DNA of 64,000 nucleotides, taken from contig OZ231126.1 of assembly GCA_965153355.1 (NCBI GenBank), positions 33,232,001 through 33,296,000 on the forward strand, written 5' to 3'. Positions 1 to 64,000 of the stretch are shown here, piece by piece. Position 1 is the first letter of the stretch. Each line of letters begins with the position of its first letter. The notes under the pieces were generated by a model. It was not told the origin of the DNA and searched no databases. It saw only the letters and a program-made list of their open reading frames with translations. Made by a program: the position numbers and the translations under genes. The DNA comes from Flaccisagitta enflata. Taxonomy: Eukaryota.

Positions 1-392
1 AAATCATCATTTTAGACACATCAACTAAAAGTCAAATTTTTCAACAGTAAATAACAACTGGTCATCATAAAATCTTTAGTTCTTCTTTAGGGATTGCAAT
101 TAAACAAAAATAACCTACAGTTGGGTAGGCTTAATGATTTTTTTATGTTTTTTTTTATTGTGGTTTTGAGTGTGACATTTGTGTGACATAAAAAAAAGGG
201 TGATTTTGGCCTAATTTCTGCTACATAGCCTATCAAAATTTAATATATGAAGGATATTAGCTAGGTACTGAATCCCAGGTAATGTGTTACAACAGCTTCT
301 ATCATTAAGAAAAAGGATTAGCACATTAAAAATGATTGTTTTGCCTGTTACATTATGAATTTCAGCTGGGCCGGTTTATTGTGGAAATGACC
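1..392. mobile_element. Partial TIR DNA element (runs off the window start); same family as 56546-57500 in opposite orientation
   Basis: 1-392 is a diverged reverse complement of ~56546-57091 once the HINE at 56742-56902 is removed; ends in the TIR GTTTATTGTGGAAATGACC. Confidence 0.75.
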
Positions 393-929
393 TTAAGTTA
401 TTTGATACCTATGAGCACATTAAAGAACTATGAATTTTCTTTAAATTGGGGCCAAGAACAAATTTCTTACTCAATTCATTCAATTTCTACGTTACAATGA
501 AAATAACCCATGAAAATCAGGTAGTATTGAATTTCCAAATTCTTGACCACCTGTCTTCATTCTTGTGCCATTTCTAAACAGATAGAGGTAGGACAACCAG
601 CAAGGTCTCATTTGAAAGATCTTTCACAGAGCTTCAAAATGGTCATAGATTTTGCTGTATTTTCCCCATCTCTTCAATGTTGAACACTACCAAACAAGTA
701 GTTTGCTTTTTTTTTGTTATGGTTATCCTGATTAAAGATGCAGGCTAGATATGGTCGTTTTCTTCAAACTTGCATGGTGGGCAAATTCAAAAGCGAAGGT
801 ACAAAAAATTGGTGACCTAAAAAAACTGCACTTCAAGATCTATTCAGATCTTTTTTCAGAATTGGATTAGCTTCTCTAGGAGAAAAGCTATGTCGATTCC
901 TAATCGGTCAAAAGAAAGCGTACACCCTG

Positions 930-1092
930 TACTTTAGCATGAATACATGGAAATGTGTTTCCATAGCAACCAACACCCATGGGCAATAAAGTATCCTTTT
1001 ATTAGTCTATATTCTGAATATAAATCTCTTCAGTATGTTTGTCTTCCTGTAATAAATTCCCCCGTATTTCCAAGTTTAGACGACATCTACTG
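930..1092. mobile_element. Half copy (one arm) of the palindromic CAGTAGAT MITE family
   Basis: Ends ...TTTCCAAGTTTAGACGACATCTACTG|TA, the reverse complement of the terminus at 53430; closely matches 54503-54640. Confidence 0.75.
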
Positions 1093-1659
1093 TAGCGTAT
1101 TTTGGATTCCTGATATAATTTCCTTTCATTTGATAGGTCGCACTGTATATTTTTATCTGGAAATTATCTTATTATTTTTTAAATGGTAGCTGAAAAAATT
1201 TTTTTGTTTTTTTTTATAAAAATATACAATGTGATCTATCAAATGAAAGGAATTTACATCAAGGATTCAAATATGCTATCAAAATTTTTTTTTCTACTTG
1301 CCCAGTAAATTCTGTATGCAAAATAGGATTTAAAATTGTTAAGCTTGCAATTTTTTTCAAAAAGTGCCAGATGAAATATTTTGAAATGATTGAATCTTGA
1401 TTCCTGCATGTTAGGACTGTACCGAACTAAAGAAAAACTTGCAGTTATCCAAGAAACGTCCTGGCGGTTCTCAAGATCCATAGTGCCCCCCCGCCCCAAG
1501 AAAATAACATTCTCAAAAGACGCACAATTTTTGGATGGTTTGCGGTACCCGATGCCCCTAAGCTAATGTATTATCTCGGAAATAGAAATGTTTCCACCTG
1601 AATATTAGGTTTGATATTGGAAGAAATAAAGCTACGATACTTAAATTGGTCTCATTTTA

Positions 1660-2184
1660 CAGTCAGTGGACAAAACAAAATAGGTAGAGAGCTCACTCTG
1701 TCGGCTTTGAGTTAACCTACTGTTATTAAACAGAATGCTGTAAACAACAACTGGTTGAAAAATTCACAGCCGGCTGTTATGCTACAAAGTCGGCAAAAAT
1801 TCAACCTAAATAAGATAAAATGTGACTAGCATATTGATAATCCAGATGCAATTCTGAGAAATTTGACATGTCACCTTTAGCACTTTTTGTAAGATACATT
1901 TTTTTAACATTGCATTATAATTAAATTAAACATTGATAAGGATTTCTATTTTCAAATGAAAATATATGTTGTGACATATCAAACTTCTCAGAATTTCAAC
2001 AGGATTATGAATCTGCTGGTCTCATTCTATTTAGTGAAAGTTGAATTTTTGCCAACTTTGTAACTTAACAGCCAGCTGTAATTTCAACAACCAGATATTG
2101 TTTACGGCATTCTGTTCACATCAGCGGGTTAGATCAAAGCCAACAGAGTGATTTCTCTACCTATTGTGTTTTGTCCACTGACTG
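1660..2184. mobile_element. Fold-back MITE, Tc1/mariner-like (~525 bp)
   Basis: TA|CAGTCAGTGGACAAAACAAAATAGGTAGAGA at left, TCTCTACCTATTGTGTTTTGTCCACTGACTG at right; imperfect inverted similarity continues inward for well over 100 bp. Right flank is TT, not TA. Confidence 0.8.
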
Positions 2185-2462
2185 TTTAAAGAGTCGTTTC
2201 GTTTTAACTCTTTCAAACACGACCAATCTGTGGTCTGTAAATTAATACAAGAGCAATACTCCAAAGATGATGGAAGATATCGCCGCCTATGAATCGTCAT
2301 TTTCTATGTTTTCCGGGGCAAACATTAAAGAATTACTCAACAGAAACTGTTGATCTCTTAAAAAAATTATAGAATACTATTTGACACAGGGTCGCCAATT
2401 ATAGGGTAATAAGACAAAGTTGATCAAAAATGTCAAGAAGCGCTCTGGGCCAAAAGTAACTA

Positions 2463-3225
2463 CCCTGCTTTCAATATCGAGTGTTACCAGCTAAACCTTT
2501 ATTGCGTCTAAAGTATATATTTTTGGAAATTCAGGTAGGATTTGCCAAAAAGCATATAACCTACCATTTGTTCATGCAAAATTTCAAAGGACTGGCTCAA
2601 GCCGTTTGGCTTCCACATGATTTTAAATGAAAATGAGATAAACCCCATTAGAGGATTTTTTAAAATATTGATTAACTGACACTGTGACATTGAATTATTG
2701 TCATTTCTAAACGAATCAAGCAAAAAAGGCCAGATTTGTCTTGAAAGAAGGATATTAGTCTCAGTTTATGTATCTCTGTAGAAAAAGACCAAATCTTTGA
2801 AATCTACGTGGAAAATCTGGGTTTTCCTTTGAATTTTTGAAGTTTGAGCAGGTTTCAAATAACAACAACTGTATTTCAGCGCCAAAATTCTTAAAGAATG
2901 GTGAAAAGCTAAAATGATACAAATTAAGTGTCAATTATTGACTATTCATGACTTATTTGGTCATTCCAGCTCATGATGCACAAAGTTTATAAGGGTTCAT
3001 ACATATAAAATCGCTCAAAAATGTGTTTTTTTGGCAAATTTTGCTCAAATTTTAACAAATTTCAAAAACATGTGGACGATAAACCGCTAGACCCAGCATG
3101 ACGAAATTTTGTATGAAATAATGGTAAGTTATGTGCTTTCAGACAAAACCAACCGGATTTTTAAAAAATAAATACTTTAGGCGCAATAAAGCTTTTGCTG
3201 GTAACACTCGATATTGAAAGCAGGG
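2463..3225. mobile_element. Non-autonomous TIR transposon, 763 bp, CCCTG termini
   Basis: Perfect TIR CCCTGCTTTCAATATCGAGTGTTACCAGC / GCTGGTAACACTCGATATTGAAAGCAGGG; TAACTA directly flanks both ends. Confidence 0.85.
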
Positions 3226-3739
3226 TAACTAGCATAAAATCATCTGTCTGCATGGCAGAATCTTTCCAGTGGAAGGCTGGATGGCGCAGTTCATATTGAA
3301 ACCGATGACTCTAACCTAATTTGCATATTGCCGTCAGAAAAGAAATTGTCCTAAATTGAACATAAGAAAAAATGAGCGAGAACGAAATGGCTAATGAGAA
3401 AAGGTCCTTTCTTTTACAACAAGTCGTTAAAAATTTCATCAATAAAGATCTATTAGAAATGCCGCTAACAATTTATTCATCGGTACATTCACCCGTGGAA
3501 ATATTCAAATAGGCTTTTGAATAAAAAAACACGCCCAGATCGTTGCGTTTTAATACCTACTTCTTACTTAGAAGATAAATTTTGCGCGCCGGCTGGGCTA
3601 ACTGCCTCTGACCGGCAGAGTAACTTACGCAGAAGTACCAACGAAGTGTATACCTGACGGGCATTCCCTCAAATTTGTATTGCCCGGAAGGTATGGAGGG
3701 AAAGACTAAGCGAGATGGGTGAGAGAGGCAGCGGCTCTG

Positions 3740-4250
3740 AAGGGACCGATGACCCATGCTTGGGCTGATGGGGAATCGTGAGATATCTTTTGGCTTAAGA
3801 CTATAATTTGGGCCACAAGGCTAAATTTGGGGCATTAAACTGTAATCCGGGCTCTGAGGCTGTGATTTGGATCATCAGGGTAGGATTCTGGTCAAGATTT
3901 GGGCCTGAATGCCGAAATTTGGGTTTTGGGGCTGTAATTGGAAGATTTTAGCTAAATATGGGCCTCCTTAATCAGAAGTCCTGATCAGGATTTTGGCTTC
4001 AAGGTTATTGATTTAACTATGCCTCATGATTGGGATTTGGGCCTTTAGGCTGGGATTAGGGCCTCAAGGCTGATGTTCGGGCCCAGGGCAGGAATTTGGG
4101 CGTAATTTTAGCCTCAAGGCAGGGTTTTGGACCTAAGGTTCGGATTTGAGCCTCTAGGCTGGGATTTGAGCCTCGAGGCAAGGGGGGGGGACGGACGAAC
4201 GCAGGAGGATGAAATATCTCATCCGTGAAAGCCGCTGCCACCCCCCCCCC
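3740..4250. mobile_element. Degenerate copy of the 21-bp-repeat palindromic family (see 46945-47444)
   Basis: GGGACCGATGACCCATGCTT start followed by decayed GGGATTTGGGCCT..AGGCT units. Confidence 0.55.
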
Positions 4251-4791
4251 AAAAAAAAGGGAAAAAAATCGAGACGTTGTTGGAAATGTCTGGGAAAGAA
4301 GAACGACGGCGTAGGGAAGTTGGGAATAAAGCACTTGTCTAAGACGTCATAACGGAAGACGCGAGGAAAAAAAAATGCCACGGAGGATAAAAAAAGATGG
4401 TGGCCGAATGCGAGAGGAAAAAAAACGATAGCGCGAGACATAAAAGAAATAAAAAGACAGCAGCAACAACATGGAATACGTCAGAACAAAAGATCAACAA
4501 TTTAGGACGTATCTTAAACTGGATGCTTGCAAGAGTGTACGAATTAGTGAACGATCAAATGAATTCTTTTTTTGCGATGCTTTTAGAAATAATCATGCTA
4601 GCTGTACAACATTGCCAGATGAAAAAAAAAAAGAAAAAAAATTTAAGGGATATAGAGATAATTTGGTCATCAGACGGGTGCAGTGATGCAAACATTATCA
4701 TCGCAGGCGGGTGAGCAGTGGCGTTAAACCCCCCCCCCCCCACACACACACACATAAGTGACAGGATAAAAGGCTTTTTTCCCTTTAGCAG

Positions 4792-4960
4792 TTTTTAGTC
4801 GACTCTATAAGCCACTTATCGGTTCGTCAGTCCGTCCGTCCGTCCATCCGTCCACCCGTCGTTGCGTCACAAAACTGTTTTTCAAGGTTTTCTGCTCCTG
4901 GCCACCCGTCCGCGACTAATGCTGACGGCCTTGTGTACGGTCTTGTGTACGGCCTTGTTT
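4792..4960 (+). mobile_element. HINE/DINE-1-like non-autonomous Helentron
   Basis: TTTTTAGTCGACTCTATAAG (collapsed 5' palindrome), (GTCC)n, 3' subTIR CCGCGACT, ends GGCCTTGTT. Confidence 0.7.
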
Positions 4961-5066
4961 CAAATTTGAATCATCTCTTCTTTCTCTTTTCTCTGCTTCG
5001 CAGTTTCAGTTGAGGCCACTGACTTGTAGGGAAGACATGCGGTATGAAAATCATTATTACATGTCC

Positions 5067-5590
<524 letters not shown>

Positions 5591-6140
5591 AATAGACCGA
5601 GGGATACATGGACACTAATACAGACAAACATGGGAAATCAGTAAAAAGAAGACGAGGGGGAATTTCCCTTATGATTTATGCAGATCTACAGCAATAAGTC
5701 AAACCGATGCTGCTAATTTTAACGGACACCAGCCAGCCGAGATTTTAACGGGTAACAGACCGATATCATTATTATTTGAATTGATATCATTCTGGGTTCC
5801 AGACGATGAAATCGTCGCTCGTCGTCAACATCGACCCAGTTACGGACATAAAAATGGTGAGACTACTAAGCGGATAAAAAAAAATAATAATAAAAAAATC
5901 AACAAAATAAAATGCTTATAATGCTTCTCTTTATAGGGCTTTAGCTTAATAAAAACAGTTCATATTGGTTTTTTCATACATATTTCAACCATTTATGAAT
6001 ACTATCTATTCATTAAATAAGTTCGTTTTTTCCTCCATTCGCGTAGTTGAGAGGGAATGACCGGTATGGAACTTTTCTCTTGGATTAGCAATCGTCGATG
6101 CCACTGCACAGCCGTCGCTCCAACGTGGTTACTTATACAT

Positions 6141-6421
6141 AACAAGCCCGATCAGGCAACGATGCGTCCTGACTGTATCTCGGTGCGTAGTGACTTGGGC
6201 ACTAGATTTGGTTTGACTGACAGATGAAAAGACTTATTATCAGATCAAAAGAGGCTCTCAGAACATGTTTGACTTGATCCTTGACATCCTCGCGGCTGAA
6301 AAGGGCCGAAAACTGCGATTTTCAAGGAGGCGTAACGGACCGACGGACGGACGGACGGACGGACGGACGGAAAGACGGACGGACAGACCCTCTTATAGAG
6401 ATGCGAGGACGCATCTAAAAA
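6141..6421 (-). mobile_element. HINE-like element, AGATGCGTCCT subfamily
   Basis: On - strand: TTTTTAGATGCGTCCTCGCATCTCTATAAG, (GTCC)n, 3' subTIR AGGACGCATC, short hairpin, CTTGTT end. Confidence 0.8.
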
Positions 6422-6647
6422 GGGTCACCACTCAGGAGACCAACTCAGTTGTGTTTGCTCTCGGGAACAATGATTGCAATCATCAGTTATTTTGGTGAAG
6501 GAACTCCTTTTGAACAGTTTCATTAGTACACAGAGATCACACGGCGAAAAAAAGTATCGGAACGTCTTTATCCGTCATATATTCACAACATTGGCATTTA
6601 CCTTGCGACGTTGAGAGTACTTACTGATATTCAAGTTTCTGTTTTAG

Positions 6648-6762
6648 TTTTTAGGTGCGACAAAGCACCTCTATAACTGGCTGTGTCCGTCTGTTGGTCG
6701 GTCTGTAACGCATTCGTTCGACGATCCACACGTCGCACCTTATTGGCCTACTTGGCCTTGTT
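6648..6762 (+). mobile_element. Minimal HINE-like element (115 bp), AGGTGCGAC subfamily
   Basis: TTTTTAGGTGCGACAAAGCACCTCTATAA ... GTCGCACCT-TATT-GGCC-TACTT-GGCC-TTGTT. Confidence 0.8.
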
Positions 6763-7769
6763 CTCGAAAAATGATTATAGATTACTTGATTCAGATCTAT
6801 TCGTGATGGAACAGTGAATGAAAGATCAGGCCCAATTTAGTGGCTTACTGGCTCAAAGAACAGAGAAGTTTCCGAAAAGAACTTTCAATGACGCGTTTTT
6901 GATTGACTTGTGCTCGCCCCAAGCCCAATCATTGTAATTCTAATTGATCTCTACACCATTTTCTATTTGATTTTTTTTGTTCTGCTACATTTCTGTGTGA
7001 AAAAAAAAACGATCATAAATCCATTGGGACCTATCATAACGCAAGATAGCAAACGCTGAAACGGTCTTTTTGGGCAGCGGTCCCAAAGAGGTCGATGACC
7101 TATGCTTCCACACTTATCGGGAATTAACTCCTTGTCCTCCTTCTCCATCCCTCCCTCTCTGGCTTCAGCGAGAAGATGGAGGAGCAAATTCCTCATATGA
7201 CGCAGTGTACGGGAAGAAGAAATTTCATGCGTCATTACAATTTTTCAAATATTTTTTATATTATTTTTTTCAATTTCTTTTATTAGAAAAACATTTTTTA
7301 AATGTTGAACAATACATTTTTGCATAGATAATCTCTGATATACAGATTTATTGTACATAAAGAATTGAAAAAAGGTGGAAAAAAGAAGATTTTTTACAGA
7401 AAATTATACTTTATTATCTCACTTCAATTAGGTGAAATTATATCATTGCATAGAAATAAAGAAATTTGCATTTCTAAGCACATGGCCTTTTTCTTAAACA
7501 TATAAGAACATATAAGAAAAGGGCCACGCTCACCACATATTTAAATATTTGTTTACTGGAATCGAATCCACGGTTTTTGGACTGAAGTCAATTTAGTTGG
7601 TGATTTTTCGCTCAATTTGTAGTAAGGGCATTCTCCTAAGGATAAAACATTTCCCTAATAGTTAAGTGTAGAGTGATAGTGCTTAGGAGTCATATTGAGT
7701 CGATGTGCATTTGAGCAGGAATGAGATTGAGGCAAGACTGTGGTGAGAAGGTAAAAAAGTACAAAATTC

Positions 7770-8055
7770 TTTTCATGTGCACCTTCCCACATCTATAAGA
7801 GTTCATGTCTGTCCATTGGTCCATTGGTTGGTTGGTCTATCAGGTTGTTGGTCTATCACATGTTAAAATCACATATGCCGATTACGGCTTCTTTTATTCT
7901 GTCACCTCTCTTGCCTCCCCACATTCACTTTCACTCTGTCGTTCATTCATTCATTCATTCATTCATTCATTCATTCATTCATTCATTCATTCATTCATTC
8001 GTTCATTCATTCATTCACTTGTTGTTATTCAACGAGGCACGCATATTGGCCATAA
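7770..8055 (+). mobile_element. Degenerate HINE-like element containing a (TTCA)n tract
   Basis: CATCTATAAGAG...GTCCATTGGTCCATTGGTTGGTTGGTC, (TTCA)n at ~7941-8016, decayed 3' end GCACGCATATTGGCC. Confidence 0.5.
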
Positions 8056-8671
8056 CCTGATCTCTATTTTAATTGCGCCAGTGTCAAAGTGTTTTAGATT
8101 CTGTCAGTTTGAACGGAAAACACAAAAAAAAGAAAGAAAAAATCTGACCACGAATATTATCTTCTATTCAATATCTGCGGTATGCGACATTCACAGACTT
8201 CAGTTTAAACAATGTGGACCGACTAAGATTCATTCTAATACGTCATATGGTGAGCGTGGGGCCATGTTCTTAGAAATGCAAAATTTTTCTTTTCTGAGAT
8301 CATGATATAATTTCACCCAACAACATTTTGAAATTTTGTTTACAATTTTTTTAGGAATTCCAACATTGAATTTTTATTTCTGATCGTCATGAAACAATAG
8401 TCAGTATTCTGGGTTTAAAAACATATGTAAAACACTTTATAGATTATATAATAGATATAAAACTGAAATCTTAACGATGTTTTTTTATTATAAATCCATA
8501 TCAAAAGCAAAAAGTAAAATGAAACCAAAATTTCCTGTTCCTGTACACCATGACCTATGTATGAAAGTATAGGGCATCAAGTATAGGGCATCAAGTATAG
8601 GGCATCAAGCCATCAACTCCTTTTGGGCCACTGCCCTGCTCCCTCTCTCAACATCTATCCCAATCCAATTA

Positions 8672-9000
8672 CCATATTTCTCCTAATCAGCGCCCTTTCC
8701 CCCTAATTAGCGCCCCATCTGATATGTAAAGAAAAATCTTCCACATACACAAAAATTTCCAAGGTTTTTGCACTTTTATTAGGAAATAGATCATCAAAGC
8801 TCATTAATCAAGGATTAAAATGAGTTTCTTTCTTGACTGTTTATTTTTTCTCTTTCTCTCTCATTTCCTCTTTGATTCTATTGGACCTTAAAAATGATAA
8901 GATCGATAGTAATTGAGAGGGCGCTTATTGGGGAGGTAAAAGAGCAACATCAAATACTGATTTTGTAACCGCCCCGGGGCGCTGATTAGGAGAAATATGG
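8672..9000. mobile_element. MITE, pogo/Tc2-like, 329 bp, TA TSD
   Basis: TA|CCATATTTCTCCTAATCAGCGCCC ... GGGCGCTGATTAGGAGAAATATGG|TA, perfect 24-bp TIR with subterminal GCGCCC repeats. Confidence 0.9.
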
Positions 9001-9262
9001 TAAGCAGGGCGCAGAATACCGCTGACCCTCTAACGCTTTTGTGACCATTTCTAACCATTTCAAGGAATTCAGTAAAGTCTACTTTCTTACTCATTTTATA
9101 AGTCATCAAAATGCATAGAAATAGGCGAATGTGCGTTTGTCGGTGCCGTCGACCGCGTGGAAAGCGCCCCATGTACGTCAACGACTCCCTGGGAAAAGCG
9201 GGCACTCCCCTCTCTAGTGAGCTGAGACTAGACAACATTGATCAAGGCTTTGCAAGGAGGGA

Positions 9263-9917
<655 letters not shown>

Positions 9918-10131
9918 CAAACACAGCAAACAAACATTCGGGTTTGCTATGCCTATGAAATAAGACAGCGATACAGACAATCAAAGAAAAAGACAGAGGA
10001 GGCGTCGCCCCATAAAAGTGAGAGCGTCAGACAGACGTCACGTTGGGAAAAAGGCTGGGTTAAGGCAACCCCCGAGACAAAAAAGAGTTCACCGCACTTT
10101 AACAACAATCTTTATGCCTATTTCCTGTCCC

Positions 10132-10472
10132 ACTTTTCGGCAGCAACCCCAAAGAAGTGATGACCCTTGCTTTCACACATAGGGGAATTTCCCCTCCTCC
10201 TTGGTGTTTCCAACTCCTTTCAATCTTAAGTCCGGGCCTCGTGGCACAAATCCCATTAAGGCATTATCCCAGTCTCGAGACTCGATTTTCAGCTTTGAGG
10301 CTCAAACACACACCTTGAGGCTGGGGTTTGACCCTTTAGGCCAAAATACCAACCTTAACGCTCACAAGTCAACAACTTTTTCGAGGCTGTTGCCCCTCTA
10401 ACCATCAAATCTTCATAAACACTAGTCTTGGGGCATCGGGTACTGTAGACCATCTGATGCTTTTGCGACTTT
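10132..10472 (+). mobile_element. Degenerate copy of the GGGCAGCGGCCCC family (see 46945-47444)
   Basis: GGCAGCAACCCCAAAG...GCTTTCACACATAGGGGAATTT start; GGGTACTGTAGACCATCTGATGCTTTTGCGACT end matches 47408-47440. Confidence 0.7.
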
Positions 10473-10829
10473 TTCTTTTCAATTTCCCATGTTTTCATAC
10501 GTGAACTTTACACGCGCTTTCACATTGTAGACGTTAATTGGAATCATTAGATAAATCAGCCTATAAATAAAATCTATTCAAAACACAAATTGAATCGATT
10601 GCAATTTGCAATCAATTTGAAAAGAAGGAAAGAAAAATCGCAGTCTTGTCCGCGGGGGGTTTCAGTATTCGCGTGTGGGGTAGTCTTGCGACTGCCGCCA
10701 AAAGATGTCCGTCTCTCAGCGCCGCTTTTGGACAGAAAAGGCCTTGATTTTGCAGGAAAACTAAAAATATGTATATGGAATATGGAAAAAAAGAGGTTCG
10801 AAAATGAAATGATGCCAGCGCTTCGAGGA

Positions 10830-11353
10830 TGTTACAATCGGGTGTGTCAATATGCAAAAGGTTTTTTGATGAGACCATCAACATCAGACAGCATGATATA
10901 TTAAATTCTAAGACCTTCAACGTTTTTCTTTTATCAAATTTCATTCATCTTCCATTTTTTTCAAAACCCCTTTTTATATGGTAATTTGTATATTGCTGCG
11001 TTGATGATTTTCTATCAGTATCATTGTTACTGAACTTAATCAGATTCAACACATGAATATCTTGGCGGTAATTTAAGTTGCAACAAAGTAATGGTTGTTT
11101 ATTTATCACCAAAATTGTATAAAGAGAAAATAACCAGTTTTTTCTGTAGATGTTATGAGTCCCATTTTCACCAAAACTCAATGCAGATGCTGGAAGTCTA
11201 CATATTTTTGACAATTTTTTCTTGCGCTAAAAAAATGTAAGATGATGGATATTTGAAAAAATAAAAAAGTTTTCGAATTCTTTTATTTACACTCTCTGAT
11301 GTCGCTGATCTAATCAAACATACTTTTGCATATTGACACACACGAATGTTACA
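10830..11353. mobile_element. Old TIR element/MITE (~525 bp)
   Basis: ~60-bp imperfect inverted repeats: TGTTACAATCGGGTGTGTCAATATGCAAAAG at left, CTTTTGCATATTGACACACACGAATGTTACA at right; no clear TSD. Confidence 0.65.
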
Positions 11354-11697
11354 ATTAAATAATGTAAGAACAACATCATGATAAAATAGATGGTTCATTT
11401 AGGAATGGTAATGTCCATGCGCAGAAATGGAAGAAATTATCCAGAATTTTCGTATTCTTATGCGACCGCTGTTTGGACAGTACATCACAAAGTTGAATTC
11501 CAAACCGACTGTCTTCGTTAGAGCTGCATCTTCAAGGTCAACGGGTACTTTTTTTTTACCTGCAACCTGTGATAGGAAGCTCGTGTAAAAACATTGGCAA
11601 CGTGACACGTTCTTCGCCTCTTCAACCTTACTTGACTTGTTTGCTCTTTGCAACGCCGAAGGAAAAGGAAAGAAAAAAAGCAAGATGCTGGAAGAAC

Positions 11698-12442
<745 letters not shown>

Positions 12443-12638
12443 AAGAAAACAAAAAGGGGGAAAATCATAAAGAAAATGCACCGACTAAGTTTGAGTTCCA
12501 CTGCCGAAACGCCCATTACATGTTAAGAAAAACACACAAAATGGCTCTGCTTTGTGAGAAAAAAAAAATAACAAAGGAAAAGTAATTGGAAAAAAAAATT
12601 GAAGTGAAAGCAAATTTATGAAGTAGGGGGAAACAGAG

Positions 12639-12735
<97 letters not shown>

Positions 12736-12809
12736 GAGACAATGAAAGAACGACTGGAAAGGGCAGGAATGAAGACATAAAGACGGGAAAAGTAAAAAGG
12801 AACCACATG

Positions 12810-14345
12810 ACTATGGCAACAAAAAAAAACGAACAGTTACTTCTTTTGCTCATAAATCCTTTGAAAATTCACCCAGTGTGTTGAAATTACTGAAGTTACC
12901 TTTTAGTATCATTAAGCATCACTGAAAAAATCAATGACCTGCTCTAAATATTTTTTGAATCATAGATTTTTTAAAAGTGATTGTCAGATGATCAGAAATT
13001 CAATGCACACACACAAGAATTTACAAAAAATGAATAAACAAACTTAAAAAAAAACATACTAAATCTAGTACGATTTTGATGAAATTTGAAGTGGAAGTAG
13101 GCCACATTGTTAGCAGGCTGTGGTAGAAATTTCATTACAAAACTCCGATTATTTTAGCAGAAACAGCATGTTTTCTAAAACTTTTTTTATGGTTTTAAGA
13201 ATATAGTAAAAGAAGATAAAATCTGAAATATAAATCAATGCTAAGGCCATAGTTTTTTACCAATTATTATGATTTTTTAACTGGGAACTTTTGTACATAT
13301 GGTTCATCTCCAGTAAAATTTTTGTGAAGATTGAAGCATTTTTAGTCCCCCAAATCGCAAAAATATTCTAACCGGTAGCAGAATATTTCTTATCCTGAGC
13401 AAGCTTACTATCAACCAATATCTACCCCACTAGACTTTATCTGAGTAGAAGCGAATTTTGCCTAGCATTAGTAAATAGCATCATTAGACTACAGTTCAAA
13501 AATCATGACAAAACTCCCAAAACTTTTTCCACAACGCCAATTTTACTAAAGATTGTATTATTTTGATTTAGGATAAACATCATCTCTGGCAGTCCAAAAA
13601 AGAGGTGACTTCAGTAAAAACATGATAACGGCTAAAGTTTTCAACGGATTTTGATGAAATTTTAACCAGACACAGTTCAAATCATGGCTATCAATCACTG
13701 TAGATTTTAACATGTAAAAGTTACCCCGATATATTTCGTGCATCACGCACTTTTTCAAGGGTTTTAGCCTGAGAACAACAAATTTTTCAATCATATCAGA
13801 TCACATAACAACATGTGTCGTACCCCATTTCATCTCACCCCACCAGTGTCTTCACCTTTAAAAACTTCCAATATCAGAATTTCTTGTGTTGCAATCAAAA
13901 AACGAATGATGAGCTGTACTAGGTAAGCACTAAAAATAGTCCCCTCTTTTAGAAGTAATGGCCCCTTTCTACACCTGGGTAAATTTACACATGCAGTATT
14001 TGGTAAATTTTATGCAAATTGGTCAACATATTCATTAGAGAAATCAGAAGCCACTCTTAAAAAGGTTGGTCTAAACAAGCAAGTTATCAACTTTGCTCTC
14101 ATACAAGGTTCAACTATACAGATTAAATCATTGATTAATTTCTGTTTTCGTAACAGAGCTGAAAAAAACATCGACCGCCAAAGTAATCATGGAGAAAGAA
14201 GAGAACAATTGACGGTTTTTTGTTTGTCCAGGTTGGATGCATATTTTCTGACTATTATTGCGGGAATTGAAAACACTGAAAGAGAGGCTTCTGATTTCTC
14301 TAATGCCATACGTTTTTGCTCTCTCGGTTTTTTTTTTACCATAGT
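12810..14345. mobile_element. Non-autonomous TIR DNA transposon (~1.5 kb), ACTATGG termini
   Basis: Left ACTATGGCAACAAAAAAAAACGAACA, right TCGGTTTTTTTTTTACCATAGT; first ~890 bp align in reverse complement to 51930-52824. Confidence 0.8.
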
Positions 14346-14448
14346 TACAGACTGAAAGAGAAATACTAACCAAGAAATACAGAAAATATGGCGGAAAAAA
14401 AGACAGACAGATAGAAAGAGAGGCAGGACTGAAGGTCAGATAGTCAGG

Positions 14449-14990
<542 letters not shown>

Positions 14991-15746
14991 AAGTGTCGAG
15001 ATTTCTTTGTTGTCTGGGTTGAACTGGTCTAGACCATGAGACGCCCGCTATTCACGGGAGAAAGACGAAGATGACAGGCAAAAAAAAAAAAAAAAAAAAA
15101 GAGTATCGGTTGGTCAACGATGCGAAATTTGACAAGTACTTTGTTTCTCGGTGAAGGGGATTAGGGCACTGTGCGGTGTAGCTATTTGGTGTTTACCAAT
15201 GCAGCAAGTAGTTACCCAACCCCAGACACTAATAAAACTTGGGTGGGTTGCCCAATTTTTTCGCCTGATCTGCTCATTATTTCAATAATTCAAAAGAAAT
15301 CAGAAAGGAAATGAAAGATGAGTATTCTCTATTCAACACATAAAAAGACGCAGAACAAAAAGTCAATCGACAGAAAGTAGTTGGGTCAGGAGTCATACAA
15401 GTAACAAGATATTTCTTCCTTAAAGCCAGCCACTGGACATCAAAAACAAACAAAAAAGCAAATCACGCGCTCTCCATCGGGACGAAACGACCAAATAAGG
15501 CCTTGTACATAATCTCTTGCGCGCTTCTGATTCAAACAAAGAAATTGAAAAACAAACCAAAGACACAATTCTCCATCAAGACAACAACAATTGGGTAGAA
15601 GCCAAAAGAAAGAGGTTTGTTTGACGTTTTTCGGTTAACTTTCCTCAAGCAAACTGTTGGAGATCAGAAAAAAAGAAGACATCTCAATTCCGACTTGTAG
15701 ACATAAAGGTAAAGTAACAAAATTACAAAAAAAAAACCTCACAAAT

Positions 15747-15954
15747 GAGCATGGATGTAGGGGAGCTTTGAAAATAGCCACATTCACTTAGCATTTCAAG
15801 ACCAAGTCAGGATCAAGACCAATTTTTGTAAAAGGTGGAAACTGTAAAAAAAAACAGTAATTTTTTCACTTTTTGCATCATTCATGAATGAAAATCCTCC
15901 ATCTCAATCTACCACACCCATGTGGTGGACGTGGCGTCCCCTACATCCATGCTC
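15747..15954. mobile_element. Small MITE (208 bp) flanked by AT
   Basis: AT|GAGCATGGATGTAGGGGA ... TCCCCTACATCCATGCTC|AT, perfect 18-bp TIR. Confidence 0.8.
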
Positions 15955-16291
15955 ATGAGTCACAAGTCCAAATTGTATCTTGGACAGTCTTTTCTAGAAG
16001 ACGTTTGTTGCAAAGGAAGCTTATTGCTTCCCAAACAACTACAGGGTGAACAACCTCAAGTGGGGATAAGTAAAAGCTAATTCCTCTGGAACTACTCATA
16101 ACTTTAAAAATCTGGTGGGGAAATGCCTGACGTTTGTTTCTTTTGCTTTGGTTTGTAAGAAATGAGAAATAAAAGCAGTCGGGAAGATGCGATCAAAAGT
16201 TTCTCTCCATTCACAAGAAAAGTGTTTTTCAATTCTCCTTAAAACTAACATTACAGCTATGGAAATGCCATAGCAACATAAAATTGGAGGG

Positions 16292-16683
16292 AACAAGGCC
16301 AACACCTATAAGTCGCGTGCGGGACATAAATCGTTTAATATGACTTAAATTGAGTTTAAATGACTCAAGGTGACCTGAAATAACTTAAAATGACTTTAAT
16401 GACCATATTGACCTTATTGACTTTAGTGACTTACAATAACTTAATATGACTTAAAATGACTTAAGATGACTTAGAATGACTTAAAATGACTAAAAAAGGA
16501 CTTAGAATGACTTATAATGGCATTTGGGAAGGAGCTGTGAGCCCAAAAAGCTTAAAAACGCGGAAAAAGTAAAAAGGGGACCAACCGACCAACTGACCAA
16601 CCAACCAACCAACCGACCAACTGACAAACCGACTGACAGACCGACAAAGCGGGGTGAAGAGTCGTGTAGCACGTGACTAAAAA
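16292..16683 (-). mobile_element. HINE-like element with internal 10-bp (AATGACTTAR) tandem repeats
   Basis: + strand begins AACAAGGCCAACACCTATAAGTCGCGTGC and ends GAGTCGTGTAGCACGTGACTAAAAA; (ACCR)n microsatellite. Confidence 0.85.
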
Positions 16684-17253
16684 CTAAAACAACATTTATG
16701 GTGCTTCAATTCATGATCACAATTTAGGACTCATTTATAGAATTTGTAGGTGAAAGAGTGAAAAAGACATGTTTCAAAGAAATCAGGTCTGAAAGCTTTT
16801 TTTGAAGAAACTGTCATTTTTCGATTTTTCATTGATTTTATTGTAAATTCTATAGTATTTGAGTTACTGACATTTGCTTTGGCTCATATAGAATGTCAGG
16901 TAATCCTTGATATCACTGCAAAAGATGAAATATAGGATTCTGGTAGATATGTAATGCTCAGCTTTTCATCTGAACGAAAGCCTTGTATTTTTGGGAGGAC
17001 TTAAGTTTTTTGTATTTTTGGGAGGACTTAAGTTTTTGCATTTTTTATTATTTGACAAATCTGTGTCAATGAAATTCAGATCTAGGTAGAGATACAAGAT
17101 CTGCACTCATCAGCAATGCCTTGCGGGACCCCATGGGCAGGGTCGGCCGGTCCCTCGGCACGGCAGGGCCGGATACCGAAAGTCAGTGGCTCGATATGGG
17201 CAGGGGCAGTACTGGGGCTCAGTATAGGGTCTCGGTACTGGGTAATGATACAG

Positions 17254-18999
17254 ACAAGGCCAACACCTATAAGTCGCGTGCGAGACATAAAAAACTGACT
17301 TGACCTAACTCCTTATTGTATCTTTTTAATCAACATGACTGAATAGGGAGAAATATAAGAAATGAATAAAATGATTTAGTTGACTAGATTGACTTAAATG
17401 AATTGATGAATAAATCAGCTTAATGAGGTATTGGAGGCCATGGAAACCCACCCACTTTTATAATTGAGTCAAATTAATCAACTCTATCAACCCAACCAAT
17501 GAAAAATGACTAAACCAGACTTAAACCAGACTTTAACCAGCAGACTTTAACCAGCAGACTTAAACCAGCAGACTTTAACCAGCAGACATAAACCAGCAGA
17601 TTTCAACCAGCAGACTCAAACCAGCAGACTTAAACAAGCAGACTTGAAATGTCATAAATGACCAAAACATACCAAAAACATAAATGACCAAAACATACCA
17701 AAAAACATAAACGACCAAAAAACCAAAAAACCAAAAAACTAAAAAAACAAAAAACAAAAAACAAAAAAACAAAAAATTAAAAAAACAAAAAACAAAAAAA
17801 CAAAAAACAAATACCAAAAACCAAAAATCGAAAAACATAAATGACAAAAAAAAAGATGTTAAATCACCAAAAACCAAAAAACCAAAAAACCAAAAAACCA
17901 AAAAAAAAAAAACAAAACAAACCTAAAAACCAAAAAACCAAAAAACCAAAAAAAAACTAAAAACAAAAAACTAAAAACCAAAAACCAAAAACCAAAAACC
18001 AAAAACCAAAAACCATAAATGACCAAAAACAAAAAAAACATAAATGACCAAAAAAACAAAAACCAAAAACCAAAAAACCAAAAAACCAAAGAACCAAAAA
18101 TCATAAATGACTCAAAAACCAGAAACCAAAAACCAAAAAACTAGGAAACAAAAACCAAAAACCAGAAAAACAAAAAACCAAAAAACCTTAAAAAACCAAA
18201 AACCAAAAACCAAAATCAAAAAACCAAAAACTAAAAACCAAAAACCAAAAACCAAAAACCAAAAAACCAAAAGCATAAATGACCAAAACATACCAAAAAA
18301 TCATGCTAAAGGACTGAAAGCCAAAAAACCAAAAACCAAAAACTAAAAACCAATAAACCAAAAAACATAAATGACCAAAACATACCGAAAAGCCATGTTT
18401 AATGACCAAAAATGACCAAAAGACCAACAAACAAAACAAAAAACAAAAAACAAACAAAAAACAAAAAACCAAAAACATTGATGACCAAAACATACCAAAA
18501 AACCATGTTAAATGACCAAAAACCAAAAACCAAAAACCAAAAACCAAAAACCAAAAATCAAAAACCAAAAACCAAAAACCAAAAACCAAAAACCGAAAAC
18601 AAAAAAACAAAAAAAAAAACAAAAAAACAAAAAATAAAAAACAAAAAACAAAAAAACAAAACACAAAAAAAAATAAATAAAAACCAAAACATTCCAAAAA
18701 ACCATGTTAAATGACCAAAAATGACATGTTATGTCATTTTGACTTAAAACCACCTTAAATGCCCTAAAATGACACAAATGACTTAAATGAACAAAGTGAC
18801 GTAAATGATCAAAAATGACCAAAAATGACTAAAACCAACCACAAATGACCAAAAACAACAAAAAAATGACTCAAAATAACTCCAGACGACCCAAAATGAC
18901 AAAAAACGACGCAAAAAAGCAAAGTGTTACGGACCGATGGACCGACGGTCCGACGGACCGACGGAGCGGGTTGTAGAGTCGCGTGCACGCTACTAAAAA
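17254..18999 (-). mobile_element. Expanded HINE-like element (1.75 kb) with internal tandem arrays
   Basis: Same termini as 16292-16683; interior holds ~14-bp AGACTTTAACCAGC repeats (17515-17645) and an (AACCAAA)n/AAATGACC low-complexity array (17655-18910). Confidence 0.8.
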
Positions 19000-19257
19000 T
19001 CTAGGTAAGAAGAACATACTTCACATTCTTTTTGAAATACTGTTGAAAATCATCAACAATGAAAAAAAAGAGAAAAATAAAACATACATTTTGAAATTGA
19101 AAAAAAAAAAAGCTTCATATGCTGCTACCCCAGTTCGCCATTTGTTTTTAGTTTTAATTTAGTTTGAGACTCGATGTTCCAATGTTTGGTTGTCGATGAC
19201 CGGAAATTAAGATACCTGATTATTCCTTGCCATTCACTGTCTTCGACTTTTTTCATT

Positions 19258-19330
<73 letters not shown>

Positions 19331-21339
19331 CCGGAAAGAGGGAGAAAACGAAAGTGATAATGGTCCTTACTTAATTATTTTTTCTTGAATGATAAACAAT
19401 CAAACAATAAAAAAAAAAAGGAAAAAAATGTATATACGTTTATCTTTTTAAAACTGATCAAGTGTCCAAGTGTCTCGATCAGAATGCAAATCATAAACCG
19501 CTCAACATAAGAAAACTATGTAAAAATTGCTGTAAGTAGGGTGTAGGGATGGTGACCCCATCCAAATCGTCCTTGTGGTTTTTCCAATGAATCCCATTTT
19601 CTCTCTCTCCCTTAAATTCTCGAGTCATATGGAAGAATATTCAATCATTTTAAAATATGTTTTAAAATTCGTTCAAAACAAAAAAATTAATTTCTTTGTT
19701 TTACTGACACACATATGCAAAAAATTTGAAAGAAGTACAAAGATAGAAAAAAAAATCAAAGATGCAAAAAAAAAAAAAAAAAAAAAAAAACAAAAAACAA
19801 AAGCAAAAAAAACAAACAAAAAACAAAAAACAATGACAGGAAATTTGAAATATAAAACAAGTTTTAAAAGACAATTAAAAATAAATTGAAATATAGAATC
19901 TAAAAAAAATGAATGCTAAACAAGAAAAAAAGGATGAAGAATGAAAAATAAAACATAAAAAATGAAAAATGTTAAACTTCATGATAGAATTAGAAAAAAA
20001 GTAGTCTATACAATTTACTTATTAAAGCAATCATACATTTTTTTATCTATGATTCTAATGTGATCACAGGATATCTACCATGAAAGTGAAAAAAAAGAAA
20101 AAAGAAACTATTTCCACCATCATCAAAAATGGAGAGAGGAGGAGGAGTAGGAGGAGGAGGGCCGGGATATGCATCAGCTCCCGGGAATTCGGGACATGGT
20201 GATGTCCCGGCATGTCGGGGCCTCGGGACCCAAGTCCCGCCAGGCACTGCTCATCAGGGAATCTTTTGGTCTTTGTCAGTGACTTATCATCTATGTCATA
20301 TTGATGTAAGGTTTCCTAGTAAAATTAAAGTTTCAAAAAATTCGCACGGAGCTTTTTTCCAGATGTACTTTCCCCCACTTAACCTTGTTCACCGTGTAAA
20401 GCGATTTTTCATTGGCTAAACTAATGATGACCCACATGCTGGAATTCGTAAGCCGTTGCATTTCTTTCCTTCAATTTTTTTTTTAAAAACAATTTCTTTT
20501 GTTAAATAGTAAGGAAACTATATGCTTGAATATTGCAGACTGATGAAAAATCCAAGAAGGGAGTAGTTCTCTTTAGGAGTATACCAATAAAGGCGACTCT
20601 CCCCGTAGGAAAAAAGTGCGAGGTTTTGGGTCTCTTTCTCTCTTTTTCTCTCTTTTTCTCTCTTTTTCTCTCTCCCATTGTCATTTTCTCTGTCCCCTTC
20701 TCTCTCTCTCTCTTTCTCATGTATCATGGGGTTACAATATTGTTGCGGACAGGTGGACAGAGGCAACCAACCCCCATCCACACCCCAACCCCAACCCCCA
20801 CACACAAGCATCTAGACTGCTAGTTTTTTCCACTTGGACGGACAGACGGACCAACAGACCGATGCACACTGGACCATGACCCGGAAAGTTTCAATGTGTT
20901 TTAAAATGTTACATTATGTCGAAAAAAACAACTTTGCAGTTTTCCTTAAACGTCAGCTAACGTCAGCTAGATACCACGATAGTGACTAGCTCAAGACATC
21001 AAGAAATATGGCGGGCATGTCACTAGGTGTGGACGATGTGTGCGCAATGCTGACGTTAACGTCAATAATAAGAAAAAGACGTTACTGCAATATGCAAATT
21101 AACCGACTTTATCGGAAGAAAAAACCGGCGAAGGGAAACCTAAACATCTTTTCTTGAGTCAACTCAAACGATGCTTGTGTTTGTTGTCTCGTAACCGTGG
21201 TTACGCCAGTCAGAACGTCGTTTTAGTGCTGGTTTGTGTATTATGTGCAGTGGGACTATGGCAGTGTTTATTATGCGATGTTACAACTAAACTTGCCATA
21301 GAAGTTTTTGTCGGTGTTGGTGAAGGGAAGCAAATTTAG

Positions 21340-21637
<298 letters not shown>

Positions 21638-21837
21638 TGCATTGAGCATCCTTAACGGTTTTCCCATCCGCCAACCATCTAAGTCTAATGCTAATTTTCA
21701 GTTGTACTACTATTTCAGTCACGCACTTCCAAATTACCGTCTTGAATTGTGGGTTGAATTTTAAGCAATCACCAGAAACTTCTGACCATTAAGATTTGGA
21801 AGTAGATATTCGTTCATTCAGTTGAATATGTTGGTTG

Positions 21838-21944
<107 letters not shown>

Positions 21945-22286
21945 ACAAAAGTCAATGGAACATGGACATCGGACCACAATGCAAACATTTCAAATCCATT
22001 TGCTTATTGTCAACTACGTTTAAAGTTGCAAGAAAGAAAACGGAGTCAAAAAGATTTCTCGATATTTCCTTTAAAAAAAAAGCTAAGCTGTCTGATTCGA
22101 GAATGAAACGACTTAAGACAGCCATCGATGATTACACTAGCAATGATTCACTTGGTGGAATTCATCGCAAAAGAATGAGAATATGATCAGGGAAACAAAC
22201 AGAAAACACAAATCAAATGCGGAGGTGGGAGGGACGTTGACCGGCAATCAGCCAAAGAGAGAGTTTTGAATGATACCACTGTGTAA

Positions 22287-25200
22287 GTTGATTGAGGGGT
22301 TGGTTGGTCCCCGTTCTGCGTCGAGGGTGTTTTTTAGCCACGGTGATGGTGGTTTAGGTTGATCGAGGGGTTGGTTGGTCCCCGTTCTGCGTCGAGGGTG
22401 TTTTTTAGCCACGGTGATGGTGGTTTAGGTTGATCGAGGGGTTGGTTGGTCCCCGTCTGCGTCGAGGGTGTTTTTTAGCCACGGTGATGGTGGTTTAGGT
22501 TGATCGAGGGGTTGGTTGGTCCCCGTTCTGCGTCGAGGGTGTTTTTTAGCCACGGTGATGGTGGTTTAGGTTGATCGAGGGGCTGGTTGGTCCCCGTTCT
22601 GCGTCGAGGGTCAGTTGGTTGGTCTGACGGTCAGTCGCGAGTTTAGAATGACACCACTGTGTAAGTTGATAGAGAGGTTGGTTGCCTTTCTGCGAGGGTG
22701 TTTTTTTTAGCCACGGTGATGGTGGCTCAGGCTGATCGAGTGGCTGGCTGGTCTCGGCTCAGCGTCGAGGGTGTTTTTAGCCACGGTGATGGTGGGTTTA
22801 GGCTGATCGAGGTTGACATCTGCTCTAAGCGCCGAGGGTGTTTTTTAGCCACGGTGATGGTGGGCTTAGGTTGGATCGAGGCTGGTCCTGCCTCTAAGGC
22901 CGAGGGTGTTTTTTAGCCACGGTGATGGTGGTTTAGGCTGGTCGAGGGGTGGGTTGGTCCCCGCTCTGCGTCGAGGGTGTTTTTAGCCACGGTGATGGTG
23001 GTTTAGGCTGATCGAGGGGTTGGTTGGTCCCCGTTCTAAGGCCGAGGGGTGCTTTAGCCACGGGGATGGTGGCTTTGTGTTGATCGAGGGGCTGGCTGGT
23101 CCCCGTTCTGCGTCGAGGGTGTTTTTAGCCACGGTGATGGTGGTTTAGGCTGACTGAGGGGGTTGGTTGGAGTCCCCGTCTATGCCGTAGGTGTTTTTTT
23201 AGCCACGATGATGGTGGTTTCAGGCTGATCATCTGGTTGGTCCCCGTTCTGCGTCGAAGGTGTTTTAGCCACGGTGATAGTGGTTTAGGTTGGTTGAGTT
23301 GGTTAATTCCATTCTGCGTCTGAGGTGTTTAGCCCACAGTGATAGTGGTTTAAGTTGATCGAGGAGTTGAATTGGTCCCGTTACAAATCGAGAAAGAGTG
23401 TTTTTATGCAGTGATGGTAGGTTTAGAGTTGTCCGAGGGTTGGTTGGTGTTCTGCGTCGAAAGGTGTTTTGCTTACAATGATAGTGGTTTAAAGTTAATC
23501 AGTTGGTTGGTCCCGTTCTGCGTGGGGTGTTTTTAGCCACGGTGATGGTGGTTTAGGTTGATCGAGGGTTGGGTTGGAGTCCCGTTCTGCGCGTCGAGGT
23601 GTTTTTATACCAGTGATGGTGGATTTTTAAGTTGATCGAGGTTGGATTTAGTCCCGTTCTACGTCGAGTGTTTGCCACGGTGATGGTGGTTTAGGTTGAT
23701 CGAGGTTGGTTGGTCCCGTTCTGCGTCGAGTGTTTAGCCACGGTGATGGTGGTTTAGGTTGATCGAGTTGTTTTGAATTCCCGTTCTGCGTCGAGGTGTT
23801 TTAGCCACAGTGATGAGTGGTTAGGAGTTGATGAGAGGGTTTAAGTTTAGTCCCCGTTCTGCGTCGAGGTGTTTTTAGCCACGGTGATGGTGGTTTAGGT
23901 TGATCGAGGGTTAGTTGGTCCCCGTTCTCGTCGAGTGTTTTTAGCCCACAGTGATGAAGGTGGTTTTAGGTTGATCGAGGTTAGTTGGTCCGTTCTACGT
24001 CGAGGTGTTTTTAGCCACGGTGATGGTGGTTTAGGTTGATCGAGGGGTTGGTTGGTCCCCGTTCTGCGTCGAGGGTGTTTTTTACAGTGATGATGGATTT
24101 AGGTTGATCGAGGAGTTGGTTAGTCCCGTTCTGCGTCGAGGTGTTTTTGCTTCAGTGATGGTGGTTTAGGTTGATCGAGGGTTGGTTGGTCCCGTTCTGC
24201 GTGAAGGGGGTTGTTTTTAGCCACAGTGATGGTGGTTTAGGTTGATCGAGGGGTTGGTTGAGAGTCCCCGTTCTGCGTCGAGGTGTTTTGCAGCCACGTT
24301 CAGTGGTGGTTTAGGTTGATCGAGGGGTTAGTTGGTCCCCGTTCTGCGTCGAAAGTGTTTTATTACCCAGTGATAGTAGTTTCGGTTGATGAGTTGGTTA
24401 GTCCCCGTTCTGCGTCGAGAGTGTTTTAGCCAGTGATGAGAAGTGGTAGTTTAGAGTTGAGTCGAGAGATTTAGTTGTGGTCCCGTTCTGCGTCAAGGTG
24501 TTTTTTGCGCCCACGATGATAGTGTGAACTAAGTTGTCAAAGAAAGGGTTGGTTTGGTCCCGTTCTGCGTCGGAGTGTTTATACAGTGATGGTGGTTAGA
24601 GTTGATCGAGGGGTTGGTTGGTCCCCGTTCTGCGTCGAGGTGTTTTTTAGCCACGGTGATGGTGGTTTAGGTTGATAAGGTTGGTTGGTCCCCGTTCTGC
24701 GTCGGGTGTTTTTGTATTGATGAGTGGTTTAGGTTGATCGAGTTGGTTAATTTACGTTCTGCGTGGAAGGGTGTTTTTAGCAGTGATGGTAGTTGGAGTT
24801 GATCGAGTTGGTTGGTCCCGTTCTGCGTCGGTGTTTTTAGCCACAGTGATGGTAGTTCAAGTTGATCGAGGGTTAGTTGGTCCCGTTCTGCGTGGAAGGG
24901 TGTTTTAGCCGCAGTGATGGTGGTTTAGGTTGATCGAGGGTTGGTTGGTCCCGTTCTCGTCGAAGGTGTTTTAGCCTGATAATTAGTTTAAGTTGATCGA
25001 GGTTAGTTGGTCCCGTTCTGCGTCGAAAGTGTTTCTTATGATGATAGTGGTTTAGGTTGATCGAGGATTGGTTGAGTCCCGTTCTACGTCGAGGTATTTT
25101 TAGCCACAGTGATAGTGGTTTAGGTTGGTTAAGGGGTTGGTTGGTCCCGTTCTGCGTCGAGGGTGTTTTTTAGCCACGGTGATGGTGGTTTAGGTTGATC

Positions 25201-28200
25201 GAGGGGTTGGTTGGTCCCCGTTCTGCGTCGAGGGTGTTTTTTAGCCACGGTGATGGTGGTTTAGGTTGATCGAGGGGTTGGTTGGTCCCCGTTCTGCGTC
25301 GAGGGTGTTTTTTAGCCACGGTGATGGTGGTTTAGGTTGATCGAGGTTGGTTGGTCCCCGTTCTGCGTCGAGGGTGGTTTTTAGCCACGGTGATGGTGGT
25401 TTAGGTTGGTCGAGGGGTTGGTTGGTCCCCGTTCTGCGTCGAGGGTGGTTTTTAGCCACGGTGATGGTGGTTTAGGTTGGTTGAGGGGTTGGTTGGTCCC
25501 CGTTCTGCGTCGAGGGTGGTTTTTAGCCACGGTGATGGTTTAGGTTGGTCGAGGGGTTGGTTGGTCCCCGTTCTGCGTCGAAGGTGGTTTTTTAGCCACG
25601 GTGATGGTGGTTTTAGGTTGATCGAGTTAGTTGGTCCCGTTCTGCGTCGAGGTGTTTTTAGCCACGGTGATGGTGGTTAAGGTTGATCGAGGGGTTGGTT
25701 GGTCCCCGTTGTTCGTCACGTCGGTGTTTTTAGCCACGGTGATGGTGGTTTAGAGTTGATCAAGGGTTGGTTGGGTACGTTCTGCGTCGAAAGTGTTTTT
25801 AGCCCACAGTGATGGTGGTTAGGTTGATCGAAGTTGATTGGTCTCCCGTTCTGCGTCGAGGTGTTTTAGCCACGGTGATGGTGGATTTAAGTTGATCGAG
25901 AGTTGGTGGTCCAGCTCTCTACGTCGAGGTGTTTTTGCCCACGGTGATGGTGGTTTAGGTTGATCGAGGGTTGGTTGGTCCCGTTCTGCCTCGAGGTGTT
26001 TTTAGCCACGGTGATGGTGGTTTAGGTTGATCGAGGTTGGTTGGTCCCCGCTCTGCGTCGAAAGTGTTTTCACCAGTACAGTGATAGTGGATTAGGACAG
26101 TTGATCGAAAGTTGAATTTGGTCCCGTTCTCTTGTCCCGAGGTGTTTTTAGCCACAGTGATGGTGGTTTAGGTTGATCGAGGGTTGGGTTGGTCCCGTTC
26201 TGCGTGAGTGTTTTTAGCCACGGTGATGGGTGGTTTTAGGTTGATCGAGGTTGGTTGGTCCCCGTTCTGCGTCGAGGTGTTTTTTAGCCACGGTGATGGT
26301 GGTTTAGGTTGGATCGAGGTTGGTTGGTCCCGGTTCTGCGTCGAGAGTGTTTTTAGCCACGGTGATGGTGGTTTTAAGTTGATCGAGGTTGGTTGGGCCC
26401 GTTCTGCGTCGAGGGTGTTTTTTAGCCGCAGTGATAGTGGGTTAGGTTGATCGAGGGGTTGGTTGGTCCCCGTTCTGCGTCGAAAGGTATTTTTAGCCAC
26501 GAGTGATAGTGGTTCAGAGTTGATCGGGGTTGGTTGGTCCCCGTTCTGCGTCGAGGTGTTTTTACAGTGATGATAGTTTTAAGTTGATCGAGTTGGTTGG
26601 TCCCCACGTTCTGCGTGGTGTTTTTACCCACGGTGATGGTGGTTTAGGTTGATCGAGGGTTGGTTTGGTCCCCGTTCTGCGTCGAGTGTTTTAGCCACGA
26701 TGGTGGTTTCGATTGATCGAGGGTTGGTTGGTCCCCCTTCTACGTCGAGGTGTTTAGCCACGGTGATGGTGGTTTCGGTTGATCGAGTTGGTTAGTCCCG
26801 TTCTCTGCGTCAGTGTTTTGCTTCGTGATGGTGGTTTCGGTTGATGAGTTTGGTTGGTCCCCGTTCTGTCCCAGTGTTTTTAGCCAGTGATGGTAGTTTA
26901 GGTTGATCGAGGTTGGTTGGTCCCGTTCTGCGTCGAGGGGTGGTTTTTAGCCACGTGATGGTGGTTTAGGTTGGTTAATGTGTGAGGTTGGTTGGTCGCT
27001 CTACGTCGAGGGTGTTTTACTTGATGATAGTGGTTTAAGAGTTGATAAAGGGTTGATTGAATTCCCGTTCTGCGTCGAGGGTGTTTTTAGCCACAGTGAT
27101 GGTAGTTTTGGTTGGGTAAGGGGTTGGTTGGGTCCCGTTCTGCGTCGAGGGTGTTTTTAGCCCACAGTGATAGTGGTTTAAGTTGATCGAGTTGAATTTA
27201 GTCCCGTTCTGTGAAAGGTGTTTTGCCACGATGATGGTGGTTCAGTTGATCGAGGTTGGGTTGGTCTCCCGTTCTACGTCAGTGTTTTATCTGATAGTGG
27301 ATTCCCAGGTTGATCGAGGGTTAGTTGGTCCCGTTCTGTCGAGGTGTTTTAGCCAGTGATGGTGGTTTAAGAGTTGATCGAGGTTGGTTGGTCCCGTTTT
27401 GCGTAAAGGGTGTTTTACAGCCCACAGTGATGGTGGTTTTAAAGGTGATCAGTGAATTTGGTCGTTCTGCGTCGAGTGTTTAGCCCGCGGTGATGGTGGT
27501 TAGGTTGTCGAGGGTTGGTTGGTCCCGTTCGTGAGGTGTTTTGCTCTGGTGATGGTAGTTAGGTTGATCGAGAAATTTGGTTGGTCCCGTTCTGTAGTGT
27601 TTTTTAGCCCACAGTGATGAGTAGTTTAGGTTGATCGAGGTTAGTTGGTCCCGTTCTACGTAAAGGTGTTTAGCCACAGTGATGGTAGTTTAGGTTGATT
27701 GAGGGGTTGGTTGGTCCCTGTTCTGCGTCGAGGTGTTTTTGCAAAGTGATAGTGGTTTAGGTTGTCCGAGGTTGGTTGGTCCCGTTCGTCGAAGGGTGTT
27801 TTAGCCACAGTGATGGTGGTTTAGGTTGATCGAGGGGTTGGTTGGTCCCGTTCGCGTCGAAAGGTGTTTTTAGCCCGCAGTGATGGTGGTTTAAGGTTGA
27901 TCGAGGGTTAGTTGAGTCCCCGTTCTACGTCAGTGTTTTAGCCACGGTGATGGTGGTTAGGTTGGCTCATATTGCTGATGGTGGTTTAGGCTGATCAGAG
28001 GCTGGGCTGGTCCCTGCTCTATGCCGAGGGTGTTTTTTAGCCACGGTGATGGTGGTTTAGGCTGATCGAGGCTGGTTGGTCCCCGTCTCTGCGTCAAGGG
28101 TGTTTTTTAGCCGCGGTGATGATGGCTTAGGCTGACCGAGGGGCTGGCTGGGTCCCCTTCTGCGTCGAGGGTGTTTTTAGCCACGGTGATGGTGGTTTAG

Positions 28201-28715
28201 GCTGATCGACACCACTGTGTAAGTTGATAGAGAGGTTGGTTGCCTTTCTGCGTCGAGGGTGTTTTTTTTAGCCACGGTGATGGTGGTTTAGGTTGGTCGA
28301 GTGGGTGGTTGGTCCCTGCTCTGCGTCGAGGGTGTTTTTTAGCCACGATGAGTGAGGTTTAGGCTGATTGAGGGGTTGGCTGGTCCCCGTTCTGCGTCGA
28401 GGGTGTTTTTTAGCCACGGTGATGGTGGTTTAGGTTGATCGAGGGGTTGGTTGGTCCCCGTTCTGCGTCGAGGGTGTTTTTAGCCACGGTGATGGTGGTT
28501 TAGGCTGATCGAGGGGCTGGTTGGTCCGTTTCCACGCCGGAGGGTGTTTTTTAGCCACAGATGGTGGGTTTAGGTTGATCGTGGGGTTGGTTGGTCCCCG
28601 TCTCCAGCCGTAGGTGTTTTTAGCCACGGTGATGGTGGTTTAGGTTGATCGAGGGGTTGGTTGGTCCCCGTTCTGCGTCGAGGGTGTTTTTTAGCCACGG
28701 TGATGGTGGTTTAGG
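22287..28715. repeat. 71-bp satellite array, left part (~90 units)
   Basis: Unit GAGGGTGTTTTTTAGCCACGGTGATGGTGGTTTAGGTTGATCGAGGGGTTGGTTGGTCCCCGTTCTGCGTC; period measured 22321 to 22392 = 71. Confidence 0.97.
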
Positions 28716-31664
<2,949 letters not shown>

Positions 31665-34600
31665 GTTTAGGTTGATCGAGGGGTTGGTTGGTCCCCGTTC
31701 TGCGTCGAGGGTGTTTTTTAGCCACGGTGATGGTGGTTTAGGTTGATCGAGGGGTTGGTTGGTCCCCGTTCTGCCTATGAGTCGGTGGTGTTTTTTAGCC
31801 ACGGTGATGGTGGTTAAGGCTGATCGAGGCTACAACCCTCGTCTGCGCCGAGGGTGCTTTTAGCCACGGTGATGGTGGTTTGGCTGATCGAGGGGTTGGT
31901 TGGTCCCCGTTCTGGCGCCGAGGGTGTTTTAGCCACGTATATGGGCTTAGGCTGATCGAGGGGTTGCTATCCCCGTCGTCGAGGGTGTTTTTTAGCCACG
32001 GTGATGGTGGTTTAGGCTGATCGAGGGGTTGGTTGGTCCCCGTTCTGCGTCGAGGGTGTTTTTTAGCCACGGTGATGGTGGTTTAGGTTGATCGAGGGGT
32101 TGGTTGGTCCCCGTTCTGCGTCGAGGGTGTTTTTTAGCCACGGTGATGGTGGTTTAGGTTGATCGAGGGGTTGGTTGGTCCCCGTTCTGCGTCGAGGGTG
32201 TTTTTTAGCCACGGTGATGGTGGTTTAGATAGGACGAGTGTTGCTGGTCCCCGGTCTCTGCTGCCGAGGTGCTTAGCCACCCAGATGGTGGTTTAGGTTG
32301 ACGAGGTTGGTTGGTCCCGCTCAGCGTCGAGGTGCTTTTAGCCACGGGATGGAAGGTTTAGGTTGATCGAGGGGTTGGCTGGTCCCCGTCTATGGAGGGG
32401 TGCTTTTAGCCACGGTGATGGGGGTTTAGGTTGATCGAGGGGTTGGTTGGTCCCGTTTGCGTCGAGGGTGTTTTTTAGCCACGGTGATGGTGGTTTAGGT
32501 TGATCGAGGGGTTGGTTGGTCCCCGTTCTGCGTCGAGGGTGTTTTTTAGCCACGGTGATGGTGGTTTAGGTTGATCGAGGGGTTGGTTGGTCCCCGTTCT
32601 GCGTCGAGGGTGTTTTTTAGCCACGGTGATGGTGGTTTAGGTTGGATCGAGGGGCTGGCTTGGTCCCCACTCTGCGTTGTGGTGTTTTTTTTAGGCCACG
32701 TGATGGTGGTCTGTGTTGATCGAGGAAGGTTGGTCCCCTGCTCTGCCGAGTTTTTAGCCACGGTGATGTAGTGGCTTAGGTTGATCGAGGCGCTGGTCCC
32801 GTCTGCGTCGTGGTGTTTTTTAGCCAATGTGATGGTGGTTTAGGTTGACCGAGGGGCTGCTGTCCTGCTCTGCCTCGAGGGTGTTTTTTAGCCACGGTGA
32901 TGGTGGTTTAGGTTGATCGAGGGGTTGGTTGGTCCCCGTTCTGCGTCGAGGGTGTTTTTTAGCCACGGTGATGGTGGCTTAGGCTGGATCGAGGGCTGGC
33001 TGGTCCCCGCTCTGCCTCGGTGTTTTTTAGCCACGGTGATGGTGGCTTAGGCTGATCGAGGCGTTGGTTGGTCCCCGCTCTGCGTCGCGGGTGTTTTTTA
33101 GCCACGGTGATGCGGCTTTCGCTGAAGACTGAGGGGTTGGTTATCCTGCTCTGCTGCCGTAGGGATGTTTTGTTTTTTAGCCACGGTGATGGTGGCTTAG
33201 GTTGATCGAGGGGTTGGTTGGTCCCCGTTCTGCGTCGAGGGGGTTTTTTAGCCACGGTGATGGTGGTTTAGGCTGATCGAGGGGCTGGTTGGCCCCTGCG
33301 TCGCCGAGGGTGGTTTTTAGCCACTGTGATGGTGGTTTAGGTTGATTGAGGGGTTGGTTGGTCCCCGTTCTACGTCGAGTATGTTTTTGGCTACTGTGAT
33401 GGTGGTTTAGGTTGATCGAGGGGTTGGCTGGTCCCCTCGTCTGCGTCGCGAGGGTGTTTTTTAGCCCGTGATGGTGGTTTAGGTTGATCGAGGGGTTGGG
33501 CTGGGTCCCCGCTTCTGATGTCGAGTGTTTTTAGCCACGGTGATGGTGGTCAGGTTGATCGAGGTTGGTTGGTCCCCGCTCTGGGCGCGAGGTGCAGGCC
33601 ATTCACGGTGATGGTGGTTTAGGTTGATCGAGGGCTGCTGGTCCCCTGCTCTATGCCGAGGGTGTTTTTTTTAGCCACGATGGTGTGGTTTAGGTGGACT
33701 TGAGGTTAGCTGGTCCCCGGTCGCCACGAGGGTGTTTTTGGCCACGGTGATGGTGGTTTAGGTGATCAGGTTGCTGGTCCCCTGCCGTGCCGAGGGTGTT
33801 TTTAGCCACATGGTGGCTTAGGCTGATCGAGGGGGTTGCTGGTCCCCTGCCTCTGAGGGTGTTTTTAGCCACGGTGATGGTGGTTTAGGCTGATCTGGTG
33901 CTGTTGGTCCCCGTTCTGGTGTCGAGGGTGCTTTTTAGCCACGGGGTGATGGTGGTTTAGGTTGATCGAGGGGTTGGTTGGTCCCCGTTCTGCGTCGAGG
34001 GTGTTTTTTAGCCACGGTGATGGCAGTGGTTTAGTTGATCGGGAGAGTTGTCGGGTCCCCGCTCTGGCGCCGAGGGTGCTTTTTAGCCACGGTGATGGTG
34101 GTTCGCTAAGGCTGATCACAGGGGCCGGGTCGGTCCCGCCTACAGCCGTAGGGTGTTTTTTAGCCACGGTGATGGTGGCTTAGTTGATCAGGCTGGTTGG
34201 TCCCTCGCTTCGCGCCGAGGGTGTTTTTAGCCACGGGGATGGTGGTTTAGCTGGGATCGAGGGGTTGGCTGGTCCCTGCCTGCGGCCGTAGGCTTTTTTT
34301 TAGCCACGGTGATGGTGGTTTAGGTTGATCGTGGGGTTGGTTGGTCCCCGTTCTGCGTCGAGGGTGTTTTTTAGCCACGGTGATGGTGGTTTAGGTTGAT
34401 CGAGGGGTTGGTTGGTCCCCGTTCTGCGTCGAGGGTGTTTTAGCCACGTGATGGTGGCTTAGGTTGATCGAGGGGTTGGTTGGTCCCGGTTCTGCGCCGA
34501 GGAAGTTTTTTAGCCACGGTGATGGTGGTTTAGGCTGATCGAGGCTGGCTGGTCCCCCGTCTGCCTCCGAGGGTGCTTTTTAGCCACGGTGATGGTGGTT

Positions 34601-35561
34601 TATGTTGATCGAGGGGCTGGTTGGTCTCGCTCTGCTGAGGGTGTTTTTTAGCCACGGTGATGGTGGTTTTGGTTGATCGAGGGGTTATTGGTCCTGGCTC
34701 TTACCTCGAGGGCGGTTTTTAGCCACGTATTGCGGTTTAGGCGATCAGAGGGGTTGGGTTGGTCCCCGCTCTGGCGTCAAGGGTGTTTTTTAGCCACGGT
34801 GATGGTGGTTTAGGTTGATCGAGGGGTTGGTTGGTCCCCGTTCTGCGTCGAGGGTGTTTTTTAGCCACGGTGATGGTGGTTTAGGTTGATCGAGGGGTTG
34901 GTTGGTCCCCGTTCTGCGTCGAGGGTGTTTTTTAGCCACGGTGATGGTGGTTTAGGTTGATCGAGGGGTTGGTTGGTCCCCGTTCTGCGTCGAGGGTGTT
35001 TTTTAGCCACGGTGATGGTGGTTTAGGTTGATCGAGGGGTTGGTTGGTCCCCGTTCTGCGTCGAGGTGTTTTAGCCACGGTGATGGTGGTTTAGGTTGAT
35101 CGAGGCTGGTTTATCCCCGTCTGCGTCGAGGTGTTTTTAGCCCGGTGATGGTGGTTTAGGTTGATCGAGGGGTTGGTTGGTCCCGTTCTGCGTCGAGGGT
35201 GTTTTTAGCCACTGTGATGGTGGTTTAGGTTGATCAGGGGTTGGTTGATTGTTCTCGTGAGTGGTGTTTTAGCCACGGTGATGGTGGCTAGGTTGATCGA
35301 GGGCTGGTTGGTCCCGTTCTGCGTGGAGGGTGTTTTTTAGCCACGGTGATGGTGGTTTAGGTTGATCGAGGGGTTGGTTGGTCCCCGTTCTGCGTGGAGG
35401 GTGTTTTTTAGCCACGGTGATGGTGGTTTAGGTTGATCGAGGGGTTGGTTGGTCCCCGTTCTGCGTGGAGGGTGTTTTTTAGCCACGGTGATGGTGGTTT
35501 AGGTTGATCGAGGGGTTGGTTGGTCCCCGTTCTGCGTCGAGGGTGTTTTTTAGCCACGGTG
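31665..35561. repeat. 71-bp satellite array, right part (~55 units)
   Basis: Same unit and orientation as 22287-28715. Confidence 0.97.
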
Positions 35562-35697
35562 CGATGGGTGGACTGACGGACAAAGCCTCTCATAGAGTCC
35601 AGAGTTGAAATGAGAGAGAGACTGTGCTGTCAGGATGCAAAATCATTACCTGGGACATTTCAAAGTTCAAATAGACTTCAACTAACTCGTTTCCTCC

Positions 35698-35900
35698 TTT
35701 TTAGTCGCGTGCACGCGACTCTACAACCCGCTTTGTCCGTTGGTCGGTCGGTCGGTTGGTCGGTCGGTTGGTCACACTTTACTTTTTTTTATGATTTTAT
35801 TTCTTTGACCGCACTGCTACTGCCCAAATGATCTGGTGACCTCAAATATGGCCCCTGCCCACCCGCACGCGACTTCGGTAGCCGTGTATCCGGCCTTGTT
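35698..35900 (+). mobile_element. Intact HINE/DINE-1-like element (reference copy)
   Basis: TTTTT-AGTCGCGTGCACGCGACT palindrome, (GGTC/GGTT)n, 3' subTIR GCACGCGACT, hairpin GCCG-TGTATC-CGGC, CTTGTT end; near-identical to 58688-58887. Confidence 0.9.
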
Positions 35901-36282
35901 GGGAAAAATGCGGAAAATGCGAAAAAATAAATAAAGATTTAAAAAATCATAGCTCCAAAACTATCAATCGCACAGAATTCTGCTTGGCGTCATCTGAAAG
36001 AGGAGAATTAGCTCTTTCTTAGCTATTAATTTCAGACGTAGTCTCGTTCTGCCCCAAAAATGCAGCAACTTCCTCAAACGCCTCATAAAACAAAGGGAAA
36101 TCCGTTTTTCTCTGCAGGACTCAAAAAGAACGATGGTCTTCGTCTCTTCGACTTTTTTCCAAATAAATAGAAATTATTTTCCACTTTCCATTTAAAACAA
36201 AAAAATAATACAAAAATTTATCATTTTTCAAATCAATAAAACATTCAGGATAATACCTTTTTAGGCGCTCCCAGCGGCGCTC

Positions 36283-36578
36283 TTTTTAGTCGCGTGCTAC
36301 GCGACTCTACACCCCGCTTTGTCGGTCCGTCCGTTGGTCCGTGGGTCCGTCGGGTCGTGGGTCCGTCGGTCCGTCCGTCGGCCCGTCCGTCGGTTCGTCC
36401 GTCAGTCCGTCCGTCGGTCCGTCCGTCGGTCCGTCCGTCGGTCCATCCGTCACACTTTTCTTTTTTTGTGTTTTTGTGGTCTTTGACCTCACAGCTCCTG
36501 CCCAAATGATCAAGTGACCTCAAATATGGCCCCTGCCCACCCGCAGGCGACTAGGGTAGCCGTGTATCCGGCCGTGTT
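36283..36578 (+). mobile_element. HINE-like element with long (GTCC/GTCG)n tract
   Basis: Same architecture as 35698-35900. Confidence 0.88.
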
Positions 36579-36660
36579 TAGACACAGTCCAATATCATAA
36601 AAAAAATGATAATAGATGAAAGAGAAAAAATGTATGAGAACGAAAAAAGAGGAATGAAAA

Positions 36661-37176
36661 CAAAGAAAACAAACTCGTCAAAGGAAACAAAATTGTCAAG
36701 GAAAACAAAATCGTCAAAGAAAACAAAATCGTCAAAGAAAACAAAATTGTCAAAGAAAACAAAATCGTCAAAGAAAACAAAATCGTCAAAGAAAACAAAA
36801 TTGTCAAAGGAAACAAAATCGTCAAAGGAAACAAAATCGTCAAGGAAAACAAAATCGTCAAAGAAAACAAAATTGTCAAAGAAAACAAAATTGTCAAAGT
36901 AAACAAAATCGTCAAAGAAAACAAACTCGTCAAAGGAAACAAAATCGTCAAGGAAAACAAAATCGTCATAGAAAACAAAATCGTCAAAGAAAACAAAATC
37001 GTCAAAGAAAACAAAATCGTCAAAGTAAACAAAATCGTCAAAGAAAGCAAACTCGTCAAAGGAAACAAAATCGTCAAGGAAAACAAAATCGTCAAAGAAA
37101 ACAAAATCGTCAAAGAAAACAAATTCGTCAAAGAAAACAAAATCGTCAAAGAAAACAAAACAAAACAAAATCGTCA
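36661..37176. repeat. 18-bp minisatellite (AAAGAAAACAAAATCGTC), ~28 units
   Basis: Directly visible; variant units recur at 126-bp spacing. Confidence 0.95.
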
Positions 37177-37331
37177 TTGTAGGACACCGTGAGTAGAGAG
37201 AACTGGTCACCTCTTGCAAAGATCTGAAGTCTTTTTTCTCTTTTTATTTCTTACAAAAAAAACTAACAATAAACAAAGCATAAGGGACACGATAAAAGAA
37301 GACAAATATGAGGCCGAAGAGGAGGAAGAAA

Positions 37332-37365
<34 letters not shown>

Positions 37366-37754
37366 AGAAGAAGAAGAAGAAGAAGAAGAAGAAGAAGAAG
37401 AAGAAGAAGAAGAAGGAAAAAATGAAGAACTCTTTGACAACGCCCAGAGGCCAATTACATATAAACGCAGAGGAAAAGTGAGCGGGAGGAGCAGCAGGAT
37501 TTCAACGGTTTTTTCTCTTCTTCAAATGCCCCTGAGGGGGCGATCATCGCGGCCGCGGGGAAATAAGGGTAAGGAAGGGAGGTAAGCCAGAAAATCCCCC
37601 GATGGCACCGAGCAGAAGAGGAAATGCCTGAGGTCAGCCACAACGAGAGGAAAAGAGGGCGAAAAGGGGAACAGCCAAGGAGAAAAAATGAGGAGCGGCT
37701 AAAACAAGAAATAGTAAATAATCGATGCGACGGGACTTTTTAGTCGCGTGCTAC

Positions 37755-38239
37755 TGATGGATCGGGTACTGAGGCCCGATCCTAGATGAAATCAAGCCAT
37801 CCCTGAGGACCCTAATATCTAGCAATGCTCCCCTTAGCCAGGCGAAGGAGCCTATCCCATGATCTAACTGAGCCTAAAATATAAGGCAATGAAAGAGAGA
37901 TGATAAAAGCATAAGTGGTGGATCCTCTGAATATAATCAATCAAGCAATAAAACTAGAATCTCTACCCAAAGGCAGAGGCATACTACCCAAACAGCAATG
38001 AGCAGGGATATAAATAGAATGAGCAGTGATACAGCAATGCAAGGTCAAGCAAAAGGGGCAATGATTGGGTGAGTCTTTCTAGGAGATCCGTCCTCTCATT
38101 GGTCAATCCATGGTCAGGTGAGTCCATCTTCTCATCCGTGATTGGTCCATCTTCTGGGTAGGTCACAAAGGGTACCGGGAAGGTCCGGTAGAGACTAGGA
38201 AAGTCCGCTGGGTGATGGGAAGGTCCGCTCGGCACAACA
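37755..38239 (-). repeat. 3' LTR (485 bp)
   Basis: About 7 substitutions and one 1-bp indel versus the other LTR, by manual comparison. Confidence 0.95.
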
Positions 38240-38250
38240 GCCCTCCCCTT
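38240..38250 (-). other. Polypurine tract
   Basis: - strand AAGGGGAGGGC immediately before the TG of the 3' LTR. Confidence 0.85.
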
Positions 38251-40901
38251 GAACGGTGTCGACTTCCAGGAGACGTAACAAGAGAACTAACGTCACAGTA
38301 CCCCTGGCACGGCCCAGCTCCTCCAGCATTCTCAACATCCTCATCACCTCCAACACGAGCAAAGATGACATAGTCGACGCTGTCAAATGACATGACTAAG
38401 CGCCCATCACAAAGATCTACCCTCTGTGATTCAGCCAACTAAGCCCTGCAGCTCCAGGTCTAATGAGGCCATATATACTAAAAATATAAAAAATGCGCCC
38501 TCAAACTGTGCCAACAGAATGTCTTGCACATCAAACTGAAAAGAAGGAATGAATAGCACACCAAATGGTTCTACTCTTCTTTTTTTTTTTATTTTCTTAT
38601 TTTTACTTTTGATGAAGGCTGTAAACTCAGTTGCCCTAAAGGCATAGCAAAATCATAAAAAAAAAGATCATCAAAACTTCAAATAGCGATGTCATATGCG
38701 CAAAAACAAGGTGGAGTGAAACAAAGTTGCGCTCGCCTGCCGCATTTATCACCAACAGTGCCTCACCACCACCTAAACGCGATCTAGCACTGAGACATAC
38801 AGCCACAATGCTCCAAACAAAGTGATTGTTGCTGCCGTACTTGTCGGCACTATCTGAAAGACATGAGCCAAGCATGGAAGCACAAAAAAAAAATAAGAAT
38901 CAGGGTCGATCAATGAAAAATCAAGGAAACATGGTGCGTATGCTGACATTTCATAAAAACATCCAACCGCTACCTAAGATATGACCTAATACCATACATT
39001 GTGAGCGATGCTGTTCACAATAAAAAAACAAATGAATTAATTAAAAATCATTCTAAAAAAAATTGATAAACATAAGAGTAAATCAACACATAAATAACCA
39101 AATTTCATTTGAAATATGAAAAAAAAATAAACCTAGATATCAAATACTTTCCCAGTATCAAAAAAATAAAAACCGAGAAAAACCATAAAAATTATTCAAA
39201 AAAAAAATGAGCCTCTAAACTTCATAAGCACCGAAAAAACACCCCTGTCCCGTTCATTGTGTCATAAACCCACATCTCAATGGAAACACATCCTTACACC
39301 CCCAACCGCGCGATAAAATCGCTCGAACTTGAAGAGGATGCAAAGGTTGTTTTTGAGATTATCCTAATGGTGGACAACTAAACTTAAAAGCCAGACATCA
39401 TTTTAGAATTAACCAACTCACCCACAATGACTGAATAACAACGGTTGAAGCATATCGAAGGGTAAAAATTACTTCCACTCATCGTCGACTGCCCACCAGA
39501 TGGCGTTCTGCTGGTTTTGGTCATTGTAACAATTATACCACGAAACCCCACCGTGCGCAGATTGGTAGGCGTAGACGCGCTCAAGACAGACTGACGCAGC
39601 TGTAGCGTAGAATACCAATAAAACGCGGCTTCTAAAGAAATGCTACTTCTCATATCGCACACGGAATAAATGATAATTCATGGAGGAACAAAACCATAGA
39701 AAAAAGACTAACAAGGCCAGACACACGGCCACCAGCCGCGGACGGGTGGACCGACGGACAAAGCCCCCCACAGAGTCGTGTGTCCGCAAACAAAAACCAA
39801 GCCAAACAATTCCTAGTGGCGGGCCCAAACGTGTCGAACTACATTTCCTATCAAAACATAAGAAATGTTCGGATCAACAATGCGTTATGTACTTTAGAAA
39901 TAACAAGTATAAAAGAGAAATCCGAAACGAGAATTAATCTTGATAAGGATCAATTGAGTGCCCGCCTATCGAGTATGCGTGTACACACGCTCATGTTAAG
40001 ACTCAAAACTTTTTTTTTTCTGGGGGGGGGGGGGGTCATATGTAACAAAAATAATATCATGTCACAAATTGGTACCTCCGACCCGCGCGATAAAATCGCT
40101 CGAATTTGAAGGGGATACAGAAGCACAAGTGAAATGACAAATCACGCAAGAAATACTTAATAAATTCACTTATGATATACGACACCCGCCTGACGACAAT
40201 TCGAGTCACAACACCTTCATTATCTTACTTGGTGAGATGTCTGTTGATGGCGTTTTGTTGTTCCGACAACCATCGAGAAACCGCGAAACAAACAGAAGAA
40301 AGACTAAGGCTGGACCCACGGCACCATAGTCACAGACGGTGGGGCAGGGGCAGCGACCCAAAACCCGTCCATAACTCAAGATTGAGGACAGACGGACAAA
40401 CCGACTGACACAGATTCACTGCTTCCCTAAAAGCAAATACAGCGCTCCTGGCATGTACCCGAGGGCAGGAACAGTGCAGTCACGCTACTGACAAGCATGC
40501 ACCTGGAAGAACACATATCTGTGTCAAGGCGATGAGTGCATTCGACCTTGTTAATTCGGCTTTGTTGATGGTCAATAGATAAATAAGCCAAAGACTGATC
40601 GTGATATATGAGGGCAAAGATCTGTCTGATAACGGGCTCTATTCATCAAGTAACCATGAAAAAACCGACTTCACGTGACCATTACATAAAGCGCGTAAGT
40701 ACTGGCTGTAAAAATATTCGCACCTCAAGTCAACGAAAACAATCAAAAACATCCTATCGTGCCCCTTATCAATTGCGCGCTTAGACACGCTCAAATTCTT
40801 TCTTCTTTCCTTTTTTTTGGGGGGGGGTGTAAAACAAAAAATGAAAATAATAATAATAATAGTAATAATAATAAAAATGATAATAAAAATAATAATAAAA
40901 A

Positions 40902-40932
<31 letters not shown>

Positions 40933-42409
40933 AATAAAAATAATAATGATAATGATAATAATAATAATGATCATCGGTCCGGGCCTCATCCGAAAGACGG
41001 AAACCGTCACCGTTGTGGGCGGTTTAATCAAAACTAAAGAAGAAACGACCAAGACTAGACAAAAAGAAACGACCACGACGTACCCCATTGGTTGCTCATG
41101 ATGAGACCATGCCGGACAGGATGAGAGACGAACTACAGTAGACAGATTTGACTTCGTTTGAAAGACGCAAATCGTAATCGTCAATGAGAACTCCAGAAAA
41201 TGAATGCAAACGACCAAACTCGCCGCCCATTGTTCCCATCCATGTACACATCCAATTCATAACGAATTCATGCAAGTAACAAAAACGTCTAATACTACAC
41301 AACTGTGTACTACTGGTAAAACTTATGTTAAAACTAAAAAAAAAAATTGTGTCCGTGATCAATTCCCATCGCCTCAGTGATCAAGCGAGCCTGTGTGATC
41401 TTAAAGGTACCGAACAAGTGAGGAGGAGACATGGGGGAAACCTCAGAACACTTGTTGCGTAGGTGAACCTCATATTGTCTTAGCTTTACCAGCATTAATT
41501 TTTCTTTCAAAACATTTTTTTTTCTTCTTGACTAAGAAAATATTGTCACGCCGCAGGCTGAAAAGAGAAAAAAGTGTTCAACTAGAATACTTTTGTATTT
41601 CCTACTCAGGCAAGTATTTTAAGTATTCCAGAGCCAGAACCGGAAATAACAAAAAGTAAATAAAGCAATTTAAAGAGAGGTTCATTATTTCAGATGGGGG
41701 GGGGGGGGGGGAGAGGGGGTATAACAATGCGCGAGGCAGAGCCTCTCGCCTCTCTCTGTGGTCCAAGCTGATATAAAAGCTCATTCACGATCATCCACAT
41801 ATACTGGTTCTCAAAAATCTATAACTTGAAATGAAAATAACAATAAGTTAAGATCACTTTTTGCTTTTACAATATGATAAAAATTCGTCTCTAATCAAAT
41901 TTCCGCTGTCATATATGTCCTTGTTTTATATTTCCTTTTGTTTCCTCCCTTAAAATAATCTCCCTTTTTTTTTTCCTTTTTTTTTTTTTTTTGTGGGAAA
42001 CAAAACCAAAAAAAAGAAGGGTAGTCAAAACATGTATCTCCGTACACATAAAAATTGCCTGTATTCTCAGGACAGATAATAAATGTCTGTGACCGAGACC
42101 ACTTCAACAGATAAGTGAAGAACAGAAAAACACAGCCAAACCCCTCTAAGAGAGAGCTTGTCTTGCACAATTTTAGGAGTATTACATCACTTTAACTTAA
42201 AACCAATGCACGAGCAAAAACCAATTCCACGGAAACCATTGACGTTGGCCTAGCCTACCTGTGTAGATGGGCTTCTTGAGTCGGCCAAGCGAGGGCGTAA
42301 ATTGAAGGCTATTGTTATTGAACAAATTAAACCTCCATGCCTCTAGATTTCCGTGGGATTCATCTACTTACGATGGTAGTGCCCAATTGATAATGCAAAC
42401 CGAGAACAA

Positions 42410-42590
42410 ACAAGGCCAGACACACGGCCACCAAAGTCGTGTGCGGTTGGGCAGGGCGATGAAAAAAAAACTTGGGCAGGAGCAGTAATGCAAAACACTC
42501 CCACAAACGCCCAAAAAGCCCAGTGTGATGGACGGACCGACCAATTGACATAGCAAGCCATGAGAGTCGCATGCTGTGACGTGACTAAAA
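42410..42590 (-). mobile_element. Degenerate HINE inside the LTR element (others at ~39710-39790 and ~40305-40410)
   Basis: ACAAGGCCAGACACACGGCC ... GAGTCGCATGCTGTGACGTGACTAAAA. Confidence 0.7.
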
Positions 42591-45267
42591 AAAAAAAAAG
42601 ATTTAAAAAAAAAATACTGATATAACCTGAAATTTCCATTAGTGCTGCGGCCAGGGCCTCGAAAAAATTTCCAGTTAAAAACAAGCAAAAAATTGGACTG
42701 ATTGCCTTTCCTGAAAACATACATGAACCCATAAAAATCTAGGTTCTTCATAGGTGGAAAAAAATGTCGATCAAATATCTCATTCCTGTTTCGTTATTGT
42801 TTACACTTTAGTTTACATTAAAAAAAAAATAGTCCAGCCAGTGTGCCATATCATCCCTTAGGCAACATCCCTTAAAAGCAAGGGCCGTGCTGCTGAGTGT
42901 GAACTCATCAGCGGCTCTTTAAGAAAAGGGGAAATGCAGGAGTCGGATTTGTAGCACCATGCGGCACAATAGTAAAACTAGTCAAATGAAATGAGTCTTG
43001 TCAAGTCAGAATCCAATAATGGACCCCCATCTCGCATCTCAGTCAACCCCATTTCCAATACGGTGAAATGAACAATTTTAAACATCTGTCTCATAATTCA
43101 CCATAGCTTACGCCCAAATCACCTGGGGCCAAGTTAGTCATTCAAATTGGGCTAAGGCAAGCCTCTTCAAGTCGCAATAAACCAACAAATGGTTTCAGCG
43201 GTAAAACATTGCGCTTACATTAAGTATGAGAAGCATGATACACTTCCATGGTTTGCTTTATTGGTGAGCAAAAGTTTAGATAATGGGGAGGGGCGATAGG
43301 GGCCGTAAGACCATAAGACACAAGACTCGGCTCCAAGTGAAATATTCGCTGTGCCCACGATTTACTCGGCCACATAGCTACCACCAAAGGTCACAAGCTG
43401 GTTAAAATCCATAAGTGGCTGCTAACACATCAAAAGCAATCACATACCAGTAGCAATAGTTTTCCAACTCTTGAGAGGTCGGATTTATTGGAAACCAGTA
43501 AACAAGGCCAGAGCCCAATGTGTCACTGTGTATCTCAGCCTCAAGGCCCAATGAGACAACTGCGTAGTAAGTGGCCCAATAACACAATTTGACAAAATCA
43601 CTCGGTTCACTCCTAGACCCAATCATTTTCTTGTGAAAATGATATTGGCGCTTATATATATATATATTTTTTTTTTTGTAAAAAGAAATCATTTTATAAA
43701 AAAAAATTTCTTTTTCGAACTTCAGTTGCCAGTCGTTTTCTACAGTAAATATTGAGTGGGAAACACATGAAGAGCAATGTATTTGTAAGGTCGCGCGTAT
43801 GCTCACACTCGTGTATGAAAAAGGGAAATAGATAAAAAAATCAAATCAAATCCCGCCATTAAAAGAAGCGTTGCAGATAGCTTCAAATCATTTAAAATAA
43901 GCTTTGCAACCTTTAGACAAAATAATAAAAAAAAATTAACTAAAAAAAAAAATTGATTAAAAAATGGAAAACCAAAACATTTTTGTTTTAAACTGTTCTA
44001 ATTGTTGTTCATTTTATCTATCCAAACAAAGATTACATAAGTCAACCAAATAATCTAATATCTAAAACAGGTATGTTTAATTCAATTTTAAACGTCCATA
44101 AAAATGATCATGAATTATCGCAGATGAAGTGAAACAACTCACATCCCTTACGCATGAAATCTGTCAGTCTGCACATACCTTGCTTAGAAGCAGATAAATA
44201 CCGTTCCATGGTTTTGAGCAGTTCTTGATTTTCCGTCTGAAGAAGTAGCCACCAATTTTTTTTGAGAAAATGCCGTGGGATGACGTGAATGCTTCGTGGC
44301 GAAATCAGAGCAGGATGAACCACTGTATGCAATTAGGACTTGACAGAGGAGAGATGAAAATGATGACAGAACACAATTGGCGAGAAAAAAATATACTTCG
44401 CGTTTTGCTCATTGAACAATGTCTGATCCTACAAAAAGAATAACAAAAAAACGATCCACACAAACGCCTTACTCCCGTCCATAAAAAGGTGAAAAAATTA
44501 GTAAACTGGTAAAATCAAAAATCAAAAATCAAAACTCAAACGAAAAAAAAATGTAAAGTATAGATGAAGAACCAACAAAAACGCCAAATCTTGAAACTTA
44601 AATGAAACAGTTACCACGCCGAGCCCAAAGAAAGCATTGAATACCCAATTCTAACACCAAATAGTCAAGTAAAAAAAAGAGTAGAAAGATAGGAATGTCC
44701 AGTGATCAATTGGACAGAGCATGAATCAGTCACAAGGGATCTCTTCTCCCGCGGCCGACGTCTACCAACGGGGGTGGGGACCAGAGATGTAGGCTTTTAA
44801 CCCAAACCTTTGGAAAGGGCGCCTAAAATCAATGCTAATACAAAAAAAACTTCTCCAGCGTCAATGGGCCTATATATTTACAATGGTACAACTTATACCC
44901 CTACGGCATATTCATGCATTGTCAACAGTTCAGCCCACTGCCACTAGGCTGAAAGTGGCATACACCCAGAGATTACATGGGCCGCTAATTTCCTGTTAGG
45001 GGCCTCGTTCATGAATCACGAAGAGGGAAATTATGAATAAAAAGAAAAGAATTAAAATGAATCCCGTGTACTCGGCGCTGCAAAGCAGCTCCAAACGGAG
45101 AGAGAGAGAAAAAAAATAACCCATCCTTTCTTTACCTGTAATGACGAAGACGAGGGAAGGAAAAAAATGTTCAGTGATAGAAGACGGCCAACCGCGCGAC
45201 CTGAACCCCGATACTCTCGACTTCTCAGCCTAAGCTAAAAGAAGAGAAGAAAAAAGAAAAGTCGAGT

Positions 45268-45281
45268 CGGCCGATGCACCA
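45268..45281 (-). other. Primer-binding site complementary to the 3' end of tRNA-Gly(GCC)
   Basis: - strand TGGTGCATCGGCCG, 1 nt after the 5' LTR; matches the ...CGGCCGAUGCA-CCA end I recall for invertebrate tRNA-Gly-GCC. Confidence 0.85.
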
Positions 45282-45282
45282 T

Positions 45283-45766
45283 TGATGGATCGGGTACTGA
45301 GGCCCGATCCTAGATGATATCAAACCATCCCTGAGGACCCTAATATCTAGCAATGCTCCCCTTAGCCAGGCGAAGGAGCCTATCCCATGATCTAACTGAG
45401 CCTAAAATATAAGGCAATGAAAGAGAGATGATAAAAGCATAAGTGGTGGATCCTCTGAATATAATCAATCAAGCAATAAAACTGGAATCTCTACCAAAGG
45501 CAGAGGCATACTACCCAAACAGCAATGAGCAGGGATATAAATAGGATGAGCAGTGATACAGCAATGCAAGGTCAAGCAAAACGGGCAATGATTGGGTGAG
45601 TCCATCTAGGAGATCCGTCCTCTCATTGGTCAATCCATGGTCAGGTGAGTCCATCTTCTCATCCGTGATTGGTCCATCTTCTGGGTAGGTCACAAAGGGT
45701 ACCGGGAAGGTCCGGTAGAGACTAGGAAAGTCCGCTGGGTGATGGGAAGGTCCGCTCGGCACAACA
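45283..45766 (-). repeat. 5' LTR (484 bp)
   Basis: Direct repeat of 37755-38239, followed by the TSD CTAC at 45767-45770. Confidence 0.95.
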
Positions 45767-46443
45767 CTACGCGACTCTACACCCCGCTTTGTCGGTCCGT
45801 CTGTCGGTCCGTCCGTCCATCGGTCCGTCACACTTTACTTTTTCGGCGTTAAAGGGTTTTTTGGCCTTATTGCTCCTGCCCAAATGTTCCACTGACCTCA
45901 ATTATGGCCCCTGCCCACCCGCACGCGACTGGGGTAGCCGTGTATCCGGCCTTGTTTGAATACAGTCTGTGTCTCTGGGGGATCAATTAGTGAGGACCAT
46001 GAAACGGCTGGGAGAGTGTGAATCAATGACGAGATCATGATGTCGTAATATCATAATATCATAAAATCATGGAATTATAGTAAGTATCATGATATCATAT
46101 CATATTATCATATCCTAATATCATGATCCGATTTTTAGTCGGAAACGTACCTTTTGTGATGCAGAAAAGGCAAATTAGAATTTTTGAACGCCCAGAATTT
46201 GTCCATTGTCATTTGGTTGTTGGATTGTTTGGTGGTCTGTCGTCTCTTAGACAAATGTGGAGCGATACATGGATGAAGTTTTATTGATACTCCATCATCG
46301 TCAAAAATATTCCTACGGAACGTTTACAATAAAGGCGAAGAAAATCTTAATCGTCTGGAAAGTGGAAACCCTTTAGATTCCTTCATTCGTCATGAGAGGG
46401 TTTTATTTTGTTCAATTTGGACGAGAATTGTATCTGTGTGTGT

Positions 46444-46527
<84 letters not shown>

Positions 46528-46944
46528 ATGATATCAGTGAACAAGGTCAACAAACGCTAGTCATGCCCAAAGCATTGTGGAAATTGTGTCTCAGGAACCA
46601 GTACCTGGGTCTCAGGGGCAAAATTTAGGGTTGAGGGGTGAGTATCTGGGTCTCTGAGACTAGGACCCTAGTCTCTGAGACCAGAATCTAGAAAGTTTTG
46701 GATTTCCAGCTACGATTTGGACCATTTTGCCTGGGTTTGGACCTTTAAGTCTAGAAATTGACGAAGTCCTGTCGAACCAGGAGGGAGGCGAGACGTGCGG
46801 TCGGATGGATATACTCATCTCGGTGAAAGAACCGTATTTTTTAGTTTACTTTCCATTTTCATTTCTTATTTCTCTTTAATGAATTTAAGCGACTTCAGTT
46901 CACATACAATAGTAAAATGTGATGTGTACAGATTTTATCGATCA

Positions 46945-47444
46945 TTTTTGGGCAGCGGCCCCAAAGGGGTCGATGACCTATGCTTTCACACATATGGGGA
47001 GTTTTCTCCTTCTCCTTCATGTCCGTACCCGCCCTCCCCCAGCCTCCAGGCCCATATCTCAGCCTGGAGGCCCATATCCCAGCCTCCAGGCCCATATCTC
47101 AGCCTGGAGGCCCATATCCCAGCCTCCAGGCCCAAATCCCAGTCTTGAGGCCCAAATCCCACCCTCAAGGCCTACATCCCAACCCCAAGGCCCAGATTCT
47201 ACTCTCTAGAGATTTGGGCCTCAAGACTGGGATTTGGGCCTGGAGGCTGGGATATGGGCCTCCAGGCTGAGATATGGGCCTGGAGGCTGGGGGAGGGGGG
47301 GTGCGGACATGAAGGAGAGGGAGAAAACTCCCCATATGTGTGAAAGCATAGGGGACGCTGCCATGCTCCCCCCTCAACTTCAACCACAACCTACTTAAGC
47401 AGGGCACGGGTACCGCTGACCATCTAACACTTTTGCGACTATTG
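46945..47444 (+). mobile_element. Young palindromic interspersed element with internal 21-bp repeats (probably a second Helentron-type family)
   Basis: TTTTTGGGCAGCGGCCCC start; inverted arms 46978-47160 versus 47211-47351; 21-bp CAGCCT(CC/GG)AGGCCCATATCYC units; asymmetric 3' tail ending TTTTGCGACTATTG. Confidence 0.75.
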
Positions 47445-47837
47445 TATGTGGGTTTTTGGGTCATTAGTTGTTTAAATACTGTTCAAAAGTACTAATAATA
47501 CAATAAGATACTTTCAAAAAGACACTGTCATTTTGTATGTCAGTGTGTCTGTCTCTGAGCACTTCACTCAGAGAAACGATGACAGATGAGCAATCCTCAA
47601 GCTTTTCTTGAGACATAGTGCTTCACCTTTGATTACGGTTCATGATTCACAATGAGCAAAAATCTTGCGAGGCAGCCACAGATGAGCCCAGAGTTTTCTA
47701 CTAGCCTATGTCACTAAATCTAAAAATAATGTTTCATCAACAGCTAAATCGCTTTAGGTTGGATAATGGTAAACTCATAAATTAGAGCCTGCTAGAATAC
47801 GACCAAATCACTGTTATGTAACTGGTTCTCCCGGTGT

Positions 47838-48021
47838 TACAAAGAAACAAAGAAACAAAGAAACAAAGAAACAAAGTAACAAAGAAACCTAGAAGCAAAG
47901 AAACAAAGAAACAAAGAAGCAAAGAAACAAAGAAACAAAGAAACAAAGAAACAAAGAAACAAAGAAACAAAGAAACAAAGAAACAAAGAAACAAAGAAAC
48001 AAAGAAACAAAGAAACAAAGA
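47838..48021. repeat. (AAAGAAAC)n 8-bp tandem repeat
   Basis: Directly visible. Confidence 0.95.
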
Positions 48022-48213
48022 AAAAAGGAAACAAGGAAACATGGAAAAGAAAACAAAGAAACGAAACAAACAAAGAAAGACAGACGGACGGACGGAGAAA
48101 AAAAAAAGAAAGGAGGAATAAGAAGCTGAAAAGATTCGAGAGAAAGAAAACAAGTTGTACAAAGAAAATCAACATGAGGAAGAAAAAAACCCAGTGAAAC
48201 AGAAAGTAGAAAA

Positions 48214-48622
48214 AACAAGGCCAACACCTATAAGTCGCGTGCGAGACTTACAGTTTGATTTAGAATGACTTAGAATGACTTAGTATACTCTTAAATAACT
48301 TAAAATGCCTTTAAAAAACAAAATTGATAAAAAAAAGTAAAAGTGTGATGAACAAACCGACAGACAAACGGACAAACGGACGGACAGATGGACGGACGGA
48401 CGGACGGACGGACGGACGGATGGACGGATAGACCGACGGACGAACGGATGAACGGACCGACGGACCGACGGACCGACGGACGGACCGACGGACCGACGGA
48501 CGGACGGACGGACGGACGGACAGATGGACCGACGGACGGACGGACGGACGGTCGGACGGACGGACGGACGGACGGACGGACGGACAAAGCTGGGTGTAGA
48601 GTCGTGTGCACGCGACTAAAAA
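48214..48622 (-). mobile_element. HINE-like element with ~240-bp (GACG/GACC)n tract
   Basis: AACAAGGCCAACACCTATAAGTCGCGTGC ... GAGTCGTGTGCACGCGACTAAAA. Confidence 0.88.
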
Positions 48623-48886
48623 AAAAAAAAAAAGAAAGAAAATGTTGATAAAGACCAAAGAGGAGATAAAGCGAGGAAAAACGAAAAAAGGTATAATGGC
48701 AATAGAATTTCAGATTGAGATCATCGGACTATTTTGAATGAAAAACTAAGTCAACGAACAAGGTACGATGTCTTAAGTTAGAAAAACTAAGAAATAAGCA
48801 GAGCAAAGTGGGACAAAAACACGGAAAAGTAGGCAAGAAAAAGTAGGGAATATCTTCCGAGGGATTTGCGGGAGGGCAGAATATAT

Positions 48887-48940
<54 letters not shown>

Positions 48941-49318
48941 GAATGAGAGAGGGTTAAAGACTGATTCTTACCGCATCTACTTGACTTCACCTGCATCCCT
49001 TTCTCTCCTAAGTTGTAGTGTTCTCATTCTTTTTCTTTGTGGCCCGTGCGAAGCCTCTGTGTGGTGCCCTTGCCAATTTTGATCCCGAACTGTCGGCTTA
49101 GCGGTTAGATGTTGCCCGCTTTCAGCTCTAATCGTTTCAAACATGTCCTACATCCTGATTTAAAAAAAAGTTTTTGATGCAAAAAGGCTTAAACCTTGAG
49201 ATGAATGATGTATCTAGTTCTGTTGATTTTTACTTTCTAATTGATTCTTATGACCATATCTGACTTACAGCACCGAATCGGTTCATAATTTATCTGACCG
49301 TGTTTCCGTATCTTTGTG

Positions 49319-49438
49319 TTTTAAGTTGCGGACACGCAACTCTATAGGAGACTGTGTCCGTCCATTGGAGAGGTTGCTGGGGGTTGGATGCCCCTGCCCA
49401 CCCGTCCGCAACGATATTGTGACCCCATGTCACTTGTT
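49319..49438 (+). mobile_element. Short HINE-like element, AGTTGCGGAC subfamily
   Basis: AGTTGCGGACACGCAACTCTATA ... GTCCGCAAC ... CACTTGTT; related pieces at ~20720-20870 and ~30750-30864. Confidence 0.7.
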
Positions 49439-49596
49439 GTCTATACCAATAAAGGCGGCTAATCGCCGACCGGAAAAAAATCGTAAATGGGAGGTTCTTT
49501 TTTTCTGTGCATGCCTTTTTGCGAGTGTATCTCATGCTGTTAGATTGACTCCTTGTCTGCTTTTTATTTAATCTGTGTCTCTTTTTCCTCTCTGTC

Positions 49597-50139
<543 letters not shown>

Positions 50140-51302
50140 GGTTGATTCTTCCAAGACTCCTAGCTCCGGCAAGAAAAATCACATTTTCAAACATGCATAA
50201 AATCATTTTTTTCTTTTAGATATAATTTATAGTGTCTCTAGGGGGTCAAAATTCATCATCAGCCCATCTTAATGGGCCCTCATTTTTATTCCGCATTCAC
50301 ACTATCTATTGTATAGCTTTAAGCCTTTTTTTGCAGAAATTGACAAATTTCGAAAAATTTTGTTTACCCACCGTAGATCACCTTTGGCAATCTACTATGT
50401 GCGGTTTGATGACTTTTCAACAAATGAAATCGATCCAAGTTGGTTTGCAACGCATTTAGTCAATTTTTCATTTTTTTAGCAAAATGTTCAATAATTTAAA
50501 ATGTCTGAAATTCGATTTTTTCCTCTTTAAACTTCCAAAATCGGAAATAGGTGATCATTTATGATTTTATTTCAGTGCCCCACCTCTTTTGTTATGATCA
50601 GGAGGGATAATCTTCACAGCAAGAGTCAAGGGGCTTAATGGGAAAAACACAGGTCAAAGTGGACAGGACTGGGACAAATAGAAATGTTCAATAATTTGAA
50701 ATGTCCGAAACTTAATTTTTTCATTAAAAATTGGTGTAAGTCTTTTAAATGTCACTTATTGATACTTGTTGGTTACCTTATATTGTGGTGATTAAATTTG
50801 GGTGTAAATTGTGTCATTTTTTATGTTAATCATCATAACTTGAACCATATTTGACGGAGTGTCGTATTTATGGTAATTTTGGTCACTTTTCCCTTCTCTT
50901 TTTCATAGGGGAAACAAGAACAACATAATCAACTTATAGCCACACTCATGGTTCCAAAAGAGAGACAAATGGTTCACGATGTAGATTCATATGAATGATA
51001 TAGACTAATAAAGGATTAGAATGACTTTTTCGATCAAATAAGCGTCTGTAACACATTTGTTACATGACTATTAGGGTTTGAGACATGTTCAAAAACTATC
51101 GAAATTTTAGGAAACATGTACCAAAATCTTTTTTTTTTCTTGCTAAATCCCCTCAGCACATCTTAGCCTCATGTAAGAAAAAGATACTGAAACATTATTT
51201 TCACATTCTTAACTATATTCTGTCCAAAATCACACGATCATGACAAAAATTAGTGCTAGGAGCCTGCCCGTGAAAATAACCTCGCTCTTTCTATGGCCTA
51301 CT

Positions 51303-51334
<32 letters not shown>

Positions 51335-51353
51335 TGTTTGTGTGTGTGTGTGT

Positions 51354-51436
<83 letters not shown>

Positions 51437-51850
51437 TTTTCCTTTTTTCTTTTTCCTTTTTTTCCTGTTTCTCTTTCCTTTTCTCTTTCCTTTTTTCCTT
51501 TCCCACTGGTGAGAATTTGATTCTTCCCACTGAGAATTTATTTTAAAAAAAATTCTCACCAGTGGGATGACTTTTTTATCCCACTGGTGAGAATTTTATT
51601 TTAAACAAATTCTTACCAGTTCGATTTTCCCACTGGTAATACCCACCCAAATGTATACTCCCAGCCCCAAAATGACCCAACTTCCTAAAATTGCCTCAAA
51701 CCGAAAATGGAAAACTTTATTTCTCCCCTACGTTTCAAAAAGTCGAATTACGTAATTCGACTTTTTTCCAAACATTACCTACCCCTGTTCTCGAACTCCT
51801 ATCCTTCTCCCTAAACCCCCCCCCCCCTTTCCATCAAGCACTTTCCTCTA

Positions 51851-52824
51851 ACTATGGCAAAAAAAAAAAACCGAACAACTTTTGAGAGAGCAAAAAAGTA
51901 TGAAGATGTTAACCAATTTGCATAAAATTTTCAGTGAATGATAACCATGATATGGACTATGTCTGGTTAAAATTTCATCAAAATCCGTTGAAAACTTTAG
52001 CCGTTATCACGTTTTTACTGAAGTCACCTCTTTTTTGGACTGCCAGAGATGACGTTTATCCTAAATCAAAATATTACCATTTTCAATAAAATTGGCATTG
52101 TGCAAAAAGTTTTGGGAGTTTTGTCATGATTTTCGAACTGTAGTCTGATGGTAATATTTACTAATACTAGGCAAAATTTGCATCTACTCAGATAAAGTCC
52201 AGTGGGGTAGATATTGGTTGATTGTAAGCTTGCTCAGGATAAGAACTATTCTGCTACCTGTTAGAATATTTTTGCAATTTGGGGGACTAAAAATGCTTCA
52301 ATCTTCACAAAAATTTTACTGGTGATGAATCATATGTACCAAAGTTACCAGTTAAAAAATCATGATAATTGGTAAAAAACTCTGGCCTTAGCATCAATTT
52401 TTATTTCAGATTTCATCTTCATTTTCTTCATTCTAAAAACCACAAAAAAAGTTTTAGAAAACTTGCTGTTTCTGCTAAAATAATTGGAGTTTTGTAATGA
52501 AATTTTTATCACAGCCTGCTAACACTGTGGTTTACTTCCACTTAAAATTTCATCAAAATCGGACTAGATTTAGTATGGTTTTTTTAAGTTTGTTTATTGA
52601 TTCTTAGTAAATTCTTTTGTGTGTACATTGAATTTCTGATCTTCTGAAAAGCACTTTTTAAATATCTATAATTCTCAAACTATTTAGAGCAGGTCATTGA
52701 TTTTTTCAGTGATGCTTAATGATACTAAAAAGTAACTTCAGTAGAAATTTGAGCACACTGGGTGAATTTTCAAAGGATTTATGAGCAATAGAAGTAACTG
52801 TTCGGTTTTTTTTTTTGCCATAGT
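51851..52824. mobile_element. Non-autonomous TIR element (974 bp), internal-deletion relative of 12810-14345
   Basis: TA|ACTATGGCAAAAAAAAAAAACCGAACA ... TGTTCGGTTTTTTTTTTTGCCATAGT|TA. Confidence 0.88.
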
Positions 52825-53512
52825 TATCCACGCGAACAAGACTGATGCGTGATGCTGTCATGTTCACGAGAAAAAAAAAACCAAACAAACAAACGTTTTT
52901 TGCTCTAGATAGGCGAAGAGTTCGAATCCCCGATGTATATTTTTCTTTGTTATTGCCGAAAACCCCTACTAATGACTGTTTCCCCGTCGACTTAGTTTTT
53001 TGTTGTTGCAGCTTTCAATATGATAAATCGATTTTTACCCTCATCTTTGCGCTTTGAAAAAATGATAATGGCAAAGACTTGTCATGAATCGTTACCACGT
53101 ACGGTGATGTACCCAGACGATGCTTGCATTAAATTGTTATAGATATATCATTTCTTATCGGAATGCGTTCACGACCCCCTGTGTTTACTTTGGTGGCTTC
53201 TCTGAAGAGAACCATTCTAATCTACGCTGTGCAACAAGAAGATGAAACCTAAAAGATTATCTCCATAAAACTCTTTAAGAAAAAAAAAGTATTTCAAAAC
53301 AAGTCTTTTTATTTTTTTCCTTCTCCTTTTTATGGTAATGAATTCCGCAGTAATGAAGAAGGGGACCATTGGCGCGGGGAAGAGAGGCTTTAGAATAAAG
53401 GATCTGTACAGTGAAGTCCCTGGGATATACAGTAGATGTCGTCTAGACTTGGAAATACAGGGGAATTCATTACAGGAAAACAAATATACTTAAAAGATCG
53501 ATGTTTGGAATA

Positions 53513-53924
53513 CAAACAAAAGTGAAATACAAGAAGTTAACCCCCCAAAAACTGTAGCACCCCCCCTACAGCCACAATTGCTGAATGAATAAAGGCGTAT
53601 AAGACAGGGAATGAAAATTTATATCAATACAATCAGCCTCATCAGAGCGATTTTGGAACTTCATTCCCAGTAAAGAGTTGCAGCTTAAAAACTAGTTAAA
53701 ATTAACATTTTTTGAATAATACTAAAAATACAATTTTTTACTGGTTTTTTAGCTATAACTCTTTACTGGGAATGAAATTCCAAAATCGCTCTGATGAGGC
53801 TAATTGTATTGATATAGACATTCATTCTCTATATACTATGCCGTTCTTCATTCTGCGGTTGAGACTGTAGGGGGGGATGCTACAGTTTTTGGGGGGTTAA
53901 CTTCTTGTATTTCACCTTTGTCTG
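53513..53924. mobile_element. Nested fold-back MITE (412 bp), TA TSD
   Basis: TA|CAAACAAAAGTGAAATACAAGAAGTTAACCCCCCAAAAACTGTAGCA ... TGCTACAGTTTTTGGGGGGTTAACTTCTTGTATTTCACCTTTGTCTG|TA; palindromic throughout. Confidence 0.9.
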
Positions 53925-54234
53925 TATAGACTAATAAAAGGATGCTTTATTGCCCATGGGTATTGGTTGCCATGGAAACACATTTTCATGTATTCACGAT
54001 AAAGTATCAATATTTTGAGAAATTTTTTGAGGGAACATTGTTTAAAATAAAATTTGCTACAACTTTCCCACAATCTGTTCTGTAAGAATGTTGCTCGTTT
54101 AGCCGTTGCTAGGGAGCGTAACTATGTGTGACAGCCCTTTGATGCTCCCTAGCAACCACCAAACGAACGACATTCTTACAGAACATATTGTGGGAAAGTT
54201 GTAGCAAATTTTATTTTAAACAATGTTCCCTCAA

Positions 54235-54488
54235 AACAAGGCCAACACCTATAAGTCGCGTGCGAGACTCACAGATTGACTTTGAATGACTTAGAATGAC
54301 TTCGAATGACTTCGAATGACTTCGAATGACTTAGTATACCCTAAAATGACTTAAAATGACTTACAGAAATAAAATTGATAAAAAAAGTAAAAGTGTGGCC
54401 GACAGACCGACCAACCGACCAACCGACCGACCGACCGACCGACCGACGGACGAAGCGGGGTGTAGAGTTGCGTGCACGCGACTAAAAA
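54235..54488 (-). mobile_element. HINE-like element nested in an A-run of the MITE
   Basis: Same termini as 16292 and 48214; 10-bp GAATGACTTC repeats. Confidence 0.9.
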
Positions 54489-54700
54489 TCTCTCAAAATA
54501 TTGATACTTTAGCGTGAATACATGGAAATGTGTTTCCATGGCAACCAACACTCAAGGGCAATAAAGCATCCTTTTATTAGTTTATATTCCAAATATCAGT
54601 CTCTTAAGTTTATTTGTCTTCCTGTAATGAACTCCCCCTGTAGCAGAGAGGAGAGACGAAGAAAGCCAGGAGTTAAGGGGTGGGAGCGGGGACAATTTGA

Positions 54701-54892
54701 AACAAGGCCGAATACACGGCTACCCCAGTCGCGTGCGGGTGGGCAGGAGCAGTGCTGGAGAGTCAGTAGTGTATTTGGGCAGGAGCAGTAAGCTCAAAAA
54801 GCTCAAAAACGCAAAAAAAAGTAGAAAGGGGACCAACCAACTGACCATCCAGCCAACCGACCGACCGACCGACCAATGGACCGACATAGCGG
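54701..54892 (-). mobile_element. 5'-truncated HINE-like element
   Basis: AACAAGGCCGAATACACGGCTACCCCAGTCGCGTGCGGGTGGGCAGG, then (ACCG)n. Confidence 0.8.
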
Positions 54893-55563
54893 GATTAGTT
54901 GATGAGGCCTAGAAATGGCAAAAGGGTTAAGTTGTGATGGAAGGGAGGGATACACATAGTTGAGTACGAGGTGTGATGTGAGCAAGCATGGGGAAGTTTG
55001 ACATAATGTAGCTTAAAGGAAAACACAAATTTAAAAAATCATTTTTTACATACATGTATCATCGGACAAATGGCGAGAATTCCATTTGATGAATTAACGG
55101 TCTTACGAAGCGGTTGCAGGGGTAGAAATGAGGATGCGGATTGAGGATCAGGGGATGAATGGGATCGCAGTTAATTGTCTACATTTGCATATACGATTGT
55201 TTGCGTTTGCACCGGAAGTCATTTGTAGACGCGGCGCCGAATAATCGCGCCGAGTCTGAATTTGAAACATTTCGCGAGAAATGATATTTTCACTCCTCCA
55301 TTCCAATTTTCTCTTTTCTCGAAGATTGTTTACATCGTTTTGAACCACTTATCATCAGACATCACGCTTCACTTGACGTTCATTCTGTCTGTTTGCGCAC
55401 TCTCTGTTTCACTGTCTTTCTCTTTTCGTTTTATTCCGTGGCTTCGTTCAATTTGCGTGTCTACTATAAAGCGTTCTGTCTGTCGGTCCCTCTTTCTGTC
55501 TTTTTACAGTATCTGTCTGTCTATCAGTATTTCATTCTATCTTCCACATGCCACATTCTTGTG

Positions 55564-55640
<77 letters not shown>

Positions 55641-55793
55641 TTCGTTGCGTCGCAGTTGGAATTTCAAATAAACACTGATCACAACCAAAACCGATTACGC
55701 GACAGAGTTTCTGGCACCTGAATCTTTTTTTTTACAAATCTTTTCAAATCTATATAAGATCTAGTGTCGTTTGAAATCTCATAATACGAATAG

Positions 55794-55924
55794 TTTTTTT
55801 AGTCGCGGACACGCGACTCTACACTTTGGTCTGTCGGTCGGTCCGTCCGTCCGTGCGAGATGTTTTTGCACTACTGCTCCTACCCAACCGTCCGCGACTG
55901 GATTGCCGTGTATCCGGCCTTGTT
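55794..55924 (+). mobile_element. HINE-like element, AGTCGCGGAC subfamily
   Basis: AGTCGCGGACACGCGACT ... GTCCGCGACT ... GCCGTGTATCCGGCCTTGTT. Confidence 0.85.
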
Positions 55925-56545
55925 TCCGTTTCAAGAGTGATATGGTTAAAAAAAGGGATCAACGAAAGGACCGCAAAAGAATCAGAAAGCTAGTATTGCG
56001 TGGATGGAATTTACAAATACTGAACTTTGGGTCTCCTGCGATTGGGCAGTGGAAGAGACAAGTGACAGAGCCTTGACTTGAGTGGGATTGCAATGACTTT
56101 TATGCGCGGAAATGTTTTTAGTCGCTTGCTAAGCGGCGCTATAGGAAGATGGCGAAGATGACGCGAAATTGGATGGAATAGTGATTTCTGAGCATCACCG
56201 CCCCCGCCTTGCCAAAATATATCCCCCACCCAATCACACACCTGCCCACCCGCAAGCAATGTACTTCCATCGCACGCGCAAGAGGGCGACTAACGATTTA
56301 GTTTTTAAGAGCGTCCATGACCTTACCATCCAAACACCAAATCTATTCATGCAGATTCTTCATCCACATCAAGATAAACTGACCCTCTGATGAGCTCACT
56401 TGGAGTTCTTGAATATTCATTTGAGTTCGAAAGTAGGGATTCTAATATCGTCTTCATGAGTCAACTCATTTGTTGCATTAGCTGATTTATGATTACTTTT
56501 AGTTTTACTCAATTTCTTAATTTTTCAGCGTTGTGGATTTTTACG

Positions 56546-57500
56546 GGTCATTTCCACAATAAACCAGACCAGCTGAAATTCATGATGTAACAGGCAAAAA
56601 AAATTGTTTTTATTATGCTAATCTTTTTTTTTCATAATAGAAGCTGTTCTAATACATAACCTGGGATTCAGTACCTAGCTAATATCCTTCGAACTTAAAA
56701 TTTTGATAGGCTATGTAGCAAAAAAAAGCCAAAATTACCCCTTTTTAGTCGCAGACACGCGACTACACCTTGCCGTGTTGGTCGGTCCGTTGGTCGGTCC
56801 ATCCATCCGTCGGTCTGTCACATTTATAAATTCCGAGCGGTTTTCGCATTACTGCTCCTGCCCAACCATCCGCGACTGGATTGTCGTGTATCCGGCCTTG
56901 TTTATGTCACACTGATGTCACACTCAAAATCACTATGAAAAAGACATAAAAAAATTATTAAACCTACCCAACCATAGGTCATTTTTGTTTTATTGCAATC
57001 CCTAAAGAAGAACTAAAGATTTTATGGTGAGCAGTTGTCATTTACTATGGAAAAATTTCACTATTAGTTGATTTGTTTAAAATGATGATTTATTTGATTT
57101 TGACATATAGTAGTATACTATTCTTTAAATGGCAATATCTTAGGTATTATGGGAAATTTCTTTTTCTCCCTTTAGTACAGACATAACCCAAGTTACATGC
57201 AAAATTTCAGACCTTAATGTCAATTCTAGCTAGAGATGTTGATTTTTGAAGAGAGTGACGTAATATGTTAATACCGTGTTACACTTATGTTACTCTAATT
57301 ATGATAAAAATTAACATAAATGAACACATTTTAAGTATTAGAATATATTTTTTATATGATCTAAAAGAATATCAAATTCTGAGCATAGGGTTCAAATTTC
57401 AAGCTAATAGGTGCAACCATAATGAAATTATGACATTTTATCAATGTTAACAAATTCAGTCGCCTAATTTCCGCCAGTCTAGTTTATTGTGGAAACTGCC
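56546..57500. mobile_element. TIR DNA element (possibly PIF/Harbinger-like) with nested HINE
   Basis: GGTCATTTCCACAATAAAC ... GTTTATTGTGGAAACTGCC; homologous to 1-392. Confidence 0.75.
56742..56902 (+). mobile_element. HINE-like element inserted in a T-run
   Basis: Empty site visible in the paralogous copy at ~185-202 (TGACATAAAAAAAAAGGG). Confidence 0.88.
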
Positions 57501-57821
57501 TATGAGTGTCCACTTGCGACCCTGTACCGACTCAATTATTGCTTAAACTGCATTCACATCAAAATAACACGGCATATGTGCCATATGTGCCATATGTGCC
57601 CACTTGAAGTTCCCAAATGTACCGTTTTCCTTTAGGGGCTTAAACGTTCACTTGATCCATAAAGAAAAGATTTGCAGTGGGTTGAGATCGAGACTAACCC
57701 CTTTCCTTTCTGAAATCCACTTCCTTTTCTTGTAGATTTACGTTATGAACGCTCAAGTTTGCCGAAATCCATTGATTCCACGCCTCTTTGTCGCCCGCAG
57801 TTCGGGTCTATCTGCGCCTTT

Positions 57822-58050
<229 letters not shown>

Positions 58051-58198
58051 CAAATTTTCTGACTTTTTCTTTCTGCCTTTGTTTCTTTGGTTATTTGACT
58101 GTTTGCTTGTGTCTGTTTCTGCATTTGACTACCTGTTTGTCATTTAAATTTTAATCGTCCTTAAATGACTTTCGTCTTAGTACTTACTGTCTGTCAGT

Positions 58199-58250
<52 letters not shown>

Positions 58251-58687
58251 GCCATTTGAACGTCTTTTTCGTTTTTGAGGAAATCATTTTCATTCACCAT
58301 CCTTGAAAAAAAAGACCGAAAGAAAAAAAAACACCGAAAGAAAAAAAAGACCGAAAGAAAAAATCTACAGAGAAAGGCAAACGGATTTCCATAATTTCAC
58401 CATCAAGCTGGAAAAGAGAAAGGCTATCTTTTTCCTTTTTTCCACTCTGTTCTCCCTAATTTTTTTCTAACTCCGTATAGATAAATGCCAAAAAATGTCT
58501 GTTTTTCTATCCTCCTTTATGCAATATTCTGTCACTCTAAATCTATGACTTCATTTTGCCTACTATCTAGGAAATAATTATGGAATCAAAAAGGTTGCGA
58601 TTTGTTTTATCAACCAAATTCTATTCAAACCATGAAAATGATTGTATTAGCACTTCATGTGACATTTTTGTTAACTGATACCTTCAG

Positions 58688-58887
58688 TTTTTTAGTCGCG
58701 TGCACGCGACTCTACAACCCGCTTTGTCTATCGGTCGGTCGGTTGGTCGGTTGGTCCGTCACACTTTACTTTTTTTTATGATTATATTTCTTTAACCTCA
58801 CTGCTCCTGCCCAAATGATCTGGTGACCTCAAATATGGCCCCTGCCCACCTGCACACGACTTCGGTAGCCGTGTATCCGGCCTTGTT
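58688..58887 (+). mobile_element. Intact HINE-like element
   Basis: Near-identical to 35698-35900. Confidence 0.9.
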
Positions 58888-59506
58888 TTAGCTGGGAGGC
58901 GGTTGATAAAGATTTTCACTCAGTTTAGTAGGGTCTTGTTCTGCTATCTGTGAGTGGTTATTGCCACTTAATTATTTGTTGGAGAGTTTCTATAGTTTTG
59001 CTTGTAATTTCTAAACGGTTTTAGCCACAGAAACCAAATTGCGCTCATCTGGAAGATTTTTTGAGGTAGATTGATTTGCTTTTTTGAAAAAAGTTATTCG
59101 TCTTTCTAGAAGCGGAGATATCTTAAATTTAAGATAACCCTAATTTTTTGTTCAATCATTTTCATTTTTTTGTGACCATTTTGAAAATCAAAGTTTTCAC
59201 TCTTTTGTCCGTAATTTCTAAACGGTTTGAGCTACAGGGACCAGATTGGACTCATCATGAAGATTTTTTGATGTAGATTAATTTGCATTTTTTAAAAAGT
59301 TATTTAGCTTTTTAAGAAGCCAAGATATCTATGGTAGAAGTTGATTCCATAATTATTTCCTAGTTAGTATTCAACCAACTGCTGTCTGATAATCCACCCT
59401 ACATGCTAAAACACGCCATATTGAGTAAATTTATTCGTATCACACGTATGGCAAACTTTGCGTGTGTGTGTGTCTGTGTGAGTGTGCGCGCGCGCGCGTG
59501 TTTGTT

Positions 59507-59645
<139 letters not shown>

Positions 59646-59725
59646 GTTTCGTTTGTATGTATCTGCGTATGTGTGTGTTATGCATCACATATCGAAGGAT
59701 TTAACTCTCTTTAGAAATATACGTA

Positions 59726-60264
59726 CAGTAGATCTCGTCTAGACTTGAGATAACGGGGGCAAGCATTGTAGAAACACAAATGAAGCCAGGGGAGTGATAT
59801 TTAAAACATAGAATAATAAAGGGAAGGTTTATTGTCCATGATAGCTGGTTGCCATGGAAACGCATTTCTATGTATTTTCGCTAAAATATCAATATTTCGA
59901 GAAATTTTTTAGGGAACATTTTTTAGAATTAAATACAACTTTCCCACAGTATGTTCAGTAAGAATGTCGCTCGTTTAGCGGTTGCTAGGGGTCGTCACAC
60001 ATGGATACGCTCCCTAGCAATGGCCAAACGAGCGATATTCTTACAGAACATTCTGTGGGAAAGTTGTAGCAAATTTGATTTTAAGCAATGTTCCCTTATA
60101 AAATCTCTCAAAATATTCATATTTTAGCGAGAATACATGGAAATGTGTTTCCATGGCAACCAGCTATCATGGGGAATTAAGCATTCTTTGATTAGTCTAT
60201 GATCCAAATATCGCTCCCCTGCCTTCATTCGTCTTTCCACAATGCTTGCCCCAGTTATCTACTG
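59726..60264. mobile_element. Palindromic CAGTAGAT MITE (539 bp), TA TSD
   Basis: TA|CAGTAGAT ... ATCTACTG|TA; core homologous to 53925-54234 and 54489-54590. Confidence 0.88.
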
Positions 60265-60282
60265 TACATCTCCTTGCGTCTC

Positions 60283-60321
<39 letters not shown>

Positions 60322-60367
60322 GTCTCTCTCACTTTATCCCTCTCTATCCTCATGTCTCTCTGTTCTA

Positions 60368-62393
60368 CAGTACCTTCCGAGCAAACCCGGCTAAAACTGG
60401 AGGATTAATTTCTGTTACTTTAATTTCATTTTCCAAACTTCATTTTTTGTATCTAACTTAATATAAAGATACTTAATAACTTGAACAAATTTGGCGGTCA
60501 AAAAAAAAACAACTTGTGAAATCAAAGTGAATGAAGACATCAATAAGGAGTGTTCTAACCCAAGTCATTGGATTCAGCAGAAAATTTTACCTATTCTTGG
60601 TCAGGATTCCGGTTAGAGAAAATCGCAATTTTAAGGGTTTTGAAAAAAAAAGATGGACACATCACAATTTTTTGCATAGGGGTTCTAAAAATGCTGTAGA
60701 ACATGATTCTGATATTCATTTTGGCCTAACTTGAGCCAAAAAAATTAGAAACAGTTTTTTATGTAAAAATTGTGTTTTTGCTAAGAAAAACACTAATTTT
60801 TCAATATTTTTTTGTTAATTCTGAAAAAAATTGATGTATTTTGATCATTTACACTGTGCTGATTCAATTTTTTTTTGTTCATACACAATTTCTACTATTT
60901 TTGAAAATTTACACTTGATCTCATTTGCATATTGCGGTTTTACATTTTTAATTTGTAACATGCATGTTTTTTTAAGCACACCAATGAATTTCATACTGGC
61001 AGCATATCTTACTCGTAGAAACAGTTCAAAAATATCAGTTTTTAGAATTTTTTATTTTGGGTCATTTTTTCATTTTTGAGGATTTTAACACAATCTTTGA
61101 ACCTCATAGACCAATTCAAAATTGTTCTAGGTTCACTCAAGTTTCAATTGCCATTGGAACTTTATGTTTGTGTAAAAAAGAAAATTCATAATGTTTCATT
61201 CTATACCATTTTTTTATGATGAATAGCTGTTTTTAGCACAAAAAACCGTTTCTAATTTTTTTGGCTCAAGTCAGGTCAAAATGAATATCAGAATCATATT
61301 CTACAGCCTTTTTAGGTCCCCTGTGCAAAAATTTGTGAGGTGTCCATCTTTTTTCTTTCTTTAAAGCTTTTTGCAACCGGGATTCCTGACCGTTCTAGAC
61401 TACAAGAACAGCTCAAGCAGACTATTATTTCAAGTTTTATGGCCATTTGAAGTTTTTAAGGACAATTGTCCTAAATCATTTTGAGACAATTGTCCTTAGA
61501 AACTTAAAATAACTGTAAAACCTGATATAATTGTCTGATTGAGCTGTTCTAGTAGTCTAGGATAGGTAAAATTTTCTGCTGAATCCAATGGTCTGGAACA
61601 CTTCATATTGATGTCTTCATGCTCTTTGATTTCACGAGTTATCTTTTTTGACCGCCAAATATGTTCAAGGAATTAAATATCTTTAAATTAAGTTACTATC
61701 TTGGAAATAAATATACGGACACCTAACCATGATTATAGCAGCTAAACTTTCATATCCAATAAAAAAATGAAAGCAGATCCATAAACTATGACAAAAAATC
61801 TTCCATTCAAGACCAAGAAAAGCTTGGTAGCTCAATCCGTTTCCAAATGAAAGCGTTTTGAAGGAAACTGTCATTATACCAAAATCTGATTTAGAGGTTT
61901 TCAGTTCATATCTTCAAAAGACAACCTACATTGAAATAGCTCTCAAATCTAAACGGATTGAGCAAAATCATTCTGCTTGATCTCAATAGATCACATTTTT
62001 GACAAATCTTTTGATTCTTGAAAAAATTGAGGACTGCAGTCAATCGTAATGCCCTGAAATTATCTAGTAATAAAAGAAAACAAAACTGATTATTTGATTT
62101 TTTTGTTGCTTTTTGAGAGGCAAAGGATACACGGATTCAAGATGAAAAATCATGGACATATCCAATAAAAAGTCAGAACAGAAGCTCTTGATAGATCAAA
62201 ATACCATATGATGACTAAGAATTTAATGATTTGGGCATATACTTCATTCAGTGAGTGAAAAAGCTAACTTTTCTCCAGCTGTCCGTATATTTATTTCCAA
62301 GGTAGTAGATACAAAAAATGAAGTTTGGGAAAGGAAATTAAAGTAACAAATATTAATCCTCTAGTTTTAGCCGGGTTTGCTCGGAAGGTACTG
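60368..62393. mobile_element. Non-autonomous Tc1/mariner-pogo-like element with ~88-bp TIRs, TA TSD
   Basis: TA|CAGTACCTTCCGAGCAAACCCGGCTAAAACT ... AGTTTTAGCCGGGTTTGCTCGGAAGGTACTG|TA. Confidence 0.9.
60467..61682. mobile_element. Nested fold-back element (~1.2 kb), possibly Kolobok-like
   Basis: ATAA|AGATACTTAATAACTTGAACAAATTTGGCGGTCAAAAAA ... TTTTTTGACCGCCAAATATGTTCAAGGAATTAAATATCT|TTAA; several internal inverted segments. Confidence 0.7.
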
Positions 62394-62425
62394 TATCTTT
62401 TATATCTTTCTGTCAGTCTCTCTGT

Positions 62426-62517
<92 letters not shown>

Positions 62518-63118
62518 GCAGAATCAAAAATTCTGTTCCGCTTGTCTCCATTCTGCCTTGTCACTTTCTCTCCCTCTTTTTCTCTCCCAAACTGCCATTC
62601 TTTTTCATTGCCTTCGAGTTAGCTCTTCTGTCTTTTACAGAATTCAACTCCTTTTTATTCTCATAAACTTCTTTTGTGACAAATTTCAATATCCATTGAA
62701 CCATTTCTTTTTATTCCATACCATGCATTGATCCTGAACTTTCCCTTGCTCCTTTTTTCTTCTTTTCTTTAAAAAAAAATCATGTTGCTCTACTTTTTTT
62801 CATGATTCGTTTTTCAATGAGTTTATGTCTGGAGGCAATGTTTGCATTTATTGATACTTGCTATCACGAGAGGATTGATTGTTTCACATCGCAAAAGTTT
62901 ACTTAAGCCCAATGTAAAGCTCAAGCAAGCCGCGGAACATCTGTCTTATGAGTTCATTGTAAATGAATTTTCAATCACCAGCAATACTGACATTATATTA
63001 TCGGTACATCACGTTTAGCTAATAAGTTAACATGCACAGTCGGACAAAAAACCCGGTTGCGCAGGCAGGAGGAAAACAGACAATAAGAACTGTGCTACAA
63101 ATGACAAATCCTAAGATA

Positions 63119-63528
63119 TTTTTAGTCGCGGACACGCGACTCTACACCTTGCCGTGTCGGTTGGTCGGTCAGTCGGTCAGTCGGTCAGTCGGTAGGTCGG
63201 TCCGTCCGTCCGTCCTTCCGTCCGTCCGTCCGTCCGTCCGTCCGTCCGTCCGTCCGTCCGTCCGTCCGTCCGTCCGTCACATTTTTGAATTTCCAGCGGT
63301 TTTCGCATTACTGCTCCTGCCCAACCATCCGCGACTTGATTGCCGTGTATCCAGCCTTGTTTTTGGTCCGTTGGCCAGTCTCTCCGTCTGCCGGTAACAC
63401 TTTACTTGTTCGGCATTTAGGGGCGTTTTTAGCAACACTGCCTCTGCCCAAATACTTAACAAGCCTTTTTCATCACTGCCCCCTAGCCACCCGTACGCGA
63501 CCTGGGTAGCCTTGTATCCGGCCTCGTT
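63119..63528 (+). mobile_element. HINE-like element with a second, tandem 3' end
   Basis: AGTCGCGGACACGCGACT, (GTCC)n, first end CCAGCCTTGTT at 63361, second decayed end TATCCGGCCTCGTT at ~63528. Confidence 0.8.
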
Positions 63529-64000
63529 TTAATCATACAAGGAAGAAGAAGGTGTACTTTAAAACAAGCCCGACCGGGCAACAATATGTCCGGACTGTGT
63601 CTCCATATAATATCTTTCTTTGGACTGACTTGGAGAGTGCGCAAATAAAACCAACCCGAAATCAAATGCTAAAAACTTCTATTGTACAAAGCCACATTAT
63701 AACGTCCGTCAGAACCTGAGTTTGACAAATAAGCACTCTTTAGTACATTGGAGAAGAGATAAAAGCGTCTAATATCAATTAGCAACGGTCAGCATCAATT
63801 AGCAATAAGCAACATCAATACTTACACTTAGCGCTCCCAAACGCAACTCTCGACTTGCAAAGGCACGCTCAGGTATTTATATCAGAAACAACGATGACGT
63901 CACAGACACACAGCACGCTCAACGCGAGAGGTAAGGAGAGAAACCAGGTCCTTTTTTAATGAGACACAGATCACCAGGCACACATCACACAGATCAAACA

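What the first reader, a model, noticed from the sequence alone, without database searches (positions are those of the whole stretch)
37755..45766. Young 8-kb LTR retroelement with all cis signals intact but a 7-kb interior lacking gag/pol (animal LARD-like parasite primed by tRNA-Gly)
Seen: TG...CA LTRs of 485/484 bp differing at only ~8 positions (~98% identity), perfect CTAC TSD, 14-nt PBS TGGTGCATCGGCCG, and a PPT. Between PBS and PPT there is no ORF above ~135 aa except a microsatellite-driven one, and I found no CCHC, protease, YxDD or integrase motif in the ORFs or the parts I translated. Established: LTR divergence dates the insertion; 4-bp TSDs are typical of Ty3/Gypsy; large non-coding LTR derivatives (LARDs) are mainly described from plants. 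Inference: ~2% LTR divergence is far too little to erase gag-pol in situ, so the element was already non-coding when it moved and was mobilised in trans.
Basis: partly seen in the sequence, partly recalled or inferred. Interest (0 to 1): 0.75.

Follow-up and report, generated by a model that had tools for sequence, protein, structure and literature searches.

The report
Young non-coding LTR retrotransposon copy
An 8-kb mobile element with intact repeat ends and priming sites but no genes of its own lies inside a very common short repeat; such hitch-hiking elements are already known from plants, mice and mosquitoes, so this is a well-formed but fairly ordinary example.

Summary
Two direct LTRs, 37755-38239 and 45283-45766, differ by 7 substitutions and 1 indel. 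They are flanked by a true CTAC target-site duplication. The element reads on the minus strand. A 14-nt PBS is complementary to the 3' end of tRNA-Gly(GCC) and lies 1 nt from the 5' LTR. A purine tract abuts the 3' LTR.

The 7,043-bp interior gave no gag, protease, RT, RNase H or integrase match, either read through in six frames or as 83 separate open frames.

The element sits inside one copy of a very abundant ~190-bp SINE-like repeat. Other copies of that repeat show the unbroken target.

Contigs from two runs of the same organism and one marine metagenome show the interior is not single-copy. Variants 90-93% alike cover it, and contigs span both LTR/interior junctions. The LTRs and a ~1.25-kb leader have more summed depth than the core. 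The second individual lacks this exact copy.

Best reading (0.7): a non-autonomous, LARD-like LTR retrotransposon moved in trans. No partner could be sought because no genome is held.

Comparable elements are in print for animals: mouse ETn, VL30 and MaLR, and non-coding LTR families of Culex. This is a new member of a known kind, of modest interest.

The parts
37736..37754 (.). Left part of the target: the start (T-run and hairpin arm) of one copy of a ~190-bp SINE-like repeat. It ends in the left CTAC (37751-37754).
   Evidence: other copies carry the same letters unbroken. (loose ends, and joints 45956/45957 to 37736/37737).
37755..38239 (-). 3' LTR in element orientation, 485 bp, TG...CA.
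38240..38250 (-). Polypurine tract AAGGGGAGGGC (10 purines, then C) abutting the 3' LTR.
   Evidence: read directly from the sequence.
38251..44031 (-). Non-coding core with nested repeats. Summed contig depth is about 2.5-7 times that of an exact single contig in X1.
   Evidence: no coding. (X1 bins 186-547 against exact contigs of 70-92; variants 90-93% alike in X1, X2, X3).
39710..39751 (.). Fragment of the SINE-like repeat inside the interior, in the orientation opposite to the target copy.
   Evidence: nhmmer E 1.1e-05. (bin depth 2,833 in X1).
40306..40409 (.). Partial copy of the SINE-like repeat inside the interior.
   Evidence: E 2.2e-12.
40846..40968 (.). (AAT)n microsatellite, 41 units. 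It produces the only long open frame.
41192..41759 (.). Nested high-copy repeat of unknown kind. No other copy lies in the window.
   Evidence: X1 depth 16,007 and 23,835; X2 10,008 and 12,866. (no match elsewhere in the window).
42409..42552 (.). Near-complete copy of the SINE-like repeat. Its A-rich tail runs to about 42600 on the plus strand, so it is antisense to the element.
   Evidence: E 1.5e-28.. (bin depth 35,124).
44032..45267 (-). Leader next to the PBS, with higher summed depth than the core. It is possibly shared with other members of the LTR family.
   Evidence: X1 1,721 / 2,377 / 898 / 1,164; X2 1,529 / 738 / 1,198 / 1,138. The sharing is an inference.
45268..45281 (-). Primer-binding site TGGTGCATCGGCCG, complementary to the last 14 nt (with CCA) of tRNA-Gly(GCC). 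A 1-nt spacer lies at 45282.
   Evidence: (tRF GlyGCC letters in PMC4572633).
45283..45766 (-). 5' LTR in element orientation, 484 bp. Sense-strand motifs: CCAAT at 45668-45672, 45625-45629 and 45591-45595, and a TATA-like TATTTATA at 45536-45543. No AATAAA or ATTAAA on the sense strand.
   Evidence: The motifs are pattern matches only.
45767..45957 (.). Right CTAC (45767-45770) and the rest of the interrupted SINE-like repeat copy.
   Evidence: (E 3.8e-55). (bin depth 1.3e7 in X1).

Best explanation
This is one copy, on the minus strand, of a non-autonomous (LARD-like) LTR retrotransposon. It keeps everything needed in cis: LTRs with TG...CA ends, a PBS for tRNA-Gly(GCC) and a polypurine tract. 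It encodes no Gag or Pol.

Likely cycle (inferred from the established LTR-retroelement pathway, not shown here):
1. An RNA is made from the 5' LTR, which carries three CCAAT motifs and a TATA-like motif.
2. The RNA is packaged by particles of a coding element of the same or a related LTR family.
3. It is reverse-transcribed from tRNA-Gly at the PBS and from the PPT.
4. The partner's integrase inserts the copy, duplicating 4 bp.

This copy landed in the hairpin loop of a very abundant SINE-like repeat. The landing was fairly recent: LTR distance is 0.0146, and the copy is absent, as this exact sequence, from a second individual. The core carried SINE copies and a microsatellite when it moved.
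For: Shown:
- LTR pair, TSD, PBS and PPT.
- The TSD is real because 15 of 15 other copies of the target repeat printed from the window are unbroken there, and 3 of them carry a single CTAC. The loose ends agree.
- No retroelement domain in 6 read-through frames or in 83 open frames.
- The PBS is the complement of the tRF GlyGCC 3' end printed for Drosophila.

Interior not single-copy:
- X1 has exact contigs of depth 70-92, and variants over the same stretches with 24 other letters plus 14 gaps in 366, and 27 plus 7 in 304.
- X2 holds only 0.14 of the exact words, but 7 of its 8 listed pieces lie on the interior and are about 91-95% alike.
- X3 record 17 spans 37967-38401 (LTR/PPT/interior) with 29 other letters.
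- X3 record 24 spans 45124-45368 (interior/PBS/LTR) with 3 other letters.

Depth pattern: LTR and leader exceed the core. X2 has LTR 1,470-4,834, leader 738-1,529, core 138-484.

Possible empty site: X2 record 9 follows the left flank (2 other letters in 214) and leaves the window exactly at 37754. Contigs join 37753 to 45777 in X1 (depth 84.7) and in X2.
Against: - No autonomous partner was found. None could be sought genome-wide because no genome is held.
- Contig lays cannot show that the other variants are colinear, LTR-bounded at both ends, or at separate loci with their own TSDs.
- Summed depth is not a copy number.
- In X1 the LTR bins are low (75.9 and 200), unlike X2. This is unexplained.
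- None of the 7 listed X2 interior pieces is more than about 95% alike, so the source copy of this young insertion is unseen.
- The joints over the insertion have short sides (18-22 letters) in a highly repeated flank. They may come from other repeat copies.
- In about 6 in 100 of the poly(A) RNA run X8 (1,824 million letters) no read lay on the LTR bins. Reads lay only on nested repeats and low-complexity stretches.
- LTR-LTR gene conversion could make the copy look younger than it is.
Confidence: 0.7

Rival explanations
1. A one-off chimeric retrocopy. A coding LTR element's reverse transcriptase switched templates onto a long host non-coding or intronic RNA (LTR-mediated retroposition). This copy is then the first product, not a member of a propagating non-coding family.
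For: - The core looks like ordinary DNA of this genome. It has 3 hits of the SINE-like repeat in 7 kb against 35 hits in 56 kb outside, a microsatellite and another high-copy repeat.
- The core has low depth.
- The mechanism is documented in flies, mosquito, fish, chicken and mammals (PMC5131818, abstract and passages).
Against: - A first product should have a parent about as close as the two LTRs are to each other (about 98.5%). The listed variants in X1 and X2 are about 90-95% alike.
- A 93% variant already carries the LTR/PPT/interior junction (X3 record 17). The LTR-plus-interior combination is therefore older than this insertion.
- No exon-like or poly(A) remnant lies at the PPT side.
Confidence: 0.12
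2. An old or duplicated structure rather than a recent transposition. This could be a segmental duplication or assembly join that places two LTRs around repeat-rich DNA, or an old element whose LTRs were homogenised by gene conversion.
For: - Pipelines often mislabel any two repeats with a spacer as LARD, and in bdelloid rotifers these were mostly segmental duplications (PMC5718144, passages).
- No listed contig spans the whole stretch.
- The left-flank contig in X1 has about twice the depth of the exact interior contigs (170.6 against 70-92). This could mean a duplicated flank.
Against: - The ends are TG...CA.
- PBS and PPT sit exactly at the inner LTR edges.
- A 4-bp TSD interrupts a repeat whose other copies are unbroken.
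- Exact X1 contigs cover interior stretches with 0 other letters.
- Independent metagenome contigs cross both LTR/interior junctions.
Confidence: 0.08
3. A once-coding element that lost gag-pol in place after insertion, through deletions and nested insertions.
For: Nested repeats do lie in the interior.
Against: - LTR distance is only 0.0146.
- No remnant of any retroelement domain was found.
- The same non-coding interior exists in more diverged variants in other samples. The loss therefore predates this insertion.
Confidence: 0.05

Closest known systems
Plant LARDs (large retrotransposon derivatives, e.g. Sukkula of barley; Kalendar et al. 2004, as cited in PMC7215508, passages read)
   Same: LTRs, PBS and PPT are kept. 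A large internal domain has no protein-coding capacity. Movement is presumed to depend on proteins of an autonomous element.
   Different: - The host is a marine organism, probably an invertebrate animal.
- No sequence relation to plant LARDs was tested.
- Abundance appears low rather than high.
- Conservation of a core domain and of RNA structure across many copies was not shown.
- The core carries SINE-like copies and microsatellites.
Mouse ETn elements mobilised by MusD (PMC6466679, passages read)
   Same: - An animal LTR element with no coding capacity.
- Insertionally polymorphic.
- In the mouse case, coding-competent MusD supplies the machinery that moves ETn (passage). That ETn shares its LTRs and adjoining inner ends with MusD is my recollection, not read here. 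The higher depth of LTR and leader here would fit that pattern.
   Different: - The partner here is unknown.
- ETn and MusD are betaretrovirus-like ERVs of a vertebrate.
- That ETn uses tRNA-Lys is my recollection, not checked.
- No traces of retroviral homology were seen here.
Non-coding LTR retrotransposons of Culex quinquefasciatus (38 families, cqUNK; PMC3286476, abstract and passages read)
   Same: - Invertebrate LTR elements of about 3-14.6 kb with LTRs, a tRNA-matched PBS and a TSD.
- No coding sequence.
- No identifiable master copy.
   Different: Those families are defined by internal tandem repeats and have thousands of BLAST hits. This element has only one microsatellite and nested interspersed repeats, and seems low-copy.
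VL30 (packaged by MLV) and MaLR (related to ERV-L) of mammals (PMC6466679, passages)
   Same: Non-autonomous LTR elements of animals that are moved by related coding elements.
   Different: They are of vertebrate retroviral lineage. MaLR interiors are short (recalled). No relation by sequence was tested.
LTR-mediated retrocopies (PMC5131818, abstract and passages)
   Same: Host-derived sequence between retrotransposon LTRs that can be retroposed again as a pseudo-LTR element. This is a possible origin of the core.
   Different: Those carry exonic mRNA pieces with microsimilarity at the switch points. No parental gene, exon junction or switch point could be identified here.

Membership tests
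LTR retrotransposon (structural definition) | Two direct long terminal repeats ending TG...CA | tested here: met
   485 and 484 bp, 98.35% alike, TG...CA.
LTR retrotransposon (structural definition) | Short target-site duplication made on integration | tested here: met
   CTAC on both sides. The unbroken target is seen in 15 of 15 other copies of the host repeat printed from the window, with a single CTAC in 3 of them. Loose ends agree.
LTR retrotransposon (structural definition) | PBS complementary to a tRNA 3' end just inside the 5' LTR, and a PPT just inside the 3' LTR | tested here: met
   tRF GlyGCC letters in PMC4572633. The host's own tRNA-Gly gene could not be read: no tRNA in the window and no genome held.
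Autonomous LTR retrotransposon (Ty3/Gypsy, BEL/Pao, Ty1/Copia, ERV) | gag and pol (protease, RT, RNase H, integrase) whose order and RT phylogeny define the superfamily | tested here: not met
   0 retroelement Pfam families in 6 read-through frames at E<=1 and in 83 open frames at E<=10. The superfamily therefore cannot be assigned.
LARD | No protein-coding capacity between the LTRs | tested here: met
LARD | Large internal domain (the rule of over about 4 kb, against TRIM, is recalled from Wicker et al. 2007 and not read here) | tested here: met
   The interior is 7,043 bp and the element 8,012 bp.
LARD | A structurally uniform group of many copies sharing a conserved non-coding core | tested here: inconclusive
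   Variants 90-95% alike cover the interior in X1, X2 and X3, and contigs cross both LTR/interior junctions. Colinearity, copy number and separate loci could not be shown from contig lays.
LARD | Conserved RNA secondary structure of the core (PMC7215508 passage) | not tested
   No sequences of other copies could be fetched, so covariation could not be counted.
Non-autonomous/autonomous pair of the ETn/MusD type | A coding partner sharing LTR ends, PBS and the adjoining internal ends | not testable with these tools
   No genome is held. Two metagenome scans and two viral-contig scans gave no relative. Only the depth pattern hints at shared ends.

The most novel reading that the evidence does not exclude
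The element is a currently mobile (presence/absence polymorphic) non-coding LTR element of a marine invertebrate. Its 5.7-kb core is captured, ordinary host DNA with SINE copies and a microsatellite, picked up by template switching. It now propagates as a small family. It has no coding partner with the same LTRs, so it is cross-mobilised by a different LTR family that also uses tRNA-Gly.
Probability: 0.15. Interest if true: 0.5.

Novelty: new member of a known kind. Interest (0 to 1): 0.25.

Why it matters
It is a clean case of a non-coding LTR retrotransposon outside plants, checked at the base level. It passes the tests that automatic 'LARD' calls in animal genomes usually skip: terminal TG...CA, TSD against an unbroken target, PBS and PPT (caveat in PMC5718144).

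If the presence/absence difference between individuals holds, some coding LTR element in this organism is, or recently was, active. The element could then serve as a marker and as bait for finding that partner.

It does not open a new question. The principle of trans-mobilised LTR elements is established in mouse and plants and has been described for mosquitoes.

Tried and rejected
- Whole-genome search: none held.
- tRNA genes in the window: 0.
- Rfam at gathering score over the window: 0. Rfam at E<=1 over 37500-46000: one chance hit on the AAT microsatellite (CrcZ, 19 bits against 95).
- Earlier findings of this scan: nothing by place, by sequence (LTR, SINE-like repeat) or by words.
- Metagenome contigs, LTR-end+PBS 22-mer: 0.
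- Metagenome contigs, PPT+LTR-start 20-mer: 6 contigs (L001-L006). They have 59-65% G+C and match the window over only 20-23 bases, so I rejected them as chance or bacterial.
- Viral contigs, two patterns: 0.
- No RNA holder listed by the look-up of sequencing runs.
- A plus-strand reading of the element, rejected. After 38239 there is no TGG-type PBS, and the purine run at 45239-45263 lies 19 nt from the LTR. The minus strand has both signals abutting.
- Pfam sub-threshold hits, rejected as noise or low complexity: PANTS-like, DUF4834, Atrophin-1 and others.
- Literature search for LTR families that use a tRNA-Gly PBS: 2 of 2 listed papers were irrelevant. No superfamily hint came from the PBS.
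- Dating the insertion in years: not attempted, because the host's substitution rate is unknown.
- The 110 complex ORFs of 70 aa or more outside the element: none reached a Pfam cut-off, so no partner or gene is seen in the window.
Full report
**1. The observation**

The repeat finder and BLAST show one pair of long direct repeats, 37755-38239 and 45283-45766 (98.35% over 485 columns). A global alignment gives 7 substitutions (4 transitions) and one single-base indel, Jukes-Cantor distance 0.0146.

Both repeats run TG...CA. CTAC stands directly before the first and directly after the second.

The element reads on the minus strand:
- One base after the minus-strand end of the LTR at 45283 lies TGGTGCATCGGCCG (45268-45281).
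- Directly before the other LTR lies AAGGGGAGGGC (38240-38250).

The PBS word is unique in the 64 kb, even with two mismatches allowed. Shuffles give a mean of 0.06 matches.

On the plus strand neither signal abuts an LTR, so I rejected that reading.

**2. The TSD is real**

The flanks are the two halves of one copy of a ~190-bp interspersed repeat. An nhmmer profile built from its copies in the window finds 38 hits at E<=0.01, 35 of them outside the element.

I printed the starts of 15 other copies. All 15 are unbroken at the insertion point. Three (at 36299, 29617 and 16667) read ...TTTTTAGTCGCGTG-CTAC-GCGAC... with one CTAC.

In the read lay, 483, 488 and 180 loose ends before 45767 (X1, X2, X3) have a consensus ending in the left-flank letters.

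The element therefore entered the loop of a short hairpin (AGTCGCG...CGCGACT) of that repeat and duplicated CTAC.

**3. No coding capacity**

- Stop-to-stop frames over the element: the longest is 205 aa, made by the (AAT)41 microsatellite. The next are 157, 147 and 141 aa.
- The six frames of the 7,043-bp interior, read through with X at stops, gave no Pfam family at E<=1 in five frames. The sixth gave one sub-threshold hit (PANTS-like, 13.4 bits against a cut-off of 27).
- All 83 open frames of 40 aa or more, covering 89% of the interior, were scanned at E<=10. 17 had some hit. None reached a curated cut-off, and none was a gag, zinc-knuckle, protease, RT, RNase H or integrase family.
- With LTRs 1.5% apart, a gag-pol decayed in place would be plainly visible.

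**4. Is the interior single-copy?**

No genome is held, so I used public runs.

- X1 holds 0.80 of the sampled words of the interior.
- X2, the same coded organism, holds 0.14.
- Five marine metagenome runs hold 0.05-0.13.

Laid at 85% likeness or more:
- X1 has exact contigs over interior stretches: 0 other letters, depth 70-92.
- Over the same stretches X1 also has second contigs. One has 24 other letters plus 14 gaps in 366. Another has 27 plus 7 in 304. Their depth is about 81.
- 7 of the 8 listed X2 pieces lie on the interior and are about 91-95% alike. The eighth is the left flank.
- X3 record 17 crosses LTR/PPT/interior (37967-38401, 29 other letters).
- X3 record 24 crosses interior/PBS/LTR (45124-45368, 3 other letters and 1 gap).

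The interior with its LTR junctions therefore exists in other, older variants.

**5. Depth pattern**

| Region | X1 | X2 |
|---|---|---|
| Core bins | 186-547 | 138-484 |
| Leader 44032-45167 | 898-2,377 | 738-1,529 |
| LTR bins | 75.9, 624, 1,265, 200 | 1,470-4,834 |

The X1 LTR values are an unexplained contrast with X2.

Sub-stretches are far higher:
- 39488-39771: 2,833.
- 41192-41759: 16,007 and 23,835.
- 42328-42611: 35,124.
- The flanking repeat bin: 1.3e7.

Two of these are copies of the same SINE-like repeat. The stretch 41192-41759 is another repeat with no copy elsewhere in the window.

Summed depth is not a copy number. Still, the ordering LTR > leader > core is what one expects if the LTRs and the inner ends are shared with a larger family. 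This is an inference.

**6. Recency**

- X2 record 9 follows the left flank 37541-37754 with 2 other letters. It leaves the window exactly at the LTR edge, with 5 further letters that do not fit the LTR.
- Contigs join 37753 to 45777 in X1 (depth 84.7) and in X2. Their sides are short (18-22 letters) in highly repeated DNA.
- In X1 the flank contig has depth 170.6 and the exact interior contigs 70-92. This fits a heterozygous insertion, but also a duplicated flank.

I read this as suggestive, not proven, presence/absence polymorphism.

**7. The primer**

A Drosophila paper prints the 3' fragment of tRNA-Gly(GCC) as attcccggccgaTgcacca. The GlyTCC fragment differs at the capital letter (PMC4572633, passage). 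The PBS is the exact complement of the last 14 letters.

The same 3' letters appear, under other labels, in small-RNA tables of a moth and of cattle (PMC11677245 and PMC4547040, passages). They are therefore widespread in animals.

The host's own tRNA could not be read.

**8. Expression**

In about 6 in 100 of the poly(A) RNA run X8, no read lay on the LTR bins. Reads lay only on nested repeats and an A-rich stretch. That individual may not carry this copy.

**9. Mechanism and rivals**

The best reading is a non-autonomous LTR retrotransposon moved in trans (0.7).

Rivals:
- A one-off template-switch retrocopy (0.12). The 93% junction contig and the lack of a 98%-alike parent among the listed pieces argue against it.
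- A duplication, an assembly join or a conversion-homogenised old element (0.08). The base-exact signals and the junction contigs from an independent sample argue against it.
- Loss of gag-pol in place (0.05).

**10. What is known**

- LARDs are defined as LTR elements with a core domain and no protein products, presumed to be trans-complemented (PMC7215508, passages).
- Arkhipova warns that pipelines call any two repeats with a spacer LARD or TRIM without checking the ends or the TSD, and that such types are not prominent in animals (PMC5718144, passages). This element passes those checks.
- Animal counterparts are in print. These include 38 non-coding LTR families of Culex, some 7.5-14.6 kb, with no master copy (PMC3286476, abstract and passages). 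They also include mouse ETn moved by MusD, VL30 co-packaged with MLV, and MaLR (PMC6466679, passages).
- LTR-mediated retroposition offers an origin for host-like interiors (PMC5131818, abstract and passages).

This is therefore a new member of a known kind.

**11. Limits**

- Two metagenome scans and two viral-contig scans gave no relative.
- No TE-specific protein library was on hand.
- The window holds no ORF with Pfam support and no tRNA or Rfam family. The host is therefore known only as a marine organism with poly(A) RNA data, probably an invertebrate animal (inference).

Noticed in passing
window 45767-45957 (with 37736-37754); also e.g. 35713-35900, 36411-36578, 58704-58887, 54701-54896, 29617-29764: A very abundant ~190-bp SINE-like repeat. 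It gives 38 nhmmer hits in 64 kb, and its summed word depth is 1.3e7 in X1 against about 80 for single contigs. It begins with a T-run and a hairpin (AGTCGCG..CGCGACT). It holds a (GTCC)-like stretch that is tandemly expanded in some copies (e.g. six partial units at 48333-48607). Read in reverse it ends in an A-run. No tRNA, 5S or 7SL likeness was found by ARAGORN or Rfam.
   Followed up: partly
window 41192-41759: A high-copy repeat inside the element's interior (summed depth 16,000-24,000 in X1, 10,000-12,900 in X2, 500-1,000 in the marine metagenome X3). It has no other copy in the window and its kind is unknown.
   Followed up: no
window 4960-5536, 9415-10160, 11399-12522, 14128-15051, 18188-18706, 21336-21788, 36578-37243, 37316-37429, 49290-49883: Unusually many long microsatellites and minisatellites: (AC)n, (GA)n, (GAA)n, an 18-mer array and CTTT-like arrays. 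They produce all open frames of 150 aa or more outside the element. The window has no ORF with Pfam support.
   Followed up: partly
window 39301-39342 and 40078-40119: A 42-57-nt direct repeat (81-92% alike) lies 777 bp apart inside the interior, next to SINE-like fragments. It may mark two copies of a further small repeat.
   Followed up: no
L001-L006 (metagenome contigs): Six contigs with 59-65% G+C share an exact 20-23-nt word with the PPT/LTR junction and nothing else. Five share the same 23 letters, so they are probably homologous bacterial loci matching by chance.
   Followed up: partly
window 37784-38067 and 45452-45735 (LTR bins): Summed contig depth on the LTR is 76-200 in run X1 but 1,470-4,834 in run X2 of the same coded organism, while interior depths agree. 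Either LTR copy number differs greatly between individuals, or contig filtering differs.
   Followed up: no
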